Source of the DNA: a virus
Reading direction: 5' to 3' (one strand)
IMG/VR virus record: IMGVR_UViG_3300048916_000093
Span: 1 to 48,990 of that record
Length of the DNA: 48,990 bases
The position numbers and the translations under genes were made by a program. Under the pieces are notes generated by a model. It was not told the origin of the DNA. It searched no databases and saw only the letters and a list, made by a program, of their open reading frames with translations. Shown in pieces: positions 1 through 48,990 of the stretch (positions are counted from its first letter, which is position 1; each line of letters begins with the position of its first letter).

Positions 1-127
1 TAGCGTCACCGCCGCGACGCAGGATTTCGTTACTTTCTCGACGATCTTCCAGCCCAGCGACGACGACATGATTGCCTTTGCCGCATGGTGCAGCGATCAG
101 TCGGCGCGTTTCCCCTATATCCAGTGG
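1..127. repeat. Terminal exact duplication, copy 1 (nt 1-127 = nt 48864-48990)
   Basis: Read directly: tagcgtcaccgccgcgacgcagg...cccctatatccagtgg is present at both ends. Joining the ends keeps the sheath-like ORF in frame. The simplest reading is the overlap of a circular assembly; true terminal redundancy is not excluded. Confidence 0.95.
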
Positions 128-853
128 GACAACAACGCGGCCATGACCGTGGCTGGCGACGTCGCGAGCGCGGCGGCCCAGATCCGCGACGCGCTTTACG
201 AGGGTATCGAAAGCATCTATTCGCCTTCGCAAGGGCCGTTCAAGGCCGCGTTCGTCATGGGGGCCATTGCCTCGATCGACTTCACGCGCACCAACGGGCG
301 AACCAATATCGCCCTCCTGTCCCAAGCTGGCCTCTCCGCCGACGTAACGGACGGCACGATCGCGGACACCCTCAAGGCGAACGGCTATAACTATTACGGG
401 GCGTTCGGCACCGCCAATGCGGATTTCCTGCTCTTCAACCCCGGTTCGGTAACGGGTCCGTTCTTGTGGATGGACAGCCTGATCAACTCGATTTGGATGA
501 CCAACGCTTTCCAACTTTCGGGCATGACCCTGCTTACGACCATCCACAATATTCCGTATAATGCGGAAGGTTATGCGACGATCGACGCCAACTTCATCGG
601 CGTGATCGACGCGGCCGTCCGTTTCGGAGCCATCCGGGCCGGCGTGCCGCTCGATCCGACCCAGGCGGCGGCGGTCAACGCTCAAGCGGGGCTCAAGATC
701 AGCGACGTTCTCACGCAACGCGGGTGGTACCTCCAGATTCTGCCGGCGTCGCCCCAGGTGCGTAGCGCGCGCGGCTCGCCGCCCATGACCTTTTGGTACA
801 CGGACGGGCAATCCGTCCAGCAACTCAACCTCAACACGGCGGAGGTCCAGTAA
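2..853 (+). CDS. Tail sheath-like protein, 3' part (same gene as 48016..48990)
   Basis: The frame of ORF 68..853 is open back to nt 2 (SVTAATQDFVTFSTIFQPSDDDMIAF...). It is the same frame as 48016 once the 127-nt overlap is collapsed. Confidence 0.8.
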   Translation, partial: SVTAATQDFVTFSTIFQPSDDDMIAFAAWCSDQSARFPYIQWDNNAAMTVAGDVASAAAQIRDALYEGIESIYSPSQGPFKAAFVMGAIASIDFTRTNGRTNIALLSQAGLSADVTDGTIADTLKANGYNYYGAFGTANADFLLFNPGSVTGPFLWMDSLINSIWMTNAFQLSGMTLLTTIHNIPYNAEGYATIDANFIGVIDAAVRFGAIRAGVPLDPTQAAAVNAQAGLKISDVLTQRGWYLQILPASPQVRSARGSPPMTFWYTDGQSVQQLNLNTAEVQ

Positions 854-1290
854 TGGCCGACAAGACGCTTACCGGCGCAAACGCCGTTCTCATGCTGGGG
901 GTGACGGGACTCGTCGACGTGCCCCAGCGTATCCAGGGCTTCGCGACCGATGACGTCTATGACGTTGCCGCGATCAACAGTGCCGAAACGGTTCCGGGGG
1001 TTGACGGCAAACTCTCCGCCGGCTGGATTTATGTCCCGATCGAGCAAGGCTACACGCTCCAGGCGGATAGCGATTCGATCGACTTTTTCGAACAGCTCTA
1101 CTCCGCGCAACAGCAAGTCCAGGAGACGTATCGGCTGTTCGGGTCGGTCTATCTCCCGTCGGTGCAGCGCGTCTATACGATGACGCGCGGCATCCTCACC
1201 AACTACAACCCCATGCCGACGGTCAAGAAAATCATTCAGCCGCGCAAATTCTCGATCGTGTGGGAAGCGGTCACGGCGGGGCCGCTCTGA
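853..1290 (+). CDS. Tail tube protein (putative)
   Basis: 145 aa (MADKTLTGANAVLMLGV...). The start forms a TAATG overlap with the sheath stop. Size and position fit the canonical order sheath-tube-chaperone-tape measure. Confidence 0.7.
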   Translation: MADKTLTGANAVLMLGVTGLVDVPQRIQGFATDDVYDVAAINSAETVPGVDGKLSAGWIYVPIEQGYTLQADSDSIDFFEQLYSAQQQVQETYRLFGSVYLPSVQRVYTMTRGILTNYNPMPTVKKIIQPRKFSIVWEAVTAGPL

Positions 1291-1291
1291 T

Positions 1292-1810
1292 ATGTCCCGC
1301 AACACGGCAACCGTGATTATCGAGGGCGGGGACGATAATCGCGATAGGGGCAAGACGTTCTTCCTCACGGAGTTTCCCCCGCGCAAGTCGCACGCCTGGG
1401 CCATTCGGGCGTTGACTGCGGTCGCGCGATCGGGGGCGACGGTCATGGACGATACCATGGTCCAGGCGGTCAAGGATTCGGGCATGGCCGCAATGGCCGC
1501 GCTAGGGCTCCGTGCCGTTACCAGCATCGCCTATGAGGACGCTATGTCGTTGCTCGACGAGTTGCTTGAGGCGGTCATGTTCGTGCCCGACCCGTCGAAG
1601 ATCGACAAGTCGACGATGCATCCTTTTTCCCGTCCGCTCAACGATAGCGATATCGACGAGATCAGCACGATCGCGCTCTTGCATGACGAGGTCTTCAAGC
1701 TCCACACGGGTTTTTCGGTCGCCGCCTACCTCTCAATGTTGGGGCTGGCGGCGAAGGAACGTTTGAGCTTGCTGAATACGCCAACGTCGCCCGAATCATC
1801 GGAGACGTAG
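1292..1810 (+). CDS. Tail assembly chaperone, 0-frame product (G-like)
   Basis: 172 aa, lying directly between the tube and tape measure genes. It contains the slippery site G_GGT_TTT at 1708-1714. Confidence 0.75.
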   Translation: MSRNTATVIIEGGDDNRDRGKTFFLTEFPPRKSHAWAIRALTAVARSGATVMDDTMVQAVKDSGMAAMAALGLRAVTSIAYEDAMSLLDELLEAVMFVPDPSKIDKSTMHPFSRPLNDSDIDEISTIALLHDEVFKLHTGFSVAAYLSMLGLAAKERLSLLNTPTSPESSET

Positions 1811-1944
1811 TCAACTCCGGGCTTGCAACGCTACACGAGATTGACACGGTCTATGGGATGGAGGACCTTTACGACCTGATCGAAATTGCGACGGTCGGGG
1901 CTATCAACCGAAAGCGGGCGAGCGAAAATGCCGGGGATAATTGA
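1292..1944 (+). CDS. Tail assembly chaperone, predicted -1 frameshift product (GT-like)
   Basis: The -1 frame is open from 1687 to TGA 1942-1944. It reads ...FELAEYANVARIIGDVVNSGLATLHEIDTVYGMEDLYDLIEIATVGAINRKRASENAGDN. Slippage at 1708-1714 would fuse it to the chaperone. Confidence 0.5.
1708..1714 (+). promoter_or_regulatory. Candidate -1 programmed ribosomal frameshift heptamer GGGTTTT (G_GGT_TTT in the 0 frame)
   Basis: The 0-frame codons are acg ggt ttt tcg (T G F S). This is an X_XXY_YYZ pattern located where tailed-phage chaperone frameshifts occur. Confidence 0.5.
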
Positions 1945-3712
1945 TAGCTTCATTGTCGAATGGATTCTTGACCCGGCGAAGTATATCGCGGGCCGAAAGA
2001 AGCTCGGCGAAGAGAACAAAAAGGCCCGTACCGAAGAAGAGAAACTCGCGAAGCAACGCGAGATCGACAGCAAGCGAGCGGCCGAAGGTGTCGCGAAAGT
2101 ACGTAACGAGGTTGTCGGGCTCTTCTTGGCATTCCAGGGCGCAAGCTCCGTCAAATCCTTTATTACCGATATGCTGGCGGGTGACGCGGCGACAGGTCGT
2201 CTTGCGAAGAACCTGAATACGTCGACCAATGAGCTTTCCGCTTGGCAAATCGCGGTACGTTCGGCCGGCGGAGAGGCCCAGGACGCCAATAGCGCCTTTG
2301 GGGTCATGGCCCAGCTCCTACAGAATTTCAAGAATACGGGCCTTACTGGGCAGGAAAGCAACCTCCGCGCCTTGGGCCTTGCGCCCGGCGATCTTTCCAA
2401 CCCGGCGGAAGCCCTGCTCAAGCTGGCGGATGCTCGCGAGCGTTTCGTCAAGAGCGAAGGCGAGGCGGCCGGCAGCGCTCATTTCTACGGCCTCGCGAAG
2501 GGCATCGGGTTGTCCGACGCCGTGATCAATACCTTGGTCAAAGGTCGTTTGGAGTTAACGCGCCAGATTTCGGAATTGGAGCGCCACGGCGCGGCTACCG
2601 ACGAAGATGCCAAAAAAGCGGCCGAATTCGAGAAGAAGTGGGCGGAGCTACAGGCGCGCATTTCCGGTGCGGTGCGTCCCGAAATCTATCGACTCGTCAC
2701 GGCGATCTTGGATCTAACGGATGGCCTGGAGAAAGGCACCGTCGATCTTCACGATTTGTCCGGACCCTTGCTTGCCGTTGCCGTATTGGCGGGGCTGGCA
2801 GAGGCCCCCTTTATCGCGCTGGCGGCGGCGATCGGGTTCGTCGCGGTCAATATCGACAAGCTTCGCGACGCGTGGAAAGGCTACGAGGATTGGTACAACA
2901 ACCTGTCGTCGTCCACGGATACGATCTTCGACCCGGTTCGCCGCGCCCTGGGCATGAAGACCGGCGCGGAGGCGCGTAGGGACCATACCGACGTTCTAGG
3001 CTGGCCAACTGGGGGCATCGGAAACACTGGCGGAGGTGCGGCGGGCGCGGCGATCGGTGGGAGCCTGGGCGGTGGCGGCGGGGGCGGACAGACACCGGAG
3101 CAACGTCGCAACTGGGCCAAGATCCAAAGAGAAACTCGCGCCGCGGGTGGTGGCGGCGGGGGCGGAGCCGGTGTTGAGGACGTGTACCAGTATTTCCGCC
3201 AACAAGGATATAGCGACGCCGCGGCGCGAGGCATTGCGGCCGGGGTCTTCGCGGAGAGCGGCGGCCGGCACAATCGATATAATGAGGCGGGGTCCGGTGC
3301 CTACGGCCTCGCCCAGTGGTTGTCCAAAGACCGCCTCGCGGATTTCCGCCGCACCTATGGTCATGATCTCTCGTCTTCGAGTCGCGCCGAACAGCTCGCT
3401 TTCATTGCGAAGGAGCTGCGGACGACGGAGGGTGGCGCGGGCGCTCGTATCCGTGGTTCGAAGTCGGCCTACGAGGCGCTCCATGCGTTCGTTCATGGAT
3501 ACGAACGGCCGGGTGCCGGTGCCGGTGGAGATCTTCGGCGCGGCTCGCGATACCTCGCGGGCGTTGGGGCCGGCGGGACCGGCTCGATCACGATCAATGG
3601 GGGCGTCACTGTCAACACTCCCGCGACCGACGCGGATGGCATCGCTCGCGACCTCATACCGGCCATTCGTCGTCGCGCGACCACGACACAAGCCAATCGA
3701 GGGCTTGACTGA
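1928..3712 (+). CDS. Tape measure protein with C-terminal lysozyme-like domain
   Basis: About 594 aa from ATG 1928 (the ORF is open from 1886). It has a coiled-coil-like N half, a hydrophobic segment (LLAVAVLAGLAEAPFIALAAAIGFVAV) and Gly runs. The motif GIAAGVFAESGGRHNRYNEAGSGAYGLAQWLSKDRLADF is typical of phage tail lysozyme domains. Confidence 0.85.
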   Translation: MPGIIDSFIVEWILDPAKYIAGRKKLGEENKKARTEEEKLAKQREIDSKRAAEGVAKVRNEVVGLFLAFQGASSVKSFITDMLAGDAATGRLAKNLNTSTNELSAWQIAVRSAGGEAQDANSAFGVMAQLLQNFKNTGLTGQESNLRALGLAPGDLSNPAEALLKLADARERFVKSEGEAAGSAHFYGLAKGIGLSDAVINTLVKGRLELTRQISELERHGAATDEDAKKAAEFEKKWAELQARISGAVRPEIYRLVTAILDLTDGLEKGTVDLHDLSGPLLAVAVLAGLAEAPFIALAAAIGFVAVNIDKLRDAWKGYEDWYNNLSSSTDTIFDPVRRALGMKTGAEARRDHTDVLGWPTGGIGNTGGGAAGAAIGGSLGGGGGGGQTPEQRRNWAKIQRETRAAGGGGGGGAGVEDVYQYFRQQGYSDAAARGIAAGVFAESGGRHNRYNEAGSGAYGLAQWLSKDRLADFRRTYGHDLSSSSRAEQLAFIAKELRTTEGGAGARIRGSKSAYEALHAFVHGYERPGAGAGGDLRRGSRYLAGVGAGGTGSITINGGVTVNTPATDADGIARDLIPAIRRRATTTQANRGLD

Positions 3713-4341
3713 TGGCCGGGCCACGCTTCCCCGACGTGCCCGATACGCCCGGCGTACCTCCGGTCTATCGAGACGATTCGAACCCGGCGACACCCCCGAC
3801 GCCCGCGGCGATTGCGACCACGGATAGCGCCCAGGTCCAGGCGAGCGCTCACCCCGCATGGGCCATCGTCAAGGCTGGCGGCGCGGCGGCGATCGGCGTG
3901 GACAGCATCGTAGAGCTCTCCCCCTCCAGAGACTTCCGGATCTCGGATTATCCCGTCGAGAATGGCGGTTTTCAGAACTACAATAAGGTTGCGCTGCCGG
4001 CCGAAACCCGCGTCCTCGTGACCAAAGAGGGCAACGATAGTGACCGACAGGGGTTTTTCGATCAATTGGACGCGCTGATCGAGACGACCGATATGGTCAA
4101 TATCGTAACGCCGGATAGCTCATATCTGGACCGCAACCTCGTGCGCTACAACTTCGATCGTAGAGCCGATCGGGGGCGCGCACTGATCACGGTGGAGTTG
4201 ATTTTCCAGGAGATCCGCCAGACCGCCAAGAGCGCCTTCACGGACAGCAAGCAACCCTCCGGCAATGATCCGGTCAACGACGGCCCGGTCCAGCCGGGAA
4301 CGCCCACCGGGCCACAGACGCCCCCAGGACCGCCCGCATGA
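3712..4341 (+). CDS. Tail tip/baseplate-associated protein (function unassigned)
   Basis: 209 aa, with a TGATG overlap to the tape measure stop. It lies in the baseplate module. Confidence 0.7.
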   Translation: MAGPRFPDVPDTPGVPPVYRDDSNPATPPTPAAIATTDSAQVQASAHPAWAIVKAGGAAAIGVDSIVELSPSRDFRISDYPVENGGFQNYNKVALPAETRVLVTKEGNDSDRQGFFDQLDALIETTDMVNIVTPDSSYLDRNLVRYNFDRRADRGRALITVELIFQEIRQTAKSAFTDSKQPSGNDPVNDGPVQPGTPTGPQTPPGPPA

Positions 4342-4637
4342 GCCTTATTACCGTCCCTCTCGACGCGGTGGCGTCCCAAACCCTCACGGTGGCCCTGGGG
4401 GGCCAGAGCGTGCGTCTCAACGTCTATACGCGCACCTTCGGGCTCTACGTCGACGTTTACGTCAACAATGCCCTGATTATCGGCGGGGTGGCCGCGCTCA
4501 ACCTCGTCAAGATTGTCCGGTCGACCTACCTGGGCTTTATCGGTGATCTCTATTTCTACGATACGTTGGCAAAGGAAAACCCGGTCTATACCGGTTTCGG
4601 GAGTCGTTTCGTGTTGCTCTATGACGACGCGCTATGA
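4338..4637 (+). CDS. Small baseplate-module protein
   Basis: 99 aa, with ATGA overlaps at both ends. Confidence 0.65.
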   Translation: MSLITVPLDAVASQTLTVALGGQSVRLNVYTRTFGLYVDVYVNNALIIGGVAALNLVKIVRSTYLGFIGDLYFYDTLAKENPVYTGFGSRFVLLYDDAL

Positions 4638-5545
4638 GCCTCTCCAAACGCCATATCACCTTGCGGTTCAAACTCGCGCAAGGGGCCTTCGATCAGAATA
4701 ATAACGACAGTTTCGAGATATCCGGACTCCGCGTCTCCGCGACAGTTACTAAGGCCGGCGGCGCGTCGCAATCCAACTTGTCGCTCCGCGTCTTCGGCCT
4801 GCCCCTTTCCGTCATGAATAAATTGACGATCTTGGGTAAGCCGCTTGTCGACGGCCGGAGCAACACCGTATCGATTCTCGCGGGGTCGGACGCGTCGGGA
4901 CAGGCGGCCGTGTTCGAAGGGACCATATCGGAAGCCTGGGTCGACGCTGGCGGCGCTCCGGCCGTGTCGTTCATGGTGGCGGCATTCTCCGGCATCGTGC
5001 CGGCCCTCAAGCCGATCGCGCCCACGAGCTACAAAGGCCCGATCGACGCCGCGCTTGCGGCCTCCGCGCTCGCCCAGGAGAATGGGTATTCGTTCGAAAA
5101 CTCCGGGGTGCAAGTCACCTTGCGGAGTCCTTATTATCCGGGGACCATGCTCTCTCAATTGGAGGCCATGGCTCAAGAAGGGGATTTCAACTACATTCTG
5201 GACGATAACGCGGTATCGCCTGGAGGCATCGCCACGGGTAAAACGTTGGCCATCTGGCCAAAGGACGGCTCGCGCAACGGCGACGTCCCTTTGATCGCGC
5301 CGGACACGGGCATGATTGGATACCCCACACGGACCGAAAACGGTATTTTGGTCCGGACGCTCTTCAATCCCAACCTCGTCTTTGGTGGTCAAATTCAGGT
5401 GGAAAGCTCTCTTACGCCAGCCAACGGCAAGTGGTCGATTTTCAGGATCGAACACGAGCTGGAAAGCGAGACGCCCGGCGGCAAATGGTTTACGTCGGCG
5501 GAATGCTCGATCTTCGGGCAGGGGGTTCCGACGACCAATGGTTGA
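4634..5545 (+). CDS. Baseplate hub-like protein
   Basis: 303 aa, positioned upstream of the spike protein. The segment ...LIAPDTGMIGYPTRTENGILVRTLFNPNLVFGGQIQVESS resembles XkdQ/hub-type proteins. Confidence 0.6.
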   Translation: MSLSKRHITLRFKLAQGAFDQNNNDSFEISGLRVSATVTKAGGASQSNLSLRVFGLPLSVMNKLTILGKPLVDGRSNTVSILAGSDASGQAAVFEGTISEAWVDAGGAPAVSFMVAAFSGIVPALKPIAPTSYKGPIDAALAASALAQENGYSFENSGVQVTLRSPYYPGTMLSQLEAMAQEGDFNYILDDNAVSPGGIATGKTLAIWPKDGSRNGDVPLIAPDTGMIGYPTRTENGILVRTLFNPNLVFGGQIQVESSLTPANGKWSIFRIEHELESETPGGKWFTSAECSIFGQGVPTTNG

Positions 5546-6170
5546 TACCTACGCCGGCACGCAATCCGTCTTTGACGGAGGGACTGAATACAGCCGCATG
5601 GCCTATGTCGTGCGCTCGATCCTGGGCCGCACCGCAACCGCAACACTCGTCATCGTCAAAACCGTGACCAACGCGGGGGAAGTTGAGCCCGTGGGATTGA
5701 TCGACGTCCAGCCGATGGTTGCCCAGCTTGACGGCAAAAGCCAGCCGACGCCGCACGGGATAATCCATGACGTGCCCTATTTCCGCGTCCAGGGCGGCAC
5801 GAACGCCGTTATCATGGACCCCAAGGTTGGGGATATCGGAATCTGCGTTTTTGCGTCGCACGATCTATCGGCGGTGAAAGAGAATAAGGCCCCGTCAAAT
5901 CCGGGCTCGCGCCGTCGTTTCTCTATGGCCGACGCGCTCTATATCGGGGGCGTCCTCAACGGTACGCCCGAAAACTATATCCGGTTCACGAGTGACGGGG
6001 AGATCGAGCTATCGCCCGCGACCAAGGTCAAAATCATTGGCGACCTGGAGGTGACGGGCGATATCTCGACGGAGGATGGGGACGTTATCGCCGGGACGGT
6101 GAGCTTGTCCGATCACGTCCATTCGGGGGTGACGACCGGAGGCGGAGATTCCGGACCACCCGTCCCATAA
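5538..6170 (+). CDS. Baseplate spike / assembly protein V-like (Mu gp45-like)
   Basis: ATG 5538 overlaps the preceding stop. The peptides VKTVTNAGEVEPVGLIDVQPMV...VGDIGICVFASHD...DHVHSGVTTGG are typical of gpV-type proteins. Confidence 0.8.
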   Translation: MVDTYAGTQSVFDGGTEYSRMAYVVRSILGRTATATLVIVKTVTNAGEVEPVGLIDVQPMVAQLDGKSQPTPHGIIHDVPYFRVQGGTNAVIMDPKVGDIGICVFASHDLSAVKENKAPSNPGSRRRFSMADALYIGGVLNGTPENYIRFTSDGEIELSPATKVKIIGDLEVTGDISTEDGDVIAGTVSLSDHVHSGVTTGGGDSGPPVP

Positions 6171-6251
6171 GAGTCCGCGGCGCGTCCGACGGGAGCGCGG
6201 GATTGCACGCCCGGCATCGGCACCATTGGGGATGAATTTTCATACTTGGCC

Positions 6252-6449
6252 CTAACTGCTATCTATCGTGATCTCGTGCCAACAAATGGCGCATTTCCAC
6301 ACAGTCAGGCAACGCCCGATTACACGATCGTCGTAATACTCATGCACGCAGAATTCGTCCGGCGAGCCCAATTCGACCTCGCCGGAGCCGTTGCAATTCC
6401 AGCAAATAATTCTCTTATCGCCCCCGCATTTAGGGCAAGGAACCATCAT
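6252..6449 (-). CDS. Small zinc-finger protein with two DnaJ-type CXXCXGXG motifs
   Basis: 65 aa: MMVPCPKCGGDKRIICWNCNGSGEVELGSPDEFCVHEYYDDRVIGRCLTVWKCAICWHEITIDSS. GAGG lies 8 nt upstream. The ATG overlaps the stop of the upstream peptide gene (ATGA). Confidence 0.6.
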   Translation of the reverse strand: MMVPCPKCGGDKRIICWNCNGSGEVELGSPDEFCVHEYYDDRVIGRCLTVWKCAICWHEITIDSS

Positions 6450-6568
6450 GGGTGGGCCTCGTAGCGGCTTATGCCGTCGAGCGACGCGCGGAAGGAGTCC
6501 ACGGCGGCGCTGATGCCCAGGATGACAACGACCGACAACGCCACCGTGACCAGCAATTTCGCGATCAT
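6446..6568 (-). CDS. 40-aa single-pass membrane peptide (below the ORF-track cutoff)
   Basis: Hand-translated: MIAKLLVTVALSVVVILGISAAVDSFRASLDGISRYEAHP. ATGA overlaps are present at both ends (6565-6568 and 6446-6449). Confidence 0.5.
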   Translation of the reverse strand: MIAKLLVTVALSVVVILGISAAVDSFRASLDGISRYEAHP

Positions 6569-6897
6569 CGTTCAAGCCGATCGTGGAGAGCGACCGCGCC
6601 GTAGAAGTGCTGCCCGCACGCGCGCTCGACGGCTTCGCCAAAACGCCTGTCGCTGCTTGCGATATATCGGCCGCCAAAGCTCACCCCGGCTTGAACCACA
6701 CCGGCCGCATTGACCGGAACGATACGGGCGCAACCGGACGCTCCCGCCGCCTTCATGACCATGACCGGCGGGCATTCGACGGAGGGCTCAAAGGGGCCGT
6801 CCGCATTGATCACGCACACCGCGCGGGCGCGTTCGGGAAGGACCGAAAGCGAGTCGCGCCGGCCCTCGTTGGAAAAGATATTCGCGATAATTCCCAT
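6565..6897 (-). CDS. Hypothetical 110-aa protein, first gene of the opposite-strand cassette
   Basis: MGIIANIFSNEGRRD... AAAGGAA lies upstream of ATG 6897. I recognise no family. Confidence 0.65.
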   Translation of the reverse strand: MGIIANIFSNEGRRDSLSVLPERARAVCVINADGPFEPSVECPPVMVMKAAGASGCARIVPVNAAGVVQAGVSFGGRYIASSDRRFGEAVERACGQHFYGAVALHDRLER

Positions 6898-6930
6898 GTC
6901 TCAATTCCTTTCGAACAAACCATGCACTGG

Positions 6931-6948
6931 CTTGACCGCACGGTCAAG
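6931..6948. promoter_or_regulatory. Perfect 18-bp palindrome CTTGACC-GCAC-GGTCAAG in a divergent intergenic region
   Basis: It presents GCTTGACCG (the recurrent -35-like motif) on both strands. It lies between the minus gene at 6897 and the plus gene at 6994. Confidence 0.6.
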
Positions 6949-6993
6949 CTAATAATGCGAGCATCCCAAATTATTTTGCGTTACGGTGGAAGA

Positions 6994-7347
6994 ATGGACG
7001 CGCTGCTACTCGATCGCGATACGTGGGACTTATGCATTGACGCGTCCAATCGGATAGCCGTCGCCAAAGATCCTTATGCCATTATCCAGAACGTCGCGTG
7101 TGCGGTTCGCCTGTTTATCGGGGAGCTTTGGTACGGTCCCGCGAGCAAGGGCATTCCCTACCGTCAAGAGGTCTTCAATAAGGGATACCCGACGAGCTAT
7201 TACAAGGCTCGCGTCGTCGCTGCGGCTATGGTGGTTCCGGGCGTCGCGAGTGCGAAATGCGTTCTCACCACCTTGACCGATCGCGAAATCAAAGGTCAAG
7301 TCCAGATTGTAACGACCGACGGGCAAGCGCTCGTCGTCGGCTTCTAA
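6994..7347 (+). CDS. Baseplate wedge protein (XkdS/DUF2634- or gp25/W-like)
   Basis: 117 aa from ATG 6994, preceded by GGTGGAAGA. The segment AIIQNVACAVRLFIGELWYGPASKGIPY matches the pattern of this small baseplate family. It lies upstream of baseplate J. Confidence 0.7.
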   Translation: MDALLLDRDTWDLCIDASNRIAVAKDPYAIIQNVACAVRLFIGELWYGPASKGIPYRQEVFNKGYPTSYYKARVVAAAMVVPGVASAKCVLTTLTDREIKGQVQIVTTDGQALVVGF

Positions 7348-7356
7348 GGGGCGAGC

Positions 7357-8778
7357 ATGGGGACGAACGTACCAAAGCCGACGTTCGGCGACAACGGCTT
7401 TACCGCGCCGATTGCGAGTCTGATCAAAGCGGGTGTCTTTGCCGATATCAACGCGGCCTTTGGTGGCGACCTGGACCCGGCCGACGAGACGCCACAAGGC
7501 CAGCTCACGGTAAGCGAATCGGCCATTATCCAATTCGTTTACGATCTCTTCATTCTCTACACGAACCTCGCGGACCCGGCCTTTTCGTCGGGCAGGATGC
7601 AAGACGGGATTGCCCGTCTCTACTTCCTGGAGCGCAACCCGGCCGAGCCCACCACCGTCCAGGCGCTCTGCACCGGGGCAATCGGTGTCGCCATCCCGAC
7701 CGGCGCATTGGCAAAGAGTGCGGACGGCAACACTTATGTTTGCACGGCCGGCGGTCTTATCGGGCCGGGCTCCGTGGTCACGCTTCCCTTTGCCTGCGTC
7801 GCGACGGGGCCGATTGCGTGCCCGGCGAACAGCCTCAATCAGATCTATCGCGCCATTCCGGGGTGGGACACGATCAACAATATCGCGGAGGGCGTCCTTG
7901 GCCGTAACGTCGAGAGCGCCGCGGAATTCGAGCAACGGCGCAAGGACAGCGTTTCGCTCAATGCCGTCGGCGTGCTGCCGGCCGTTCGGGCGGTGGTTCT
8001 CAACGTCCCCAACGTGCTGGACGCCTACGCCACGGAGAATGACACGGACAGCCCGACCACCGTCGGACCCGTGACTCTTGCCGCCAACTCGCTTTATGTC
8101 TCCGTCGCGGGCGGCGCGCCCCTCGATATTGCTACGGCCATTTGGAAGAAGAAGAACCCCGGTTGCGCCTATACCGGTACGACGACGGTGGTTGTTGCGG
8201 ACAGCAATTCCTCTTACTCGACGCCCCCGACATATAACGTCAAATTCACTGTCGCGACCCCCATGCCGGTGCAATTCGTCGTCGAGTTGAAGAGCAGCTC
8301 CGGCGTGCCGGCCAACGCAACGACCTTGATCCAAGCGGCGATCATTCTTGCCTTCGCCGGTGCGGATGGCGGAAGCCGCGCCCAAATCGGTTCGCAGCTA
8401 TTCGCCAGCCGGTATTATGGCAACGTCGCCACCTTGGGGCCATGGGCTCAAATCGTCTCGATCAAGATCGGATCTTCGAACAACGCGACGTGCCAGTTTA
8501 CCGGTTCGATCGCGGCGAACACTTTGACGGTCACGGCGGTTGCGTCGGGCGCTATCGCCGTCGGCCAAACGATCGGGGGTGCCGGCATCCTCGCGGGGAC
8601 GGTCGTAACGGCCTTTGTGTCGGGTTCTGGGGGCACGGGGACATATACCGTCGCCAAGGCCCAGACGGTGGCCAGTGAGGCCATGAACGGCTTCCTAGCC
8701 GATCAGGACAGTATCTTCGCGCATATCGATCAAGTCCCGACGGTGAGCGTCGACGATATTTCTGTCGTCCTCGTATGA
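7357..8778 (+). CDS. Baseplate J-like protein with an extra C-terminal ~65-aa domain
   Basis: 473 aa. The sequence [20 protein letters not shown]...[21 protein letters not shown] is typical of the J family. The C-terminal [22 protein letters not shown]...GGTGTYTV...ASEAM domain is shared with two other virion proteins. Confidence 0.85.
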
Positions 8779-9413
8779 TCGGTGACGAATCTCTTGGCGA
8801 GTTGGCAATTGCCGAAAGCCGGTCGTCGGGCGAGCCCCAGCCGGTCGCGTTCGATTGGTTCGCCACGGTAATCAGCCAATTCGCCAACTCGCCTATCCTC
8901 TTGAAACTGATCGGCGATTTCGCGGCGTACCTCGATTTGACAACGGATTTCGACGCGTTCTTCAAATTCTGTTGGGACGTGGATACGGCCGTTGGGTATG
9001 GGCTCGATCGCCTGGGCCGCGTCGTTGGCGTTTCGCGCGTGCTGCACCTCCCATCAACCGGGGTGTACTTTGGATTCGATCAGGCATCCGACGCAGAGCC
9101 TTTCGACCAAGCCCCGTTCTATTCGGGTGCGGCGCAATTGACGACCAACTACAACCTGGGCGACGACGCGTACCGCAAGTTGATCCTTGCGAAGGCGCTG
9201 GCGAATATCAGCGACGGTTCTATCCCGTCGATCAATCAGATCCTCATGAACCTGTTTAGCGACTATGGAGACTGCTACGTCACGGACGGCGGCGACATGA
9301 CGATGACCTATACTTTTGGCTCGACACTATCGGCCGTGGACTTCGCGATCGTCGCGCAATCGGGCGTTCTGCCCAAGCCGTGCGGCGTTGCCGCGACGAT
9401 CGTTCAACTGTAG
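8775..9413 (+). CDS. DUF2612-like baseplate/tail-fibre-associated protein
   Basis: 212 aa with an ATGA overlap. It occupies the position after J, and [20 protein letters not shown] fits my recollection of this family. Confidence 0.65.
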
Positions 9414-9422
9414 GGGTGGACC

Positions 9423-10157
9423 ATGCAAAGTAGCGATATTCCGGGCAAGCTCGTTATTCCCTTCGCGGCGTCGGCCGGCGGGGCATATATCCGCTCAATC
9501 CCGGTCAATTCGCAAATTGGCGTCACCGACGGCGCGGCTTCGCTCCACGACGGGTTCGTCCCGCTCAACGCCACTCCGATCGCGGGCGGCGGTGTCCCTC
9601 CCGATATCCGCGACATGAATGGCATCCTTAACGAGATCAGCGCTTGGACGCGTTGGCAATGCGCGGGCGGCCCGATCTTCTACGACGCGGCTTTCTCGAC
9701 AGCCAACGGCGGATATCCGAAGGGCGCGCAAGTCCTCTCCACCGTGACCATTGGTACGGTCTTCTTGTCGATCGTCGAGAACAACACGGCCAATCCGGAC
9801 GTCGATCCGACCAATTGGATTACCGTTGGCGGCTCTTTCGTCACGGGGTTTTCTTCGGGCGTTGGGTACGAAAAGCGGCCGTCGGGCATTATCGAGCAAT
9901 GGGCCACGGTCTATTTTCCCGCGGGTGGCACCGAACCGCTCGTGCCTGTTTCGTTGCTGTTCCCCTACGAGGACGCGACTTTCGGGATTTCGATCACGCC
10001 TTATTTGCTCACAGCCAACAACCGGCGCGATACGATGATGGATATCGTTCAACCCACCGACGGTAGCGGTTTCAGCGTCCAGTATCAACGCATTGGCGAT
10101 GGTGGGACGCCGGGCGTTGATGGCTTTACGTGGCGCGCCGTTGGAAAAGGAGCATAG
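9423..10157 (+). CDS. Tail fibre protein
   Basis: The conserved fibre N-terminus is present: ASLHDGFVPLNATPIAGGGVPPDIRDMNGILNEISAWTRWQCAGG...GGYPKGAQV. Confidence 0.8.
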   Translation: MQSSDIPGKLVIPFAASAGGAYIRSIPVNSQIGVTDGAASLHDGFVPLNATPIAGGGVPPDIRDMNGILNEISAWTRWQCAGGPIFYDAAFSTANGGYPKGAQVLSTVTIGTVFLSIVENNTANPDVDPTNWITVGGSFVTGFSSGVGYEKRPSGIIEQWATVYFPAGGTEPLVPVSLLFPYEDATFGISITPYLLTANNRRDTMMDIVQPTDGSGFSVQYQRIGDGGTPGVDGFTWRAVGKGA

Positions 10158-10159
10158 TC

Positions 10160-10771
10160 ATGACCTTTGTAGCCAAGACGTTTTTCGATCAACTTCGCGC
10201 GTCGTCCATGTTCGCACCGAAACTCACGCAGAGCGAGGTCGACGGTATCAATACGATTATCGGTGCTTGCGCCAGCACGCCCCTATCCTTCTTGGCCTAC
10301 ATGCTCGCCACGACCTATTGGGAAACGGCGCATACCATGCAACCGATCGACGAGTATGGTGGAGATTCCTACTTCTTCCGTCGCTACGACCCGTTCGGTG
10401 CGCGGCCGGATATCGCCAAGCAGCTCGGCAACACGCAAAAGGGCGACGGTGCACTCTTCCACGGCCGCGGCGACGCCATGATTACCGGTCGCGGCAATTA
10501 CGCCCGCGTCGGCAAGCTGATCGGCGTGGATCTCGTCGGCAAGCCGGAGCTGGCGAAGGAACCAAAGACCGCGGCGCGGATTCTTCATGATGGCATGACG
10601 TTCGGGTGGTTCACGGGTCATCGCCTGGGGCAGTATCTTCCGGCGACCGGTCCAGCCACTTACGGGCAATTCGTGCCGTGTCGGTATATCATCAATGGCC
10701 AGGATCACGCGGCCGATATCGCCCATGTGGCCGTCGAGTTTCAAACCATTTCGGGTGAAAGTGGCTGGTAA
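10160..10771 (+). CDS. Endolysin, glycoside hydrolase family 19 (chitinase-like)
   Basis: ATG 10160 follows AAAGGAG. The motifs are LATTYWETAHTMQP and FHGRGDAMITGRGNYARVGKLIGVDLVGKPEL. Confidence 0.85.
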   Translation: MTFVAKTFFDQLRASSMFAPKLTQSEVDGINTIIGACASTPLSFLAYMLATTYWETAHTMQPIDEYGGDSYFFRRYDPFGARPDIAKQLGNTQKGDGALFHGRGDAMITGRGNYARVGKLIGVDLVGKPELAKEPKTAARILHDGMTFGWFTGHRLGQYLPATGPATYGQFVPCRYIINGQDHAADIAHVAVEFQTISGESGW

Positions 10772-10812
10772 TTTCACGCTTTAACGGCTTCTCCATTTGA
10801 AAGATAAATGTC

Positions 10813-11109
10813 ATGGTCGCGGCAGATGAAAACGGGGTCGGGGCGAAGCAAGTGAAACGAGCGGAATGGGCGTCGGCTGTTGCGTTTCTGTTCTCCGCCG
10901 CTACGGCCGTCTTCACCGGCGGTGTCCTTTACGGACAGGTCCAAGCCCAGGGCTCGCGCATCACCGTTCTGGAGAGCCACGACAGCCTCACCACGGCGCA
11001 AATGTCGGACCTCAAGGTTTCGCTTGCCGAGATCAAGACCAATGTCCAGTTTTTGGCCGATCGAGCCCGCGAGGACCGGGCGGCGCGTCTCGGCATCCCG
11101 CAACAGTAA
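10813..11109 (+). CDS. Membrane protein of the lysis cassette (N-terminal TM plus coiled coil)
   Basis: 98 aa. The predicted TM segment is WASAVAFLFSAATAVFTGGVLYG. The role (holin, antiholin or other) is unresolved. Confidence 0.6.
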   Translation: MVAADENGVGAKQVKRAEWASAVAFLFSAATAVFTGGVLYGQVQAQGSRITVLESHDSLTTAQMSDLKVSLAEIKTNVQFLADRAREDRAARLGIPQQ

Positions 11110-11149
11110 TCCTACTTGCGATCAACTAATATCGGAGTTAGAACGTCCC

Positions 11150-11470
11150 ATGCCCGACGACGCGCCCCAGCCTCCGATTGTTGTCGATCCGTCGGTCTTG
11201 GGCGCTTCCGCCGCAATGGCCGTTCGTCAAGTCGCTCTCGTCGGCGGTGGCGTGGTGGCGACAGCGGGCTACCTCCATTCCCATGATTGGGGTGGCCTAT
11301 TCGGCTACCTCTCCGGCGATGGCGCGCCGGCCGTATTCGTCGCGCTCGCGACCATCGGCGTCTTCGCCTACGGTCAAGTCAAACTCTGGCGCGACAGGCG
11401 TGACGCGGTGCGGATGGCCCGTTCGGCGGACGATTCGGTCGCGGTCGTCAAGGGGGAGGAAACCGCTTAA
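11150..11470 (+). CDS. Holin candidate (two TM segments)
   Basis: 106 aa from ATG 11150, with GGAG upstream. The hydrophobic stretches are AAMAVRQVALVGGGVVATAGYL and PAVFVALATIGVFAYGQV, followed by a charged C-terminus. Confidence 0.6.
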   Translation: MPDDAPQPPIVVDPSVLGASAAMAVRQVALVGGGVVATAGYLHSHDWGGLFGYLSGDGAPAVFVALATIGVFAYGQVKLWRDRRDAVRMARSADDSVAVVKGEETA

Positions 11471-11841
11471 TGCCGGGCTTCCTCCTTCTCCTGGGGCGCT
11501 ACTGGTATATTCCCGCTCTGGCGGCGGCCATCTTCGCCATCCTATGGCTTCGCAATGACAACCTCGCCAAGTCCGGCGACCTCAAGGCGGCCAACACTCA
11601 AGTCGCAGACTTGACGCGCGCCAACAAAGCCGCGCAACAGGCGCTCGATAAGGTGACAGCAATCCGTATCGACAACGATGCTATCGCCGCTGCCGTCGCG
11701 GCGAAGATCGGCACGAACACAACCCGCGAGGTACGCACCAACACTGTCATTGAGAAGGCCGCCGCAAATGACCCGCAAGTCCGCGCTGTTACTGACATTC
11801 CTTTGCCTGACAGCCTGCGGGCGGCATTACGCGCCCATTGA
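11470..11841 (+). CDS. i-spanin (Rz-like)
   Basis: It has an N-terminal TM (LLLLGRYWYIPALAAAIFAILWL) and then a coiled-coil-like periplasmic region. The o-spanin gene starts inside it. Confidence 0.7.
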   Translation: MPGFLLLLGRYWYIPALAAAIFAILWLRNDNLAKSGDLKAANTQVADLTRANKAAQQALDKVTAIRIDNDAIAAAVAAKIGTNTTREVRTNTVIEKAAANDPQVRAVTDIPLPDSLRAALRAH

Positions 11842-12049
11842 GCCGATACCGGCCCCGCCCGATCTCCCCGACGCAGCGAACGTCCAGCCGTGCGATACGA
11901 CGGAAGGCGACCCCGCCACCGTGGGCGCGCTGGCCAAGGAATTGACCCACACCCGCAAACAGCGTGACGATTGCGCTGCGAAGGTTGATGCCGTCCGGAC
12001 GTGGCGCACCAACGCTGTGAAGCGCGCGTCGCCGCCGCCTGCGAAATAA
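11768..12049 (+). CDS. o-spanin (Rz1-like lipoprotein), overlapped architecture
   Basis: MTRKSALLLTFLCLTAC carries the lipobox LTAC. The protein is Pro-rich. It starts in the +1 frame within the i-spanin gene and extends beyond it. Confidence 0.75.
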   Translation: MTRKSALLLTFLCLTACGRHYAPIEPIPAPPDLPDAANVQPCDTTEGDPATVGALAKELTHTRKQRDDCAAKVDAVRTWRTNAVKRASPPPAK

Positions 12050-12342
12050 TGGCGACGCAACCGGCCCCCCTCATCTGGCACAAAGGCCCGCTTACCGCGG
12101 TGATCGAGCCGACGGATATGGTCACGCTTGCGGGCGTGCCTCTCCCGCTCTTTCCGCGTGCGATGGCCATCCTCGTGTTGTTGGTGGCGGCGGATTTCGT
12201 CGAGCTGAAAACACTCATGACCATGGTCAAATCCGTGGAGAGTCTCCGCGTCCACATGTCCTCGATCCGGCAATATCTCCCCAACGGAATCACGCTGGAA
12301 AACGACGAGCGAAAGGGCTACCGTCTCGTTTTGAAATTGTAG
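12049..12342 (+). CDS. Stand-alone OmpR/PhoB-type winged-helix DNA-binding protein
   Basis: 97 aa with a TAATG overlap to the o-spanin stop. The sequence ...LFPRAMAILVLLVAADFVELKTLMTMV...LRVHMSSIRQYLPNGITLENDERKGYRLV fits the trans_reg_C pattern. There is no receiver domain. Confidence 0.55.
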   Translation: MATQPAPLIWHKGPLTAVIEPTDMVTLAGVPLPLFPRAMAILVLLVAADFVELKTLMTMVKSVESLRVHMSSIRQYLPNGITLENDERKGYRLVLKL

Positions 12343-12360
12343 CGGTTAAGGGGCACGGGG

Positions 12361-13911
12361 ATGGCGGTTCCGGACTATATCTTCACGGAAGGGTTCGATA
12401 AGTACGGGCCTCCCGGCGAGATTAACATTCAAACCAATATCGTAGCTTGGGGCGAGTGGTCTTCTCTTCTCGTCAATGGCAGTTTTTCGGCGATTACATT
12501 GGTGGCCGCGTTGTCCGGCCCCGGTCAGGCGTTAAGCATCGCTGAGGGGGGTTCCTCCGGTAACGCCGTTCTGTCGAAGACCGTACCCGGAAATTTTCCC
12601 CGGATTGTGGGCGGCTACACCTTCAAAGTGGCTACGCTGGCTAGCGGAACGGCGCAAGGGATCACTTTTTCAGACGGCGGCACAGACCAGCTCTCCATTG
12701 GTATCAATGTGGCGGGCCAAATTGAGGTCCGTCGCGGTAGTCAATTCGCCGCATTGATCGCTACTTCCGCGCAATCCGTCTCGGCGGGTTCTGTGAATTA
12801 CTTGGCCTATGATGTCACTTTCAGTGCGGCCGCGGGGATTGTTAAGATCTGGCTCAATAACACCCTCACCTCTATCAATCTGACGGGGCAAAATACTAAA
12901 GTCAGCGCTAACGCATATATGAACTCGTTGCGCATTGGCGCGGGGACCAATGTTAACGCGTATAATATCACTTTCGACCACTTCTATTTTTGGGGTTTCC
13001 TGGCGGCTGGAGGTTCCGAGCTGCCCGCCCTGACTACCCCAATCATTCAGACCGACTTTCCGAACGGCGACAGCGCGGTGGCGTTTACCTTCGGCGCGGG
13101 CGTCCTGGGCAACGCATTTATGACCACGACGACGACGAACGCGCCCGGCGCAAATCGTCTTAGCTTGCGTAAGTACACCCCGGAAGTTTCCGGTACCTTG
13201 ACGGCGATAAATCTCATTCCGGGGGCCACGAGCGCCGGGGTGAAGAATAAGCCGGTTCTTTACTCGGATAGCGCCGGAGCACCCAATACGCTACTTTCGA
13301 CGGGTTCCGAAGTTGTGGGCATGACCGCGGGAACCGCGCTCAATCTGCCCCTCACCACACCGCAAACCGTGACCGCCGGCACACAATATTGGCTCGGTTT
13401 TATTACCGATACCTCTGTAGCACTCAATCTAAGCGATGCCGGCACGCTGGGCTATGGCGCGGCCAATACATATACCGGCGGTGCGCCGGGTACCGCTCCG
13501 GCCATGACCGCCGGCCTCTCTAGCTGGCTGATTTGGGGTACGGTCACGGGTGTATCTTCCAACTGGGGGCAGGTCGACAAGAACCCGGCGCTGGGCACGT
13601 TGAGCTACAACTATTCGTCCACGGTCGGTAACGAAGATCTGCTTACCTTCCCAGCCTTAGCTGTCACCCCGACCAACATATATTCTGCCGCAATTAAGGC
13701 CAACGTCACCCGCTCGGATTCGGGAGCGCGCACTGTCGACTTGCGCATGAAATCGGGTGCTACTACCGGTTCGGGCAATACTACCGGTATCAGCCCCGCT
13801 CTTAGCCCCGGCATCATCGGCTCCTATTTCCCCGTGGACCCGAATACGGGCGTTACCTGGGCACCTAGCGCGCTCAATGCGTCAACCGGGGGTCTTAAGG
13901 TAGCGAGCTGA
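12361..13911 (+). CDS. Large virion-associated / receptor-binding candidate (jelly-roll, lectin-like suspected)
   Basis: 516 aa with clean coding statistics. It lies downstream of the lysis cassette. The function is inferred only from its Gly/Ser/Thr/Asn-rich beta-type composition. Confidence 0.65.
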   Translation: MAVPDYIFTEGFDKYGPPGEINIQTNIVAWGEWSSLLVNGSFSAITLVAALSGPGQALSIAEGGSSGNAVLSKTVPGNFPRIVGGYTFKVATLASGTAQGITFSDGGTDQLSIGINVAGQIEVRRGSQFAALIATSAQSVSAGSVNYLAYDVTFSAAAGIVKIWLNNTLTSINLTGQNTKVSANAYMNSLRIGAGTNVNAYNITFDHFYFWGFLAAGGSELPALTTPIIQTDFPNGDSAVAFTFGAGVLGNAFMTTTTTNAPGANRLSLRKYTPEVSGTLTAINLIPGATSAGVKNKPVLYSDSAGAPNTLLSTGSEVVGMTAGTALNLPLTTPQTVTAGTQYWLGFITDTSVALNLSDAGTLGYGAANTYTGGAPGTAPAMTAGLSSWLIWGTVTGVSSNWGQVDKNPALGTLSYNYSSTVGNEDLLTFPALAVTPTNIYSAAIKANVTRSDSGARTVDLRMKSGATTGSGNTTGISPALSPGIIGSYFPVDPNTGVTWAPSALNASTGGLKVAS

Positions 13912-14774
13912 TGCCTACGATTCGCGGTAGCTTCATCACGGCTTCTTCGGCAGGGTCGTACACCCTGTTGTTCTCTAATCTTACGCCTGCGGTTCCCCAA
14001 GCTGGAGACACGATTTTCTTATTCGTGGGCGGTGGTTGGCAAGTCAGTACGCCCCCGGTTGGATGGGATATATTAGACACGCATTCGGGGACTAATTGGA
14101 ATGGTTCACTCTACGCGCGCACGTTAACGACGGGAGATATATCTACCGGTTCGGTGTCCTTCACCATGGCCGGATCTTTCGATACGGTTGCCGCTTTGGT
14201 GGCCTATGTTGGGACGATCGCCTATCGCACCCCGACAGCGTCCCAAAACGGCAGCGGTTCGGCCTCTATCGCGCTAGCCGCGCCCGCCACCGTCCAGGCA
14301 ACCGACCATGTTTTATTGTTCGGTAGCAATCGTGCCACTTCCGTCGATACCGTGGATAAGGGCACCGGCGTCCAGACGATCAGTGGCGGCACGGGAGGAA
14401 ATGCCTCCGGAGTCGTGACGGAGTACGTTCCGGGGGCACCAGGAAGCTTTACCGCGAACTTTGCATATGCGACGCCCGGTAGCGGAAACTACCAAGCCGT
14501 CCTTCCCGTGCGGGACATTGTTCTCCCGATTGCTGCTCAAGTTGGCGGCGTCGCGCGTGAGACGCTAACGGACGCCACGGCCGCTGCTAGGATTACCCAG
14601 GTCACTCGTGAAACTCTGGGGGATGGGTCCAGCACGATCAAACAAACGCAAATAGTCCGCGAGTTGATGCTATCCAGCACCACCACGACCACAAGGGCGC
14701 AAAATGCGGGGATATGTCGTGAGGTTCTCACGGGGACTAAGCCCCTCAAACGACTAGGCGTGGCCGTCTTCTAG
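13911..14774 (+). CDS. Virion-associated candidate with RE(T/V)L repeats and C-terminal GVAVF
   Basis: 287 aa with a TGATG overlap. The C-terminus reads ARETL..TRETL..VRELM..CREVL..LGVAVF. Confidence 0.65.
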   Translation: MPTIRGSFITASSAGSYTLLFSNLTPAVPQAGDTIFLFVGGGWQVSTPPVGWDILDTHSGTNWNGSLYARTLTTGDISTGSVSFTMAGSFDTVAALVAYVGTIAYRTPTASQNGSGSASIALAAPATVQATDHVLLFGSNRATSVDTVDKGTGVQTISGGTGGNASGVVTEYVPGAPGSFTANFAYATPGSGNYQAVLPVRDIVLPIAAQVGGVARETLTDATAAARITQVTRETLGDGSSTIKQTQIVRELMLSSTTTTTRAQNAGICREVLTGTKPLKRLGVAVF

Positions 14775-14835
14775 CCTCTTGATTTATGGCCGGATTATGC
14801 GAAGAGACATTGCCATTCCCTAGCGAGTTTGCCCA

Positions 14836-15738
14836 ATGACCCCGCACGCATACTGGCGGCTATTCTTCGGGTCGCATGACGGGAGCAACTACAACTTTTT
14901 CTCGCTCTGGCAGCTCGATTTTCAAGACGCGTCGGGCATGTCGCTCTGTTCGGGCGGCACCGCTTTCGCTTCCTCGATCTACGGACCTTACGGACCCGGC
15001 CGGATCTTCCCCGGTGGTGCGAACGATTGGGTTTCGAATAACGAAATGCCCTGTTACGTGGGCTACCATTTTGCGTCGCCCGTGCTGCCCGCGAAGATCA
15101 TGCTTTCGCCGTCCAACACCGGCAATCAACCCGTGATGATTATCGCCCAGTCTTCCGACGATGGCGTGACCTGGACCGACGAATACCTTATCACGAAGCC
15201 GTCGGCATGGACGATTCATGCGCAATATCTGATGAATATCCCGCTAACTGGCGGTGCGGCAACCTCACAACATTGGCTTATGTGGGTGACGCTGCAACAG
15301 GACGGTTCGCCGGGCCAAGCCGTCAACTTCTCGGACATGCGCTTTCTCGACGGAGCCGCCGCGCCGTATCCAGGCTTTACCGATACGCGGGGGACGTCGA
15401 ATAGCGGCACGTTCGATTGGAGTCCCGTATGGAACGGGGGACCGCCGTCGACCGTCTATACTGCCAGCACAACACGAAACGTCTTCGGGCAGGCTTCTTA
15501 CCCGTCGTCCGTCATGGTCCTGGGCCTGTCGGTCCAAGCCCAAGGCGACCCGTTCTATCTCAAACTCACGCCGGCTGGCGGCTCGATATGGTCGAGCGTC
15601 GATAATATGATCTGGGGTCGGGTGTGGGACTTTAGCGACAGCAACGCGACGGGGCTACCGATCGCGCCCCTTCATAAGATCTTTTATCAGACGGCACCCC
15701 CACCCCCGCCAACCCGACATGGCGTGGCGGTTTTCTAG
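14836..15738 (+). CDS. Galactose-binding (discoidin/F5-8 type C)-like domain protein, C-terminal GVAVF
   Basis: HAYWRLFF...LWQLDFQDASG...NDWVSNN...YVGYHF...QSSDDGVTWTD fits the discoidin-like pattern. It ends in HGVAVF. Confidence 0.65.
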   Translation: MTPHAYWRLFFGSHDGSNYNFFSLWQLDFQDASGMSLCSGGTAFASSIYGPYGPGRIFPGGANDWVSNNEMPCYVGYHFASPVLPAKIMLSPSNTGNQPVMIIAQSSDDGVTWTDEYLITKPSAWTIHAQYLMNIPLTGGAATSQHWLMWVTLQQDGSPGQAVNFSDMRFLDGAAAPYPGFTDTRGTSNSGTFDWSPVWNGGPPSTVYTASTTRNVFGQASYPSSVMVLGLSVQAQGDPFYLKLTPAGGSIWSSVDNMIWGRVWDFSDSNATGLPIAPLHKIFYQTAPPPPPTRHGVAVF

Positions 15739-16031
15739 GCACGCTCGCGCCAGCCGACGCCGGTCCCGTTTGCCCGGTTGCATATGAGGTCGGCCATTGG
15801 CGGCCGATTCTTTTCCTTATCTTCCGCGTTGCAATGGTCGGCATACGCGCACAGCTCGGCGAAGGCGGTCTTGCTCGATCCTCCGCTACCGCGCCCAGCT
15901 CGCCACGCTAGAAGCAGCGGCATCGCTACCCTCCCGCGTTTGGACATTCGGTTGTAGAAGGCTTCGCGGCACGTCTGGGCGCAAAAGGAGTTTTTCGCGG
16001 GGCATTCGTTACCGCAATTTTGGCAGGCCAT
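15735..16031 (-). CDS. Zn-ribbon protein (hypothetical)
   Basis: 98 aa from ATG 16031, with AGGAG 8 nt upstream. The N-terminus is MACQNCGNECPAKNSFCAQTC... Its stop overlaps the convergent gene's stop (CTAG at 15735-15738). Confidence 0.6.
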   Translation of the reverse strand: MACQNCGNECPAKNSFCAQTCREAFYNRMSKRGRVAMPLLLAWRAGRGSGGSSKTAFAELCAYADHCNAEDKEKNRPPMADLICNRANGTGVGWRERA

Positions 16032-16050
16032 TGTCGTCGCTCCTAGAGGT

Positions 16051-16065
16051 CGCATGTAACATGCG
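16051..16065. promoter_or_regulatory. 15-bp perfect palindrome CGCATGT-A-ACATGCG (copy 1 of 2)
   Basis: It is the exact reverse complement of the 15-mer at 31916-31930. It overlaps the predicted -10/TSS of the minus-strand promoter for the Zn-ribbon gene. Confidence 0.55.
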
Positions 16066-16070
16066 CTAGC

Positions 16071-16086
16071 TTGGCGGAACGGTCAA
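16071..16086 (-). promoter_or_regulatory. GCTTGACCG promoter-like motif (minus strand) with a degenerate palindromic partner
   Basis: The minus strand reads GCTTGACCGTTCCGCCAAGC, directly after the HNH stop and upstream of the Zn-ribbon gene. Confidence 0.45.
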
Positions 16087-16087
16087 G

Positions 16088-16627
16088 CTAAAAAGGACAG
16101 TCGTTGGCCCCGGAGTGCCTGGGCAGGAAAGGCGAGAGCCACGCGGGCGGAGAATGGAACGGGACGCCGTCGGCATCGCGGGTGGGCGGCAAGTATTGTT
16201 CTACCCCCAGGGAGACGAACAGCCAGTAGCGCCGCGTTTCGGGGCTCTGGGCCGCTACGGGACGGCTTTGGCGCTCATGGCGAAGCTCGCGGTTCCTCTC
16301 CCCCGTCTCGCCGGCAAGGTGTTCTACGCATAGCGTGGACGGCCCACACGGGCAGCAATGGTCAACGTCGAGCCCCTCGATATCGAAGCCGTGGATATGG
16401 ACCGCGGCCCAGCGGTGGGCGAGCCACATTTTACCTTCGAACCAAAAGTACCCGTATGGCTCGTTACGACCCTTCCCGTGCGTCGTGGTGCCGATCCACA
16501 TGACGCAACCCGTGACCGGATCGAAGGCGCATTTCTTGGCAAATCGCTCAAGGGGGTTTTCGGGTATGAGGCGGCCCAGGTGATCACGATTTGCGTCGCG
16601 GGCGAAGACGAGGCTAGCTTTTGGCAT
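16088..16627 (-). CDS. HNH endonuclease (free-standing, adjacent to the DNA polymerase gene)
   Basis: The motifs are CVMWIGTTTHGKGRNEPYGYFWFEGKMWLAHRWAA and LDVDHCCPCGPSTLCVEHL. The ATG abuts the polymerase stop. Confidence 0.8.
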   Translation of the reverse strand: MPKASLVFARDANRDHLGRLIPENPLERFAKKCAFDPVTGCVMWIGTTTHGKGRNEPYGYFWFEGKMWLAHRWAAVHIHGFDIEGLDVDHCCPCGPSTLCVEHLAGETGERNRELRHERQSRPVAAQSPETRRYWLFVSLGVEQYLPPTRDADGVPFHSPPAWLSPFLPRHSGANDCPF

Positions 16628-18946
16628 CTATCCCTTCCGGTATCTATGGCCGCGCCATCCGTCGGCCGCGCGCACTGGCCAGCCGCGCGCCCATACGTCC
16701 ACCCGCGACATTATCTCTTCGACCCGCGCAACGATCGGGTCCGGCACTCCTGGAGGTGACGCGGGGAGCCACGGTATCTCAACGACGATTTCGTCATAAA
16801 CGTGCAAGACAACGTCGAATCCCTCCCGTCGAAGCTCCCGCATGGCGTAGCGCAACAGGCAATGCGCGACGGCCTGGACGACGTTCTCGCATAACCGGCC
16901 GCCGAATGTCGACATGCGAACCCACCCGATCGCGCCATAATTCGGGTTCGTGTTGTCTGTCATATATGACAGGGACAGCTCACCTGGGCTCGCGTACTCG
17001 CGGTCGGAAGGCGCAAGGCGCGGCTCCCAATAAGTGAGGTGGCGGCCGGATGGGAGCCATATCAACAGTCGATCGGTAGCCGTCTCATAGATGAAGTGGA
17101 TATCGGGCGTGTCGGTACGCCAATCACCCATTTCGCCATTGGGGAGCATCTGGCGGAGGCGGGGCCGAATCATCGTGTCGGGGTTCTGGACCGCCTCGAT
17201 CGCCGCACCCTCCAGACCGAAGCTCTCCGCATATCCCTTCCACGGTGGCCCGCGCCATTGGCCGCCCCATAGCTCGACGATCGCGGGTGATGCGGCGCGC
17301 CAAGCCTTGATCAGGTCTTTGACTTGCTGATCGTCGAACGTGTCAGTTTCGTCGAAATTCCGCCATGCCCCAATCCAACCGCCAAAGCCCAAGGCCAACT
17401 CCGCAACCTTGCCGATATTTTGGCGGTCGGGGTGATGCTCGTCATTCTCGCGCTTGTAGCCCTCATACCATTCGACCGTCTTGCCGGTGATCTTGGCGGC
17501 CGACGCGAGATAGATCGGAATGCGATTGTGGAACGCTTCCTTACGCCATGTCTCGCCCGCCAGCTCCGCCGTGACCACGGCCTCAATCGCGCTATAGTCC
17601 GACGCTACGAGCTGCTTCCCGTCGCCGGCACAGAACAGGCCGCGCGAGCATCCGCCCACGCATAGGAGCGCGTCGCCAAAGAAATACTCGACGAGATCCA
17701 ATGACCGGTAGGCCATGATCTCCAGGACCGCGTCGACCATAGCCGGCGTCCAGAGCGGCTTGAGCTTCTTCGGCAGCGGTGCGGCGCACCACGGGCAGGC
17801 ATTATGCGTCGGGGCAAAAGGTTTGGCGCAATGATCACACGTCAAGAGTTTGGGACCTGTGCGGAGCATGTTGAGCGGTTGCGCGCCCTCGCCCGTCGGC
17901 CGCCCGGTTCTTGTACCATGGTGGACGATTGTGTTGCGGACCCGGTTATCGTTCGACGCCATGCGCTGCATCGCGAAGATTTTCTTGACGCTTGCGGACC
18001 CGACGAGAGCCCGTAGCTCGATCGCTCGGCGCGCGGGGAATATGCCGCCTGGGGGGTGCGGCGCGAGCTTCTTTAGCAGCGCTTCGACATGCTCCGCGTC
18101 CAGGCTGTTGACATAGACGTGTTGCGCCGCCAGCCATCCCTTGAGCTTCTCCAGCTCCGTAGGCTTCACGCCTCCGGTTAGCCGCTCCAGCTCTTCTCCG
18201 TAGCGCTCCAGGGCTTGGTTGAGGACGGCCGCGCAATCGTCCACGCCCTTACGGTCGATCGCGATGCCGCGCCAGTTTATCTCCTGATCGAAAAGCCACA
18301 TATCCCGCTCGTCGTCGGTCATCGGCGGCATGGCGGCGCTCGCGGCTTCCTCCGCAATCACGTCGTCGTCGCAATACTCGTAGAGGAATTCCGCGTCGAT
18401 CGGATCTTCCTCCGGATAAATCCAGGTGCGCGGGTCGTTCTTGGTCGGGTTGCGCGGAACGCTGAATTTATTGAGCAACCGCCGGCCGTCCGCGTTCTTG
18501 CGCACGGGAAGCTTTAGGACCTCCGCGAGTCGCGCGAGGCCGCCGGGCAGCGAATTGACGTGAGCGGTGGCCATGGAGCAATGAAGCTGGGCGGGGTTGA
18601 TGGGCGGGAAGCCGTAGAGCCTCATGCACACGTTGACCCAAATCATCCGCTCAAACATGGCGTTGTGGGCTTCGAGGATACCGCCAGCCGCGAGGTAATC
18701 GAAGAGCCGTTGCGGGAGCGGTTGCCCCGGCCGCCACCTCGTGACCGCTATGTCGCCGGGAAGCTTGAACGATAGGGTGAGAACGCGCGTGCTGGGGTGT
18801 TCGGAGTATGGCCCCGACCCGATGACCTGGAGGCCCTTCTTGCCCTGGGGTGCGTTGGGCGGCCCGTCCCATTTTCGGCGGGCCTCATTCCAGCAATAGC
18901 CGGCCTCGCTCGCGGTTTCGTAGTCGAAGGTTCCGTGGATAAGCAT
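16628..18946 (-). CDS. Family A DNA polymerase with 3'-5' exonuclease domain
   Basis: 772 aa. Exo I is HGTFDYET, motif A is LVASDYSAIEAVV and motif C is VLHVYDEIVVE. A Zn-ribbon-containing insertion lies before motif A. Confidence 0.9.
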   Translation of the reverse strand: MLIHGTFDYETASEAGYCWNEARRKWDGPPNAPQGKKGLQVIGSGPYSEHPSTRVLTLSFKLPGDIAVTRWRPGQPLPQRLFDYLAAGGILEAHNAMFERMIWVNVCMRLYGFPPINPAQLHCSMATAHVNSLPGGLARLAEVLKLPVRKNADGRRLLNKFSVPRNPTKNDPRTWIYPEEDPIDAEFLYEYCDDDVIAEEAASAAMPPMTDDERDMWLFDQEINWRGIAIDRKGVDDCAAVLNQALERYGEELERLTGGVKPTELEKLKGWLAAQHVYVNSLDAEHVEALLKKLAPHPPGGIFPARRAIELRALVGSASVKKIFAMQRMASNDNRVRNTIVHHGTRTGRPTGEGAQPLNMLRTGPKLLTCDHCAKPFAPTHNACPWCAAPLPKKLKPLWTPAMVDAVLEIMAYRSLDLVEYFFGDALLCVGGCSRGLFCAGDGKQLVASDYSAIEAVVTAELAGETWRKEAFHNRIPIYLASAAKITGKTVEWYEGYKRENDEHHPDRQNIGKVAELALGFGGWIGAWRNFDETDTFDDQQVKDLIKAWRAASPAIVELWGGQWRGPPWKGYAESFGLEGAAIEAVQNPDTMIRPRLRQMLPNGEMGDWRTDTPDIHFIYETATDRLLIWLPSGRHLTYWEPRLAPSDREYASPGELSLSYMTDNTNPNYGAIGWVRMSTFGGRLCENVVQAVAHCLLRYAMRELRREGFDVVLHVYDEIVVEIPWLPASPPGVPDPIVARVEEIMSRVDVWARGWPVRAADGWRGHRYRKG

Positions 18947-19019
18947 GGTTTCCCCGGCACGGTTCGAACGTGCGTTGGCGAATTCAAAGTCCGCAGTCCT
19001 ACCACTAGACGACGGGGAA
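18946..19019 (-). tRNA. tRNA-Gln (anticodon UUG), 74 nt with encoded CCA
   Basis: Hand-folded: acceptor UUCCCCG/CGGGGAA, D arm GUCU-AGUGGUA-GGAC, anticodon arm GCGGA-CUUUGAA-UUCGC, variable loop CAAC, T arm GCACG-UUCGAAC-CGUGC, discriminator A, then CCA. The terminal A is the A of the polymerase ATG. Confidence 0.85.
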
Positions 19020-19028
19020 ACGGAGTGG

Positions 19029-19058
19029 CCCGGAGACGGGGGGGGGATAGTCTCCGGG
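19029..19058 (-). other. 9-bp-stem hairpin (CCCGGAGAC / GTCTCCGGG) with a G9/C9 loop, just 5' of the tRNA
   Basis: The inverted repeat was read directly. No U-tract follows on the minus strand, so a terminator role is uncertain. It could be an RNA processing or stability element. Confidence 0.35.
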
Positions 19059-19060
19059 CC

Positions 19061-19082
19061 TAGCGGGCGGGAGGCCCCGCTA
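19061..19082 (-). other. 7-bp-stem hairpin (TAGCGGG / CCCGCTA) containing the SSB-like gene stop codon
   Basis: The inverted repeat was read directly. Confidence 0.3.
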
Positions 19083-20135
19083 TACGAGCAAGCCGTTGGC
19101 GCGGAGCGTGTCGTCCGTCCATCCGGCCTGAATATATGCCTCGTAGGTTGTCGTCGCCGCGGCTGTCATTTGCCTAGTAGGGGACGTCATCGCATGTGTA
19201 GCAGAAGCTGGCGGTGGCGGGGCCGCCGCACCCGGCGCAGCGTTTCCCATGTAGCCGGTATAGGGCGTCGTGCCGGCCGGAGGACCACCGGGGCCAGTAG
19301 TCGGGGGCGGGCCTCCAGGACCGGCCGCCGGAGCGCCCGCGGGGGGCACATAGGCGGGAGGCGGACCACCGGGGCCAGTAGCCGGGGGCGGACCTCCCGG
19401 CCCAGGTCCAGGACCCGTCGCCGGAGGCGGACCACCGGGACCGGCGGACGGAGGTGGGAGCGCCGCGCCGCCCTGGGGAATAGCCGACATGCCCGCGGGA
19501 ATTGCCGACGACTTGTTGCCGAAGGCCGCGACGGCGTCCATGCCGCCAACGATCTCTTGGCCCCAGCCGATATATTGGATCAACTCCAGATTGAGATAGA
19601 GGCCCGGCGTCTGCGTCGAGTCGTTGCCGGTAATGTTGCCCGCGACACGAACGTAGAACCCGCGCTTGATTTGGTCGGTCGTTTCGAAGACGTTGGGGCT
19701 CGTCTCGACAAGGGACTTGGGGATATACCCCGACCCGAAGCGAAGAACCCAATGGCCGGCGAACCCCTCCTTTTCGAAGTTGGGCTTGCCTTTCGTGTCG
19801 TAACCGTCGCCGTCGAGCAGCTTCCATGCGAAATCGCGCGCTTGGCAGGGACCGCCGTTCGGGAACAGCGCCGGCCACTCGACGCGGGCGACCTTGTCCA
19901 TGAGCGCGTAAAGCTCGTTGAATTCCCAATTGTCGACGAGCTGGCCGGTTTGGGGATGGGGTACCATTTTGGGGAAAGCGACCGCGATAAAGATTTGCGG
20001 GTTTGGCTGGCCGGCTTTCGGGCCGGACTTGAAGACGCGCGGACGACCTTCGCTGTCCGTCTCCTGCATTTTGTAGCAATCGCCCTGGACCAAACGCCCG
20101 ACGGGAGAGGTAAAGATTTCCTTATACTTGCTCAT
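19080..20135 (-). CDS. ssDNA-binding protein candidate (DUF2815 / T7 gp2.5-like) with Pro/Gly-rich repeat linker
   Basis: 351 aa with AGGAG upstream. The call rests on position between the Cas4-like exonuclease and PolA and on the N-terminal MSKYKEIFTSPVGRLVQGDCY pattern. The functional call is tentative. Confidence 0.6.
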   Translation of the reverse strand: MSKYKEIFTSPVGRLVQGDCYKMQETDSEGRPRVFKSGPKAGQPNPQIFIAVAFPKMVPHPQTGQLVDNWEFNELYALMDKVARVEWPALFPNGGPCQARDFAWKLLDGDGYDTKGKPNFEKEGFAGHWVLRFGSGYIPKSLVETSPNVFETTDQIKRGFYVRVAGNITGNDSTQTPGLYLNLELIQYIGWGQEIVGGMDAVAAFGNKSSAIPAGMSAIPQGGAALPPPSAGPGGPPPATGPGPGPGGPPPATGPGGPPPAYVPPAGAPAAGPGGPPPTTGPGGPPAGTTPYTGYMGNAAPGAAAPPPPASATHAMTSPTRQMTAAATTTYEAYIQAGWTDDTLRANGLLV

Positions 20136-20143
20136 GGTAGCTC

Positions 20144-21286
20144 CTATGCAAACCTCTTGAGGGCGTCTTTGTTGTCGAACGGAATCAATTTCTTGAGCCC
20201 GCGCGGGGTGTGGCTTATCGATTTGGTCACGTCTTCGGGCAGACCCGCTTTCTTCGCCTCGTTGGGCGTGAGGCCGGGAACGACCTTGGTCATGGGGAGC
20301 CCGTAAATTTCCCCATATGCGTTGAGCATGTCGACGGTAATGTCATCGTTCCACCGCGTGCGGCCGTAGCTGTAGTCGGTGGACCAAAACGGAACGTCGG
20401 TTCCTCTCTCCGTCAAGCTCAACGCCTGGGCCTCCAGACCCACCGCGCGAGCCTCCAGACGCTTGATTGCCGCGCGAATGATTCGCAGCTCCAGGCCCAG
20501 AGCGTGCGGCGGTAGCTCGATCGGTTGGCCCGTGAGGGAATAGTCGACCAAAGCCATGCCCAACTTTTGGGCCGCCGGGCACGCGTGAACAGCCGTGCAA
20601 TCGAGGCAGTAATCCCCCGTCTTCATCGGGGCGTTTGGTTGCATCGCCAGTTGCGCCGCCGCGTGAAGGGCGTTGTGGTATCCGATCAGCTTGTCCCCGG
20701 TGAAGTGCCAGTAACGGAGGTGCCCGTCCGGATGGTAATTCCGGGGCTGGGCGATCGTCACCGTACAATTCCACAAGTGCCACTCTTCGAATTTGACCCC
20801 CAGATCGGCAAGACGGAGGATTATATAGTCGATCGACTGCCAATGCTCGAAAGCATCGTGGTAGCGGTGCCCGTACTTATAGTCCCAATTACGGAGCCGC
20901 TTGTTAGTGAAGTCGATCAAGGTGACGTCGGGCGTGCCCCAGTTGGCCGCATGGATTATGCCTTTACCATGCGCGACGCATTCCACAAGGAGCGTCGCAC
21001 CGCTGCCGGCCGCCGAAAGGGTCGATCGGACGTCTTCGATAATCCCGGCCCCGCAATCGACCATTTCCTTGTCGATCGGGTGGCCGTTGGGGGCGATATC
21101 CCCAATTCGGCAAGGGCGGCCCGATATGGTTTCGGTGACATAGAAATGTGCGGCCGTGCCCTCCCGCGCCTCCGGTGTGTCCTCGTCGACCGGAAATTGC
21201 GCCTGGAGGGTAGGGGCGGCCGGACAACCGCCCGGCCCCCACTGATCGGCACCCGATGGAGCAAGGAAGGCGTGGGCCTCACTCAC
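20144..21286 (-). CDS. PD-(D/E)XK exonuclease, DUF2800/Cas4-like with 4-Cys cluster
   Basis: GTG start with a GTGA overlap. There is an N-terminal Cys (GPGGCPAAP) plus C-terminal YCLDCTAVHAC, giving C...CxxCx5C. The sequence WGTPDVTLIDF...WDYKYG is nuclease-core-like. Confidence 0.75.
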   Translation of the reverse strand: MSEAHAFLAPSGADQWGPGGCPAAPTLQAQFPVDEDTPEAREGTAAHFYVTETISGRPCRIGDIAPNGHPIDKEMVDCGAGIIEDVRSTLSAAGSGATLLVECVAHGKGIIHAANWGTPDVTLIDFTNKRLRNWDYKYGHRYHDAFEHWQSIDYIILRLADLGVKFEEWHLWNCTVTIAQPRNYHPDGHLRYWHFTGDKLIGYHNALHAAAQLAMQPNAPMKTGDYCLDCTAVHACPAAQKLGMALVDYSLTGQPIELPPHALGLELRIIRAAIKRLEARAVGLEAQALSLTERGTDVPFWSTDYSYGRTRWNDDITVDMLNAYGEIYGLPMTKVVPGLTPNEAKKAGLPEDVTKSISHTPRGLKKLIPFDNKDALKRFA

Positions 21287-22044
21287 GGGAGCAGGGCTTC
21301 GAACGTCGGGATAAGATCCGGACGATTCGCGAGATCGCGGATGCTGGTAAGGCCCAGGCTCGCCGCGATCTCATTGGTCATCTGTGTCGTGACGGTGCCG
21401 CCCGCCTGCTTCGCCACGACCGTCCGCATGAACGACGTGAAGGGGGTGTCTCCGGCCGCCGGTTCGGTTGTGGGCGGGGGCGGTGCGGCCGGGGGTGGGG
21501 GCGCGGCATCGGCAGGAGCGCCTTCGACCTGAATGACGGGTGCCGTCGTGGTGGCCGGCGGGGGCGGCGCGGCGGGCGCACCTTCCGCTTGGATCACGGG
21601 GGCTCCGGCCGGCGGTGCGGACATGGCCTTGCGCAATTCGGCTTCGACCTGGACAACCAGCGCCGCGTCGACGTTACGCTTGGCGGTCCATTCTTCGGCC
21701 TTGGTCTTGGTCTTGGTCGAAGCGTGGATACGGCCATCCCAGGGAAGACCGCGCTTGTCGACCTCGACGCCTTCCGGCACGATGATTTCGGGGAGGGTGG
21801 TCGGCGTCACAACCGGGCCGCCGGGTTCTTCACCGGACGCAGCTCCAGCACCATTCCCACCGGACGGGTCGGCCGCATCCGCGACAACAACCGGGGGCGG
21901 AGGGGCGGGCGGTGCGGCAGTCGTCGTGAGCAACCCGGCCTTTCCCTGCATAACGGAGACGAAGGCGGCAAGCGCTTCCCACTCCTTGGGCGACGCTTCG
22001 CCGCTCTGTATCTCGATCAGAATTGCCATAAGATTTCGCTCCAT
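21283..22044 (-). CDS. Hypothetical early protein with Pro-rich tandem repeats (start more likely ATG 22029)
   Basis: GGAG lies 9 nt before the second ATG (MAILIEIQSG...). It contains VDKRGLPWDGRIHAS and the duplicated APVIQ(A/V)EGAPA...PPPP. Confidence 0.7.
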   Translation of the reverse strand: MERNLMAILIEIQSGEASPKEWEALAAFVSVMQGKAGLLTTTAAPPAPPPPVVVADAADPSGGNGAGAASGEEPGGPVVTPTTLPEIIVPEGVEVDKRGLPWDGRIHASTKTKTKAEEWTAKRNVDAALVVQVEAELRKAMSAPPAGAPVIQAEGAPAAPPPPATTTAPVIQVEGAPADAAPPPPAAPPPPTTEPAAGDTPFTSFMRTVVAKQAGGTVTTQMTNEIAASLGLTSIRDLANRPDLIPTFEALLP

Positions 22045-22076
22045 CGGCGGGTTGACATTCGGGGAGTTATTTTAGA

Positions 22077-22092
22077 TTGACGGCATGGTCAA
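22077..22092. promoter_or_regulatory. TTGAC-GGCATG-GTCAA palindrome in the divergent early control region
   Basis: It lies between the minus gene (22029/22044) and the plus helicase gene. CTTGACC/TTGACGG is readable on both strands. Confidence 0.5.
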
Positions 22093-22107
22093 GAGAATTT
22101 TTAGGGG

Positions 22108-23796
22108 GTGCCGCGTGGCGTTCATAAACGGAAAATCAACCGCGTGACCATCCCAATCCTTCGCCCATTCCAAGCGGAATTCATCGGGGAGATCTACCAA
22201 GCGTGGGCGCAAGGTGCGCAAAACGTTATGGGGATGCTGGCTACGGGTGGCGGCAAAACCGTGTGTCTCTCGCATATCGTTCGCGAGGAAGACGCGGCGG
22301 CCGTCGTCATTGCCCATCGCCAAGAATTGGTTGGCCAGCTCTCCCTCACACTCGCCAAATACGGCATCCGTCACAATATCGTTGCCTCCGCCGCCACCGT
22401 TAAGGCCATCGCCCGCGCTCATGTCGAAGAGCTGGGGCGCACCTTCTACGACCCCGGCGCACGGGTATGCGTCGCCAGTGTCGACACGATTATCCGCCGG
22501 CAACTCCCGGATAGTTGGCTACGTCAAGTCACGTTGGGGGTGATTGACGAGGGCCACCACGTCGTTGAGGACAATAAATGGCACGACGCCATGAAGCTCT
22601 TCACCAACCCGGCGATTCGGTGGCTCCTGCCCACGGCCACTCCGAAGCGCGCGGACGGCAAGGGCCTGGGCCGCGGCTACGGTGGCCTCGCGGATATCAT
22701 GGTCCGCGGCCCGGAAATGCGCTGGCTGATCGACCAAAATTATCTGTCCGATTATCGAATTATTTGCCCGCCATCGGATCTTGAGGTTTTATCGAGCGTA
22801 TCCGCGTCCGGTGATTGGTCGTCAAAAGCGCTCAAGGAGGCATCGGAGCGCTCACATATCATTGGCGACGTGGTCCAGGGATATTTGAAATACGCCCTGG
22901 GCAAGCTCCACGTCACGTTTTCCACCGACGTCAATACGGCCGTCAAGCAAGCCGCGGCGTTCCGGGAAGCCGGCATCGCGGCGGAGTGTCTCACGGGTGA
23001 AACCGACGACGCCGTCCGGCGCTCGATCCTACGTCGCTTCGCCAATCGCGAGATCATGGAGATCGTCGCGGTCGATATTATTTCGGAAGGCTTCGACCTT
23101 CCCGCGATCGAGGCGATTTCAATGGCGCGGCCAACGGCGTCGCTTGCGGTTTATATGCAGCAATTTGGTCGCGCGCTCCGCCCCATGGAGGGGAAGGGCA
23201 AGGCGATCGTCATTGATCACGCGGCGAATGTTCTGCGTCACCAGGGGCCGCCCGACAAACCGCGCGCCTGGACGCTGGGCGCGATCGAAAAGCGCAAGCG
23301 GCAAGAGGCCGTAATCGAAATGAAGGTATGCCCGGCGTGCTATGAGCCCTACGAGGGCGTAAGCCGGACCTGTCCGCATTGCGGCCATTACGAGGCACCC
23401 GCGGGACGATCGTCGCCGGGCATGGTGGCGGGTGATCTTGAAGAGCTGGACGCGGAGGTCCTCGCCCGGCTCCGCGCAGCGGTCGATCAGGTCGACATTG
23501 ACGCCGCGATCTATCGGGGCCAGCTCATGGACGCCCCCCAGCGAATGCCCCACGTCGGCATGATGGGGATGGTAAATCGGCACCGCGAGCGACAGGACGC
23601 CCAGGCTACCTTGCGCCACGCCATGAGCATGTGGGGCGGCTGGAGACGTGACCAAGGCGACGACGATGCAACAATGCAACGGCGCTTCTACGCACTCTTC
23701 GGCATGGACGTCTTGACCGCCCAAACGCTGGGGCCTCGCGAGGCTCTTGACCTCGCTGTAAAATTATTTCCGACCATGGCCGACGATTTTGCTTGA
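22108..23796 (+). CDS. SF2 DNA helicase (DEAD/DEAH, ResIII-like) with C-terminal Zn ribbon
   Basis: Motif I is ATGGGKT, motif II is VIDEGHHVV, and the C-terminus has CPACYEPYEGVSRTCPHCGH. The start is uncertain (GTG 22108, or GTG 22144 just before ILRPFQ). Confidence 0.85.
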   Translation: MPRGVHKRKINRVTIPILRPFQAEFIGEIYQAWAQGAQNVMGMLATGGGKTVCLSHIVREEDAAAVVIAHRQELVGQLSLTLAKYGIRHNIVASAATVKAIARAHVEELGRTFYDPGARVCVASVDTIIRRQLPDSWLRQVTLGVIDEGHHVVEDNKWHDAMKLFTNPAIRWLLPTATPKRADGKGLGRGYGGLADIMVRGPEMRWLIDQNYLSDYRIICPPSDLEVLSSVSASGDWSSKALKEASERSHIIGDVVQGYLKYALGKLHVTFSTDVNTAVKQAAAFREAGIAAECLTGETDDAVRRSILRRFANREIMEIVAVDIISEGFDLPAIEAISMARPTASLAVYMQQFGRALRPMEGKGKAIVIDHAANVLRHQGPPDKPRAWTLGAIEKRKRQEAVIEMKVCPACYEPYEGVSRTCPHCGHYEAPAGRSSPGMVAGDLEELDAEVLARLRAAVDQVDIDAAIYRGQLMDAPQRMPHVGMMGMVNRHRERQDAQATLRHAMSMWGGWRRDQGDDDATMQRRFYALFGMDVLTAQTLGPREALDLAVKLFPTMADDFA

Positions 23797-23813
23797 CGGA
23801 GCGGTCAACGCAA
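23791..23813 (+). promoter_or_regulatory. Promoter/operator GCTTGACGGAGCGGTCAACGCAA
   Basis: It is 22/23 identical to 27828-27850. The TTGAC-N6-GTCAA palindrome overlaps the -35. The candidate -10 is TAGTGG at 23816-23821. Confidence 0.5.
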
Positions 23814-23848
23814 TTTAGTGGACGCTTTAAACAGGAAAGGATTGTAAA

Positions 23849-24109
23849 ATGGCGATACCCGCCGGAGCGTATATGAAAATCGCGTCGGACGCCCAGCAAG
23901 GGAAACTCGACGGACAGGTCAAATCTCCACCCACATACTGGGTAATGACGACCCAAGGCATGAGCGGATTTTTCGCCGTCATGATGTGGGACGGCATGGG
24001 TTTTGACGAGCCGTGGGAAACCGGGTTTGGCCGATACAAGAAATCCTCGCAGGCTGTTGCTGAAGCAAAACAATGGGCTGAAGTCGAGGGTTTGGAATTC
24101 CGACCATGA
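23849..24109 (+). CDS. Hypothetical protein (86 aa)
   Basis: GGAAAGGA lies upstream. It is the first gene of a tightly coupled operon. Confidence 0.65.
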   Translation: MAIPAGAYMKIASDAQQGKLDGQVKSPPTYWVMTTQGMSGFFAVMMWDGMGFDEPWETGFGRYKKSSQAVAEAKQWAEVEGLEFRP

Positions 24110-24486
24110 TCGAGCAAGACGTCCAGAGCCTCATTCGCCTGGAGGGGCCGAGCAAGGGCGTGCGACTCTTCCGGAACAACGTCGGGGTCCTGATCGACAA
24201 GCGCGGGGTGCCCGTGCGCTATGGCCTCGCCAACGACACGGTCAAGCTCAACGAGAAATTGAAGAGCGCGGACCTGATCGGCTGGCGACGCGTGATGATC
24301 ACGCCGGCCATGGTCGGGCATGTCATCGCCCAATTCGTCTCCCGCGAATGCAAGCCCACCGGCTGGACGCCGTCGCGTGAGGGGACACAACTTTTCGCCC
24401 ACGAGGAAGCGCAACGCGAGTGGGCGCGGATCATCAATGAGGACGGCGGGGACGCCAAATTCGCAACAGGAGTTGGGACGCTATGA
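24106..24486 (+). CDS. VRR-NUC domain nuclease
   Basis: It shows VRLFRNNVGV...LKSADLIGWRRV...VIAQFVSRECKPTGW, with the D...E.K core pattern, and an ATGA overlap. Confidence 0.7.
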   Translation: MIEQDVQSLIRLEGPSKGVRLFRNNVGVLIDKRGVPVRYGLANDTVKLNEKLKSADLIGWRRVMITPAMVGHVIAQFVSRECKPTGWTPSREGTQLFAHEEAQREWARIINEDGGDAKFATGVGTL

Positions 24487-25511
24487 GCTACGATTTCATT
24501 ATGCCGCCCACGATCGGCCCTATTGCCGTTCGCCGCGCCGCACGCATGGCCATGGGCGAGGTGATCGAGCGTATGTCGCGCAGCACGGGCTACAAGTTTG
24601 GCCCGCGCGGCTGGGCCTATTACGCGGAAGGGCTGGGCCTGATTACCAAGGGCGAATTCGATCGCTTCGAAAAGCTCTTAACCGACATGCGCAAGGAAGG
24701 CGAGCTTGACCCCGACGTGATCGAGCCGGACGCCTCGCGTATGGCGACGGAGGTTTCTGATTTCGAAGCCGACCCCGACTCGCCCGAAGACCACGCACAA
24801 TACGCTGTTGATGAAATCGGGGACCGGCTCCGGTCCTGGGCGTGGTCGTTCAAAGAATACGGCTACTGGGACGACCTCGATTATTACGTTGAAATGATCG
24901 TCGAGAAAAAGGACCTTGTGCAAATCTTCCGGTCGACCGCCGATCGCTACAATGTGCGGATTACGAACGGCAAGGGCGACACGGATATTCATACCCGGTT
25001 GGCGATGCTCAAGCGGTTCCGCAACCATACGGAAGCCGGCCGGCGGTGCGTGTTGCTCGCGATCGGGGACCACGACCCCAAAGGACTCCATATCGTTGAC
25101 GGCCTCCACCGGACGTTCATGTCGTGCTGCAATATCAAGGGGCTCGATTGGGACGACCCGAATTTCGACGTCATCCCCGTCGGCTTGACGGAAGAGCAAA
25201 TCGACGACTTGGGGTTGATGAAGATCGACAATCTGGAAACCGGCGGCGGTCGTGACCTGTCCGACCGTCGGCACCCCGACCACAACAAGCCATACGTGCA
25301 AGACTATATCGCGCGCTTCGGGGTGTGGAAATGCGAAGCCAACGCTCTTGTCGGCAACCCGCGTCGGGCGGAAGGCTTGCTCGAAACGGCTATCAACCGC
25401 TTCATTCCCGCGACGCACCCCAACGAAATCGACGACAAGAACGGTTCCGGCCGCGCGGCGGTCCAGAGTGAGATTGCCCGCCTCATGGAAGATTGGACGT
25501 TTGATGCATAA
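24483..25511 (+). CDS. Spo11 / topoisomerase VI subunit A-like protein (5Y-CAP plus Toprim), stand-alone
   Basis: 342 aa. PRGWAYYAEG is an R..YY catalytic-Tyr-like motif. The Toprim Glu lies in MIVEKKDLVQIF. Also present are ITNGKGDTDIHTRLAMLKRF and the DxD motif in LLAIGDHDPKGLHIV. Confidence 0.65.
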   Translation: MSYDFIMPPTIGPIAVRRAARMAMGEVIERMSRSTGYKFGPRGWAYYAEGLGLITKGEFDRFEKLLTDMRKEGELDPDVIEPDASRMATEVSDFEADPDSPEDHAQYAVDEIGDRLRSWAWSFKEYGYWDDLDYYVEMIVEKKDLVQIFRSTADRYNVRITNGKGDTDIHTRLAMLKRFRNHTEAGRRCVLLAIGDHDPKGLHIVDGLHRTFMSCCNIKGLDWDDPNFDVIPVGLTEEQIDDLGLMKIDNLETGGGRDLSDRRHPDHNKPYVQDYIARFGVWKCEANALVGNPRRAEGLLETAINRFIPATHPNEIDDKNGSGRAAVQSEIARLMEDWTFDA

Positions 25512-25917
25512 GCCCCGCATCACCATCGCCTATCGCGGGTGGAACAGCGACAAGCGGATAGACCTGGGCGGCAACCGGCCGAATGAGCGCGAATTGCGGG
25601 TCCTCTTCAAAATGGGCCTTGAGCAAATCGAGATCTCGCGGCGGGATTTCATCGCCGGGCTCAAGACGCTCGAAATGGCGGAAGCGGCCGGCGGTAACGA
25701 CCCAATAGCGTGGCGCAAATTTATCGCCACGTCGGAGGGGGACCTTGTCCAGGAAATGGGGCGCGCCGTGCATTGCGACGTGGTGGCAATGCCGACGGCC
25801 AATTTCCCCAACGCTCGCGCGCTCGTCGTGGGGTTCGAAGATCCGGACTATGCAGAGGCCGCCAAGGTCGCGCTCATGACGCTGCTCCAGCTCCACCCTC
25901 CGGAGGAAACACGATGA
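25504..25917 (+). CDS. Hypothetical protein (137 aa)
   Basis: ATG 25504 overlaps the preceding stop, and the coding looks clean. Confidence 0.65.
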   Translation: MHKPRITIAYRGWNSDKRIDLGGNRPNERELRVLFKMGLEQIEISRRDFIAGLKTLEMAEAAGGNDPIAWRKFIATSEGDLVQEMGRAVHCDVVAMPTANFPNARALVVGFEDPDYAEAAKVALMTLLQLHPPEETR

Positions 25918-26492
25918 CGACGCCCGTCAAGATGGCGATGCTCGCGGCCGGCATCGCTCGCGTCCAGGCATTTTGCGAGCGCAACGGGCTCAACGTGCCG
26001 GCGCTCCAGCTCTACAGCCGAGCCGAATGGCGCTACCCCAGCACTTGCGCCTATTACCGCCCGGAGACGATCCATATCGCCGTGGACCGATGCTCCCATA
26101 TCGGCACCGCCAACCGCGCGTGGTCCTACCCCGGATACATCACCGATCGCACGCCCTATGGGGTTATGGCGCACGAGCTGGGCCACCACGTCGACCACAC
26201 CCTGTCGAAGGAAAAAGGCTCTTACGGTGGGGATTTTTCCGTCGCCATGCGGGCGGAAAGCGGCGAGCCGCGGCTTACCAGCTATTGTCCGAACGATTGG
26301 GAGTGGTTCGCCGAAATGTTCCGGCTCTTCGCGACCAATCCTACCTTGCTCCAGGCCGTGCGGCCGAAGACCTTTACCCTCATGATCACGCGTGGATTGC
26401 GGCCCGTCGACCCCCAGCCGTGGCGCGAGATCCTCAAGGACGCGCCGCCGCGCACGCTGGCGATGGCCGAGCGAAAGGTGTTGGGACAGTGA
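25914..26492 (+). CDS. Zn-metallopeptidase-like protein (HEXXH: MAHELGHHVDH), SprT/zincin-like
   Basis: 192 aa with an ATGA overlap and an HELGHH motif. Confidence 0.65.
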   Translation: MTTPVKMAMLAAGIARVQAFCERNGLNVPALQLYSRAEWRYPSTCAYYRPETIHIAVDRCSHIGTANRAWSYPGYITDRTPYGVMAHELGHHVDHTLSKEKGSYGGDFSVAMRAESGEPRLTSYCPNDWEWFAEMFRLFATNPTLLQAVRPKTFTLMITRGLRPVDPQPWREILKDAPPRTLAMAERKVLGQ

Positions 26493-27289
26493 CGGCGCGC
26501 CAGCCCGGTCATATCCGCCCCGCCAGCAAGGCCATGGGCGACGACGTCACTCTCTCGCGTTTCGTCAAGGTGGGTGGTGGCGGGGCGAAGCCAAAGCGGC
26601 AAGCTACCCTCCCCGGCCTGGGTCATCCCGTCATTGAGGCGGCGCGCTCCCTGTTCTTCCGCAAAGGTACGCGACCGGTGGACGACAAGCCGGTCCTCGT
26701 GTCGGGGCACAACTCTGCCAAGATCGGGCGAGACGTGCGCAAGGGCGCTCTCCGCGGCGCGCATATCTTCTATCTGGCCTTGGAGGAACGGGCGACGTGC
26801 CCGCGCACCTGTCACCACTGGTACGATTGCTACGGCAACGGGATGCCCTTTGCGAAACGTATCGAGCATAACGACCAAGACGCCCTCCACGCCGCAATTG
26901 AGCGCGACGTCGCCCATTATACGAGGAAGGGCCGTGCGATTGTTATCCGCCTCCACGTCCTGGGCGACTTCTTCAACGAGCGATATGTCCGGCTATGGGC
27001 GGGCATCCTCGCGCTCAACCCCCGCGTGACCATTTACGGCTATACCGCATGGCCGCCGGATAGTGAGATCGGGAAGGAAATCCAGGCGCTCAAATCGGTC
27101 TATGGGTTGCGCTTCGCAATACGATGGAGCGGCCGTGTCGGCCAATGGGGAGCGATGGATATTCGCAAGGCCGAAGACGTGCCCGAAGGCGCGTTCATCT
27201 GTCCGGAACAAACCGGCAAGACCAAGGCGTGCGCGACGTGCGCCTTGTGTTGGTCGACTGATAAACCCGTCGCATTCATGGATCACTGA
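26489..27289 (+). CDS. Cys-rich protein resembling the phage GP88 family
   Basis: GTG 26489 (GTGA overlap) or ATG 26534. The motifs are SGHNSAKIG, ATCPRTCHHWYDCYGNG, IRLHVLGDFFNERYV and CPEQTGKTKACATCALCW. The family assignment is from memory. Confidence 0.6.
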   Translation: MTARQPGHIRPASKAMGDDVTLSRFVKVGGGGAKPKRQATLPGLGHPVIEAARSLFFRKGTRPVDDKPVLVSGHNSAKIGRDVRKGALRGAHIFYLALEERATCPRTCHHWYDCYGNGMPFAKRIEHNDQDALHAAIERDVAHYTRKGRAIVIRLHVLGDFFNERYVRLWAGILALNPRVTIYGYTAWPPDSEIGKEIQALKSVYGLRFAIRWSGRVGQWGAMDIRKAEDVPEGAFICPEQTGKTKACATCALCWSTDKPVAFMDH

Positions 27290-27290
27290 T

Positions 27291-27467
27291 ATGATAGAGG
27301 TTGTTGCAATTGGGGCCTTTTGGGGTGCCGTCGTGTACGCCGTAACCGCATTTATCGAGTGGGATATCCACGCACAGAATTGGCCTCTTCCGGTGCGATT
27401 GGCGGCGGCCGTCGTGTGGTTCTGTCTTACTCTTTGGACCCTCGTCGGCGAAACAAAGGATCACTGA
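27291..27467 (+). CDS. Small membrane protein (58 aa, two hydrophobic segments)
   Basis: MIEVVAIGAFWGAVVYAVTAFIEW...LAAAVVWFCLTLWTLVG. It is flanked by an identical 14-nt junction, GGATCACTGATATG. Confidence 0.55.
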   Translation: MIEVVAIGAFWGAVVYAVTAFIEWDIHAQNWPLPVRLAAAVVWFCLTLWTLVGETKDH

Positions 27468-27468
27468 T

Positions 27469-27855
27469 ATGGGCACCTTCAACGAATTGGCCGACAAGAT
27501 CGAAGCCGCGCTTGACAAAGGGCGACCCGGCATGGCGGCCATCGGCGGCGCGAAGCGTGAGAACAACCTCGTTTTCGATATAGCGCTACAGCTCGATTCG
27601 ATCATGGCCGCCATGGGCGGAGTCATTCTGGCGATACGGGAGATCGACCCTTGTTTGTCCGCTACCCCCGCGGTCCCTCTTCCCCCTCCGCCCCAGGAGG
27701 TAATTAGGGCCATGGTCGAAAAGGCGTTCCGCGCGGGTTTCGGTGATGGGTTCAGTATGGCCGACAATACCAGTCGGTCGGCCGCCAATGCCATTGACGA
27801 GTGTTGGGAGCATTGGGCCGCAAGAGAGCTTGACGGCGCGGTCAACGCAACGTAA
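27469..27855 (+). CDS. Hypothetical protein (128 aa)
   Basis: AAGGA lies upstream. No family recognised. Confidence 0.65.
   Translation: MGTFNELADKIEAALDKGRPGMAAIGGAKRENNLVFDIALQLDSIMAAMGGVILAIREIDPCLSATPAVPLPPPPQEVIRAMVEKAFRAGFGDGFSMADNTSRSAANAIDECWEHWAARELDGAVNAT
27828..27850 (+). promoter_or_regulatory. Promoter/operator GCTTGACGGCGCGGTCAACGCAA upstream of the TetR-like gene
   Basis: The TTGAC-GGCGCG-GTCAA palindrome is present. The candidate -10 is TAACCA at 27853-27858, and ATG 27866 lies 8 nt downstream, giving a leaderless-type arrangement. Confidence 0.5.
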
Positions 27856-27865
27856 CCACATCGCC

Positions 27866-28216
27866 ATGACCTTTCCGCTCACCTCTCCGCAACGAGCCCG
27901 CGAGCCTCGCGCCCAGCGTGCCGAACGTCGTCGCCACGAGCGCGAGGTTTTGATTCTTGACGCGGCGCTCGTGGTGGCCGAACGTGGCTCATATCTCACA
28001 ATGACCCGTCGAGACGTCGCCCGCGAGGCCGGCGTTTCCAACGGACTTATCAACCACGCGTTCGTTACCATGGACGCGCTTCGGGGGGCTGTTATGCGCG
28101 CGGCAATTGAGCGGGAGAATATTGCGATCGTGCGCCAGGGCATCGCGGCCGGCGACGATCTGGCAACCAACTGTCCGCCTGAATTGCGCGAGGCTGTAGC
28201 CCGCTCGATCGCTTAA
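27866..28216 (+). CDS. Short TetR-family-like HTH regulator (116 aa, no obvious ligand domain)
   Basis: REVLILDAALVVAERGSYLTMTRRDVAREAGVSNGLINHAFVTMDAL matches the TetR N-terminal HTH pattern. Confidence 0.65.
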   Translation: MTFPLTSPQRAREPRAQRAERRRHEREVLILDAALVVAERGSYLTMTRRDVAREAGVSNGLINHAFVTMDALRGAVMRAAIERENIAIVRQGIAAGDDLATNCPPELREAVARSIA

Positions 28217-28219
28217 CCC

Positions 28220-30682
28220 GTGCCGCTCCCGCCAGCATTTAACGCCCTAGTTGCGCTCCGGCGGTTCGTCACTTACGAGCTGTTCCCCGACCCCGACAGG
28301 CCCGGCAAGACGATCAAGCGGCCGACCGACGTCCGCACCGGCTATTACTGCAAAGTATCGGATCCAGACCACCATTACAGCTATGCCGAAGCGGAAGCGA
28401 CCGGCCGCCCCGTGGGGTTCGTCTTTATGGAGGGCGATGGCTTTTGGTTCGCCGATATAGACTCGTGCCTCGTCGAGCTGCCCGGTCGACGGGAATGGTC
28501 TGCGCTTGCCCTGGAGTTATGCCAACGCTTCGCCGGGTGCGCTGTCGAGGTTTCGCAGTCAGGCACCGGATTGCACATTATTGGCCGTGGTCGGATTCCT
28601 GATCACAGTTGCCGCAATATTCCCCTGGGCCTTGAGTTTTACCACCACGAGCGATTTGTCGCGCTTACCGGCACGAGCGCCCAGGGCGACGCCGGCTTCG
28701 ACGCGAGCGCGGCACTCCCGGCCTTTGTCGAACAGTATTTCACGCCCAACCCGCACGGCGATCTAACCGGATGGCAGAGCGAACCGGTGCCCGAATGGAA
28801 GGGGCCGAAGGACGACGCGGACCTGTTGCGCGCGGCGATGGCCTCCGGCCAAAAGGACGGCGCGAAACGCTTTGGCGACGGCATCACCTTTGCCGATCTC
28901 TGGACGGCCGATGCTACCAAGCTCGCGGCGAAATGGCCCAGCGACAAGGACGACTTTGGCCACTCCGAAGCCGACGCCGCGCTAGTCTCGCACCTCGCAT
29001 TCTGGACCGGCAAGAACCACGAGCGCATTCGCGACCTCATGTGGCAGAGCGACCTTGTCCGCCCCAAATGGGAAGAGCGGCCGGAGTATCTCGATACCAC
29101 GATCATGAAGGCCACATCGGTCGTCAAGAACGTCGCCACGGGTCGTGAGCCGGTGCCACCGCCCGGTATGGCCGCCCAGAGCCCCAGCGTGACCGCCCAG
29201 GCGCACCCGACGGCCGCCGTGGGGGAAAGTGCCGGGCTCGCCCCTTACGTCGTCCACGCCCCCGTTCCGCGCACCGCCGGCCGCGAATATCTGGGCATTG
29301 ACGATCAGCTCTCCTATTTCTCCGGATGCGTTTACATCACGGAAAGCCACAAGGTGTGGATACCCTCGAATGGGACCATGCTCGACAAGGCACGATTCGA
29401 CGTGATCTACGGCGGCTATATCTTTGCGCTCGACGCGGAGAACCGCAAGACCACGGACAGCGCCTTCGACGCCTTGACCCGCTCGCGGCTGTTTATCCGG
29501 CCGTCCGCCGATCGCGCCGCGTTCCGCCCAGAGCATGGCCCAGGCGCGATTATCCAAGAGGCCGGCTTGTCGTTGGTCAACACTTACATTCCGATCGACA
29601 CGCCGCGTCGCCAAGGCGATGCCGGGCCGTTCATTCGCCACATGGAGAAGCTCTTCCCGGTGGCGCGCGATCTCGCGATCATCCTGAATTATATGGCCAG
29701 CTTGGTCCAGAATCCCGGCGTCAAATTCCAGTGGTGGCCCGTGATCCAGGGCGCGGAGGGTAACGGCAAGACGCTGATTTTCCGGGTCCTCACGTTCGCG
29801 GTCGGGGCGCGCTATTCGCACCTCGTCAATCCGGAGGCCATGGCCAAGACCGGAAACCAATTTAACTCGTGGATCGAGGGAAACCTATTGCTGGGCGTGG
29901 AGGAAATCTACGTCAACAACCGGCGCGATTTCCTCGATACGTTCAAGCCTGTCGTGACCGACGATCGCAACGCCATGGAGCGCAAGGGCGGCGATCAGCG
30001 GACGGGCGACAACCGCATGAACGGTATCTTGAATACCAACCACCCGGAGGGCGTGCCGATCACAACGGACAGCCGCCGCTATGCGATCTTCTACACGCCG
30101 CAACAGACCGTGGCCGATCTCCAGCGCGACGGGATGATGGGCGAATATTTCCCCGACCTCTACGATTGGCTCAAAGGCCGCCGCGCCTATGCGGACCTGG
30201 GCGTCGACTACGGCTATTCGATCGTCAACGAATTCCTCCAGACATTCCCGATCGCGGCAGAGCTGGACCCGGCGCACCTTTGCACCCGTGCGCCAGAGAC
30301 GTCATCAACGGCCGCCGCGCTCGCGATCAGCCTGGGCCGCGTCGAGCAAGAGATTTTGGAAGCTGTGGAGGAAGGCCGCGTCGGTTTCCGCGGCGGCTGG
30401 ATTTCGTCGGTCTTCATGTCGCGGCTCCTGGACGATATTGGCGTAACGCTCCCCCGGCGGAAATTTCGTGAAATTCTGGAGCGCATTGGATATTTCGAGC
30501 ATCCTGGCTTGCGCAGTGGGCGCGTCGACAACGAAATTATGCCCGATAATTCCAAGCCGCGGCTCTACACGACAGCCGGGCACCTCTCGCTAAATTTCGA
30601 TACGCCCGTAAATATCGCGAAATCATACACGGACGCCCAGAAAAACGCGGAAATTATCGACGGCTCACGATTTAAGCGCTGA
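28220..30682 (+). CDS. Primase-polymerase / SF3 (D5-like) helicase fusion
   Basis: 820 aa with a GTG start. Prim-Pol motifs are FADIDSC, SQSGTGLHIIGRG and LEFYHHERFVALTG. A PriCT-like segment is HSEADAALVSHLAFWTG. Walker A is GAEGNGKT and Walker B-like is LLLGVEEI. Confidence 0.85.
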   Translation: MPLPPAFNALVALRRFVTYELFPDPDRPGKTIKRPTDVRTGYYCKVSDPDHHYSYAEAEATGRPVGFVFMEGDGFWFADIDSCLVELPGRREWSALALELCQRFAGCAVEVSQSGTGLHIIGRGRIPDHSCRNIPLGLEFYHHERFVALTGTSAQGDAGFDASAALPAFVEQYFTPNPHGDLTGWQSEPVPEWKGPKDDADLLRAAMASGQKDGAKRFGDGITFADLWTADATKLAAKWPSDKDDFGHSEADAALVSHLAFWTGKNHERIRDLMWQSDLVRPKWEERPEYLDTTIMKATSVVKNVATGREPVPPPGMAAQSPSVTAQAHPTAAVGESAGLAPYVVHAPVPRTAGREYLGIDDQLSYFSGCVYITESHKVWIPSNGTMLDKARFDVIYGGYIFALDAENRKTTDSAFDALTRSRLFIRPSADRAAFRPEHGPGAIIQEAGLSLVNTYIPIDTPRRQGDAGPFIRHMEKLFPVARDLAIILNYMASLVQNPGVKFQWWPVIQGAEGNGKTLIFRVLTFAVGARYSHLVNPEAMAKTGNQFNSWIEGNLLLGVEEIYVNNRRDFLDTFKPVVTDDRNAMERKGGDQRTGDNRMNGILNTNHPEGVPITTDSRRYAIFYTPQQTVADLQRDGMMGEYFPDLYDWLKGRRAYADLGVDYGYSIVNEFLQTFPIAAELDPAHLCTRAPETSSTAAALAISLGRVEQEILEAVEEGRVGFRGGWISSVFMSRLLDDIGVTLPRRKFREILERIGYFEHPGLRSGRVDNEIMPDNSKPRLYTTAGHLSLNFDTPVNIAKSYTDAQKNAEIIDGSRFKR

Positions 30683-30965
30683 TACCCCTGATTACACCCG
30701 ATCAATACACCTGATCGCATTTTCATAAGTCGTTGAAATGCTAGTGTAATCTCAAAAATACACCTAATACACCTAATACACCTAAAAAATCGGGGTATTG
30801 CTCCCCAATGCGGGCGCGCACACACGCACAGCGCGCACACGTATAGATATATAATTATTAGGTGTATTAGGTGTATAGGTGTATTTGGGTTGGTAGTTAC
30901 TGACATTTCAATGACTTACGGATACACCTGATCGAACGGACATTAGGGGTATATCGGGTGTATCG
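30682..30965. repeat. AT-rich iteron region: at least 12 copies of (A)TACACCT-type 7-9-mers in both orientations around a GCGCGCACAC x2 plus AT-only core
   Basis: Direct TACACCTAA x3 at 30759-30785 and inverted AGGTGTA x3 at 30860-30883. ATACACCTGATCG occurs at 30705-30717 and 30922-30934. ATACCCCT/AGGGGTAT and ACACCCG/CGGGTGT form outer inverted pairs, and TTGAAATG/CATTTCAA form another inverted pair. The core is gtatagatatataattatta. Confidence 0.85.
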
Positions 30966-31075
30966 AAATTTACGGGCCGTCGTCGTTCTTTGGAGCGTGA
31001 CTAGAGTTGCGAATTCCCTTCACGCTCCGCGAAAATCGTTCACGTCGTGCTGATCGTTGCGAAAAGCAGTCTCTC

Positions 31076-31104
31076 TTGACGGGAGAGACGCTTTGCTAAT
31101 AGTT
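31076..31104 (+). promoter_or_regulatory. Promoter candidate for terS: TTGACG-N17-ATAGTT inside the GTCTCTC/GAGAGAC hairpin
   Basis: It carries the CTTGACGG motif. ATG 31111 is the 7th nt after the -10. Confidence 0.45.
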
Positions 31105-31110
31105 GGCGGA

Positions 31111-31878
31111 ATGTCCGACACCGTTCTAGCTAGTGACGCGCCCCGACGGCTAACCTCGCAGGAGGAAATTTTCGCCCAGGCCGCGATTACCATGAGCTAT
31201 GCTGATGCTTATCGGATTGCCTGGGGCGACAGCGACAACGACGGTTCGCGCTGGGCCGCGCCCTCGCGAGTGGCGTGGCGTCCCCACGTCCAGCAACGAA
31301 TTATCGAGCTGCAAAACGAGGCGTCGAAAAAGCTCAAGGTTGATCGCGATTGGTTGCTAAATTGGTGGTGGCTTCGGATGGTCTATGATCCGGCGGAGCT
31401 TACGGCCTGGGCGTCGGGGGCGTGCCGGCATTGCTACGGCGATGGTCACGCTTTCCAGTGGCGGACGCACGAATTCATGGACCGCGTCGCGCGAGCCGAA
31501 TTGAGCGGGGAGCCCCTGCCCGATATCGGCGGCGGTTTCGGCTACAACGCCCAACGGCCGCCGCACCCCGGTTGTACAAATTGCGACGGCAAAGGCATCG
31601 GGCGCGCGGATTTCACCGACACGACCTTGCTGTCCCCGTCGGCCCGCGCGGCCTTCGAAGGCGTCGAACAAACCCGCGACGGTATCAAGATCCGGATGGC
31701 CGATAAGGTGAAGGCGGCGGAGAATTTCGCCAAGCTCTCCGGATTCGACGTCCAGCAAGTGCGGCTCTTTGTCGACGAGCTGCCCGACGACCCGGCCCTT
31801 GCCGCCCAGGCACGCGATACGGACGCCATCGCGGCCACCTACAAGCGATTCTTTGGCCCCAGCCACCGTTTGCAGTAG
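31111..31878 (+). CDS. terS: Terminase small subunit with inserted DnaJ-type zinc finger
   Basis: LTSQEEIFAQAAITMSYADAYRIAW... and the C-terminal GIKIRMADKVKAAENFAKLSGF fit the small-terminase pattern. CRHCYGDG and CTNCDGKG are CXXCXGXG motifs. The ORF is open from 31057. Confidence 0.7.
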   Translation: MSDTVLASDAPRRLTSQEEIFAQAAITMSYADAYRIAWGDSDNDGSRWAAPSRVAWRPHVQQRIIELQNEASKKLKVDRDWLLNWWWLRMVYDPAELTAWASGACRHCYGDGHAFQWRTHEFMDRVARAELSGEPLPDIGGGFGYNAQRPPHPGCTNCDGKGIGRADFTDTTLLSPSARAAFEGVEQTRDGIKIRMADKVKAAENFAKLSGFDVQQVRLFVDELPDDPALAAQARDTDAIAATYKRFFGPSHRLQ

Positions 31879-31915
31879 GTTGACCGTGGCGGGCCGTGCT
31901 GGCCATTCAGGACAA

Positions 31916-31930
31916 CGCATGTTACATGCG
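31916..31930. promoter_or_regulatory. 15-bp perfect palindrome CGCATGT-T-ACATGCG (copy 2 of 2)
   Basis: It lies 8 nt upstream of the TTGACC -35 at 31939. Confidence 0.55.
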
Positions 31931-31938
31931 AAAAGAGC

Positions 31939-31954
31939 TTGACCGTGTCGTCAA
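31939..31954 (+). promoter_or_regulatory. TTGAC-CGTGTC-GTCAA palindrome / promoter (GAGCTTGACCG), -10 TTAACG at 31962-31967
   Basis: ATG 31977 follows 10 nt after the -10, with no SD. Confidence 0.45.
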
Positions 31955-31976
31955 CCGACCGTTAACGTCGCGCCCC

Positions 31977-32435
31977 ATGACCGACTATGCCACACCCCGC
32001 GAAATCCAGCTTTGGGCCGCCCAGATCATGCTGGACCGCGACCCCGATCAAATCATCGGGCCGGAGGACAACCCTTACCTCTTGCGGTGGTTCGTGACGC
32101 CGCGCTCGCCCTTTGGGAATGTCTATCTCCACAAGATATTGCGGAGCGATGATGACCGGGCGCTCCACGATCACCCGTGGGAAAATCGTTCGCTGGTAAT
32201 CGCCGGAGGCTATTGGGAGCATGTTTCGCCAATCACGAAATTTTGGCGCGGCCCTGGATCGAGTATTTCGCGGGGAGCTGATGCCGCCCATAGGCTGGAG
32301 CTGCCGACCTATCGTCTCCGCCCGGTGCCGTGCGTGTCGCTGTTCTTCACCGGCCCGAAAACCCGCGAGTGGGGCTTCCATTGCGAGGGTGGCTGGCGGC
32401 ATTGGGAAGAATTCGACGTCCAGGGGTGCGAATGA
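31977..32435 (+). CDS. Hypothetical protein with HDHPW motif (cupin-like?)
   Basis: 152 aa from ATG 31977. It contains NVYLHKILRSDDDRALHDHPWENRSLVIAGGYWE. The family is not confidently recognised. It lies between terS and terL. Confidence 0.6.
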   Translation: MTDYATPREIQLWAAQIMLDRDPDQIIGPEDNPYLLRWFVTPRSPFGNVYLHKILRSDDDRALHDHPWENRSLVIAGGYWEHVSPITKFWRGPGSSISRGADAAHRLELPTYRLRPVPCVSLFFTGPKTREWGFHCEGGWRHWEEFDVQGCE

Positions 32436-32701
32436 TGACCGACATTGCCCACCTCGCGCTCGAAATGCAGCAAGGCCGGTTCCCGGAGTGGTCCCCTCGC
32501 CTGATTATCCGCATAGGCGACGCCATCCGCGAAACGCTCGATCAACACGAGCTATTGCTAGCCGGCGAGCTGCCCCAGCTCATTGACGACGAAATGCGCC
32601 TTCGCGATATCCTCATAGCGTTCGGCGCGCTCGCCAAAGACGATCGCACGACCGGGCCGCTCGATCTCGTCGAAATCCTCCTACCACCCCAGGAGTCTTG
32701 A
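32432..32701 (+). CDS. Hypothetical protein (89 aa)
   Basis: ATGA overlap. Confidence 0.6.
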   Translation: MMTDIAHLALEMQQGRFPEWSPRLIIRIGDAIRETLDQHELLLAGELPQLIDDEMRLRDILIAFGALAKDDRTTGPLDLVEILLPPQES

Positions 32702-32703
32702 TC

Positions 32704-32910
32704 ATGAAAGCGGGCATTATCCTTGACGATTGGAAATTGCCGGTTTTTCGCAAGCGATTGACGGCGGCCGGGTACACCTACACCGACGCGGGCGGCCTCG
32801 CCCACGATACGACGGTTTTGACGGTCGAAACGGACAACGTCTTGGGGCTCAAATCGGTACTTGAGGCGTGCCAAACCGAGTGCGCGCGTACCGGTCGTCC
32901 CCGCTCGTAA
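32704..32910 (+). CDS. Hypothetical protein (68 aa)
   Basis: AGGAG lies 8 nt upstream of ATG 32704. Confidence 0.6.
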   Translation: MKAGIILDDWKLPVFRKRLTAAGYTYTDAGGLAHDTTVLTVETDNVLGLKSVLEACQTECARTGRPRS

Positions 32911-34538
32911 TGCTTCCCGTCTTCGATTGGAAACACCCTGATTACGGGCCGATCTTCGCCCATCGCCTGGGCGTCTATCGCGATATTAAGGATGACGTCG
33001 TTGCGCGTCTCCAGCTCAAGGCGTGGTACAAAGACCACCCGGCGGATTTCATCAACGATTGGGGCGTCACCTTCGACCCGCGGCTAGCGGCCAAGGGCGT
33101 TCCGACCGTGGTCCCCTTCATCCTGTTCGACAAGCAGCGCGAGTGGGTCGATTGGTTCCTAGAGCGCTGGGCCATGAACGAACCGGGCTTGACGGAGAAG
33201 AGTCGCGACATGGGCGTCTCGTGGCTGGCGGTCGCGACGTGTTCCACGCTGGCGAATTTCCGCGAGGGCCTCACCTTCGGGTTCGGGTCGCGTAAGGAAG
33301 AATATGTCGACAAGATCGGCTCGCCTAAGTGCCTGTTCTGGAAGGCGCGCCAATTCATGACCTATCTCCCCGCGGAATTTACCGGGGGATGGGATGCCAA
33401 GCGAGATAGCGCGCACATGCGCCTCTCCTTCCCCCTCACGGGCAGCACGATCACTGGCGAGGCCGGCGACAACATCGGGCGTGGCGATCGTGCGTCCGCG
33501 TACCTCGTCGACGAGGAAGCCTATCTTGAGCGCCCCCAGCTCGTCGAAGCCGCGCTCTCGCAAACCACGGACTGCCGGATTGGGATTTCGAGCGCGAACG
33601 GCATGGGCAACCCTTTCGCGGAGAAGCGCCACTCCGGGCGAATTCCCGTCTTCACCTTCCATTGGCGGAGCGACCCGCGCAAAGATGACGCGTGGTACGC
33701 CAAGCAATGCGAGTTGCTGGACCCTGTCACCGTCGCCCAAGAGATCGACATAAATTACAGCGCCAGCGTTGAGGGCCTCGTCATGCCCAGCGATTGGCTC
33801 CAGGCGTGCGTCGACGCCCATATCAAGCTGGGCTTCGAACCGACGGGCGCAAAAAAGATCGGATTCGACGTAGCCGACGAAGGGCGTGACAAGAACGCCG
33901 ACGCTGGTACGCATGGCGTCGTCCTCATGCATCTGGAGGAATGGAGCGGCAAGGGCATGGATATCGCCGGCTCGACGCAAAAGGCCATGGGCCACGCGGA
34001 CGATTTCGGTTGCGACGATCTCCACTACGACGCGGACGGCCTGGGCGCGGACGTCAAGGGCGCGGCGCGGCTACTCAACGACAAGCGCACCGAAGAAAAT
34101 CGTCCCACCATATCGGTCACGGCTTTCCGGGGGAGCAACAAGGTTTTCGCCCCAAAGAGCGAGGACGTGCCCGGCCGTCTCAATGAGGATTTCTTCGCCA
34201 ATCGTAAGGCGCAATCGTGGTGGGACCTACGTCGCCGCGCCTACAAGACGTGGCGAGCCGTAATCTTCGGCGACCCCTACCCTCACGACGAGCTTATGAG
34301 CTTCGATAGCGCCTCGCTCAACGCGCCCAGGCCCAGCGCGCCCTACGGCATCATGGGGCGAATGATGGTGGAGCTGGCTCAACCGACCTACAAAAAGAAT
34401 GAAGCGGGCAAGCTGGTAATCAACAAAACGCCGGAGGGAATGAAGAGCCCCAACCTTGCCGACGCGGTCATGATAGTGTTTAGTCGCGCCTATCGCGCGC
34501 CGATGGCGGTTCGTGAGGAAGAGCTAGAGGAAATCTAG
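32910..34538 (+). CDS. terL: Terminase large subunit
   Basis: 542 aa with a TAATG overlap. The motifs include DKQREWVDWFLERW, SRDMGVSWLAVA and ASAYLVDEEAYL (Walker B-like), followed by a nuclease-like C half. Confidence 0.85.
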   Translation: MLPVFDWKHPDYGPIFAHRLGVYRDIKDDVVARLQLKAWYKDHPADFINDWGVTFDPRLAAKGVPTVVPFILFDKQREWVDWFLERWAMNEPGLTEKSRDMGVSWLAVATCSTLANFREGLTFGFGSRKEEYVDKIGSPKCLFWKARQFMTYLPAEFTGGWDAKRDSAHMRLSFPLTGSTITGEAGDNIGRGDRASAYLVDEEAYLERPQLVEAALSQTTDCRIGISSANGMGNPFAEKRHSGRIPVFTFHWRSDPRKDDAWYAKQCELLDPVTVAQEIDINYSASVEGLVMPSDWLQACVDAHIKLGFEPTGAKKIGFDVADEGRDKNADAGTHGVVLMHLEEWSGKGMDIAGSTQKAMGHADDFGCDDLHYDADGLGADVKGAARLLNDKRTEENRPTISVTAFRGSNKVFAPKSEDVPGRLNEDFFANRKAQSWWDLRRRAYKTWRAVIFGDPYPHDELMSFDSASLNAPRPSAPYGIMGRMMVELAQPTYKKNEAGKLVINKTPEGMKSPNLADAVMIVFSRAYRAPMAVREEELEEI

Positions 34539-34540
34539 GC

Positions 34541-37114
34541 ATGACCTTTCGCGCGCTGCGGCACGCCGTAATTCGCGCCCTGGGGGGCACGACCGACATG
34601 GCCCCAGCCGTGATCGATTATCGCAAAGGACCTCCTGTCGAACCACGCCGCGTCGCCGGCCTGGGGATGACCGATCAGGATATCGCAGACGCAACGCCGC
34701 CCGAACCGTCGGTGTCGGCCTATGCCATGCCGAAATCTCCGCCGTGGCTCCCGTCATCGGCCGGCGGCATCGCCATGGATAGCGCGGGAATGCCCCCCGC
34801 CCTCACCGCGGCGTCGCTTTATGCCTGGGCGGGCAATGGTGCCTTTGGTGAGGGCCTGGGCTTTCTGGGCTATCCCTATCTGGCGGAGCTTACCCAACGT
34901 CCCGAATATCGTCGCGTCTCCGAGATCTGGGCGGCCGAAGCGGTGCGTAAGTGGATCGAATTTAAAGGCGAAGGCGACCGGATAAAGAAAATCCAAAAAT
35001 CCTTGGAGCGCCTCAAGGTTCGTGACGTCATTCGCCACGCGATCGAGCTGGACGGTTTCATGGGTCGCGCCCAGATTTTCCCGGATCTCGGCTACCATGA
35101 CAACGACGGAGAGTTGCGCGCGATATTCGTCCCGAAGGCCAAGGTGGGCGTCGGCAAGCTCAAGGGGTTCACGGTGATCGAGCCGTTCTGGAGCTACCCT
35201 GGCTCCTACCAATCGACGAACCCCCTCGCCTCCGATTTCTACAAGCCGCGCGAGTGGTACGTCATGGGCAAGATCGTCGACAGCTCGTGGCTGATCACGA
35301 TTGTTGGGCGACCGATGCCGGACCTTCTCAAGCCAGCCTACGCGTTCGGCGGCCTCGCCCAGAGCCAAATGGTCAAGCCCTACGTGGACAACTGGCTCCG
35401 CACCCGCCAGAGCGTTTCCGACCTGATCCACTCATTCTCGACCATGGTCCTCAAGACCAACATGGCGACAATTATTCAAGGTGCGTTGGGCGGCGCGAAG
35501 AAGCTGCTTGACCGTATCAGGCTCTTCAACCGCGGGCGAGACAATCGCGGCCTCATGGCGATCGACAAGGATACGGAGGAACTCGAGAATGTCTCGACCC
35601 CCCTGGGCACGCTCGACAAGCTCCAGGCCCAAGCCCAAGAGCAAATCGCCAGCGTCGCCGGCATTCCGCTTGTCGTTCTCCTGGGCGTCACGCCGTCGGG
35701 CCTCAACGCGTCGAGCGATGGCGAGATCCGCACGTTCTATGCGACGATTGACGGCTATCTCTCGCGGGTAATCAAGCATCCGCTCCAGTACATTATCGAT
35801 TTGGTCCAGCTCGATCTTGACGGAACGATCGACCCCGACCTCACTTGGGATTTCATCCCCCTTTGGGAGACGCCCGAAGCGGAGAAGGCCAATATCCGCA
35901 AGGCCGACGCGGAAACCGATATCGCCTATTGCGCTGCCGGCGTGATCAGTAACGAAAATGTCCGAACGCGCATCACCACCGATCCGGAGAGCATCTATTA
36001 CGGGATGACTCTGGAAGAAGGCGAACCGCCGGCCGATCCGACCTTGGAAGACGATCTCGACGAGGAAGACGATCAGGAGGACGCGGACGGCGGCGGAGAG
36101 CCGGGAAAACCTAAAGGGGGCGTCACGCTCCCCAAGCTCCCTGCCCAGGATGCCCAGCCGGGCGAATTCGACGAAGGAAAGCATCCGCGCGCGCCGGACG
36201 GCAAATTCGGTTCGGGCGCTGGAGGTGGTGGCGCGCCCGCGGAGAAACCCAAGGGTGCCGTCGCGCCGGCTGTTCAATCGATCCTGGGCGACGAGGGCGT
36301 AACGCGGCTCCGCGAGCTGATCGCGGACAAGCAGAGCAAGGCGGCCGACATTATGGCCGTTCTTAAACCGCTCGACGAGGTGGGGCACAATATGACCCCT
36401 ACCCTCCCTCACGACACGACCCCGACCGATTCGTTTTGGCAAGGGCGCACCTACAGCGTCGACGGCAAGCCCGCGACGATTCAGGAGGTAGGCGAACACC
36501 TCGCGGCTACGGCCGAGCATTACGCGGGGCCTGGGGGCGTCAAGCAGCAACGCCGCGCGCGTATCCTCCTGGGGCCGCCGGCCGCCGGCAAGTCAACCAG
36601 CGCGGAAGAGATCGCGCGTCAAGGCGGCTATGCGATCGTGGACGGCGACGACGCCAAGAAGGTCATTCCAGAATTCGAGGGTGGCGTGGGCGCGAGCGCG
36701 GTTCACGAGGAAAGCTCGTATATGGCGGAAGCGGTGTTGGCGGACCAACTCAAGACCGGCAACAACGTCATTCTCCCGCTCGTGGGCGGCAAGCCGGGCT
36801 CGATCGAAAAGCGAATCAAGGTGTTGCGGGACGCCGGCTATGACGTCACCGTGGATCTCGTCGATGTTAACGAGGATGAAGCCGCGCGACGGATGGCTGG
36901 GCGCGCCATGAGGACCGGCCGCCATATCTCGTCGAGCTATTTCGCCTCGATTGGAAACGGCCCGCTCAACACCTATAATTATCTCAAGGATAAGAACCCG
37001 GATCTTGGGTTCGGAAGGATCAACGGCAATGGCGGACACAAAGAGGAACGATACGAGGAAGCCAGCAACCACCCCGACGCTACCCCCGGAAAGTCCCTAT
37101 TCGGAGGAAGCTAA
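34541..37114 (+). CDS. Portal protein (DUF1073-like) fused to a C-terminal Zeta-toxin-like P-loop kinase domain
   Basis: 857 aa. The portal body occupies about aa 1-490. An acidic/Gly linker contains KHPRAPDGKFG. The kinase-like domain has GPPAAGKST, IVDGDD and VILPLVGG. Confidence 0.85.
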   Translation: MTFRALRHAVIRALGGTTDMAPAVIDYRKGPPVEPRRVAGLGMTDQDIADATPPEPSVSAYAMPKSPPWLPSSAGGIAMDSAGMPPALTAASLYAWAGNGAFGEGLGFLGYPYLAELTQRPEYRRVSEIWAAEAVRKWIEFKGEGDRIKKIQKSLERLKVRDVIRHAIELDGFMGRAQIFPDLGYHDNDGELRAIFVPKAKVGVGKLKGFTVIEPFWSYPGSYQSTNPLASDFYKPREWYVMGKIVDSSWLITIVGRPMPDLLKPAYAFGGLAQSQMVKPYVDNWLRTRQSVSDLIHSFSTMVLKTNMATIIQGALGGAKKLLDRIRLFNRGRDNRGLMAIDKDTEELENVSTPLGTLDKLQAQAQEQIASVAGIPLVVLLGVTPSGLNASSDGEIRTFYATIDGYLSRVIKHPLQYIIDLVQLDLDGTIDPDLTWDFIPLWETPEAEKANIRKADAETDIAYCAAGVISNENVRTRITTDPESIYYGMTLEEGEPPADPTLEDDLDEEDDQEDADGGGEPGKPKGGVTLPKLPAQDAQPGEFDEGKHPRAPDGKFGSGAGGGGAPAEKPKGAVAPAVQSILGDEGVTRLRELIADKQSKAADIMAVLKPLDEVGHNMTPTLPHDTTPTDSFWQGRTYSVDGKPATIQEVGEHLAATAEHYAGPGGVKQQRRARILLGPPAAGKSTSAEEIARQGGYAIVDGDDAKKVIPEFEGGVGASAVHEESSYMAEAVLADQLKTGNNVILPLVGGKPGSIEKRIKVLRDAGYDVTVDLVDVNEDEAARRMAGRAMRTGRHISSSYFASIGNGPLNTYNYLKDKNPDLGFGRINGNGGHKEERYEEASNHPDATPGKSLFGGS

Positions 37115-37269
37115 CGAGCGACAGGTGGAATATTTGGAGGGACTTGTTTCGGGCGCGGTGCCCTCTCCCTTTTCCGGAGAAGCGGGTAAAAAGGGCTGAT
37201 AATTTCGCCGTCGAGTATTTTGCGGAGGTACTCGACACGCCGCGCCTCGTTTTCTTCATCCTGGGGCAT
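37111..37269 (-). CDS. Possible 52-aa ORF downstream of the RHH gene (doubtful)
   Basis: MPQDEENEARRVEYLRKILDGEII... It overlaps the RHH gene by 14 nt and has AAAGGAA upstream. The C-terminus is low-complexity, and its stop overlaps the portal stop. Confidence 0.3.
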   Translation of the reverse strand: MPQDEENEARRVEYLRKILDGEIISPFYPLLRKRERAPRPKQVPPNIPPVAR

Positions 37270-37411
37270 TGCCCAGTTTCCTTTCGATAGCGTCGACAAT
37301 CCACGTATTGCGATCGGGCAAGAGGCCGGCGGCCGTCATGCGCTCCAGTGTCGCCACCGGAATACGCACGAGGACCGCGGCGCGTTCGCCTTTCTTGGCA
37401 GGGTTCGGCAT
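37256..37411 (-). CDS. Ribbon-helix-helix (CopG/Arc-like) DNA-binding protein, 51 aa (below the ORF-track cutoff)
   Basis: Hand-translated: MPNPAKKGERAAVLVRIPVATLERMTAAGLLPDRNTWIVDAIERKLGNAPG. It shows the beta-strand then two-helix pattern of RHH proteins. The ATG is the 7th nt after a TAGATA -10. Confidence 0.6.
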   Translation of the reverse strand: MPNPAKKGERAAVLVRIPVATLERMTAAGLLPDRNTWIVDAIERKLGNAPG

Positions 37412-37412
37412 C

Positions 37413-37424
37413 CTTGATATCTAG
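37413..37424. promoter_or_regulatory. Operator site 1: CTTGATATCTAG
   Basis: It is identical to site 3 (39186-39197) and overlaps the -10 of the RHH promoter and the stop codon of the DUF3560-like gene. Confidence 0.6.
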
Positions 37425-37446
37425 CCTCGCGCCGCGAGGAAGGCAA
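37418..37446 (-). promoter_or_regulatory. Promoter candidate (minus): TTGCCT-N17-TAGATA
   Basis: Read on the minus strand. It would yield a leaderless RHH mRNA. Confidence 0.45.
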
Positions 37447-38083
37447 GGACCGCCTGGGCCGCCCGCTTCCCGTTCGGGGTTAACTGGCGTTGCCATGCGC
37501 CCAAGCTCGGAGCCCAGCGGAAGGCGTGGCGCTTGAGCTGGGCGATAACGTCGGGGTCAGGCTTGCCGTCGAACACGAGCTGGACGCGCTCCAGTGCCTC
37601 ATTCTCGACGTACCGGCCGCCGTCGAAGCCCCTCCCCTCCACCACGGGAGCCGCGGCGATCACCGCGCGTCGTTCGGCAAGGCGAAGCTGTTTCTCCGCC
37701 CAGGCTCGCGCTCCATTGGCGAAGTCGAGATATTCGCCCAGGCGGGCGTACTCGACGTCCATCCGCTTCCGGTTGCGATCGGCCGGGAAATTTGCCGGAC
37801 CCGTAATCATGGGGTTCGCGGTGCGCGCGCCGGCCGCCTGATACTTCGCCCACTTGGCGACGAACCGCGGGAACCACCGCATGACGAGCAAGGGAGCCTG
37901 GGGGCCGGCGGCGTGTTTGATCGCAGCGATACCGTTGAGGGCGGCGTCGACCGCGTCGTCTAAGGCCCGCTCGGCGCGCTTTCCCGGATCGAAGGTCCGC
38001 CAATTGAAGCTGGAGACGAAGGCTTCCGCGCCGCCCATCCGGGCGACGAGGCAAGCGAGGATCGGGGTGTATGGGTGTGCCAT
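37421..38083 (-). CDS. DUF3560-like protein
   Basis: 220 aa with AGGAGG 8 nt upstream. The C-terminus ERVQLVFDGKPDPDVIAQLKRHAFRWAPSLGAWQRQLT matches my recollection of the DUF3560 signature. Confidence 0.65.
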   Translation of the reverse strand: MAHPYTPILACLVARMGGAEAFVSSFNWRTFDPGKRAERALDDAVDAALNGIAAIKHAAGPQAPLLVMRWFPRFVAKWAKYQAAGARTANPMITGPANFPADRNRKRMDVEYARLGEYLDFANGARAWAEKQLRLAERRAVIAAAPVVEGRGFDGGRYVENEALERVQLVFDGKPDPDVIAQLKRHAFRWAPSLGAWQRQLTPNGKRAAQAVLAFLAARG

Positions 38084-38085
38084 GA

Positions 38086-38397
38086 TTAAGCCTCCTGGGG
38101 TTCGACGACGCGGACGTAAGGACGGCCGCCCATGGTGCTGATCACGATCAGCGCTGCGGTACGGACGTCGATCCCTTCCGCGATGTTGAGCGCCTCCGCG
38201 TGACGGTCCATTTCGTCGTAGGTGTCCGCGTGCGCCCAGTGTTCGGGGATGGGGATATATCCGGGCTCATTGGCGACCGCCACGCCCAACCGCGCCGCGT
38301 AACGCTCGCCATTGACGTTGACGAAACACCACACCTTGCCGGCGACTGCCGCGTCTAGGCCGCATTCGAAACGACCCTCAATGGTGAATTCCTTCAT
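38086..38397 (-). CDS. Hypothetical protein (103 aa)
   Basis: MKEFTIEGRFECGLDAAVAGKVWCF... It has an ATGA overlap with the upstream 45-aa ORF. Confidence 0.6.
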   Translation of the reverse strand: MKEFTIEGRFECGLDAAVAGKVWCFVNVNGERYAARLGVAVANEPGYIPIPEHWAHADTYDEMDRHAEALNIAEGIDVRTAALIVISTMGGRPYVRVVEPQEA

Positions 38398-38531
38398 TTG
38401 CCGTGTCCTTTCAAAAGAGCGTGGATCATACGTGCTTCGCGTCCGCCGACATGTGCCTTGCGGCGGGCCTGGGCGATGGCGGCTTCGACGGCCTCCGCGT
38501 TGTAGCGGGGAGCTTGGGGTTCTTTTTGCAT
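38394..38531 (-). CDS. Hypothetical 45-aa protein (below the ORF-track cutoff)
   Basis: Hand-translated: MQKEPQAPRYNAEAVEAAIAQARRKAHVGGREARMIHALLKGHGK. GAAAGGAA lies upstream. Confidence 0.45.
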   Translation of the reverse strand: MQKEPQAPRYNAEAVEAAIAQARRKAHVGGREARMIHALLKGHGK

Positions 38532-38550
38532 CAACCGTTCCTTTCGATCT

Positions 38551-38564
38551 ACTTGATATCAAGT
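38551..38564. promoter_or_regulatory. Operator site 2: perfect 14-bp palindrome ACTTGATATCAAGT
   Basis: It overlaps the -10 (TATCAA) of the minus promoter TTGACG-N17-TATCAA (38553-38581). Confidence 0.6.
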
Positions 38565-38776
38565 TATGGCTTTGCCGTCAAGCTCTTTTTCACCTGATTT
38601 CGCCAAAAATCTCGCTCGCCGCGGAGCATCTGGCCAACCGGGTTTTTCGCGTCGAACATGCGGGCGGTGCGAGTGAGATTGTCCAGGATCTCGGCCGCGC
38701 CTTCGAAACCGTGATCATTGAGCCACTCGCGCCCTTCGCGGATGCCGGCGAGGTATTCTTGCGTCACCTGGGCCAT
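38564..38776 (-). CDS. Hypothetical protein (70 aa)
   Basis: It is tightly packed with its neighbours. No family recognised. Confidence 0.6.
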   Translation of the reverse strand: MAQVTQEYLAGIREGREWLNDHGFEGAAEILDNLTRTARMFDAKNPVGQMLRGERDFWRNQVKKSLTAKP

Positions 38777-38777
38777 G

Positions 38778-38981
38778 TCAGAGATACCCGTAGAAGCGGA
38801 TACCGGCGAAAGAGCCGATCAGGTCGAGTCCTTCCAGCAAGAGTCGCCCGGTCGCGGGAACCCAATAATCCGCTGGCTGTCCGTTCCAACCGACGGTGGG
38901 CATTTCGGCCGCTTCCGCCGCGACGATATTGGTGCATTCATAGTCACGGCCAGCGTAATTGCGGTTGCGGAAGATCGGCAT
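38778..38981 (-). CDS. Hypothetical protein (67 aa)
   Basis: It has 1-nt spacers to its neighbours. Confidence 0.6.
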   Translation of the reverse strand: MPIFRNRNYAGRDYECTNIVAAEAAEMPTVGWNGQPADYWVPATGRLLLEGLDLIGSFAGIRFYGYL

Positions 38982-38982
38982 A

Positions 38983-39177
38983 TTATTTCCCCTTCGGAAG
39001 GTGACGGGCGATTTCCTCGTCGGTCATGCTGTCGAGCGCGATCAGGCAGGAACCGCCGGCCCGGAGGACCATCACGGTGCGAACCCCGTCGATCTTGCCC
39101 TTGTAGTCGCGGTGCATGGCGCGATAGATTTGATCGAGCTGCTTCTCGCGTTCCGTCTTCATGGCGGTAGTCTCCAT
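38983..39177 (-). CDS. Hypothetical protein (64 aa; more likely 59 aa from ATG 39162)
   Basis: GGAG lies 9 nt before the second ATG (MKTEREKQLDQIY...). Confidence 0.6.
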   Translation of the reverse strand: METTAMKTEREKQLDQIYRAMHRDYKGKIDGVRTVMVLRAGGSCLIALDSMTDEEIARHLPKGK

Positions 39178-39185
39178 CGGTGATG

Positions 39186-39197
39186 CTTGATATCTAG
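39186..39197. promoter_or_regulatory. Operator site 3: CTTGATATCTAG
   Basis: It overlaps the -10 (TAGATA on the minus strand) of the island's first promoter. Confidence 0.6.
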
Positions 39198-39203
39198 TGT
39201 AAG

Positions 39204-39215
39204 CTTGATATCAAG
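39204..39215. promoter_or_regulatory. Operator site 4: perfect palindrome CTTGATATCAAG
   Basis: It overlaps the -35/spacer of the minus promoter TTGACT-N17-TAGATA (39191-39219). Its centre is 18 bp from the centre of site 3. Confidence 0.6.
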
Positions 39216-39306
39216 TCAAGAGGGAAAATGCGCCGACGAGAAAATTCCTTGAGGCCCTGCGGCCAAACCGGTACGCTGGGGCTTCCTGGGGTGAGGGTAT
39301 TTTGAA

Positions 39307-39696
39307 ATGACGCTCGTAACCGCAAATCTCATCGTCGTGAAAGACCCGGAAACCGGGATAGTTCGGGAGGCGATGCCTGTAACGAACCCCGACGGCAGTC
39401 TTGTAGGCGGCGGTGGGGGCGGCGGAGGCGGCGCGGGACCAACCGTTACCGATTACAGCGCCGTCTTAACCGGGGCTAGCGACACGATCGTTACGGCGGG
39501 ACAAGCCGCTCATTACCTCGCTATTCAGAACCCAACCGGCAATGCCGACGTCACAGTCAATATCGCGGGCGGCGACGCCACCACCGGCGGAATCGTGCTG
39601 GTAGCGGGCGGTTCGCTCACCATAGACTTCGGGGTGGCCAATGCGGTCACGATCGCAGGCACGGCCGCTCAATCTGTTATCGTGTTCGCCGGCTAA
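39307..39696 (+). CDS. Hypothetical virion-module protein with a Gly9 run
   Basis: 129 aa. It contains SLVGGGGGGGGGAGP and ends in VIVFAG. Confidence 0.6.
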   Translation: MTLVTANLIVVKDPETGIVREAMPVTNPDGSLVGGGGGGGGGAGPTVTDYSAVLTGASDTIVTAGQAAHYLAIQNPTGNADVTVNIAGGDATTGGIVLVAGGSLTIDFGVANAVTIAGTAAQSVIVFAG

Positions 39697-39708
39697 AGGA
39701 TTCAAAAT

Positions 39709-40353
39709 ATGGGCATCAATAACCCCACCATCCCATTCAATCCTATCCCCAACCCGGTCGCGGTAACTAGCGCGACGGTGCCGGTGGACTTGGACCCCAA
39801 CGTGCGTTTCTATAACGTCACGAGCGGCGGTACGGCCGGCGTCGAGGGCCTCAACATCAACGGCCCCGCGGTGGAAGATACGGGCGTCAACGCCGCTTAC
39901 GTCGGGCAACGGATGGTGGTTTATTTTCTCTCCCGTACCGACAATGCCGATCGTGTCCACATGTCGCACAACACGTTCGAATATTTCGCCGTTTACGCGA
40001 ACAGCAATAATGCGAATATTGGACCCCAGGCCGTCAATCCGATCGTATTGACCAATGAGGGTGATTTCGCGACATTCGTTTTTACCGGGTATTACTGGTA
40101 TTTCGACTATTTCAACTCGAATGTACCTTTCACCACGGTTGAAAACGACGTCAATTTGCAGGGCGATTTTGGCGGAAACGTCAACATCACCGGGGGCTAT
40201 ACGGGAAGCACCGCGGGCGGCGACGTCATCATTCAGGGCGGGTCCGGTACTAGCGTTGGGCTCGTCAAGATGCCCGCGCTTCCCACGGCCGACCCTCACG
40301 TATTGAACGCGCTTTATCTGTCGGCCGGGGCCTTGATGGTTTCCGCCGGGTAA
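39709..40353 (+). CDS. Hypothetical virion-module protein (fibre-like C-terminus)
   Basis: 214 aa with AAGGA upstream. The C-terminus is LPTADPHVLNALYLSAGALMVSAG. Confidence 0.65.
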   Translation: MGINNPTIPFNPIPNPVAVTSATVPVDLDPNVRFYNVTSGGTAGVEGLNINGPAVEDTGVNAAYVGQRMVVYFLSRTDNADRVHMSHNTFEYFAVYANSNNANIGPQAVNPIVLTNEGDFATFVFTGYYWYFDYFNSNVPFTTVENDVNLQGDFGGNVNITGGYTGSTAGGDVIIQGGSGTSVGLVKMPALPTADPHVLNALYLSAGALMVSAG

Positions 40354-40358
40354 AAACG

Positions 40359-41231
40359 ATGGCCGACGATAAGCCACGGTCGCAAATCGGCGGAGTGCGC
40401 GTCACCGCTCAAGGCAAGCGGCTATTCGAGCGTGTTCGTGCCGCGGGCAAGCCGGTCGATCTCAAGGCCGTCCGTCCGTCGGCCGCGATCAGGGCCGACT
40501 ATCAAGCGCGCCTGGACAAGCTCGTCGACGACATGAACGCCAGTATCGTCTATTGGATCTCTGCGCGGTATCGAGCGAACCCGCCGGCCGCCCTCGCCAT
40601 GGACGCAAGCCCCGCCGAAGAGTTGCGCCGCGCGGTGCGCCGGCTCTCGCGACGGTGGCAACGGCGATTCGCGGAGTTGGGGCCGAAGCTCGCCGCATAT
40701 TTCGCCCAGGACGTCGCCAATCGAGTCGACGCGGATTTGAAGAAGGCGCTCAAGGACGCAGGCTTCACGGTCGATTTCAAGCTCACGCGCGCCCAGAACG
40801 ATGCTCTAGCCGCGACCGTCAACGAAAATGTGGCGCTGATAAAAAGCATTGGCCAGCAACACTTTACGCAAGTTGAGGGCTACGTCATGCGCGCCGTCCA
40901 AGCGGGTTCTGACCTAGGCACGCTGGCGAAGGAGCTGGAGGCCGGCTACGGTATTACGAAGCGTCGCGCCCAGAATATCGCGCGCTCTCAAAACTTTATG
41001 GCCAACTCGACCATGGTCAAGGTTCGCCAGCGCGAATTGGGCATCACCAAGGCGAAATGGCTTCACAGCGCCGGGGGCAAAACGCCCAGGCCGGAACATG
41101 TGGCATTTTCGGGTAAACTCTACGACGTCGAAAAGGGCGCGTTCCTTGAGGGAAAATGGACTTGGCCCGGCCGCGAGCCCAATTGTCGGTGCGTTTCGAT
41201 CAGCGTAATTCCGGGGCTTGAGGACCGTTAA
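40359..41231 (+). CDS. Head morphogenesis protein, MuF / SPP1 gp7-like
   Basis: WLHSAGGKTPRPEHVAFSGKLYD...WPGREPNCRCVS is the MuF family signature. Confidence 0.8.
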   Translation: MADDKPRSQIGGVRVTAQGKRLFERVRAAGKPVDLKAVRPSAAIRADYQARLDKLVDDMNASIVYWISARYRANPPAALAMDASPAEELRRAVRRLSRRWQRRFAELGPKLAAYFAQDVANRVDADLKKALKDAGFTVDFKLTRAQNDALAATVNENVALIKSIGQQHFTQVEGYVMRAVQAGSDLGTLAKELEAGYGITKRRAQNIARSQNFMANSTMVKVRQRELGITKAKWLHSAGGKTPRPEHVAFSGKLYDVEKGAFLEGKWTWPGREPNCRCVSISVIPGLEDR

Positions 41232-41291
41232 AATCGGGCGTACACCGTCGGCCCCGCCCCTCGCGGGAAACCTCAACGGAGAAGCCCCCAC

Positions 41292-41615
41292 ATGGACATT
41301 TTCGCCCGTATCGCTGCCGCGCTCGCCCTTCTGGCCAGCGGCGCAACTCGAACCGATCCCACCGTTCTGGAACACCTCCAGGCGATCGACCAGCACCTTG
41401 TCGACACCGACGCGCACGAGGCGGCCGACAATGCCGACGAGAGCGCCCGGCTCGACGTGATCGAAGCGGGCCTCCAGACGATCGCCAATGCGCTCCCCGC
41501 GCCGCCGGCTCCCGTCGAAGAGACGCCCACGCCGGTCGAAACGCCGGTGGACGAAACGCCGACGCCGGCAGACCCGACGACTCCGGTCGCACCGGATCAC
41601 CCCACCGGAGCTTAA
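41292..41615 (+). CDS. Hypothetical protein with hydrophobic N-terminus and Pro/Thr/Glu-rich tail
   Basis: 107 aa with GGAGAAG upstream. Confidence 0.55.
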   Translation: MDIFARIAAALALLASGATRTDPTVLEHLQAIDQHLVDTDAHEAADNADESARLDVIEAGLQTIANALPAPPAPVEETPTPVETPVDETPTPADPTTPVAPDHPTGA

Positions 41616-41687
41616 ATTTTAAGCTCTGTTCGGGACGGCCGTCGCGAGGTATCGTGGCGGCCGTTCTGCATTTGAAGGTGGCGGGGA

Positions 41688-42341
41688 ATGACCGACAGCA
41701 CGCTTGTTGACCTCGTCAAGGTCTTTATCAACACCCAAGGGACCGGCACGCTCGCTCTGGGGTCCGCCCTCCCCTCCTTTCGTGGCGTTGAGGCCCTCGT
41801 CGACGGGCTGATCTACGATTACTCGATCCAACAAGGCGCAAATTTCGAGTACGGAACGGGCACCTTTACAGCCGGCGACGGCACCCTCACGCGCGGCGTC
41901 CAGGCGTCCAGCTATGGCGGCGCGCCCATCCCCCTCGTCGCCAATGCCGTTTGCACCTTTACCGCGCTCGCGTCTTCCTTGCTACGTCCCGGCCCACAAG
42001 GGAATATCGGCCCGCGCGGCATCGGCGTCCCAACCCCCGTGACCATCATCACCGGCGATTACACGTTGCTCGCGACGGACGTCGAAACCTACCTCCTATT
42101 TCAGAACACCGGGGGTCCGGCCGTTCTTACCGTGCCGTCAATCTTTGACGTCGCCCTCCCGCTCGATAGCGTCATTTTCTTCGAACAGAATAGTGCGAAC
42201 GATGTTACGCTTGCGCCGGCGGATGGCGTCACGCTTAATAGTCGCGGCGGCTTTCTTAAGACCGGCGGTCAATTTGCAGTTGGACAAATCAAACAGGTCC
42301 AGGAGGATATTTGGACCGTCATCGGGGACATGACGACATGA
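41688..42341 (+). CDS. Hypothetical head-module protein with a short collagen-like GXY stretch
   Basis: 217 aa, containing GPQGNIGPRGIG. Confidence 0.6.
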   Translation: MTDSTLVDLVKVFINTQGTGTLALGSALPSFRGVEALVDGLIYDYSIQQGANFEYGTGTFTAGDGTLTRGVQASSYGGAPIPLVANAVCTFTALASSLLRPGPQGNIGPRGIGVPTPVTIITGDYTLLATDVETYLLFQNTGGPAVLTVPSIFDVALPLDSVIFFEQNSANDVTLAPADGVTLNSRGGFLKTGGQFAVGQIKQVQEDIWTVIGDMTT

Positions 42342-43753
42342 TCATTCGCGGCATGGCGATGGATCGCCGCCCCACCCCAAATTATGAGGCCAAGCCGGGC
42401 CTCGCGTTCGATCGTGCATCTGTCCGGACCTATGACAAGGACGGTCGTCTCCACGTATCGGTCACGCATATCAGCAAGGCCACGGTTGACCTTTATTACG
42501 GTCGCGAGATCCCCGGATTTGAAGAGTTGGGGCTGATCGCGGAAAAAGCGTATTATCTCCTTCGCGACCCGGAAGAAATCGCTAAGGCGGCTTCGACCTT
42601 CAACAATCTCCCCATCCTTAATCGGCATATTCCCGTCAATGCGGAAGCGCCACAACAGGAATATGTTGTTGGTTCGACGGGCACCGACGCGGAATTTTCC
42701 GCGCCATATCTCGACAATAGCGCCGTCGTTTGGGTCAAGGACTCAATCGAGCTGATTGAGAGCGACGAACAAAAGGAATGGTCGTGCGGGTATTACTATA
42801 CGCCCGACATGACGCCCGGCAATTTTAACGGGTTGCGTTACGATGGCGTTATGCGAAATATGATCGGCAATCACGTTGCATTGGTGAAGGACGGACGTGC
42901 CGGACCCGATGTTGTCGTTGGCGATGAAAAACCGGAGCAAGTGGGCACCATGGCAAAGATCAATTCCCGTCGGGCGCTGATGTTGAGTGGCGCAATCGCC
43001 GCGCATATCGCGCCGAAGCTCGCGATGGACGCTAAGGGCGTCGACCTCTCCGGTGCGCTCAAGGGCGTCACCGCGAAGACGCTGGGCAAGTCGGTCAATG
43101 CGGTCGCGGGTCGGGTCATGGATTCGCTCAAGGGCGTGAAGCTCGCCCAGGACGAATCGGTCGACGTGGCCGACGTCGTCGCGATCATCAAGGCGGTCGA
43201 CGGTGCGGATCTGGGCAGCGAGCCCGACGAGATCGCGTCCGACGATGACGACGAAATGATGAACGAACCGCCCGCCGTCGACGATGACGGCGACGCCATG
43301 TCGAAGATCATGGCTTTCCTCAAGGGCAAGCTGTCCGACGAAGACATGGAAACGATCGCCGGCATGTGCGGCGGTGGCACCACGACGGCCGACGATGACG
43401 CGCCCCCTCCCCCTCCCGGCGGCAAGGCCCCCGACGACAAGGACAAGCCCGCCATGGACGCCAAGGGTGTCGCACGTATCGTCAACGAAATGCGCGAAGC
43501 GGAGCGGCTCGTTGAGCCCCATATCGGCCGCGTCACGACCGCCCAGGAGAGCCCGGAGGCCATTTACAAGATGGCCCTGGACGCCAAGGGCGTCGACACA
43601 AAGGGTGTTCCCCCCACGGCGTTCAAGGCCATGGTCGGGATGCTGGGGCAAAAGGTTGCGGCTCCGGGCGGCGGCCTCGCGCTCGATCACAAGGCGGGAG
43701 CGAGCGATTTCGACAGTCGCTTCCCCAACGCCCATCCCATCCTCGCGTCGTAA
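42338..43753 (+). CDS. Scaffolding / prohead protease-like protein (DUF2213-like)
   Basis: ATGA overlap. It shows EWSCGYYYTPDMTPGNFNGLRYDGVMRNMIGNHVALVKDGRAGPD, then an acidic, helix-rich scaffold-like C half. Confidence 0.7.
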   Translation: MIIRGMAMDRRPTPNYEAKPGLAFDRASVRTYDKDGRLHVSVTHISKATVDLYYGREIPGFEELGLIAEKAYYLLRDPEEIAKAASTFNNLPILNRHIPVNAEAPQQEYVVGSTGTDAEFSAPYLDNSAVVWVKDSIELIESDEQKEWSCGYYYTPDMTPGNFNGLRYDGVMRNMIGNHVALVKDGRAGPDVVVGDEKPEQVGTMAKINSRRALMLSGAIAAHIAPKLAMDAKGVDLSGALKGVTAKTLGKSVNAVAGRVMDSLKGVKLAQDESVDVADVVAIIKAVDGADLGSEPDEIASDDDDEMMNEPPAVDDDGDAMSKIMAFLKGKLSDEDMETIAGMCGGGTTTADDDAPPPPPGGKAPDDKDKPAMDAKGVARIVNEMREAERLVEPHIGRVTTAQESPEAIYKMALDAKGVDTKGVPPTAFKAMVGMLGQKVAAPGGGLALDHKAGASDFDSRFPNAHPILAS

Positions 43754-43765
43754 GGGGCAACGCAA

Positions 43766-44683
43766 ATGACCGGTTTTCAGACTTTCGTCAACACGGACCT
43801 CCCCGTTGCGGTCGAAGGCGATTTCGCCTCCGCCAATCCGCGCGCGTCCATGCTTTCGATCGGGTCGCAGCTCGTCGCCGGTTCGGCGGGTGTCGTCGTC
43901 GGTCGCTTCGGCCGCGCGCTTCTAGCGGACGGCTCGATCACGAATGCCAAGCCGGCCGGCGCGAGCCGCCTGGGCTTCATCCATCGCGACCAACCGGCGT
44001 TGATCACGGGTTGGCTCCAGCAAGCCTCCATGGTCGTCCAGGCCGGCTTGGAAATGACCATGTTCGACATGGGCGATTTCTGGGCTCGATTCGCGGGCGG
44101 TGCGGCAGTCGGGCAGAAAGTGTTCGCTTCCAACCTGGACGGCGCGGCGGAAGCCGGCACGGCGGGTTCGCCTCCGGCGGTCAACAGCTTCACGGCGGCG
44201 GCCGGCGCGGCCTTCACCGGCTCGATCGCGACCAACGTCCTTACGGTTACGGCCGTAGCCGACGGCGCGCTTTCGGTCGGGGACCTGATCACCGGCGCGG
44301 GCATCATCGGCGACGTCTTCATTTCGTCCCTGGGCACGGGCACCGGCGGCACCGGCACTTACAACCTGTCCGCCACGCCCGGCACGATCGCCAGCGAAGC
44401 CATGGTCGCGAGTTCGACGGTCATGATCGTTTCGGCGGTCGGCTCCGGCACCCTCGTTGCAGGTCAAGAGCTGTCCGGCACAGGCGTTACCGCGGGGACC
44501 GCCATCGCGGCCCAGCTCACGGGCTCGGCCGGTGCGGCCGGCCGCTATTCGATTTCGCCGCGCTCGCGCTTCGCGTCGACCACCGTTGCCGGCTCGGATG
44601 CATCGGAAAGCATTTTCTATGTTCATTCGGCGTGCGCGCCGGGCGAATTGGCGATGATTTCCGACCGTCCGGTCACGCTGTAA
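43766..44683 (+). CDS. Head decoration/cement-like protein carrying one to two copies of the shared ~65-aa domain
   Basis: 305 aa, lying between the scaffold and major capsid genes. It contains LTVTAVADGALSVGDLITGAGI...GGTGTYNL...ASEAM plus a degenerate second copy. Confidence 0.65.
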   Translation: MTGFQTFVNTDLPVAVEGDFASANPRASMLSIGSQLVAGSAGVVVGRFGRALLADGSITNAKPAGASRLGFIHRDQPALITGWLQQASMVVQAGLEMTMFDMGDFWARFAGGAAVGQKVFASNLDGAAEAGTAGSPPAVNSFTAAAGAAFTGSIATNVLTVTAVADGALSVGDLITGAGIIGDVFISSLGTGTGGTGTYNLSATPGTIASEAMVASSTVMIVSAVGSGTLVAGQELSGTGVTAGTAIAAQLTGSAGAAGRYSISPRSRFASTTVAGSDASESIFYVHSACAPGELAMISDRPVTL

Positions 44684-44707
44684 TCCTCAAGGGTAGGGGC
44701 AAATAAA

Positions 44708-45748
44708 ATGGATCGTGGGCAGCTTGCAGTTTTGGAGGGTCGCGGGATTATCCCGTTCGCCCCTGGCTATGCCGCGTCGGGCGAATATTCGGAGCCGGAT
44801 TGGGCGCGTGACTTCGCGCTCGCGATGGACGCGCAACCCGCCCTCGTGACCACTCCGAACGCGGGTATCCCGGCGTATCTGGCGAACCTCCTGGACCCGG
44901 AAATCGTCCGCGTCCTCGTCTCGCCGCTCAAGTCGGTCGAGATCTACGGCGAGACGAAGAAGGGCGATTGGACCCTCCTGTCGACGCAATTCCCGCTCGT
45001 CGAGAATACCGGCGTCGTGTCGTCCTATGGCGATTTCAGCAACAACGGCTCGTCGGGCACCAACATCAATTGGGTGCCGCGCCAGAGCTACCATTTCCAG
45101 ACCGTCACCGAATGGGGCGAGCGCGAGCTGGAAATGTACGGCCTCGCCAAGATCAATTACGCCAACGAACAGAATATGTCGTCGGTGATGACCCTGGAGC
45201 GTTTCCGCAACAAGGCCAATTTCTTCGGCATCAATCGCCTCCAGCTCTACGGTGCGCTCAACGACCCGTCGCTATTCGCGCCCATCCTTCCGACCGTGAA
45301 GACGGCCGGCGGGTACACCTGGGCCGTGGCGACCGCCCAGGAGATCTACAACGACGTCCTGTTGTTGTTCTCACAGCTCCAAAAGCAGCTCGTCGGCCTC
45401 GCGCCGGATATGGCCGCCAAGCTCGTGCTGGCCATGTCTCCGACCATGGTCGTCAACCTCAAGAAGGTGTCGATTTACAACGTCACCGCCGAACAGACGA
45501 TCAAGGAGAATTTCCCGAATCTCCGGATCGAGACGGCCCCCGAATTCTCGACGGTGTCGGGTGAGCTGATCCAGTTCTTCTTGGAAGAGCTGGACGGTAT
45601 CCGGTCGGTCTATACGGCCTTCACGGAGAAGCTCCGCGCCCACCCGGTCATTCCTTCGCTTTCCTCGTGGAAGCAGAAGAAGAGCGGCGGGACCTGGGGC
45701 TCGATCATCCGTCGGCCGCTCTGTTTCGTCCAGATGCTGGGGGTCTAA
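44708..45748 (+). CDS. Major capsid protein (DUF2184-like)
   Basis: 346 aa, in the expected position after the scaffold and decoration genes. PNAGIPAYLANLLDPEIV is typical of this capsid family as I recall it. Confidence 0.75.
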   Translation: MDRGQLAVLEGRGIIPFAPGYAASGEYSEPDWARDFALAMDAQPALVTTPNAGIPAYLANLLDPEIVRVLVSPLKSVEIYGETKKGDWTLLSTQFPLVENTGVVSSYGDFSNNGSSGTNINWVPRQSYHFQTVTEWGERELEMYGLAKINYANEQNMSSVMTLERFRNKANFFGINRLQLYGALNDPSLFAPILPTVKTAGGYTWAVATAQEIYNDVLLLFSQLQKQLVGLAPDMAAKLVLAMSPTMVVNLKKVSIYNVTAEQTIKENFPNLRIETAPEFSTVSGELIQFFLEELDGIRSVYTAFTEKLRAHPVIPSLSSWKQKKSGGTWGSIIRRPLCFVQMLGV

Positions 45749-45787
45749 CGGCCCCCACCGTCCCGACACCCCACCCCGGAGAATATC

Positions 45788-46132
45788 ATGGTTGCCCAGG
45801 TCAAGATTGCGTGCAAGCTCCCGAATGGCCTTACCGTTCGCCACAAGGACCACGTCCACGTCCTCAAGGGCGCGAACGACGCCAACGCGGTGGCCGGCTT
45901 CGGCGTTACTGCCGGGGTCGACGTGGATTGGTTCAACGACTGGGTCACGACCGACGGCAAGGACCTCCCCTTCATCAAGAACGGGTCGGTTTTCGTCATG
46001 AAGGACGCCGCCGCGGCGAGGGAACGTAAGGATCTCGTCACGGGGATGGAGCCCCTGGACCCCGACAAGCCGGCTCCGGGTATCGAGCCCACCGACGAGA
46101 CGAAGAAGGTCTTGGCGGGCGAGGAAGTCTAA
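45788..46132 (+). CDS. Hypothetical head protein (114 aa)
   Basis: GGAG upstream. Confidence 0.6.
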
Positions 46133-46142
46133 GGAACAGCGG

Positions 46143-46604
46143 ATGGCCATCGCGGTCTTCAACTATGCGTTGTGGGCCGCGCGGTACCCCCTCCTAGCGG
46201 CCAAGGTATCAGAGCCCCTCGCCTCCGCGTATTTCACGGAAGCGGGGCAGCTCTATTGCGAGAATAGCGACACGTCGCCGGTGTGCGACGTCGCTGTCCG
46301 CCTTACTCTGCTCAACATGCTGGTTGCCCATATCGGCGCGCTGGAGACGTCCAAGGCGGCCCAGCAAGGGCTTGTCGGCCGGATCTCCAGCGTGACCGAA
46401 GGCGGCGTCACGGTCGCGATCGATCTGGGCTCTGTTCCCGGCACGGAGGCATGGTACGCGCAAACGCAATACGGCCTCGCGTTCTGGACGGCTACGGCCC
46501 CCTACCGCACCATGCATTACGTGCCCGGCGACGAGCCTTATTTGGGCGTACCTGGACCGAACGGCTGGGGCGGGATGCTGCCCTATGGCGGGTTCAATCA
46601 GTGA
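46143..46604 (+). CDS. Head-tail connector protein (DUF4054-like)
   Basis: [12 protein letters not shown]...[12 protein letters not shown] fits the pattern. Confidence 0.65.
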
Positions 46605-47050
46605 CCGTGATTTCCGGTGGTGCGGCCATGGACGCTGCGCTCGCGAGGATGGCGCGCGGACTCGATCGGCCGCTTAAGCTCCAGGTTGGATATCCGGAGG
46701 GAGAGACGTATCCCGACGGTACGCCCCTGGGCCTCGTGGCGGCCGTCAACAACTACGGCGCACCGGCTCGCGGGATTCCGCCGCGCCCCTTCTTTACCGA
46801 TACGATTAAGGCCGGGGAGAGTCGGTGGCCGGGCGAGATCGCGGCCATTGCCAAAGCGGCGGAGTATAACCCCGGCCTCACGCTCGCGCGTTTTGGCGAT
46901 AATGTCGCCGGCCAAATCAAGGAGGCAATCGGCGCTTGGGAAGATCCGCCCAATGCGGAAAGCACCGTCGCGCGGAAAGGGTTTGACAAGCCCCTGATCG
47001 ACACGCACCTCATGTTCGATTCTGTCAAATCGATCGTGAGCGACACCTAA
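46601..47050 (+). CDS. Head-tail adaptor candidate
   Basis: GTG 46601 (GTGA overlap) or ATG 46628. The call is by position. Confidence 0.6.
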
Positions 47051-47484
47051 TGGGCATGGACCTTCATTCTATCGTCGCGCCCATCGTCGGGATTGTGAAC
47101 GACAACGTTACCGGCGTTTGGTATCGCTCCGAAGATTACACGACCGCGCCCAGCGGAAAGCGCGAGCCGGCCTATGCTATTATGGACGCGGCGCTCGACG
47201 TCCAGGTCCAGGCGGTCGAAGGTGAGACGCTCAAGCAAGTCGACAGCCTCAATATCCAGGGAATCAAGCGGTCATTCTTCGCCTCCGCCGATATCCGCGG
47301 GGCCGATCGAGCGGCGAAATTCGGCGGCGATATTCTCCAATTTGGCAACACGGACGACGTCCCCGCGCCCCTCCAAAACACCTCGTGGCTCATCGTTCTT
47401 GTGGTTGAGCCCTGGAGCGCGTCCGGCTGGACCCATAGTGTGGGCGTCCAACAGGACGACCCCATTCCCCTCGTGACGCCATGA
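47050..47484 (+). CDS. Tail completion / neck protein candidate
   Basis: 144 aa with a TAATG overlap. Confidence 0.6.
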   Translation: MGMDLHSIVAPIVGIVNDNVTGVWYRSEDYTTAPSGKREPAYAIMDAALDVQVQAVEGETLKQVDSLNIQGIKRSFFASADIRGADRAAKFGGDILQFGNTDDVPAPLQNTSWLIVLVVEPWSASGWTHSVGVQQDDPIPLVTP

Positions 47485-48011
47485 GCTTCACCGTCACCCC
47501 CACCGAAGACGACGTCCTTACGGCTGTGCGCGCGTTGCTGTTGACGATCGTCGACGGCTCGACGGTGGAGGTCGTCCAGGGGCAGGTTAACCGGGTGCCG
47601 GAGTGCAAAAGTCCCGATTTTATCGTCATGACCCCTACGACTCGCCTTCGCCTGTCGACCGACGAGGACAATTGGGACACGGCCGACACGAATCCGGCAA
47701 CGATCGTCGCCAGTTACAACACCGAATATACGCTACAGCTCGACATTCACGGCCCCAACGGTAGCAACATCGCGGCCATGGTCTGCACCCTCTGGCGCAA
47801 CCCCTATAGCTGTGATCAGATGGCCGGGACCGGCGTTACGCCGCTTTACGCGACCGACGGCAAGCAAATGCCTTTCATCAATGGCGAGTCGCAATGGGAG
47901 AATCGTTGGGTGACGACACTCTCCATGCAAATCACGCCCACCGTCTCGACACCGATGCAATTTGCGGATACGCTCGACGTCACTATTTCGAGCGCCCTTG
48001 GGGGAGTGTAA
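47481..48011 (+). CDS. Tail terminator / neck protein candidate
   Basis: 176 aa with an ATGA overlap, immediately upstream of the sheath-like gene. Confidence 0.6.
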   Translation: MSFTVTPTEDDVLTAVRALLLTIVDGSTVEVVQGQVNRVPECKSPDFIVMTPTTRLRLSTDEDNWDTADTNPATIVASYNTEYTLQLDIHGPNGSNIAAMVCTLWRNPYSCDQMAGTGVTPLYATDGKQMPFINGESQWENRWVTTLSMQITPTVSTPMQFADTLDVTISSALGGV

Positions 48012-48015
48012 ACGA

Positions 48016-48990
48016 ATGACTAGCATCCCAGCCGATCGGCTCGTCAAGGTCACGCCTACGGTCGTTCCGACCGGCGGGACCGGGCTTGACGTCCAGGGCC
48101 TTTTTCTCACGCAAAGCAACCGCGTGCCGATCGGCCAAGTCCAGGCATTCCAGAGCGACGATGACGTTGCCGCCTTCTTCGGCGCGTCGTCCCTGGAGGC
48201 GTCCGTTGCGGTTCGTTATTTCAAGGGCTACGACAGCTCCCCAATCAAACCGGCCAACCTCCTGTTTGCGCAATATCCGCCGACGGACGTTGCCGCATAT
48301 CTTCGCGGCGGCTCGCTCAAAGCGATGACGCTGGCCCAGCTCAAGGCCATCGCCGGCACCGTTGCCCTCACGATCAATGGGGTTTTGGTCACGTCGGGCG
48401 CGATCAACTTGACCGGCGCGACGAGCTTTTCAAGCGCGGCGACGATCATCGCGGCAGCATTCAATCATAACGACGCGAATTTTACCGCGAGCCAATCCGG
48501 CAACGTTCTCACCGTCACCGCGGTTGCGAGTGGCGCACTCGCGGTCGGTCAGGTTGTCGCGGGGGCGGGTGTTACCGCGGGGACCAAGATCACCGCTCTG
48601 GGCACCGGCACCGGTGGGACCGGAACCTATACGGTCGACAGCTCCGCCACGATCGCCAGTGAGGCCATGACGGCCGGTGCGTTGACGGTGGCATTCGACA
48701 GCGTATCGAGTGCCTTTGTCCTCACCGACGGGACGCCGGGTGCCGACAGCACGATCACCACGGCCGACGTATCCAGCGCCGCAACCGCGCTCAAGCTCAC
48801 CACAGCGACGGGCGCGACGACGTCACAAGGTGCGGTTGCGGCGACGCCCGCGAGCGCCATGGATAGCGTCACCGCCGCGACGCAGGATTTCGTTACTTTC
48901 TCGACGATCTTCCAGCCCAGCGACGACGACATGATTGCCTTTGCCGCATGGTGCAGCGATCAGTCGGCGCGTTTCCCCTATATCCAGTGG
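48016..48990 (+). CDS. Tail sheath-like / major tail protein (DUF3383-like), 5' part; continues at nt 128..853 after removing the duplicated 127 nt
   Basis: ATG 48016 follows GGGGAG. The frame is open to the window end (MTSIPADRLVKVTPTVVPTGGTGLDVQGLFLTQSNRVPIGQ...). The joined product is 566 aa. The N-terminal pattern and the position upstream of tube, chaperone and tape measure fit a sheath/major tail protein. Confidence 0.8.
   Translation, partial: MTSIPADRLVKVTPTVVPTGGTGLDVQGLFLTQSNRVPIGQVQAFQSDDDVAAFFGASSLEASVAVRYFKGYDSSPIKPANLLFAQYPPTDVAAYLRGGSLKAMTLAQLKAIAGTVALTINGVLVTSGAINLTGATSFSSAATIIAAAFNHNDANFTASQSGNVLTVTAVASGALAVGQVVAGAGVTAGTKITALGTGTGGTGTYTVDSSATIASEAMTAGALTVAFDSVSSAFVLTDGTPGADSTITTADVSSAATALKLTTATGATTSQGAVAATPASAMDSVTAATQDFVTFSTIFQPSDDDMIAFAAWCSDQSARFPYIQW
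48864..48990. repeat. Terminal exact duplication, copy 2
   Basis: Identical to nt 1-127. Confidence 0.95.

Follow-up and report, generated by a model that had tools for sequence, protein, structure and literature searches.

A probable moron-like accessory island of mosaic content on the opposite strand between the spike and wedge genes of an E217/phiE131-type myovirus

Why should three small genes lie on the opposite strand inside the baseplate module of a myovirus, and do they serve the baseplate, form a system of their own, or belong to the accessory genes that a phage carries for dealing with its host? We investigated this question in a viral DNA of 48,990 nt, and "the window" denotes this whole stretch. 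The ends of the window share an identical overlap of 127 nt, so the genome is circularly closed at 48,863 bp, and the sheath gene spans the circle junction (48016 to 853). Searches against Pfam and PHROGs identify a myovirus with a tail and baseplate of the E217/Pam3 type, and its baseplate genes encode a Dit-like protein, a plug, the hub gp41, a gpV-Apex spike, a gp25-like wedge protein, Baseplate_J and a DUF2612 wedge protein. Further genes specify a family A DNA polymerase and a DUF2800 protein, a helicase and an NrS-1-type primase-polymerase, a small terminase subunit, and a portal that carries a fused Zeta-toxin domain. None of the ORFs scanned in the window was recognised as an integrase. 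A lysis region lies elsewhere (10130-12049) and comprises a GH19 endolysin (10130-10771), a holin-like transmembrane (TM) protein (10813-11109) and an embedded spanin pair (11470-11841 and 11678-12049) with a lipobox; this separate cassette and its lipobox-bearing spanins point to a Gram-negative host. Judged by the hub protein, the nearest cultured phages are the Burkholderia thailandensis phages phiE131, phiE058 and PE067, at 42% identity.

The three genes are flanked on the left by the plus-strand gene of the central spike protein with its gpV Apex motif (5538-6170; Pfam Apex, E = 1e-4), and on the right by the plus-strand gene of a gp25-like wedge or sheath-initiator protein of 117 aa (6994-7347; phrog_120, E = 1.5e-23). 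The wedge gene has the 117-aa form in the genomes L001, L013, L010 and L012 as well, and an alternative start at 6922 from a public call (141 aa) was rejected, since it crosses a palindrome described below and is unsupported in relatives. Searching with a single wedge protein gave no matches in viral contigs or genome contigs, and an aligned wedge query against metagenome contigs recovered four distant relatives.

Between these two genes, on the minus strand, we find the three genes that a sequence-only reading of this DNA had proposed, with the same coordinates and translations: a 110-aa protein (6565-6897), a 40-aa peptide (6446-6568) and a 65-aa protein (6252-6449). Both junctions are indeed ATGA, seen as TCAT on the plus strand at 6565-6568 and 6446-6449, so that the gene of the 40-aa peptide overlaps the stop of the gene before it and the start of the gene after it. 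A further ORF of 141 aa (6252-6677) was rightly set aside as spurious, because the frame composition of its portion upstream of the 65-aa start looks non-coding (GC1/2/3 = 0.72/0.64/0.58). In a genome of 61% GC, the codon-position values of the 110-aa ORF (0.68/0.52/0.72), the 40-aa ORF (0.59/0.44/0.88) and the 65-aa ORF (0.45/0.45/0.64) favour the three short frames, and all three genes are listed in the public gene calls of the same contig (JGI 3300048915, Ga0496112_0000120). The 110-aa gene is preceded by a Shine-Dalgarno sequence, AAGGA, about 9 nt before its ATG; the 40-aa ORF lacks one, as termination-reinitiation coupling would predict. Overlaps of 4 nt also occur among the neighbouring structural genes (for example at 4338-4341, 4634-4637 and 8775-8778), and since they are so common in this genome, the coupling of the cassette is real yet unremarkable.

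Comparison with relatives shows that the cassette is an insertion of variable content. Three related metagenomic genomes (L001, L013 and L046) have an island on the opposite strand at this site, and in more distant relatives, namely L041 and phiE131 (gp22/gp23), the genes on either side are adjacent; the placement is thus moron-like, as had been suggested. The window island consists of the 110-aa gene, the TM peptide gene and the Zn-finger gene of 65 aa. In L001 the order is a homologue of the 110-aa gene (a member of the DUF8317 family, see below), a TM peptide (59 aa), a protein X (62 aa), the Zn finger (70 aa) and a protein Y (74 aa). The closest relative, L013, with a hub 97% identical to that of the window, has X (56 aa), the Zn finger (76 aa) and Y (74 aa), with neither DUF8317 nor a TM peptide, and L046 has X, the Zn finger and a protein Z; its island holds another protein with a hydrophobic N-terminus. 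The Zn finger is therefore the sole island gene common to all four related genomes, and the gene upstream of it overlaps its start by ATGA in 4/4 of them. X is a basic partner of 44-62 aa coupled to the Zn finger in the relatives, and no copies of X or Y were found elsewhere in the window. The proposal that soluble protein, membrane peptide and zinc finger form one combined system does not fit these contents, as L013 dispenses with the first two, L001 has extra genes interleaved and L046 has another partner. The trio does not recur elsewhere either: the DUF8317 loci of 24 IMG/VR contexts, found with an 8-sequence subset of a 60-sequence DUF8317 alignment, and of several cultured phages have no zinc finger and no consistent membrane peptide beside them.

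The island proteins and the island borders differ in their conservation. Identities are 57-63% for the Zn finger, 55% for DUF8317 and 17% for the TM peptides, versus 81-97% for hub, spike and wedge; the island proteins thus diverge faster than their neighbours. At the DNA level, identity among the window, L001 and L013 is 87-92% over the 60 nt that adjoin the wedge gene, and identity over the final 60 nt of the Zn-finger gene is 88-95%, with third positions at 75-90% versus 47-76% in structural genes. In this small sample, such conservation at the borders would fit recombination boundaries. In L001 and L013, gene Y comes after the Zn finger. In the window, the spike and Zn-finger genes converge on a gap (6171-6251) that, by alignment, holds a probable deletion scar, with intergenic sequence and the ATG of the 74-aa gene Y. 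No intrinsic terminator was detected in 6171-6251, where folding is no better than that of shuffled sequence, and a search of the 3' end of the island by Rfam and RNA folding returned nothing. The Zn-finger gene has a GC content of about 51% and the DUF8317 plus TM ORFs about 64%, set against 61% for the genome.

Morons and accessory islands are familiar in tailed phages, for example lom and bor of lambda and the non-essential insertions in the late operons of P2. Like them, the present island consists of extra genes between structural genes that are adjacent in relatives, with variable content and faster divergence. It may also have its own promoter region, and one of its genes, that of the Zn finger, differs from the genome in composition (51% versus 61% GC). 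Unlike morons, it has no detected terminator, and its promoter motif is non-autonomous and common to core genes of the phage. Because no integrase was found, the classical definition of a moron as a gene expressed from the prophage may not apply. Searches of Pfam, PHROGs, PADLOC and NCBIfam with all island proteins, including X, Y and the 59-aa TM peptide, returned only phrog_6045 and sub-threshold matches to Cys motifs. No defence, toxin-antitoxin or abortive-infection family was recognised, PADLOC giving only one chance-level match (0.03, Zn finger) and NCBIfam nothing significant; nor was any chaperone family. The earlier impression that the genes map to no described system thus holds in these four databases.

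The 110-aa soluble protein belongs over its full length to Pfam PF26991 (DUF8317), as precomputed matches for it and its homologues show, and it also matches phrog_6045 (E = 3e-9). An exhaustive phmmer search found 383 related clusters at E <= 1e-3, nearly all of them stand-alone proteins of about 110 aa. In an alignment of 60 sequences, D83, R85 and R107 are invariant and M1, G2, N31, G34, P35, G75, G76, H105, D106 and E109 nearly so; the window protein shares the family signature (N-terminal M-G, N31, G34-P35, G75-G76, S-D-S-R-F and H-D-R-x-E). The AlphaFold2 model is very confident (pLDDT 95.5, pTM 0.88) and contains seven strands and one helix. Foldseek found no fold match for it in the PDB (best E 2.3) and matched only uncharacterised phage proteins in BFVD, and querying PDB sequences with the DUF8317 profile produced only chance matches. 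The modelled fold is apparently new, in a family that is already catalogued and that has no member of solved structure or assigned function. A Pfam scan of the longer DUF8317 proteins for informative fusions matched no domain, and a literature search on DUF8317 and phrog_6045 found no papers.

DUF8317 homologues occur in the Methylophilales phage Melnitz, the Sinorhizobium phages phiM12, phiM7 and phiN3, Brevundimonas jumbo phages and cluster K mycobacteriophages, each time in an array of small hypothetical genes; in Melnitz, phiM12 and the mycobacteriophage TM4 the neighbours are small early genes. Among metagenomic genomes, L002 has DUF8317 within a related replication module, flanked by the helicase and the primase-polymerase, L044 has it in a different opposite-strand island convergent on the portal and zeta-toxin genes, and L043 has it inside an early-type gene array. 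Whereas members elsewhere sit in early small-gene arrays, the window copy sits in a baseplate module, and this range of clusters and locations suggests that DUF8317 is independently mobile. TM4 gp76 is a member as well (hhalign probability 99.7%) and is 27-33% identical to the window protein. Gene 76 alone is reported to repress growth of M. smegmatis slightly and to be non-toxic in M. tuberculosis and E. coli; in the same study, the TM4 genes tested are reported to be expressed in infection and dispensable for lytic growth (PMC10269906).

The 40-aa product of the second gene (6446-6568, minus strand; GC3 0.88) has one TM helix, as had been predicted, in the form of a single hydrophobic segment at residues 1-22 (Kyte-Doolittle 2.6-2.7). 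No homologue of the peptide was found. In L001 a TM peptide of 59 aa occupies the same position with 17% identity, which amounts to no sequence similarity. We take the 40-aa gene as real on account of its frame composition, its coupling at both ends and this positional analogue. A holin role was considered and rejected, since the genome has a separate lysis cassette, 3.5 kb from the 40-aa ORF and on the opposite strand. Of DUF8317 and a TM peptide, neither is present at this site without the other (the window and L001 have both), and they may constitute a functional two-gene pair.

This co-occurrence lends itself to a reading of the island as a membrane-acting module for exclusion, abortive infection or toxicity, in which the 40-aa peptide would perturb the inner membrane under the control of DUF8317, the Zn finger or both. 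Superinfection exclusion and abortive infection, like anti-defence, were among the roles that the sequence-only reading had proposed, and the products may have any of these. A single-pass TM peptide directly follows DUF8317 in both genomes that have DUF8317 at the island site, and the different protein in the L046 island has a hydrophobic N-terminus. TM4 offers a parallel: behind its DUF8317 gene 76 lie genes 77-79, which are toxic when co-expressed, and gp78 is a TM peptide of 46 aa. However, the two TM peptides of the island have no sequence similarity (17%), L013 keeps the Zn finger without peptide and without DUF8317, PADLOC and NCBIfam give no matches, and most DUF8317 contexts have no adjoining TM peptide. 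Since phage accessory regions often contain small TM peptides, their occurrence next to DUF8317 may be due to chance. We consider such a membrane module unlikely, and it is the alternative that survives best.

The 65-aa protein encoded by the third gene (6252-6449, minus strand) is acidic (pI 4.9) and rich in Cys and His. Its homologues (P0005, P0154 and the L046 copy) are 47-65% identical, and these three are its only detectable relatives, each located in the same island; none was found among 185,579 reference genomes, and comparison with cultured phages gave only a chance-level match. Ten Cys/His residues are invariant (C5, C8, C16, C19, C34, H36, C47, C53, C56 and H58), and the C/H-rich C-terminal half is strongly conserved (EFCxHxY...GRCLxVWKCxxC). 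The protein had been described as carrying two DnaJ-type CXXCXGXG motifs. One of them, CWNCNGSG, fits fully, while CPKCGGDK fits only in part, and the DnaJ label is weak, given sub-threshold scores and two motifs instead of four. The glycine pattern is not conserved in L001 and L013 and is complete only in L046. All Pfam matches are sub-threshold: BSD2_CRD (E = 0.013, 16.1 bits versus a cut-off of 27), Anti-TRAP (14.5 versus 32) and GRXCR1-2_C. The DnaJ Cys-rich model gave no match, and the DnaJ PRK14301 model of NCBIfam reached only E = 0.44. The Zn finger thus falls short of a DnaJ-type domain, which has four CXXCXGXG repeats, two zinc centres and an above-threshold profile match. It resembles the DnaJ CR, the BSD2 CRD and Anti-TRAP in having two close CxxC pairs, one of them a full CXXCXGXG, and it resembles the protein-binding inhibitor Anti-TRAP in being small and acidic as well; unlike DnaJ-type domains, it has the additional conserved C/H-rich C-terminal half. 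An AF2 model from a 3-sequence alignment was uninformative (pLDDT 46).

The gap between the cassette and the wedge gene (6898-6993) is a divergent control region. The sequence-only reading had placed here a perfect palindrome of 18 bp. Two arms of 9 bp are present at 6930-6949, as GCTTGACCG-CA-CGGTCAAGC, but a 2-nt spacer separates them and the element is not a contiguous 18-mer. On the minus strand, the region reads TTGACC-N17-CATGGT followed by the Shine-Dalgarno sequence, and the palindrome of the cassette is conserved in L001, L013 and L046. It is not confined to the island. With at most one mismatch, TTGACSGNNCSGTCAA occurs in 6 copies in the window versus 0.04 expected (6932, 16071, 22077, 23793, 27830 and 31939) and in 5 copies versus 0.02 expected in the 9-kb L002, and it is also present in L001, L013, L044, L045 and L046. 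All of the sites are found 31-62 nt ahead of a start codon, and those at 6932 and 22077 lie in divergent gaps. The suggestion that the palindrome drives the cassette and also faces the baseplate genes thus stands as far as the divergent arrangement is concerned, but the motif is genome-wide and not specific to the cassette.

One copy (27830-27845) directly precedes, on the plus strand, a 116-aa gene of the TetR family (27866-28216; TetR_N E = 2.7e-8, 33.9 bits versus a cut-off of 24), which we regard as a candidate regulator of the island. L002 has the same arrangement, with a site at 5349 and a TetR gene at 5403-5723 whose product is a homologue of 47-49% identity. From the recurring motif and its copy directly before a TetR gene in two genomes, we infer that the palindrome is probably the operator of a phage TetR-family regulator, overlapping the -35 element TTGAC. 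As in TetR/operator circuits, the gene of a small TetR_N protein comes immediately after one copy of a 16-bp palindrome, and this palindrome recurs genome-wide at promoter positions in two related genomes; unlike typical TetR regulators, the candidate is much shorter, and at only 116 aa it may be missing the ligand-binding domain. A similar promoter-like element, TTGACC-N17-CATGTT, precedes a DUF2116 Zn-finger gene (15735-16055) as well as the corresponding genes of L001 and L013. The -10 candidates of the cassette are weak (CATGGT in the window; TAGTAC and TTAGGA in relatives), and a consensus promoter scan did not call the cassette promoter. As an intrinsic terminator the palindrome was rejected, having no T-run and too short a loop.

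A regulatory role could alternatively be sought in the Zn finger itself, as a small transcription factor like Ogr/Delta of P2/P4 that acts on the flanking late genes, the insertion serving to restart transcription of the wedge operon. It is the conserved core of the island and is coupled in relatives to the basic protein X (44-62 aa), the bidirectional palindromic promoter region comes with the island and is missing from genomes in which the spike and wedge genes abut, and the region adjoining the wedge gene is conserved to 87-92%. Against this, an acidic protein of pI 4.9 would be an unusual DNA binder, the TetR-family protein is the better candidate for the palindrome, and the AF2 model offers no guidance. 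Ogr/Delta proteins are characterised by C-X2-C-X22-C-X4-C and a profile match; the Zn finger has the spacing C5-X2-C8-X7-C16-X2-C19 and no Pfam match to Ogr_Delta or any DNA-binding family. We regard an activator of this kind as improbable.

The Cys-rich surroundings of DUF8317 in other genomes bear on two further proposals. Small CxxC-rich segments are fused to DUF8317 in P0011/L042 (C-terminal), in P0072, and in P0053 and P0116 (N-terminal Cys-rich extensions), and CxxC-rich genes adjoin it in L002 (45 aa), L043 (67 aa, 8 Cys) and L029/L033/L034 (94 aa); in this raw tally of lineages, the segments are mutually non-homologous. In the bolder proposal, DUF8317 would be a new, widespread phage effector fold that, with a small zinc-ribbon partner, neutralises a host factor or immune signal and so forms an unrecognised module for counter-defence or takeover, which we hold to be as improbable as the activator. 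This proposal draws on the confident model with no PDB counterpart, on the conserved D/R/H/D/R/E cluster, on the fused or adjoining CxxC-rich segments and on the translational link in the window. The narrower proposal, that DUF8317 forms a unit of two parts with a zinc ribbon, the Zn finger being its partner or regulator, draws on the fusion or direct succession of the two in several independent lineages. However, the Cys-rich segments are not homologous to the 65-aa protein either, about two thirds of the examined lineages have none, and the Zn finger occurs without DUF8317 in L013 and L046, and we find this unit less credible still.

The least probable reading of all, that the three proteins act as chaperones of baseplate assembly or as minor structural proteins, the Zn finger helping spike or wedge to fold in the manner of DnaJ or BSD2, has in its favour the location inside the baseplate module and the weak likeness to DnaJ-type Cys-rich domains (BSD2_CRD, E = 0.013), but every Pfam score is under the curated cut-off, the genes lie on the opposite strand, they are absent in L041 and phiE131 despite the same baseplate, the content of the island is variable, and DUF8317 is found in siphoviruses and early regions too.

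We therefore return to the mosaic, moron-like accessory island, reverse-inserted between the spike and wedge genes in a small clade of E217/phiE131-type myoviruses, with products that act on the host, as the reading that we think rather better than evenly probable. Its likely role is host modulation and not baseplate assembly, a view that draws on the genomic context and on a single weak phenotype, that of a homologue of 27-33% identity. In the mechanism that we propose, the island would be transcribed leftward from a sigma-70-type promoter, TTGACC-N17-CATGGT, with the -35 element inside the palindrome, and the second half-site would face the wedge operon. Binding of the TetR-family regulator to the palindrome would switch the island together with replication, packaging and wedge genes, and one mRNA would yield the three products through translational coupling. 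DUF8317 would act as a compact cytoplasmic protein whose conserved polar cluster of D83, R85, H105, D106, R107 and E109 may bind or modify a host target or a small ligand; the Zn finger, being acidic, would serve as a protein-binding module, and the 40-aa peptide would enter the inner membrane. Overall, the island most likely provides dispensable host modulation, be it takeover, exclusion or counter-defence, to which the three genes would contribute independently and not as one machine.

The island adds one more instance to a kind of feature that is already known, and neither DUF8317 nor the TetR-like target is surprising in kind. As an example of a hot spot, it illustrates that a conserved baseplate operon tolerates an opposite-strand insertion with a putative bidirectional promoter or operator of its own, and that the content of such an insertion is reshuffled among close relatives. 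DUF8317 offers a tractable target, being a large phage-only family with a confidently modelled but unmatched fold, an apparent active or binding site and one weak phenotype on record. The short TetR-like regulator, with about six palindromic candidate operators in this genome, may coordinate the early, packaging and baseplate genes of the phage.

The 16-bp palindrome TTGACSGNNCSGTCAA occurs in six copies in the window against 0.04 expected (6932, 16071, 22077, 23793, 27830 and 31939), and its sites lie upstream of genes across the genome. It is also present in related contigs, and in the metagenomic contig L002 it is found at 522, 2546, 3465, 5349 and 8195. At several sites an ATG stands only 31-38 nt from the palindrome, so that leaderless or near-leaderless mRNAs are expected if TTGAC is the -35 element. 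The public call for the baseplate wedge protein (141 aa) places its start at 6922, and the added stretch (6922-6993, +) would cross the palindrome. This start was rejected; the 117-aa form from 6994 is backed by relatives and by other callers.

A second palindrome, (G)CATGTNACATG(C), adjoins some copies of TTGACSGNNCSGTCAA. It is located at 16045-16068 and 31915-31930 in the window, at about 596-610 in the related contig L001, and at about 2275-2290 in L013, the closest relative by hub protein; it overlaps the inferred -10 region (CATGTT). A small zinc-finger gene of the DUF2116 'probable treble clef' type (15735-16055, -) is predicted to have a palindromic promoter of the TTGACSGNNCSGTCAA type, and this gene is kept in L001 (629-925) and L013 (2308-2607).

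Directly behind one copy of TTGACSGNNCSGTCAA lies a gene for a short TetR-family HTH protein of 116 aa (27866-28216, +), and the primase-polymerase gene comes just after it. L002 shows this arrangement too. The TetR-family protein is a candidate autoregulated master regulator.

At the edge of the minus-strand island in the baseplate module, the last 60 nt of the gene for the 65-aa Cys/His-rich zinc-finger protein (6252-6311, -) show 88-95% identity across the window, L001 and L013, and their third codon positions are 75-90% identical, above those of the flanking structural genes. The conserved 3' end may mark a recombination boundary or reflect some overlapping element; its folding gave no significant RNA structure. 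Beyond it, a 52-aa ORF (6085-6243, -) begins with an ATG that matches the start of gene Y, the 74-aa gene following the zinc-finger gene in L013 and L001. It is antisense to the spike gene, whose 3' end it enters. This ORF is probably a deletion scar and no gene.

Both ends of the window (1-127 and 48864-48990) are identical across 127 nt, and the genome is therefore circularly closed at 48,863 bp, with the sheath gene (566 aa) crossing the end junction from 48016 to 853. Directly upstream of the gene for the family A DNA polymerase (16628-18946, -) is a tRNA-Gln with anticodon TTG (18946-19019, -). The lysis cassette (10130-12049, +) is of the canonical Gram-negative kind: besides a GH19 endolysin and a holin-like TM protein (10813-11109, +), it has an i-spanin-like protein (11470-11841, +) and, embedded, a lipobox-bearing o-spanin-like ORF (11678-12049, +).

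The portal protein (Phage_portal_3; 34541-37114, +) is fused to a C-terminal Zeta-toxin/AAA_33 kinase-like domain. L044, a related contig, has two separate neighbouring genes instead, one for the portal (568 aa) and one for the zeta-toxin protein (281 aa). Convergent on the portal gene is a second opposite-strand region (37080-38266, -), within which 37421-38083 gave no Pfam match. At the equivalent position, L044 carries a gene of DUF8317 (PF26991), the family of the island's 110-aa protein, together with two small ORFs, which suggests that this phage group has several interchangeable accessory islands.

Follow-up and report, generated by a model that had tools for sequence, protein, structure and literature searches.

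In the window (the whole stretch of 48,990 nucleotides analysed here, IMG/VR virus record IMGVR_UViG_3300048916_000093), the gene at 24483-25511 encodes a stand-alone type IIB topoisomerase A-subunit-like protein of the Mini-A family. [quoted passage not shown] The details of its subgroup are new here, namely an RK[VC]EANAL box in place of the xWELDAL signature and the existence of relatives with a fused ATPase of the Topo VIII/VI-B type. The preliminary description of this DNA had proposed a stand-alone TopoVI-A/Spo11-like 'Mini-A', and this identification was borne out by profile comparison (hhalign, E 7e-32), by the Foldseek match to 1D3Y and by the fused relatives with a Topo VI-B-like ATPase. 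The features to which we refer are as follows.

24106..24486 (+), upstream ORF, 126 aa, probable PD-(D/E)xK / VRR-NUC-like endonuclease (PHROG_93); not a conserved partner
24468..24486 (+), translation-initiation region, AGGAG at 24468-24472, 10-nt spacer, ATG (read off the sequence)
24483..25511 (+), Mini-A gene, 342 aa (ORF and translation, PHROG_6247, hhalign, AlphaFold/Foldseek, dN/dS)
24606..24629 (+), putative CAP active-site motif R42-G-W-A-Y46-Y-A-E49 (conservation, n=60; hhalign)
24900..24908 (+), Toprim motif V140-E141-K142 (E141 invariant, V140 and K142 in at least 90%, n=60)
24966..25019 (+), Toprim segment NGKGDTDIHTRLAMLKRF, residues 162-179 (conservation, n=60; hhalign to Top6A)
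25065..25085 (+), putative Toprim metal-binding motif G-D196-H-D198-P-K-G201, DxDxxG (conservation; hhalign)
25326..25349 (+), C-terminal 'T2BI' box W282-K283-C-E285-A-N287-A-L289 (conservation, n=60; survey, n=155; hhalign)
25504..25917 (+), downstream ORF, 137 aa, without known family (sequence); not a conserved partner

The 342-aa ORF translates exactly as previously quoted, and its ATG overlaps the stop codon of the upstream ORF (ATGA, 24483-24486) as had been reported, while the start of the downstream ORF (25504) overlaps the 3' end of the Mini-A gene by 8 nt, ATGCATAA. Homologues of the product form 779 clusters (50%-identity representatives, E<=1e-3), and dN/dS against nine close relatives is 0.07-0.12 (dS 1.4-2.3); the ORF is more than a chance reading frame because of these two observations, and a dN/dS of about 0.1 means that strong purifying selection acts on the gene. 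The upstream ORF had been labelled a VRR-NUC nuclease gene. It matches PHROG_93 'endonuclease' (E 2.5e-7) and the pattern E3...D56...E81xK83 is visible in its sequence, but the Pfam scan gave no match, so that the label has partial support. A weak similarity of this ORF to ribosomal protein S19 was treated as chance. The downstream ORF has no match in Pfam, PHROGs, PADLOC or NCBIfam.

The homology to canonical Mini-A in profile-profile comparison is, at the level of sequence, decisive for membership. The profile of 60 family sequences aligned with a canonical xWELDAL set (P. durus WP_042209805, V. campbellii WP_031849887, Asgard BDI55143) at a probability of 99.9% and E 7e-32 over 273 columns, with the R/Y pair, the Glu, DxDxxG and the C-terminal box all in register, and with the HCIV-1 group at E 1e-29 (hhalign). 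The protein itself matches PHROG_6247 'DNA topoisomerase' (E 1e-38) and is 34% identical to BDI55083.1, annotated 'Topo mini-A' in GenBank, from an Asgard element (BLASTP, E 8e-55). Searches of the protein against Pfam, NCBIfam and PADLOC gave no matches, Foldseek against the viral BFVD library gave no significant match, phmmer and family-profile hmmsearch against PDB sequences returned noise only, and megablast of window positions 20-32 kb found no match among sequenced phages. The features by which Mini-A is recognised are mostly present: the R-x-x-[Y/F]-Y motif with the correct R42/Y46 spacing, the Toprim Glu and DxDxxG (E141, D196, D198, G201), a short chain of 342 aa without the B-binding N-terminal part of the CAP domain, and a viral origin, in a complete tailed-phage genome, with no GHKL B subunit. 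The literal xWELDAL signature, which is said to set Mini-A apart from Topo VI and Topo VIII (PMC7671362), is absent, and we read this absence as subgroup divergence because the homology to Mini-A far exceeds that to Topo VIII A-halves.

Canonical Mini-A and the phage protein thus share a truncated 5Y-CAP domain with R...Y, the Toprim E and DxDxxG, a C-terminal dimer-interface box, and viral carriage without a B subunit. The subgroup of the phage protein differs in its length (~340 aa vs ~300 aa), in an additional segment of ~30 aa ('IDNLxTgsGkdLxdPxHxdH'), in its signatures RGW[CA]Y and RK[VC]EANAL where canonical Mini-A have Y/F before the Tyr and xWELDAL, and in including ATPase-fused members, unlike Mini-A as described. 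Mini-A is a large family found in bacterial and archaeal viruses and in plasmids, and no biochemical datum has been reported for any member (PMC11894792; bioRxiv 10.64898/2026.02.13.705702).

Conservation was scored over 60 diverse Mini-A homologues, and motifs were surveyed over 155 sequences. The motifs quoted in the preliminary description are all present (RGWAYYAE, residues 42-49; VEK, 140-142; NGKGDTDIHTRLAMLKRF, 162-179; GDHDPKG, 195-201), and the residues on which it depended, Y46, E141, D196 and D198, are invariant among the 60 homologues. In the CAP motif, R42, W44 and E49 are kept in at least 90% of the homologues, and R42...Y46 aligns with RQxYY of canonical Mini-A and RDVYY of the HCIV-1 group. 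The subgroup has A or C before the candidate tyrosine, where canonical Mini-A has Y/F. The proposal of a catalytic Tyr within R..YY can be narrowed to Y46, the first Y of the pair and four residues beyond R42, its candidate partner arginine; the motif aligns with R99/Y103 of Top6A, and Y47 is variable. In the Toprim domain, VEK 140-142 aligns with VEK of canonical Mini-A (hhalign) and E141 is the candidate Toprim glutamate, with a putative role as general acid/base and metal ligand. Within NGKGDTDIHTRLAMLKRF, G165 is invariant and R172 and R178 are near-invariant, and hhalign pairs n.kGw...R...Rf with GGVPt..RA.RRF of Top6A; a KG..R..RF pattern is typical of Top6A/Spo11. The GDHDPKG motif, in which G201 too is invariant, was aligned with TDGDPYG of Top6A in all hhalign runs. 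In the C-terminal box, K283 and E285 are invariant and N287 is near-invariant; K56 is also invariant. The consensus of the box in the subgroup is RK[VC]EANAL, and the phage protein has KCEANAL with W282 in front, aligned by position with xWELDAL of canonical Mini-A, the E, A and L being common to both. In Top6A, the T2BI box sits at the dimer interface and contacts R99/Y103 (PMC7671362). The residues that would define a type IIB cleavage site thus all appear to be kept.

The relation to Topo VI-A and Spo11 is much more remote. The AlphaFold model of the phage protein (pLDDT 93.7) had a sole match at E<=1e-3 in Foldseek against the PDB, Topo VI-A 1D3Y_A (E 8.3e-4, probability 0.99), spanning 340 columns and the full length at a TM of merely 0.30-0.34, a poor rigid-body fit; the Foldseek PDB matches included no further structure of Top6A, Spo11 or JetD. 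Against a Top6A profile of 32 sequences, with full-length Top6A obtained by genome scan, a merged Mini-A-type profile (the query family plus HCIV-1-group sequences) gave a probability of 71% and P 3.6e-5 in hhalign, and canonical Mini-A gave P 2.6e-5. The query-family profile alone was marginal (P 3.8e-4), with the CAP region misaligned (P 0.07 by itself). The merged profile pairs R42 with R99, Y46 with Y103 and the DxD with D249xD251 of Top6A. The Arg, the Tyr and the DxD are thus in register, but hhalign never placed the Toprim Glu on E197 or the T2BI box on R338-E340; by the order of the motifs, E141 may correspond to E197, a pairing that hhalign did not reproduce. In these alignments the phage protein starts only at Top6A residue ~34-70, and its R/Y pair is found at 42-46, compared with 99-103 in Top6A. 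Taken together, these comparisons lend moderate support to a predicted 5Y-CAP plus Toprim fold. The likeness to Topo VI-A/Spo11 lies in the domain order and in R99/Y103 and D249xD251, and probably also in the Toprim E and R338xE340 (M. jannaschii numbering). The differences from Topo VI-A are the very low identity (12-14%, TM 0.30), the lack of a Pfam TP6A_N or Toprim match, and a shorter chain without the B-binding N-terminal CAP segment; unlike Topo VI-A and Spo11, the protein is phage-encoded without a B or B-like partner.

An exact direct repeat of 127 bp at the window ends (1-127 = 48864-48990) indicates that the assembly is complete and circular, and the genes for portal, protease, major head, baseplate and tape measure proteins are those of a tailed phage. 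No B-subunit homologue was found in this genome by tblastn or with a profile of six B-halves, and hence the earlier statement that no B-subunit gene is present holds for the whole phage. All large ORFs scanned except one match structural or replication families, and the exception (32868-34538, 556 aa) has no match in Pfam or PHROGs, GHKL models included. A split B subunit encoded elsewhere in the genome was rejected on the same grounds, there being no B homologue and no GHKL match in the large ORFs scanned. The Mini-A gene lies within a co-directional block that runs from a helicase to a primase-polymerase without a convincing internal terminator, and a divergent block with PolA, a Gp2.5-like ssDNA-binding/annealing protein and a DUF2800 exonuclease adjoins it; a scan for promoters and terminators gave background level only.

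None of this neighbourhood travels with the gene. The upstream and downstream ORFs are absent near Mini-A in 29 of 29 related loci, and no gene family other than Mini-A is common to at least four of 30 loci. A conserved partner ('Mini-B', the VRR-NUC-like ORF or the downstream ORF) was considered and rejected, with 0 of 14 neighbours and no de novo gene cluster recurring near Mini-A. The translational coupling to the nuclease gene noted in the preliminary description is real as an ATGA overlap; however, it must be local because no gene co-occurs with Mini-A across relatives and, being conserved in none of them, it says little about function. Mini-A copies that are 76-81% identical occur in unrelated neighbourhoods, where DNA homology stops at the ORF borders, and in relatives the gene sits in runs of small early ORFs that follow HTH regulators (temperate-type phages and prophages). 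Mini-A is a self-contained unit that passes between phages with nothing else in common. Close homologues occur, for example, in a Sphingomonas prophage (strain R-74633) and in Cellulophaga phage phi38:2. The idea of an origin-like repeat or a cis element within or beside the gene was also discarded, as only short chance-level repeats were seen and homology ends with the ORF.

Six relatives at 35-42% identity, P0126 being one of the fused forms, carry an N-terminal GHKL module that is 37-48% identical to Topo VIII B-halves and whose model matches Topo VI-B structures (E about 5e-14). An NJ tree without support values intersperses the fused forms with stand-alone ones, and most stand-alone proteins start with 'LPxxxRGR', which matches the B-A linker of the fused forms; the phage protein has lost the RGR motif. 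The stand-alone protein P0125, the nearest relative of a fused form, was rejected as half of a split enzyme, since only ORFs of 68 and 71 aa precede it, and P0173 adjoins a contig edge and is uninformative in this respect. Topo VIII (Gadelle et al., 2014; Takahashi et al., 2019) are type IIB topoisomerases of plasmids in which B and A form a single chain. Their RVELNAM box is closer to the K-V/C-E-A-N-A-L of the query clade than is xWELDAL of Mini-A. Nevertheless, the canonical Topo VIII A-halves carry RQLFYxxRP, LEKEG, HDxDAxG and RVELNxM, motifs that we confirmed in pPPM1a, pBASL58 and a Methylobacterium plasmid, and they differ from the phage protein in having a GHKL-transducer B moiety (none in the protein or its genome), an Arg three residues after the catalytic Tyr (E49 at Y46+3), RVELNAM as against KCEANAL, and a Pfam TOP6A-Spo11_Toprim match, which the phage protein does not have. 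BLAST detected no similarity of the phage protein to canonical Topo VIII A-halves, and the comparison of the profile with one Topo VIII sequence was weak (hhalign, E 0.021). By these features, the protein is not a Topo VIII.

We consider it fairly probable that Mini-A is a lone type IIB cleavage module, dimeric and Mg-dependent, which makes Tyr46-mediated DNA breaks that feed phage replication or recombination. The module would comprise a truncated CAP/winged-helix domain (R42, Y46) and a Top6A-type Toprim domain (E141, D196xD198). If it works as Topo VI-A and Spo11 do, the protein could dimerise, partly via the C-terminal K283xE285 box, with each of the two active sites built from one chain's tyrosine and the partner chain's Mg2+-binding Toprim site. 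Y46 may then attack the DNA backbone to give a staggered double-strand break or a nick, with Mini-A becoming covalently joined to the 5' ends of the break, as in the same enzymes. Since there is no ATP-driven gate, Mini-A would not carry out directed strand passage and is therefore most likely a breaking, possibly rejoining, enzyme and not a true topoisomerase. In the most speculative step, Mini-A would act early, beside the phage helicase, nucleases, Gp2.5-like annealing protein, DNA polymerase and primase-polymerase, and its breaks or nicks in phage DNA could feed recombination-dependent or rolling-circle-type replication; this role is suggested solely by the neighbourhood, which is itself not conserved. 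The roles put forward in the preliminary description (DSB formation, host attack, anti-SMC) are likewise speculative. To our knowledge, archaeal Top6A alone is inactive without its B subunit, and the self-sufficiency of Mini-A is therefore an assumption. The mouse SPO11 dimer makes covalent DSBs in vitro without partners (PMC11922746). A stoichiometric, covalently trapped Mini-A would need a release pathway, which counts against the model of lone breakage.

The same chemistry might instead serve an accessory role, in which Mini-A is no part of phage replication but a mobile 'weapon' or a counter-defence gene, directed at the DNA of the host, of a competing element or of a defence system's substrate. 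An autonomous cassette with 76-81% identical copies in unrelated neighbourhoods and homology ending at the ORF borders fits such a role, and a site among small early ORFs downstream of HTH regulators is typical for accessory genes. However, Mini-A matches no PADLOC model and no known anti-defence family, and its 779 clusters, from bacterial and archaeal viruses and plasmids, make up a very large, old family. Inteins, which occur mostly in replication and repair proteins, have colonised Mini-A twice, in two homologues exactly at the N.KGW and DxD motifs (in P0195 the intein directly precedes DxDxxG). In skuldviruses, moreover, Mini-A is the only candidate replication protein (bioRxiv 10.1101/2021.07.29.453957), and on balance we regard the accessory role as rather unlikely. 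It is still less probable that Mini-A is not self-sufficient and joins a host GHKL ATPase (GyrB, ParE, MutL) or an unrecognisable phage 'Mini-B' as a strand-passing type II topoisomerase. Takahashi et al. left this open (PMC7671362), and the close relatives that carry a fused ATPase of the Topo VIII/VI-B type, interspersed with stand-alone forms in the NJ tree, as well as the likeness of the 'LPxxxRGR' start of most stand-alone proteins to the B-A linker, would agree with it; yet neither a GHKL nor a B-half homologue is encoded in the complete genome, none of the genes in 30 loci accompanies Mini-A consistently, the RGR motif is lost in the phage protein, and Mini-A is without the N-terminal CAP segment by which Top6A binds Top6B (PMC7671362).

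A third reading, which appears very improbable, is a hydrolytic Toprim nuclease like JetD/MksG or of the OLD family, where the conserved Tyr would serve DNA binding or structure and not covalent catalysis. Wadjet employs Top6A-type Toprim domains as plain nucleases without a GHKL partner, which is in favour of this reading, as is a weak match to DUF2399 (E 0.12) around the DxD of an Asgard Mini-A. A closeness to JetD, DUF2220 and DUF2399, with which the preliminary description proposed a comparison, was not detectable; models of JetD/MksG and DUF2220/DUF2399 gave no match to the phage protein (Pfam, E<=1; PADLOC, E<=0.1; Foldseek PDB), and neither sequence nor structural similarity to JetD/MksG was found. 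JetD/MksG act hydrolytically within an SMC complex, whereas the phage protein retains the R/Y pair by which type IIB enzymes work covalently, with Y46 invariant and R42 in at least 90% of homologues, both aligned to the catalytic R/Y pair of Top6A, and the box that contacts this pair in Top6A dimers is also invariant.

Outside eukaryotes, no lone relatives of Spo11 and Topo VI-A are known other than the Mini-A proteins, which are widespread among bacterial and archaeal viruses. If Mini-A cuts DNA alone, it would give the simplest natural model for what Spo11 does and a hint as to how type IIB topoisomerases arose. The phage studied here is a clean case, with a complete genome and without an ATPase partner or conserved neighbour, and its invariant residues Y46, E141, D196/D198 and K283/E285, and additionally R42 (at least 90%), are targets for mutation. 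A bolder and doubtful proposal is that the RGWcY / RK[VC]EANAL clade could be the A module of an undescribed type IIB lineage in which a Topo VIII-type ATPase has repeatedly joined, or been lost from, a Mini-A-type cleavage module, the stand-alone phage forms being B-less, self-sufficient, constitutively dimeric 'viral Spo11s' whose covalent DSBs would prime recombination-dependent replication. If true, this would bear on the form of the common ancestor of Topo VI and Spo11, either a viral A protein on its own or an enzyme combining B and A. The same cleavage module occurs in nature both alone and fused to a Topo VIII-type ATPase, and the two forms, one lacking and one having the B module, lend themselves to biochemical comparison.

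The reading frame that the preliminary description had assigned to a lone Spo11/TopoVI-A-like protein is present, its translation agrees with the one quoted, and all of the quoted motifs were located in the product.

24483-25511, plus strand: Mini-A gene, 342-aa product (the query), translated from the sequence
Query residues 42-49: motif RGWAYYAE
Query residues 140-142: motif VEK
Query residues 162-179: motif NGKGDTDIHTRLAMLKRF
Query residues 195-201: motif GDHDPKG

The claimed ATGA overlap was confirmed at 24483-24486, where the Mini-A start lies on the stop of the upstream ORF; an AGGAG stands ahead of the start codon (24468-24472), and the downstream ORF, beginning at 25504, overlaps the end of Mini-A by 8 nt. 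In an exhaustive phmmer search over 1.84 billion cluster representatives, Mini-A homologues make up 779 clusters at E<=1e-3, of which 118 remain at E<=1e-30. Comparison with nine relatives (76-81% protein identity) gives a dN/dS of 0.07-0.12, their synonymous sites being nearly saturated. A chance ORF in GC-rich sequence is ruled out by these two results.

No model for the query was found in Pfam, NCBIfam and PADLOC scans; PHROG_6247 ('DNA topoisomerase') matches it at E 1e-38. Proteins 22-32% identical were recovered by tblastn from Cellulophaga, Flavobacterium, Chryseobacterium and Bacteroides phages and from the haloarchaeal virus HCIV-1. The query shares 34% identity (E 8e-55) with BDI55083.1 of the Asgard archaeal element 10H_0, which was labelled 'Topo mini-A' by its depositors and is treated as such in bioRxiv 10.1101/2021.07.29.453957. 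Using hhalign, we compared a 60-sequence profile of the query family with canonical xWELDAL Mini-A proteins (P. durus plasmid WP_042209805, V. campbellii pLMB96 WP_031849887, Asgard 7H_11 BDI55143) and obtained a probability of 99.9% and an E of 7e-32 over 273 columns, with the Arg/Tyr motif, VEK glutamate, DxDxxG and C-terminal box in register. Judged from this profile match and the register of all motifs, membership in the Mini-A assemblage is secure, and the initial reading as a stand-alone Mini-A/TopoVI-A-like protein stands with corrections. The family is already known, having been named in 2019 and being present in PHROGs and GenBank annotations; its function is still called unknown in reviews to December 2024 and in a 2026 preprint, and our literature search found no experimental paper on Mini-A. 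Added here are a residue-level definition of the active site for the query's subgroup, an apparently complete phage genome with neither a detectable B partner nor a conserved neighbour of the gene, and Topo VIII-type ATPase fusions and inteins within the subgroup.

The relationship to Topo VI-A and Spo11 is remote, and several lines of evidence are needed. In the structure comparison that had been called for, an AlphaFold2 model of the query (60-sequence alignment; pLDDT 93.7, pTM 0.88) had a sole PDB match at E<=1e-3 in Foldseek, namely 1D3Y, which is subunit A of Topo VI from M. jannaschii (340 columns aligned, E 8.3e-4, probability 0.99). As rigid bodies the two superpose poorly (TM-score 0.30-0.34), which presumably reflects a difference in how the two domains are oriented. 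Against a Top6A profile of 32 full-length genes taken from a genome scan, hhalign gave P 2.6e-5 for canonical Mini-A and P 3.8e-4 for the query family alone, the latter with DxD in register and the CAP region misplaced. The query family aligns with the HCIV-1 group at E 1e-29, and the two merged reached a probability of 71% and P 3.6e-5 over 259 columns of Top6A. This merged profile sets R42 on R99, Y46 on Y103 and D196xD198 on D249xD251. The proposed alignment of catalytic residues is thus recovered for these but not for the Toprim glutamate, which hhalign did not set on E197, nor did it set the C-terminal box on R338/E340; both equivalences therefore rest on motif order and the literature.

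Across 60 homologues (26-74% identical to the query), Y46, K56, E141, G165, D196, D198, G201, L251, K283 and E285 are invariant, while R42, W44, E49, F59, R70, G73, R86, V140, K142, R172, R178, N287 and several others are at least 90% conserved. The catalytic tyrosine had been sought in an R..YY motif, and a conserved tyrosine does lie there, but only Y46 is conserved and Y47 varies. The dominant motifs in 155 sequences are RGW[CAG]Y, D[HF]DPxG and [RW]K[VC]EANA[LIV], and the query appears to have the complete conserved residue set of a type IIB cleavage site. Takahashi et al. (PMC7671362) place the C-terminal T2BI box at the Top6A dimer interface, its glutamate touching the partner's arginine and catalytic tyrosine. 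The invariance of this box along with Y46, and the near invariance of R42, argues that the query family keeps the same dimeric, trans-assembled active site.

The same paper uses the box as a subfamily discriminator (R/KxExxA/S in Topo VI, RVELNAM in Topo VIII, xWELDAL in Mini-A). The query box, KCEANAL, departs from the literal Mini-A signature and is nearer to that of Topo VIII, whereas canonical Topo VIII A-halves (checked motifs RQLFYxxRP, LEKEG, HDxDAxG and RVELNxM) stand at a much greater distance from it (E 0.021 against the family profile) than canonical Mini-A does. The collected sequences therefore comprise at least three stand-alone groups.

xWELDAL proteins, about 300 aa
Haloviral HCIV-1 group (RDVYY, DxN, VELNAL)
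The query's group, about 340 aa, which takes in PHROG_6247, the Asgard 10H_0 protein and ATPase-fused forms

The fused forms are six relatives of 734-887 aa, 35-42% identical to the query (P0126, P0137, P0153, P0216, P0224 and P0249), with an N-terminal HATPase_c domain. Their N-terminal half is 37-48% identical to Topo VIII B-halves of pBASL58, pMPPla107, pPPM1a and a Methylobacterium plasmid, and the 13 best PDB matches of the P0126 AlphaFold model (pLDDT 82.9) are Topo VI-B structures (E 5e-14 to 2e-12, 470-510 columns). Their cleavage half has RGWCY, no Arg at Tyr+3 and RK[VC]EANAL. In these relatives the query-type module thus takes precisely the place of the A moiety in a type IIB topoisomerase, and the combination of a Topo VIII-type GHKL half with a cleavage half of this clade is not described in the portions of Takahashi et al. 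(2019) consulted. When 104 A modules were placed in a neighbour-joining tree, star-like and lacking support values, the fused forms came out scattered, each beside different stand-alone proteins; one such neighbour, P0125, has only 68- and 71-aa ORFs ahead of it. This pattern suggests that the B module may have been gained or lost repeatedly. Most stand-alone members conserve LPxxxRGR(P/K)S at the N-terminus, before the first helix of the alignment, the counterpart of the B-A linker in the fused forms (LLPQRKRGRQS in P0126); the query N-terminus, MPPTIGPI, has lost the RGR.

In each of two further homologues, P0195 (711 aa) and P0209 (687 aa), an intein containing LAGLIDADG is inserted at a catalytic Toprim motif, a different one in the two proteins: in P0195 immediately before DxD (LLY/C...THN/CGDHDP) and in P0209 within the N.KGW motif (IAN/C...SGN/SKGW; slashes mark the intein borders). 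Inteins occur preferentially in proteins essential to replication and repair.

The two ends of the window share an exact 127-bp direct repeat (1-127 = 48864-48990), the usual sign of circular assembly overlap. The phage genome is therefore very probably complete, with a length of about 48.86 kb. Structural genes for a tape-measure protein, baseplate hub and wedge, portal, head protease and major head protein are present. We found no close relative among sequenced phages by megablast of window 20-32 kb; a Sphingomonas sp. R-74633 prophage encodes a Mini-A homologue 77% identical to the query. The replication region consists of two divergent blocks. The minus-strand block encodes a family-A DNA polymerase, a Gp2.5-like ssDNA-binding/annealing protein and a DUF2800 exonuclease. 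The plus-strand block runs from an SF2 helicase through an 86-aa ORF and a probable PD-(D/E)xK endonuclease to Mini-A, followed by two unknown ORFs, a GP88-like protein, a TetR-like regulator and an NrS-1-type primase-polymerase.

The claim that a B subunit is lacking was borne out by tblastn and a profile search of all window ORFs of at least 60 aa, which detected no B-half homologue; no GHKL domain was detected in the large ORFs scanned, and nearly all match structural or replication families (32868-34538 excepted). The search for neighbours covered 28 IMG/VR contigs and the Sphingomonas prophage, 29 related loci altogether. Apart from one weak GP88 and one weak helicase match, none of the 14 genes flanking Mini-A has a counterpart within 6 kb of the homologue, and flanking genes differ even where Mini-A is 76-81% identical. 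De novo ORF clustering of 30 loci gave no family other than Mini-A common to at least four. DNA homology to eleven relatives (67-77% identity) extends from about 24491 to about 25506, ending at the ORF borders. With no conserved neighbours and homology that stops at these borders, the Mini-A gene is a single-gene mosaic module, passed as a complete unit from one phage genome to another, unrelated one. The coupling to the upstream nuclease gene is real as an overlap but a local arrangement, that gene not being near Mini-A in the 29 loci. In relatives, Mini-A is an early-region gene surrounded by small ORFs, with HTH regulators and primases close by.

By analogy with Topo VI-A and Spo11, Mini-A would homodimerise to give two hybrid active sites, in which Y46 would attack the phosphodiester while E141, D196 and D198 hold Mg2+; the outcome would be a double-strand break or nick with protein covalently on the 5' ends. 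Once dimerised, mouse SPO11 needs no partner to make covalent breaks in vitro (PMC11922746), which shows that self-sufficiency is possible for an A subunit. We expect no directed strand passage, because the ATP-operated gate is absent; that a hidden or host-supplied ATPase partner provides one seems to us improbable. A purely hydrolytic nuclease, set beside the conserved R42/Y46 pair, is more improbable still.

The role we prefer for Mini-A, replication or recombination of phage DNA, is the weakest step of the explanation; we prefer it because the gene sits in the replication region, because inteins invaded the family twice at catalytic motifs, and because the family is the sole replication candidate in some archaeal viruses (bioRxiv 10.1101/2021.07.29.453957). 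The cassette-like mobility fits equally well an accessory role, in which Mini-A would attack host DNA or counter defence; we hold this to be unlikely, with a modest chance of being correct.

Other ORFs of the genome deserve mention.

24106-24486, plus strand: probable PD-(D/E)xK endonuclease, upstream of Mini-A
25914-26492, plus strand: 192-aa ORF, ATGA overlap with the preceding ORF, HExxH motif (AHELGHH)
27469-27855 and 27743-28216, plus strand: an ORF and, overlapping it, that of a TetR-family HTH protein (Pfam TetR_N, E 5e-8)
32868-34538, plus strand: 556-aa ORF directly upstream of the portal gene
34541-37114, plus strand: portal protein, unusually long at 857 aa

Residues ~32-96 of the endonuclease-like product repeatedly gave weak ribosomal protein S19 matches (Pfam E 0.056; PDB E 0.003-0.01), a similarity most likely due to chance. 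The 192-aa product weakly matches the anthrax lethal factor metalloprotease domain (Pfam ATLF, E 0.0023) and may be a small zinc metallopeptidase of the early block. The TetR-family gene lies inside the replication block, immediately upstream of the primase-polymerase; as listed, about 110 nt of it fall within the preceding ORF, which makes a true start further downstream probable. ORF 32868-34538 had zero matches in Pfam and PHROG scans, and its position by the portal gene suggests a highly divergent large terminase. The C-terminal region of the portal protein (residues ~665-830) matches minor head protein, ATPase and polynucleotide-kinase-like PHROGs.

What the first reader, a model, noticed from the sequence alone, without database searches (positions are those of the whole stretch)
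36011..37114. Portal protein carries a C-terminal Zeta-toxin-like P-loop kinase domain
The 857-aa ORF has three parts:
- A normal-length portal body of about 490 aa (GFLGYPYLAELTQRPEYRRVSEIWAAE..., LQAQAQEQIASVAGIPLVVLLGVTPSGLNASSDGEIRTFY).
- An acidic/Gly-rich linker (LEDDLDEEDDQEDADGGGEPGKPKG ... FDEGKHPRAPDGKFGSGAGGGGAPAEKPKG).
- A domain of about 190 aa with Walker A GPPAAGKST, then GYAIVDGDDAKK, NVILPLVGG and AGYDVTVDLVDVNEDEAARRMAGRAMRTGRHIS.

This motif order is what I know from Zeta/PezT-family kinases. Those enzymes phosphorylate UDP-GlcNAc, and relatives such as AvrRxo1 phosphorylate NAD. The HPR..GKF motif is, to my knowledge, common at domain junctions of virion-packaged polyvalent and MuF-toxin proteins.

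A kinase tethered to the dodecameric portal would sit in up to 12 copies at the DNA exit channel. It could be an injected effector acting on cell-wall precursors, nucleotide cofactors or defence signals. Alternatively it could be a cargo released by prohead processing. No epsilon-like antitoxin gene is adjacent.
Basis: partly seen in the sequence, partly recalled or inferred. Interest (0 to 1): 0.8.

Follow-up and report, generated by a model that had tools for sequence, protein, structure and literature searches.

The report
Phage portal fused to Zeta-like kinase
A complete ~49-kb phage genome encodes a portal protein whose C-terminus carries an intact Zeta-toxin-superfamily kinase, one example of a widespread but untested habit of this portal family of carrying swappable enzyme "cargo" that is probably packed inside the capsid.

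Summary
ORF 34541-37114 (857 aa) consists of a Phage_portal_3 body, a disordered acidic/Gly-rich linker and a 282-aa kinase module. Pfam, a profile search and Foldseek all place the kinase nearest ζ/PezT/AvrRxo1.

It is not an assembly artefact. The identical protein occurs on 7 contigs, and 36 database clusters share the portal+Zeta architecture.

The catalytic residues are kept (Walker A Lys, the ζ-Asp67 equivalent, two lid Arg). The UDP-GlcNAc-contacting residues of ζ are not, so the substrate is probably something else. A "VHEESS" motif is shared only with the NAD kinase AvrRxo1.

The kind is known. Iyer et al. 2017 described Zeta-like kinases fused to MuF and other effectors fused to portals. 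The cryo-EM portals E217/Pa193 gp19 carry an unresolved C-terminal pyrophosphatase-like domain behind a barrel that points into the head.

New here:
- A junction motif, QDAxFxExxHPRxxxG(K/Q)FGSGGG, is present in 47/69 extended portals and 0/49 plain ones.
- Four lineages have the fusion split by frame breaks inside the linker, yet the kinase stays under purifying selection.

Packaging, cleavage, injection and substrate are all inferred.

The parts
34541..37114 (+). Portal-kinase fusion ORF, 857 aa plus stop
   Evidence: ORF list. Identical protein P0035 on 7 contigs.
34868..36010 (+). Portal body, aa ~110-490 (Phage_portal_3). Aa 1-109 upstream are low-confidence.
   Evidence: Pfam E 7.9e-73. 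phrog_146. Homologous to cryo-EM portals E217 gp19 and Pa193 gp19, E ~5e-34. AF2 gives confident pLDDT over this range.
36011..36139 (+). Acidic, Gly/Pro-rich disordered linker, aa 491-533 (LEDDLDEEDDQEDADGGGEPGKPKG...)
   Evidence: pLDDT <50 for aa 495-542. Composition.
36140..36232 (+). Cargo-junction motif PAQDAQPGEFDEGKHPRAPDGKFGSGAGGGG, aa 534-564
   Evidence: Present once, at the end of the portal body, in 47/69 extended portal homologues, 2/2 split-lineage portals and 0/49 plain portals; Fisher p = 3e-16. Also precedes LPD3 cargo in a Helicobacter prophage portal.
36233..36265 (+). Short second linker, aa 565-575. All frame breaks seen in relatives map between the junction motif and the first residues of the kinase module (about aa 578).
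   Evidence: Low pLDDT for aa 557-569.
36266..37111 (+). Zeta-superfamily kinase module, aa 576-857: N-terminal helical sub-domain plus P-loop kinase core
   Evidence: AF2 of aa 591-857 gives pLDDT 95.2, pTM 0.91; the module start at about aa 576 comes from the full-length model. Foldseek top hits are 3q8x/1gvn ζ, 2p5t PezT and 4z8q AvrRxo1. Profile hits: ζ 6e-12, PezT 9e-9, AvrRxo1 1.4e-7.
36572..36598 (+). Walker A GPPAAGKST. K684 corresponds to ζ K46.
   Evidence: Nearly invariant in the family.
36638..36661 (+). VDGDDAKK. D703 corresponds to the catalytic base ζ D67 / PezT D66 / AvrRxo1 D193.
   Evidence: Alignment. Roles of these residues from PMC3062530, PMC5087710 and PMC5923241.
36701..36718 (+). 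VHEESS motif, with an invariant H.ES core in the family. It aligns with VHSESS of AvrRxo1 and is absent from ζ and PezT.
   Evidence: Present in 103 of the 150 best representatives.
36764..36790 (+). NVILPLVGG, which replaces the ζ/PezT 'IEGTGR' UNAG-binding segment (E116->P746, T118->V748, R120->G750)
   Evidence: Alignment. UNAG contacts from PMC3062530.
36881..36931 (+). Arg-rich lid AARRMAGRAMRTGRHIS. R788 corresponds to ζ R158 and R794 to ζ R171.
   Evidence: alignment. R198 invariant and R204 nearly invariant in model numbering.
37256..37411 (-). Conserved ~51-aa convergent ORF just downstream (MPNPAKKGERAAVLVRIP...DRNTWIVDAIERKL). It looks like a ribbon-helix-helix protein, judged from the sequence pattern only. 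Any link to the kinase is uncertain.
   Evidence: Homologues next to the kinase in L079, L001, L003, L006 and L008. Not found in the fetched parts of the kinase-less relatives L086 and L087.
42311..43753 (+). Head maturation protease (DUF2213), the candidate enzyme for releasing the cargo
   Evidence: phrog_2229, E 2.7e-120. PF09979.
40359..41231 (+). MuF head-morphogenesis protein, 290 aa, with no effector domain of its own
   Evidence: Pfam PF04233. phrog_324.
32868..34538 (+). Large terminase subunit gene directly upstream (packaging-module context)
   Evidence: Gene order TerS-TerL-portal is shared with L001, L086 and L087.

Best explanation
This is a genuine, evolutionarily conserved fusion of a Phage_portal_3 portal to a catalytically competent Zeta-superfamily small-molecule kinase. 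It is one case of a general modular system in which this portal family carries interchangeable C-terminal cargo domains behind a conserved junction motif.

The portal C-terminus faces the capsid interior, so up to 12 kinase modules per virion would be held inside the head on an ~85-residue disordered tether. This step is inferred from homology.

The most likely mechanism, also inferred, has three steps. The tether is cut at or near the junction motif, probably by the phage's head maturation protease. The freed ~30-kDa kinase leaves through the portal and tail with the DNA. Early in the next infection it phosphorylates a hydroxyl group on a nucleotide-type metabolite. The substrate is probably not UDP-GlcNAc, because the UNAG pocket is not conserved. 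An NAD-like or other nucleotide substrate, as for AvrRxo1, is the best guess. The effect would be to condition the host or blunt its defences.
For: Shown:
- The ORF and its domains.
- Reproducibility and recurrence: 7 contigs carry the identical protein, and 36 clusters share portal+Zeta. In-frame fusions were read in six further loci.
- Zeta-superfamily placement by Pfam, profile and fold, on a high-confidence model with pLDDT 95.2.
- The Walker A Lys, the ζ-D67, R158 and R171 equivalents are conserved.
- Purifying selection on the kinase: dN/dS 0.13-0.25.
- The linker is disordered and no fixed inter-domain orientation is predicted (pTM 0.46).
- In the closest solved portals, E217 and Pa193 gp19, a C-terminal barrel projects into the head and residues 529-765 are invisible. 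That extension is an InPase domain, so 12 copies of cargo on this portal type are tolerated.
- Portals in this family carry Zeta, NUDIX, LPD3, InPase, PF18760, PF18812, PF18763 or unknown cargo. The nearest relatives of the window's portal (79-84% identity) have a different cargo or none.
- The junction motif is tightly linked to the presence of cargo.
- In L004 a stand-alone kinase has a short N-terminal helix, then the same motif, then the kinase. That is the arrangement expected of an anchor, a processing site and a cargo.
- A head maturation protease is encoded nearby.
- The same kinase family sits mostly in large virion-type proteins, including MuF fusions and LPD-bearing polyvalent proteins. 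Of the best 150 representatives, 112 are at least 700 aa.

Literature precedent: Iyer et al. 2017 and 2022 predicted that portal- and MuF-fused effectors are packaged and injected.
Against: - There is no experimental evidence anywhere that portal-tethered cargo is cleaved or ejected. In E217 and Pa193 the extension was simply not seen.
- The cleavage role of the motif is pure inference. No matching site was found elsewhere in the window.
- If the kinase stays covalently attached to the portal, it cannot reach the next host.
- Four lineages have the kinase in a separate reading frame, so covalent attachment is not strictly required.
- The substrate is unknown. The resemblance to AvrRxo1 rests on a single shared motif, while overall similarity is higher to ζ/PezT.
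- The N-terminal helical sub-domain (aa 576-660) could be a cis-inhibitor, as in EzeT. This was not tested.
Confidence: 0.5

Rival explanations
1. The kinase acts only in the producing cell, late in infection. It could work as free portal-kinase monomers or as a separately translated protein, for example by poisoning cell-wall or nucleotide metabolism to help lysis or to block abortive-infection responses. Under this view the fusion to the portal merely co-expresses it with the late genes, and any encapsidated copies are irrelevant.
For: - Four lineages encode the kinase in a separate frame, still under purifying selection. L083 and L004 encode it as a separate gene after a different type of portal. 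Physical attachment is therefore dispensable.
- No antitoxin is needed if the protein is made only at the end of a lytic cycle, and none was detected.
Against: - The kinase family is overwhelmingly embedded in virion-associated carriers such as portal, MuF and LPD polyvalent proteins. That is hard to explain by co-expression alone.
- The conserved junction motif and tether argue for a physical delivery role.
- Even the separate kinase genes sit directly after the portal gene, and one carries the junction motif.
Confidence: 0.22
2. It is a canonical ζ/PezT-type UDP-GlcNAc 3'-kinase that locally weakens peptidoglycan synthesis to help DNA entry or lysis. This is the role Iyer et al. 2017 suggested for MuF-Zeta fusions and is the first reader's leading idea.
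For: - ζ and PezT are the best sequence and fold matches.
- The catalytic Asp and the ATP-site residues are conserved.
- The literature suggests this role.
Against: - The UNAG-contacting residues listed in PMC3062530 are replaced: T118->V748 (the equivalent T->V change makes PezT non-toxic), R120->G750, T128->R758, and E116->P746. The E100 position varies across the family.
- AvrRxo1 shows that Zeta-fold kinases lacking the UNAG motif use other substrates.
Confidence: 0.12
3. It is a polynucleotide (RNA/DNA 5'-OH) kinase used for repair, for example of tRNAs cut by host anticodon nucleases, and is not a small-molecule kinase.
For: Weak hits to Pnkp1 (4xrp: E 0.0023 with the single sequence, 9.7e-6 with the profile) and to phrog_505 'polynucleotide kinase'. 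Clostridium PNK appears among the Foldseek hits.
Against: - ζ, PezT and AvrRxo1 outrank every PNK in all three searches.
- No phosphatase or ligase partner domain or gene was seen in the ORF or its neighbours.
Confidence: 0.08
4. The fusion in this window is an assembly or sequencing artefact, meaning a missed stop codon or frameshift between two adjacent genes.
For: Some relatives do have portal and kinase in separate frames, with the breaks at homopolymer tracts.
Against: - The identical 857-aa protein is on 7 contigs.
- A further 35 diverged clusters, plus six loci read directly from DNA, have the same in-frame architecture.
- The window's linker DNA has no homopolymer longer than G5.
- The linker residues align in frame with relatives.
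Confidence: 0.01

Closest known systems
Portal- and MuF-fused packaged effectors / 'polyvalent proteins' (Iyer, Burroughs, Anand, de Souza, Aravind 2017, PMC5512222; Iyer et al. 2022, PMC9503650)
   Same: An effector enzyme is fused to a head-packaging protein and encoded in the terminase-portal-MuF module. These papers explicitly report Zeta-toxin-like kinases fused to MuF, and PBECR, 2H and Nudix domains fused to portals. The kinase family found here also occurs in MuF fusions and in LPD38-bearing giant proteins.
   Different: The passages retrieved from those papers do not name the specific portal+Zeta pairing. They also do not mention the conserved HPR junction motif or the recurrent frame splits. 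Everything in those papers is computational prediction.
Pseudomonas Pbunavirus portals E217 gp19 and Pa193 gp19 (8fvh, 9b41; PMC10329688, PMC11456595)
   Same: The same portal family (E ~5e-34), with a C-terminal extension of about 240 aa beyond the portal fold. The barrel projects into the head and residues 529-765 are not visible by cryo-EM.
   Different: Their cargo is an InPase (PF18823) domain, not a kinase. No KHPR junction motif was noticed on reading the extension, though this was not formally scanned. The structural papers do not comment on the domain.
ζ toxin / PezT (epsilon-zeta type II toxin-antitoxin systems; 1gvn, 3q8x, 2p5t)
   Same: The best fold and profile matches. The P-loop Lys, the catalytic Asp and two lid Arg are conserved.
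   Different: The UNAG-binding residues are not conserved. No epsilon/PezA antitoxin was detected. The domain is tethered to a virion protein rather than being a free toxin. It has an extra N-terminal helical sub-domain.
AvrRxo1 (Xanthomonas type III effector, NAD 3'-kinase; 4z8q and related entries)
   Same: A Zeta-fold kinase delivered into another cell that lacks the UNAG motif. It shares the VH(S/E)ESS motif following the catalytic Asp segment.
   Different: Overall similarity is lower than to ζ (1.4e-7 against 6e-12). The delivery machine differs (type III secretion versus phage capsid). AvrRxo1 has an adjacent antitoxin/chaperone, AvrRxo2.
MuF polymorphic toxins (Jamet et al. 2017, PMC5576092) and polymorphic toxin systems in general
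   Same: A conserved carrier with a variable C-terminal effector, and close relatives that carry different cargo. A conserved boundary motif precedes the variable part.
   Different: The carrier is the portal itself, at 12 copies per virion, rather than MuF at 1-2 copies. No convincing immunity gene was found; only a small RHH-like ORF, in 6 of about 9 lineages.
T4 Alt and internal proteins with a capsid-targeting sequence (recalled from general knowledge; Alt also cited in PMC5512222)
   Same: Enzymes packed in the head and injected with the DNA. The targeting peptide is removed by the prohead protease.
   Different: Those proteins are targeted through the scaffold core and are not covalently part of the portal. 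No sequence similarity.

Membership tests
Zeta_toxin superfamily (Pfam PF06414; ζ/PezT/AvrRxo1-type P-loop kinases) | Scores above the curated family threshold | tested here: met
   54.6 bits against a cutoff of 22.3, E 1.2e-14. The precomputed Pfam column lists PF06414 for all 34 relatives.
Zeta_toxin superfamily (Pfam PF06414; ζ/PezT/AvrRxo1-type P-loop kinases) | Fold closest to solved ζ/PezT/AvrRxo1 rather than to generic NMP or polynucleotide kinases | tested here: met
   Foldseek ranks 1-9 are 3q8x, 1gvn, 2p5t and 4z8q (E 6e-8 to 1e-5, TM ~0.5-0.6). Adenylate kinases come next. The profile search gives the same order.
Zeta_toxin superfamily (Pfam PF06414; ζ/PezT/AvrRxo1-type P-loop kinases) | Walker A Lys, a catalytic Asp after strand 2 (ζ D67 / PezT D66 / AvrRxo1 D193), and lid arginines (ζ R158, R171) | tested here: met
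   K684, D703, R788 and R794 align with these residues and are invariant or nearly invariant across 35 relatives.
Canonical ζ/PezT UDP-GlcNAc kinase toxins (epsilon/zeta TA systems) | UNAG-contacting residues ζ T118, R120, T128 and E100 (PMC3062530), and E116 in the 'EGTGR' segment | tested here: not met
   T118->V748, R120->G750, T128->R758, E116->P746. The E100 position is Glu in the window but is not conserved in the family.
Canonical ζ/PezT UDP-GlcNAc kinase toxins (epsilon/zeta TA systems) | An adjacent epsilon/PezA-type antitoxin gene | tested here: not met
   No Pfam hit for any of the 7 neighbouring small ORFs. The only conserved neighbour is a convergent ~51-aa RHH-like ORF of unknown role.
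AvrRxo1-type NAD 3'-kinases | Phosphorylation of the adenosine 3'-OH of NAD/NAAD. No sequence signature for the NAD site is defined in the papers read. | not testable with these tools
   The only indications are the shared VH(S/E)ESS motif and the shared lack of the UNAG motif. An enzyme assay is needed.
Phage_portal_3 (PF06381 / DUF1073 / TIGR01555) portal proteins | Family profile match and homology to structurally proven portals | tested here: met
   Pfam E 7.9e-73. E217 gp19 at 4.1e-34 and Pa193 gp19 at 5.8e-34. Positioned between TerL and MuF. TIGR01555 scores only 80.7 bits, below its equivalog cutoff of 196.
Virion-packaged, injected effector fusions ('polyvalent'/MuF-portal effectors, Iyer 2017) | An effector domain fused to a head or packaging protein within the late structural module | tested here: met
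Virion-packaged, injected effector fusions ('polyvalent'/MuF-portal effectors, Iyer 2017) | Physical presence in the virion and transfer into the host cell | not testable with these tools
   Only inferred, from the inward-facing C-terminus of the E217 and Pa193 portals.
Polymorphic-toxin-like modular systems | A conserved carrier, a conserved boundary motif, and a C-terminal domain that varies between close relatives | tested here: met
   Portals 79-84% identical to the window's carry no cargo or a different one. The motif is in 47/69 extended portals and 0/49 plain ones.
Polymorphic-toxin-like modular systems | A cognate immunity gene immediately downstream | tested here: inconclusive
   A 1-3 kb island of small, mostly minus-strand ORFs accompanies the kinase and is absent from kinase-less relatives. 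Only one ORF family is shared, in 6 of about 9 lineages.
Programmed recoding (frameshift / transcriptional slippage) producing two products | A slippery site, conservation of the shifted frame, and a stimulatory element or long A/T run | tested here: inconclusive
   Candidate sites: the A9 tract in L081 and C_CCC_CCA two codons before the portal stop in L003. The downstream frame is under purifying selection. However, L080 is a plain 1-nt insertion, L001 needs a +1 shift at a G6 run, and downstream RNA structure is not significant, with z from -2.1 to +0.75.

The most novel reading that the evidence does not exclude
Phage_portal_3 portals would form a portal-borne polymorphic effector delivery system. 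In this reading the junction motif QDAxFxExxHPRxxxG(K/Q)FGSGGG, which the one literature search run here did not find described, is the processing site at which the head maturation protease, or autoproteolysis, releases up to 12 cargo molecules inside the capsid. The Zeta-like cargo would be a non-UNAG kinase, injected ahead of or with the DNA, that phosphorylates NAD or nucleotide immune messengers and so disarms NAD-dependent or cyclic-nucleotide defences. For example, phosphorylating the adenosine 3'-OH, as AvrRxo1 does, would block formation of 3'-linked cADPR-type signals. In some lineages, homopolymer tracts in the linker (A9, C7, G6) would set the fraction of portal subunits that carry cargo, through slippage.
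Probability: 0.15. Interest if true: 0.8.

Novelty: new member of a known kind. Interest (0 to 1): 0.45.

Why it matters
Injected phage effectors are a current focus of phage-defence research, but portal-tethered cargo has never been examined experimentally. Even in the cryo-EM model phages E217 and Pa193, the ~240-residue enzyme domain on the portal is invisible and not discussed.

This window offers three things:
- a compact, complete genome in which the cargo is a well-folded kinase with clear catalytic residues;
- a conserved junction motif that can be mutated to test processing;
- natural comparators, namely close relatives with no cargo, with other cargo, or with the cargo split off.

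If the kinase is injected and its substrate is identified, a new enzymatic activity would be added to the anti-defence or host-takeover repertoire, and the motif could be used to load foreign proteins into capsids. If not, it remains one more predicted packaged effector.

Tried and rejected
- **Nucleotide search of isolate phages (megablast):** no close relative found.
- **Single-sequence search of PDB sequences:** only weak Pnkp1 and adenylate kinase hits. The profile and the fold search were needed.
- **'Assembly artefact':** I took this seriously when the closest kinase homologues turned out to be short stand-alone calls next to portal genes. I rejected it after the full-length survey and direct reading of the junctions.
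- **'HPR motif is a general junction motif of polyvalent and MuF proteins':** rejected for this sample. It was absent from about 45 such carriers of the kinase. A literature search for the motif found nothing relevant.
- **Programmed ribosomal frameshifting at the split junctions:** no consistent downstream RNA structure, and L080 is a simple 1-nt insertion. I keep it only as a minority possibility, mainly for L081 (A9) and L003.
- **L079, the closest relative at 89%:** uninformative, because the first 220 nt of the contig do not match the window and look like a fold-back chimera.
- **The N-terminal ~830 aa of the dominant ~1,100-aa kinase carriers:** no Pfam or PDB match; only a partial hit to phrog_21 'portal protein' and to phrog_10691. 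Left unresolved.
- **NCBIfam:** added nothing beyond a sub-threshold TIGR01555 hit.
- **Not attempted:** checking whether the N-terminal helical sub-domain occludes the ATP site, as the cis-antitoxin of EzeT does. I did not try to extract model coordinates.

Full report
**1. Observation**

The window contains an 857-aa ORF at 34541-37114 on the + strand, directly after the large terminase gene. Pfam assigns aa 112-460 to Phage_portal_3 (E 7.9e-73). It assigns aa 673-807 to Zeta_toxin PF06414 (54.6 bits, curated cutoff 22.3), with AAA_33 second. PHROGs agree: phrog_146 'portal protein', and for the C-terminus families of very large phage proteins annotated as minor head proteins.

The window is a complete, circularly assembled genome of about 48.86 kb, shown by an exact 127-nt terminal repeat. 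Its module order is TerS, TerL, portal-kinase, an island of small ORFs, MuF, head maturation protease, cement protein and major capsid protein.

**2. Is the fusion real?**

The first search, with the C-terminal 297 aa, raised doubt. The closest homologues were short proteins of 250-300 aa. In L001/L002 and L003 they were called as separate genes right after a 558-567-aa portal gene, in a different reading frame.

Reading the DNA showed that in those loci the kinase frame stays open upstream of the called start. It encodes residues that align with the window's linker. A wider survey settled the matter:
- The identical 857-aa protein (P0035) is recorded on 7 contigs.
- Among the 120 best hits to the full-length protein, 36 clusters at 90% identity (806-997 aa, 31-61% identical) carry both PF06381 and PF06414.
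- In-frame fusions were also read directly in L005, L006, L008, L057, L030 and, partially, L082.

The fusion is therefore genuine and conserved.

**3. What the C-terminal module is**

AlphaFold2 on aa 591-857 with 35 homologues gave a very confident model (pLDDT 95.2, pTM 0.91). Foldseek against the PDB ranks ζ toxin (3q8x, 1gvn), PezT (2p5t) and AvrRxo1 (4z8q) first. Adenylate, shikimate and polynucleotide kinases follow. A family profile searched against PDB sequences gives the same order: ζ 6e-12, PezT 9e-9, AvrRxo1 1.4e-7, Pnkp1 1e-5.

In that alignment K684 matches ζ K46. D703 matches ζ D67, the catalytic base (PezT D66, AvrRxo1 D193). R788 and R794 match ζ R158 and R171. All are invariant or nearly invariant in the family.

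The residues that contact UDP-GlcNAc in ζ, listed in PMC3062530, are not kept. T118 becomes V748; the equivalent T-to-V change makes PezT non-toxic. R120 becomes G750, T128 becomes R758, and E116 of the 'EGTGR' segment becomes P746. The E100 position varies across the family.

The family instead has an invariant VHEESS-type motif. This aligns with VHSESS of AvrRxo1, a Zeta-fold kinase that also lacks the UNAG motif and phosphorylates the 3'-OH of NAD.

My conclusion is that this is an active Zeta-superfamily phosphotransferase whose substrate is probably not UNAG. An NAD-like or other nucleotide substrate is a lead, not a result.

**4. Anatomy of the whole protein**

A full-length AF2 model built with 54 homologues shows two confident modules, aa ~110-490 and ~576-857. 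Between them is a low-confidence segment, with pLDDT <50 over aa 495-542 and 557-569. pTM is 0.46, so no fixed relative orientation is predicted. The linker is rich in Gly, Pro, Glu and Asp.

**5. Where the cargo would sit**

The portal part is homologous (E ~5e-34) to the cryo-EM portals E217 gp19 and Pa193 gp19. Both are 765 aa and are modelled only to residue 528. They end in a helical barrel that projects into the head, and residues 529-765 gave no density.

I translated a Pbunavirus orthologue of gp19 and found that this invisible extension is an InPase domain (PF18823, E 3e-43). The structural papers do not mention it.

By homology, then, the window's kinase would be inside the capsid, on a flexible tether, in up to 12 copies. 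This portal type evidently tolerates such a load. This step is inference.

**6. A modular cargo system with a junction motif**

Within the 120 portal homologues, the C-terminal extension is Zeta (36 clusters), NUDIX (8), PF18760, PF18812, PF18763, a PF21338+PF01028 pair, unannotated (up to 1,311 aa), or absent.

The portals most similar to the window's have a different cargo or none: P0036 (84% identical, 732 aa), P0043 (79%, 778 aa) and P0057 (83%, 526 aa). In the P0057 and P0036 genomes the portal gene is followed directly by MuF.

The motif QDAxFxExxHPRxxxG(K/Q)FGSGGG occurs exactly once per protein, at the end of the portal body. It is in 47 of 69 homologues of at least 590 aa, in both split-lineage portals, and in 0 of 49 plain portals of 535 aa or less (Fisher p = 3e-16). 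It precedes cargo of several kinds, including LPD3 in a Helicobacter prophage portal.

It is not a general polyvalent-protein motif. It was absent from about 45 MuF-linked, ~1,100-aa or giant carriers of the same kinase. In L004, however, a stand-alone kinase protein has a ~35-aa N-terminal helix, then DADFRESDHPRAPDGRFG, then a linker and the kinase. That is the layout expected of an anchor, a processing site and a cargo.

A head maturation protease is encoded in the window (phrog_2229, E 2.7e-120). I infer, without direct evidence, that the motif marks the site of cargo release, the boundary for cassette exchange, or both.

**7. The kinase family at large**

A profile search of 1.84 billion representatives found 2,335 clusters at E <= 1e-30 and 7,295 at E <= 1e-10. 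Of the best 150, 112 are at least 700 aa and 100 are at least 1,000 aa.

Carriers sampled include MuF+Zeta (L059), MuF plus two Zeta domains (L009), NUDIX+Zeta (L069), an LPD38-bearing polyvalent protein of 2,327 aa (L075), and a dominant ~1,100-aa class whose N-terminus remains unassigned. The best BFVD structural matches are likewise viral proteins of 900-1,500 aa, and tblastn separately matches multidomain proteins of cyanophage PSS2 (minor head protein) and halovirus HCTV-5.

This matches Iyer et al. 2017, who reported Zeta-toxin-like kinases fused to MuF and PBECR or 2H domains fused to MuF or portal. Iyer et al. 2022 reported Nudix and 2H fusions to the portal. The kind is therefore known. 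Portal+Zeta is a further, abundant combination.

**8. Split lineages**

Four lineages have portal and kinase in different frames, with every break falling between the junction motif and the first residues of the kinase module:
- L001 (= L002 = L007, from three independent sources): a G6 run, where a +1 shift would be needed.
- L003: C_CCC_CCA two codons before the portal stop, where a -1 shift would be needed.
- L081: an A9 tract, on a contig seen in 8 samples.
- L080: a single inserted base relative to its 95%-identical in-frame relative L005.

The kinase ORF remains intact in all four. Its dN/dS of 0.13-0.20 is indistinguishable from the 0.13-0.25 seen between in-frame lineages. The split portals keep the junction motif that plain portals lack.

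Either the kinase is also functional when made separately, or part of the portal pool is extended by slippage. Three of the four have a plausible GTG or TTG start at the overlap, which fits separate translation. Downstream RNA structure is not significant (z from -2.1 to +0.75), so programmed ribosomal frameshifting is unsupported. Transcriptional slippage at the A9 tract remains plausible. I treat this as an open side-observation.

**9. Neighbourhood**

Kinase-bearing genomes all have a 1.1-3.2 kb island of small, mostly minus-strand ORFs between the kinase and MuF. The kinase-less relatives lack it. Pfam detects nothing in the window's island.

One ~51-aa convergent ORF (37256-37411) has homologues in 6 of about 9 lineages. 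Its sequence pattern looks like a ribbon-helix-helix protein, which I did not test. It could be a regulator or an immunity factor. The evidence is weak.

**10. Verdict**

Mechanistically, I commit to a packaged kinase that is probably released by proteolysis and injected, acting on a nucleotide-type metabolite (confidence about 0.5). Action in the producer cell is the main rival.

I rate novelty as 'new member of a known kind' and interest as moderate (0.45). The score is lifted somewhat by the junction motif, which the literature search did not find described, and by the natural split, swap and loss variants that make the system experimentally tractable.

Noticed in passing
window 36140-36232 (aa 534-564); same position in P0036-P0143, L085 3425-4399 and L004 ~3590-3650: A conserved junction motif, QDAxFxExxHPRxxxG(K/Q)FGSGGG, marks the boundary between the portal body and any C-terminal cargo. 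It is in 47/69 extended portals and 0/49 plain ones. It also occurs after a short N-terminal helix in a stand-alone kinase. The literature search found nothing on it.
   Followed up: partly
L001 7883-7895; L003 5930-5946; L081 100-115; L080 ~2040-2065: Four independent lineages have the portal-kinase fusion broken by a frame change inside the linker: a G6 run, C_CCC_CCA, an A9 tract, and a 1-nt insertion. The kinase ORF stays under purifying selection in all four (dN/dS 0.13-0.20). This could be gene fission with translational coupling, or slippage that yields sub-stoichiometric fusion protein.
   Followed up: partly
L084 1297-3591 (Pseudomonas phage vB_PaeM_PAO1_Ab27 ORF37, an orthologue of E217/Pa193 gp19): The 765-aa Pbunavirus portal carries a C-terminal InPase domain (PF18823, aa 635-753). 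This lies in the region reported as having no cryo-EM density in E217 and Pa193, and the Pa193 paper does not mention it.
   Followed up: yes
window 37111-40353 (compare L086 7581-7586 and L087 8199-8201): An island of about 3.2 kb lies between the kinase and MuF: six small minus-strand ORFs and two plus-strand ORFs. In the two closest kinase-less relatives the portal gene abuts MuF. All kinase-bearing relatives have a comparable island of 1.1-3.2 kb.
   Followed up: partly
window 37256-37411 (-): A conserved ~51-aa ORF (MPNPAKKGERAAVLVRIPVATLERM...DRNTWIVDAIERKL) with a ribbon-helix-helix-like sequence pattern, convergent on the kinase stop codon. Homologues are in L079, L001, L003, L006 and L008. 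It is a candidate regulator or immunity factor, untested.
   Followed up: partly
window 1-127 and 48864-48990: An exact 127-nt terminal direct repeat, which fits a circularly assembled complete genome of about 48,863 bp.
   Followed up: no
window 19273-19457: Imperfect tandem repeats with a period of about 66-81 nt and very rich in G and C (GGACCACCGGGGCCAG...). I did not work out the strand or the gene they lie in.
   Followed up: no
window 18946-19019 (-): A single tRNA-Gln (anticodon TTG) encoded in the phage genome.
   Followed up: no
phrog_30637 matches: window portal aa 242-560 and window protease (42311-43750) aa 26-462: A single 1,119-position PHROG profile covers both the C-terminal half of the portal and the head maturation protease. 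This implies that some phages encode portal-protease fusion proteins.
   Followed up: no
L083 3289-6497: A Mu-type portal (PF06074, 719 aa) is followed 2 nt later by a separate 348-aa kinase gene of the same family. That kinase has its own ~50-aa N-terminus and a degenerate junction-like motif (NPNQPRDPAGTETGGQW). The kinase therefore associates with unrelated portal families.
   Followed up: partly
L015, L026, L031, L065, L066 and others (ORFs of ~1,070-1,230 aa): The commonest carrier of this kinase is a ~1,100-aa protein with the kinase at the C-terminus. Its N-terminal ~830 aa has no Pfam or PDB match and only partial hits to phrog_21 ('portal protein', C-terminal part of the profile) and phrog_10691.
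   Followed up: partly
L079 1-220: The 5' end of this short MAG contig does not match the window and contains an inverted repeat (CACCGAAGACACCGA ... TCGGTGTCTTCGGTG). It is probably a fold-back assembly chimera, so its apparent stop codon upstream of the kinase is unreliable. L082 begins with adaptor-derived sequence (translating as VYKRQ / MCIRDR).
   Followed up: partly

Follow-up and report, generated by a model that had tools for sequence, protein, structure and literature searches.

A block of eight small minus-strand ORFs (ORF1 to ORF8; positions 37111–39177), located in the portal–MuF interval of an uncultivated phage, is on balance best read as a self-contained, repressor-controlled accessory ('moron'-type) cassette in a lineage-specific portal/MuF insertion hotspot. 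The sequence analyzed (hereafter the window) is the whole 48,990-nt IMG/VR record IMGVR_UViG_3300048916_000093, and the phage is probably a virulent myovirus of sphingomonads. Under this reading, a host sigma-70-type RNA polymerase would read the island leftward, in the direction opposite to the late genes, from three predicted promoters (P1, P2, and P3). A 12-bp palindromic operator overlaps every one of them, and P1 carries a pair, at its -35 and its -10 respectively. The 51-aa ORF7 protein, with a ribbon-helix-helix (RHH)-like layout and made from a probably leaderless P3 transcript, would most likely bind the island operators as a dimer and close the cassette after a burst of expression, in the manner of Aca proteins on anti-CRISPR operons, while the cargo (ORF1–6 and perhaps ORF8) would most likely act early on host defence or physiology. 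The first-pass annotation, which had proposed an anti-defence or host-takeover locus, is partly supported.

The annotation had described eight tightly coupled ORFs interrupting a late block, and this account holds: all eight are present, coupled genes are separated by 1–2 nt or overlap by 4 and 14 nt, and in more distant relatives MuF comes directly after the portal gene. Three ORFs are shorter than 60 aa, rather than the two that had been counted, and while the island does lie between the portal and MuF genes, two plus-strand ORFs (39307–39696 and 39709–40353; 129 and 214 aa) separate it from MuF. These ORFs, which together span 39307–40353 and are absent from all of the relatives compared, are further cargo of the same slot. 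Seven of the eight island ORFs were called in the source record (JGI Ga0496112_0000120, equivalent to the whole window), with ORF8 missed. ORF1, 2, 3, 5, and 6 clearly show the expected codon-position GC pattern (GC3>GC1>GC2); ORF4 and ORF7 show it to a modest degree and ORF8 only weakly.

Among ten phages with 44–48% identical portals (L090–L099), the portal and MuF genes are either adjacent or separated by other cargo, and the adjacency in relatives lacking the island identifies the island as an insertion. A closer relative, L110, confirms that the slot is variable, as its island occupies the same position with different cargo; the P1 double operator, P2, and P3 are the same and ORF1, 3, 4, 6, 7, and 8 are kept in a changed order, while ORF2 and ORF5 are missing and three other genes have been added. 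In a further relative, L106, ORF6, P3, ORF7, and ORF8 are retained but another gene precedes them, and the block in L108/L109 is an incomplete fragment of an L110-like phage, cut in ORF6 and in the P-loop strand of a kinase domain (see below).

The palindrome CTTGATATC(A/T)AG occurs four times in the window, where 0.12 copies are expected by chance, and all four copies are in the island (37413–37424, 38552–38563, 39186–39197, and 39204–39215); the rest of the window lacks it, as do 832 kb of unrelated loci carrying ORF6 homologues. Every copy overlies the -10 or -35 of a putative promoter, and across both strands the window has exactly three matches to the pattern TTGNCN-N17-(TAGATA/TATCAA), one at each of these island sites. 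No minus-strand promoter was recovered with a strict E. coli sigma-70 scan because the -10 hexamers end in A and the usual final T is missing. The earlier assignment of one palindrome-overlapped promoter to each of three units stands for the three promoter sites, with four palindromes instead of three. P1 (39186–39219, minus strand) consists of a -35 TTGACT (39214–39219) and a -10 TAGATA (39191–39196) separated by 17 nt; its distal operator CTTGATATCAAG (39204–39215) overlaps the -35 and the proximal operator CTAGATATCAAG (39186–39197) covers the -10. P2 (38552–38581, minus strand; -35 TTGACG, 38576–38581; -10 TATCAA, 38553–38558) has CTTGATATCAAG (38552–38563) over the -10, and P3 (37413–37446, minus strand; -35 TTGCCT, 37441–37446; -10 TAGATA, 37418–37423) has CTAGATATCAAG (37413–37424) in the same place.

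The claim of inverted repeats over the island's own promoters is borne out by their conservation across relatives. The -35 elements, the 17-nt spacing, and the operators are shared with L110, while the surrounding bases diverge. In P1 the -35 and both palindromes are identical and the 6-nt spacer between the palindromes differs (CTTACA vs TGCGGC); P2 keeps its -35, its spacing, its operator, and the ATCGAAAGGAACGG leader downstream of it, despite another gene lying upstream; and P3 is kept in L110, L106, and L109. The ATG of ORF7 is located 7 nt past the P3 -10, from which a leaderless mRNA is predicted, and ORF7 is probably translated from it.

As had been claimed, the island ends with a small candidate regulator. 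ORF7 (37256–37411, minus strand) fits an RHH layout weakly, while its description as an RHH protein finds no matching model, with no RHH match in either Pfam or the PDB. The AlphaFold2 model has an extended N-terminus followed by two helices (residues 19–27 and 34–47). ORF7 has six small homologues, and six of the seven family members match NCBIfam YlcI_YnfO_N; the window ORF7 scores 17.3 bits, below the 30-bit cut-off. In hhalign comparisons, ORF7 aligns in register with the RHH region of the regulator Aca14, a marginal similarity (P=0.0012–0.0016, probability 16–19%), and more weakly with Arc, Mnt, and NikR. In every relative with the operator ORF7 co-occurs with P3, and this co-occurrence, together with the confinement of the operators to the island, indicates that the regulator is probably encoded locally; ORF7 is the best candidate repressor of P1, P2, and P3. 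The exception in the other direction is consistent with this assignment: L107 has an ORF7 homologue and no operator, and the homologue is changed at two predicted DNA-facing strand positions (A12->F and L/V14->T). As the L107 gene sits in the slot without cargo, ORF7 may do more than control cargo. The operators could alternatively be bound by ORF4 or by a TetR-family protein encoded at 27866–28216.

ORF8 (37111–37269, minus strand; 52 aa), listed by the annotation as a possible gene, is supported by its conservation in L110, L106, and L109 with in-frame indels around a YL..(I/L)..GEI..PF core. The product has a proline-rich tail and no family match in Pfam, PHROGs, NCBIfam, or PADLOC, and the ORF shares 14 nt with the end of ORF7 and 4 nt with the portal stop. 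A terminator-like hairpin (36994–37012, minus strand) within the 3'-terminal part of the portal gene, identified as a consensus match only, may serve the leftward transcripts.

A search of the same four libraries for known anti-defence families yielded no anti-CRISPR, anti-restriction, or defence family among the island products. ORF1 (38983–39177, minus strand; 64 aa as called) has a GC3 of 0.82 and no family match in those libraries; the homologue in the L110 island is 76% identical and two IMG/VR contigs have homologues at 43–58%. Based on a GGAG Shine-Dalgarno and the L110 homologue aligning from residue 5, the ORF1 start is probably at 39162 (59 aa). ORF2 (38778–38981, minus strand; 67 aa) is an orphan for which no relatives were found, in L110 or elsewhere. 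ORF3 (38564–38776, minus strand; 70 aa) is a recurring moron-type gene, 66% identical to its counterpart in the L110 island. In L199 and L200 its homologues stand alone at other junctions of the head module, encoded on the opposite strand, and the L200 copy has a TTGACA-17-TAAGAT promoter. ORF4 (38394–38531, minus strand) is a basic 45-aa protein, probably helical as judged by eye, that is the best conserved of the island (85% identity in L110) and has weak matches only to DUF7185 and phrog_922. ORF5 (38086–38397, minus strand; 103 aa) belongs to a small mobile-element family of about 20 homologues, without a family or PDB match; one relative is in a conjugative-element region with ArdC, Tad2-like/RadC, YAcAr, SSB, and TraG, and further relatives are within arrays of small ORFs.

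ORF6 (37421–38083, minus strand; 220 aa) is modelled (AlphaFold2 pLDDT 90.6) with a long helical domain at its N-terminus and a small alpha/beta domain at its C-terminus, and has more than 655 homologues, chiefly in sphingomonads. The label 'DUF3560-like' given to it is justified by the C-terminal domain and overall fold, which match DUF3560-domain proteins of plasmids and phages, with a Foldseek search of the model against BFVD recovering a DUF3560-domain protein (E=4.8e-8), while membership of PF12083 (the Pfam DUF3560 family) was rejected as ORF6 fails that model. Residues 148–220 align by hhalign to residues 191–263 of a genuine DUF3560 protein, in which the Pfam domain is residues 4–125, so the homology lies outside PF12083. 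The proposed link to conjugative plasmids is upheld: relatives are carried by 260 plasmids, of which 189 are conjugative, and some of these matches are annotated as DUF3560- or ArdC-domain proteins. In sphingomonad prophages the relatives are found beside Lar, Dam, HNH, and Acb2/Tad1-hairpin genes. By guilt of association, the accessory-region context of the relatives of ORF3, ORF5, and ORF6 in other mobile elements would be compatible with an accessory role here.

The ORF6 relatives also suggest that the island may aid the replication, recombination, or protection of incoming DNA, with ORF6 as a DNA- or replisome-binding factor, a reading that is credible though unlikely. The ORF6 C-terminal domain is that of phage proteins annotated as primase (phrog_19458 C-terminus, 7.8e-28; also FP_Toutatis and Maintenon), the plasmid DUF3560-/ArdC-domain proteins with this domain adjoin SSB, ParB, and relaxase genes, and the island shares the orientation of the DNA-polymerase module; however, no catalytic or DNA-binding domain was recognised in ORF6 and no PDB relative was found by sequence or fold, the phage has a full replication module apart from the island (with DNA polymerase A, a primase-polymerase, and a helicase), and relatives dispense with the island. 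Since plasmid leading-region genes have both roles, this reading overlaps with an anti-defence function. That same replication module also argues against phage-borne defence, superinfection-exclusion, or lysogenic-conversion morons benefiting the carrier cell, as does the lack of an integrase, CI-type repressor, or partition genes among the phage proteins scanned and of any PADLOC match; this is a very doubtful account, despite the predicted autonomous sigma-70-type promoters and candidate local repressor, as in classical morons, and the frequency of ORF6 relatives in sphingomonad prophages. It is barely credible that the ORFs are conserved head-module proteins, for which their position between portal and MuF is the sole argument and which is already contradicted by their absence from the ten related phages, whose head genes are otherwise collinear, the opposite strand, the variable content and order in L110, and the occurrence of ORF5 and ORF6 relatives on plasmids, in conjugative elements, and in the early regions of prophages.

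The portal gene itself offers another explanation. A Zeta_toxin/AAA_33 kinase domain (36557–36961, plus strand), fused to the portal C-terminus and convergent with ORF8 and ORF7, was co-acquired with the island; both are present in the window and L110, and in L090–L099, which have neither, no island ORF is matched and the portals match only to residues 498–573 of 857, such that the kinase part has no counterpart there. In pSM19035, the omega-epsilon gene order is regulator then small protein. ORF7 and ORF8 follow the same order, and ORF8 lies right at the end of the gene that carries the kinase and is conserved in every case where the sequence reaches that far, suggesting an omega-like regulator and an epsilon-like antidote that protects the producing cell or times a virion-delivered kinase, with ORF1–6 as later, unrelated upstream cargo. 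Phages reportedly carry MuF-type polymorphic toxins, in which, similarly, a head-morphogenesis protein ends in a toxin-like domain and small genes follow directly, though here the kinase is fused to the portal and not MuF. This explanation is quite unlikely, as the genes are convergent with the kinase and do not form one operon, epsilon similarity is undetectable and ORF8 has no family match in any library scanned, ORF7 resembles omega weakly (P=0.1 only), the L107 homologue (683-bp contig) apparently has neither a Zeta-type neighbour nor ORF8, and the seemingly stand-alone L108/L109 module is a phage fragment.

A repressor-controlled accessory cassette, the preferred reading, has precedents on several sides. 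In Mu-like Pseudomonas phages such as JBD30, acr-aca operons reportedly sit in the head-morphogenesis region. Common to these and the island are variable small cargo genes with a small autorepressor behind them (a candidate one in the island), a strong early promoter that contains inverted repeats (predicted for the island), and a fixed slot in the head-gene block with content varying between relatives; the operons differ in that Aca1 is a helix-turn-helix protein, they are co-oriented with the head genes under one promoter, and the cargo is proven anti-CRISPR, whereas that of the island is a candidate only. Phage morons are reportedly also autonomous, own-promoter units between genes adjacent in relatives, and ORF3 homologues elsewhere are single-gene morons, but a classical moron is usually one prophage-expressed gene, while the island comprises several genes under shared operators, with a putative regulator of its own, in a phage without detected lysogeny genes. 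The proposed acr-aca-like design matches Aca-type regulation including that of Aca14, an RHH protein that represses its own and a neighbouring operon via inverted repeats over the -10 (bioRxiv 10.64898/2026.07.27.740549). Both systems encode a small regulator, RHH-type in Aca14 and a candidate of that type in the island, with small accessory genes and a conserved inverted repeat over the -10, and, as the same repeat at neighbouring promoters allows Aca14 to control several units, the island may be regulated alike. The ORF7 similarity is too marginal to place it demonstrably in the Aca14 family, and the island differs in its GC-flanked 12-bp operator CTTGATATCAAG (AT-rich 20-bp TGTATATGTAAGCATATACA for Aca14), the absence of a known acr gene, the presence of three promoters, the prediction of a leaderless mRNA for the regulator, and a direction that runs against the flanking genes.

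Anti-defence and establishment genes are over-represented in plasmid leading regions (PMC11541004), and leading-region islands of conjugative plasmids and ICEs include DUF3560 proteins (PMC11541004; PMC6965323). The island resembles these in the C-terminal domain and fold of ORF6 and the ORF5 relative among ArdC, SSB, and TraG genes, and differs in that the ORF6 homology is outside the Pfam domain and that expression is predicted from double-stranded DNA via sigma-70-type, rather than single-strand, promoters. Collectively, the island appears to be a genuine regulated cargo cassette with a design resembling Aca-controlled anti-defence loci, and the conservation of its promoters in a related phage beside shuffled gene content makes it a good, if unproven, candidate locus for anti-defence or host takeover.

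All eight minus-strand ORFs that the first-pass annotation had placed between the portal and MuF genes (ORF1-ORF8, running leftward from 39177 to 37111) are present, and seven of the eight had been called in the source record. Codon-position GC gives clear support to ORF1 (38983-39177), ORF2 (38778-38981), ORF3 (38564-38776), ORF5 (38086-38397), and ORF6 (37421-38083), modest support to ORF4 (38394-38531) and ORF7 (37256-37411), and weak support to ORF8 (37111-37269). ORF8 is probably a real gene, as the ORF is conserved in three relatives, with in-frame indels and a shared core (YL..(I/L)..GEI..PF). The start of ORF1 is probably 39162 instead of 39177, and that of ORF6 is probably 38083, yielding 220 aa, because residues conserved among homologues lie ahead of the start chosen by the gene caller. 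Searches with all eight proteins against Pfam, NCBIfam, PHROGs, and PADLOC returned one significant match, a PHROG for ORF6; no known anti-defence or defence family was matched in these four collections, and none of the proteins was homologous to a validated anti-CRISPR (Acr) or other anti-defence protein in PHROGs, Pfam, or NCBIfam. Sequence searches of the PDB with ORF5, ORF6, ORF7, and their profiles gave no match, and an Rfam scan of the island detected no RNA family.

The palindrome of the island, CTTGATATCAAG (in pattern form, CTTGATATC(A/T)AG), occurs at four sites in the window (37413, 38552, 39186, and 39204), compared with 0.12 expected by chance, and was found neither in the rest of the window nor in 832 kb of unrelated loci. 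The sites fall on three putative promoters ahead of ORF1 (P1), ORF4 (P2), and ORF7 (P3): P1 has two palindromes, one across the -35 and the other over the -10, while P2 and P3 have one each, over the -10. Inverted repeats overlapping the promoter of a cargo operon, a trait of aca-type loci, are therefore a feature of the island. A strict E. coli sigma-70 scan of the minus strand returned no promoter, because the -10 hexamers of the island end in A; the composite TTGNCN-N17-(TAGATA|TATCAA) has exactly three occurrences on the two strands of the window combined, one at each of the island promoters. The ATG of ORF7 lies 7 nt past the P3 -10, and a leaderless mRNA is therefore predicted for this gene. 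Scans with the double-operator pattern gave four matches in metagenomes, all low-GC, unrelated, and ascribed to chance, and no match in viral sequences.

Portals 44-48% identical to that of the window across the first ~500-570 residues occur in ten IMG/VR phages, in which MuF follows the portal directly or with one or two small ORFs of the same orientation in between. Compared with these phages, the window has ~4.2 kb of additional DNA, consisting of a Zeta_toxin/AAA_33 domain joined to the C-terminus of the portal, the leftward island, and two plus-strand ORFs. A closer relative, L110 (identity to the window of 45% for TerL, 48-68% for the portal, and 46% for MuF), possesses a kinase-bearing portal and a leftward island in the matching slot. 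Its P1 has an identical double operator with an altered 6-nt spacer between the palindromes, its P2 keeps the -35 (TTGACG), 17-nt spacing, operator, and leader behind a different upstream gene, and its P3 is the same as that of the window. The L110 island opens with a new 50-aa gene and a homologue of ORF3, continues with a DUF8317 gene, a homologue of ORF1, and a new 76-aa gene, and closes with homologues of ORF4, ORF6, ORF7, and ORF8; ORF2, ORF5, and both plus-strand ORFs are missing. Another related contig (L106) retains ORF6, P3, ORF7, and ORF8, with the upstream gene different again. The regulatory skeleton is thus under constraint, the cargo is turning over, and the slot, which the first-pass annotation proposed to check as a variable cargo site, behaves as one. 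Like a moron or cargo insertion, the island separates genes that are neighbors in relatives, is equipped with promoters of its own, and varies in content; its terminator is a consensus match only.

The two plus-strand ORFs (39307-40353; one of 129 aa with a glycine run and one of 214 aa), located between the island and MuF, were absent from every relative examined, L110 included, and had no family match. On a contig with a MuF 70% identical to that of the window (L107, 1-683), an ORF7 homologue (58%) stands alone, divergent from MuF, in a slot with no cargo genes and no CTTGATATCAAG; a -10-like TAGTCT is positioned 6 nt upstream of its ATG, and so a leaderless mRNA is predicted there too. Two further contigs have a ~1.15-kb fragment (L108, 4695-5852; L109, 40-1197) inside a type I hsdM gene, which is split by it and adjoins hsdS, OGG, and GmrSD genes. 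In the fragment, ORF6 is represented by residues 123-220 and the kinase domain by the part beginning at the P-loop, along with the P3 operator, ORF7, and ORF8; the junctions are the same in both assemblies, possibly from one sample; an independent ORF7-ORF8-kinase module was considered and rejected in favor of a truncated L110-like phage fragment. A second leftward mini-island occurs in the tail module of the window (6252-6947), encoding a 110-aa DUF8317 protein, a 40-aa ORF, and a 65-aa CxxCxGxG zinc-ribbon protein, with a promoter palindrome, TTGACCGTGCGGTCAA (6932-6947), unlike that of the portal-MuF island. The two islands seem to exchange cargo, as the DUF8317 homologue in the portal-MuF island of L110 is 36% identical to the mini-island gene.

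Among the remaining cargo, ORF5 (103 aa) has ~20 relatives, one of which belongs to a conjugative element, among genes for ArdC, Tad2-like/RadC, YAcAr, SSB, and TraG. The relatives of ORF3 occur singly, as morons on the opposite strand at other junctions of head modules, and one of them has a strong promoter (TTGACA-17-TAAGAT). ORF1 has two relatives in IMG/VR, and none were found for ORF2. In genomes and viral contigs, scans with ORF5 and ORF2 revealed no common neighbor genes. A word-indexed protein search with ORF1, ORF2, and ORF3 joined as one query returned a single ORF3 relative and missed three identical self proteins present in the collection, so its negatives for very short proteins are untrustworthy.

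The description of ORF6 as DUF3560-like applies to its C-terminal domain and fold, but not to the Pfam family. ORF6 did not match PF12083 (DUF3560) at E<=10, nor did any of 25 of its homologues (>655 in total), and true membership of PF12083 was rejected. A genuine DUF3560 member, Xanthomonas WP_274508742, matches PF12083 at 8.8e-38 over residues 4-125, and hhalign places ORF6 148-220 on residues 191-263 of this protein, outside its Pfam domain (98.4% probability, E=7e-15). In a tblastn search, ORF6 matched plasmid proteins annotated with a DUF3560 or ArdC domain, and a Foldseek search of BFVD with the whole model (pLDDT 90.6; a long helical domain with a small alpha/beta domain at the C-terminus) returned a DUF3560-domain phage protein (E=4.8e-8, TM 0.54 over 298 columns). 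Based on these comparisons, ORF6 shares a C-terminal accessory domain and its overall fold with DUF3560-domain proteins. No PDB relative was found by sequence or profile, and Foldseek against the PDB recovered non-specific helical bundles only. Proteins of the DUF3560 type occur on hundreds to about a thousand conjugative plasmids, and no described function for them was found in the literature. In sphingomonad prophages, full-length relatives of ORF6 belong to early or accessory gene arrays, with Lar, Dam, HNH, and Acb2/Tad1-hairpin genes as neighbors. Movement of the island as a block with distant ORF6 homologues was rejected, as no other island gene or operator occurred in 80 viral and 80 genomic loci.

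ORF7 (51 aa), labeled an RHH protein in the first reading, and its six small homologues had no match to Pfam RHH models, a PDB sequence search recovered no solved RHH structure, and Foldseek of the 51-aa model against the PDB was uninformative. The label draws support instead from weak matches to YlcI/YnfO_N in six of the seven family members (best E 4.4e-5), an AlphaFold2 model with extended residues 1-18 followed by helices at 19-27 and 34-47 (block-mean pLDDT of 61 over residues 1-10, rising to 84 over residues 11-20), and in-register hhalign alignments to the RHH domains of the anti-CRISPR-associated regulator Aca14 (P=0.0012-0.0016; probability 16-19%), Mnt (0.014), NikR (0.017), and Arc (0.019), for which the reference sequences other than Aca14 may be approximate. 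Non-RHH controls gave P>=0.32, and six of 120 shuffled sequences reached 0.016; Aca1, the other Aca family compared, produced no alignment. We consider an RHH fold likely on this evidence. The match to NCBIfam YlcI/YnfO (NF041551; 17.3 bits, E=0.0036) falls under the curated 30-bit cut-off and suggests that ORF7 is distantly related to this family and no closer; a literature search found no function for YlcI/YnfO. R10 and R16 are invariant in the ORF7 family, and metagenome scans with its profile returned nothing. ORF7 is the candidate operator binder because the operators are confined to the island, ORF7 is present with P3 in all relatives having the operator, and the L107 homologue, which has no palindrome, is changed at two predicted DNA-facing strand positions. 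Binding by ORF4 (85% conserved) or by the product of a distant TetR-family gene are the alternatives; the latter gene (27866-28216) lies just upstream of the primase-polymerase gene, with no island palindrome near it.

The window portal (34541-37114, 857 aa) ends in a Zeta_toxin/AAA_33 P-loop kinase domain (about 36557-36961, 1.2e-14), and a Zeta-type kinase domain is also found on the 899-aa portal of L110. Similarity to the portals of 44-48% identity ends at residues 498-573, and one of these (L090) has another C-terminal extension of ~160 aa. The presence of the kinase in the window and L110, its lack of a counterpart in the 44-48% identical portals, and the different L090 extension suggest that portal C-terminal domains are polymorphic. 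Another portal gene in this set (L099, 9008-10080) has a ~1-kb insertion between regions matching window portal residues 396 and 388-573, which may be an intein or homing element.

The window corresponds to all 48,990 bp of the JGI metagenome contig Ga0496112_0000120, and sister samples contain near-identical contigs of 48.9-49.0 kb with start points differing from that of the window. In its structural genes the phage is of the E217/Pam3/XM1 myovirus type, and it encodes its own DNA polymerase A, a primase-polymerase, and a helicase, with no integrase or CI-type repressor among the window proteins scanned. A tRNA-Gln gene (anticodon TTG; 18946-19019, minus strand) lies within the replication-gene block. 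The region from 36500 to 40500 had no DNA similarity to GenBank phages. The origin of ORF6 homologues in Rhizorhabdus, Sphingobium, and Novosphingobium points to a sphingomonad host.

In the mechanism considered most likely, P1-P3 would be fired by host RNA polymerase on incoming DNA, the cargo proteins would act early, and ORF7 would build up and shut off all three promoters via the palindromes. This repression design has been shown experimentally for Aca proteins, and for Aca14 in the case of an RHH protein that controls a neighboring operon besides its own (bioRxiv 10.64898/2026.07.27.740549). The island may work like an Aca-controlled locus and is a candidate rather than an established member of that class: no known acr homologue was found in it, its operator sequence is different, and its regulator has marginal similarity to Aca14. 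The observation is real and statistically solid, and the anti-defence or host-takeover interpretation is reasonable and partly supported: comparative genomics favors it (variable cargo with kept promoters and operators), while no anti-defence family was matched, leaving a candidate function only.

Other readings were weighed against an anti-defence or takeover locus. The C-terminal domain of ORF6 (~73 residues) recurs in plasmid proteins with an ArdC domain and in phage proteins that carry a primase annotation, and a role for ORF6 in replication or genome establishment is conceivable, if unlikely. Toxin-antitoxin partners offer a different account, in which ORF7 and ORF8 would be omega-epsilon-like companions of the portal-borne kinase. 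In omega-epsilon-zeta systems, a Zeta kinase shares an operon with its epsilon antitoxin and the omega RHH regulator, whereas here the Zeta_toxin domain sits on the portal and ORF7 and ORF8 are convergent with it; ORF7 aligned to omega at an hhalign P of 0.1, a family search with ORF8 was negative in Pfam, PHROGs, NCBIfam, and PADLOC, and we regard this partnership as quite unlikely. Morons of benefit to the host are a poorer prospect still, and a structural role for proteins encoded between portal and MuF, the least credible of the readings, was rejected because relatives lack the island proteins. The ~4-kb insertion might also be one acquired infection-establishment module, uniting the leftward island and the two plus-strand ORFs with the Zeta-type kinase on the portal: the virion-borne kinase would act on the newly infected cell, the island would fire at once from host-type promoters and supply new anti-defence proteins, including the DUF3560-like one, ORF8 would later neutralize the kinase, and RHH-like ORF7 would then turn the cassette off. 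Taken with all of these steps, this scheme is quite unlikely.

ORF6 ties the accessory island of a phage to the DUF3560-type proteins of conjugative plasmids, and the infection-establishment module, if true, would provide the first function for this large plasmid-borne DUF3560-like group. The co-acquired kinase domain suggests that portals, like MuF proteins, may bear polymorphic effector domains. If the island is an anti-defence or takeover locus, its six to seven uncharacterized small proteins would be candidates for such functions, and the new operator-regulator pair could serve as bait for similar loci in alphaproteobacterial phages, where to our knowledge almost none have been described. 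The comparison with L110 reveals a fixed control skeleton with shuffled cargo, which makes the slot between portal and MuF a natural place for finding further cargo.
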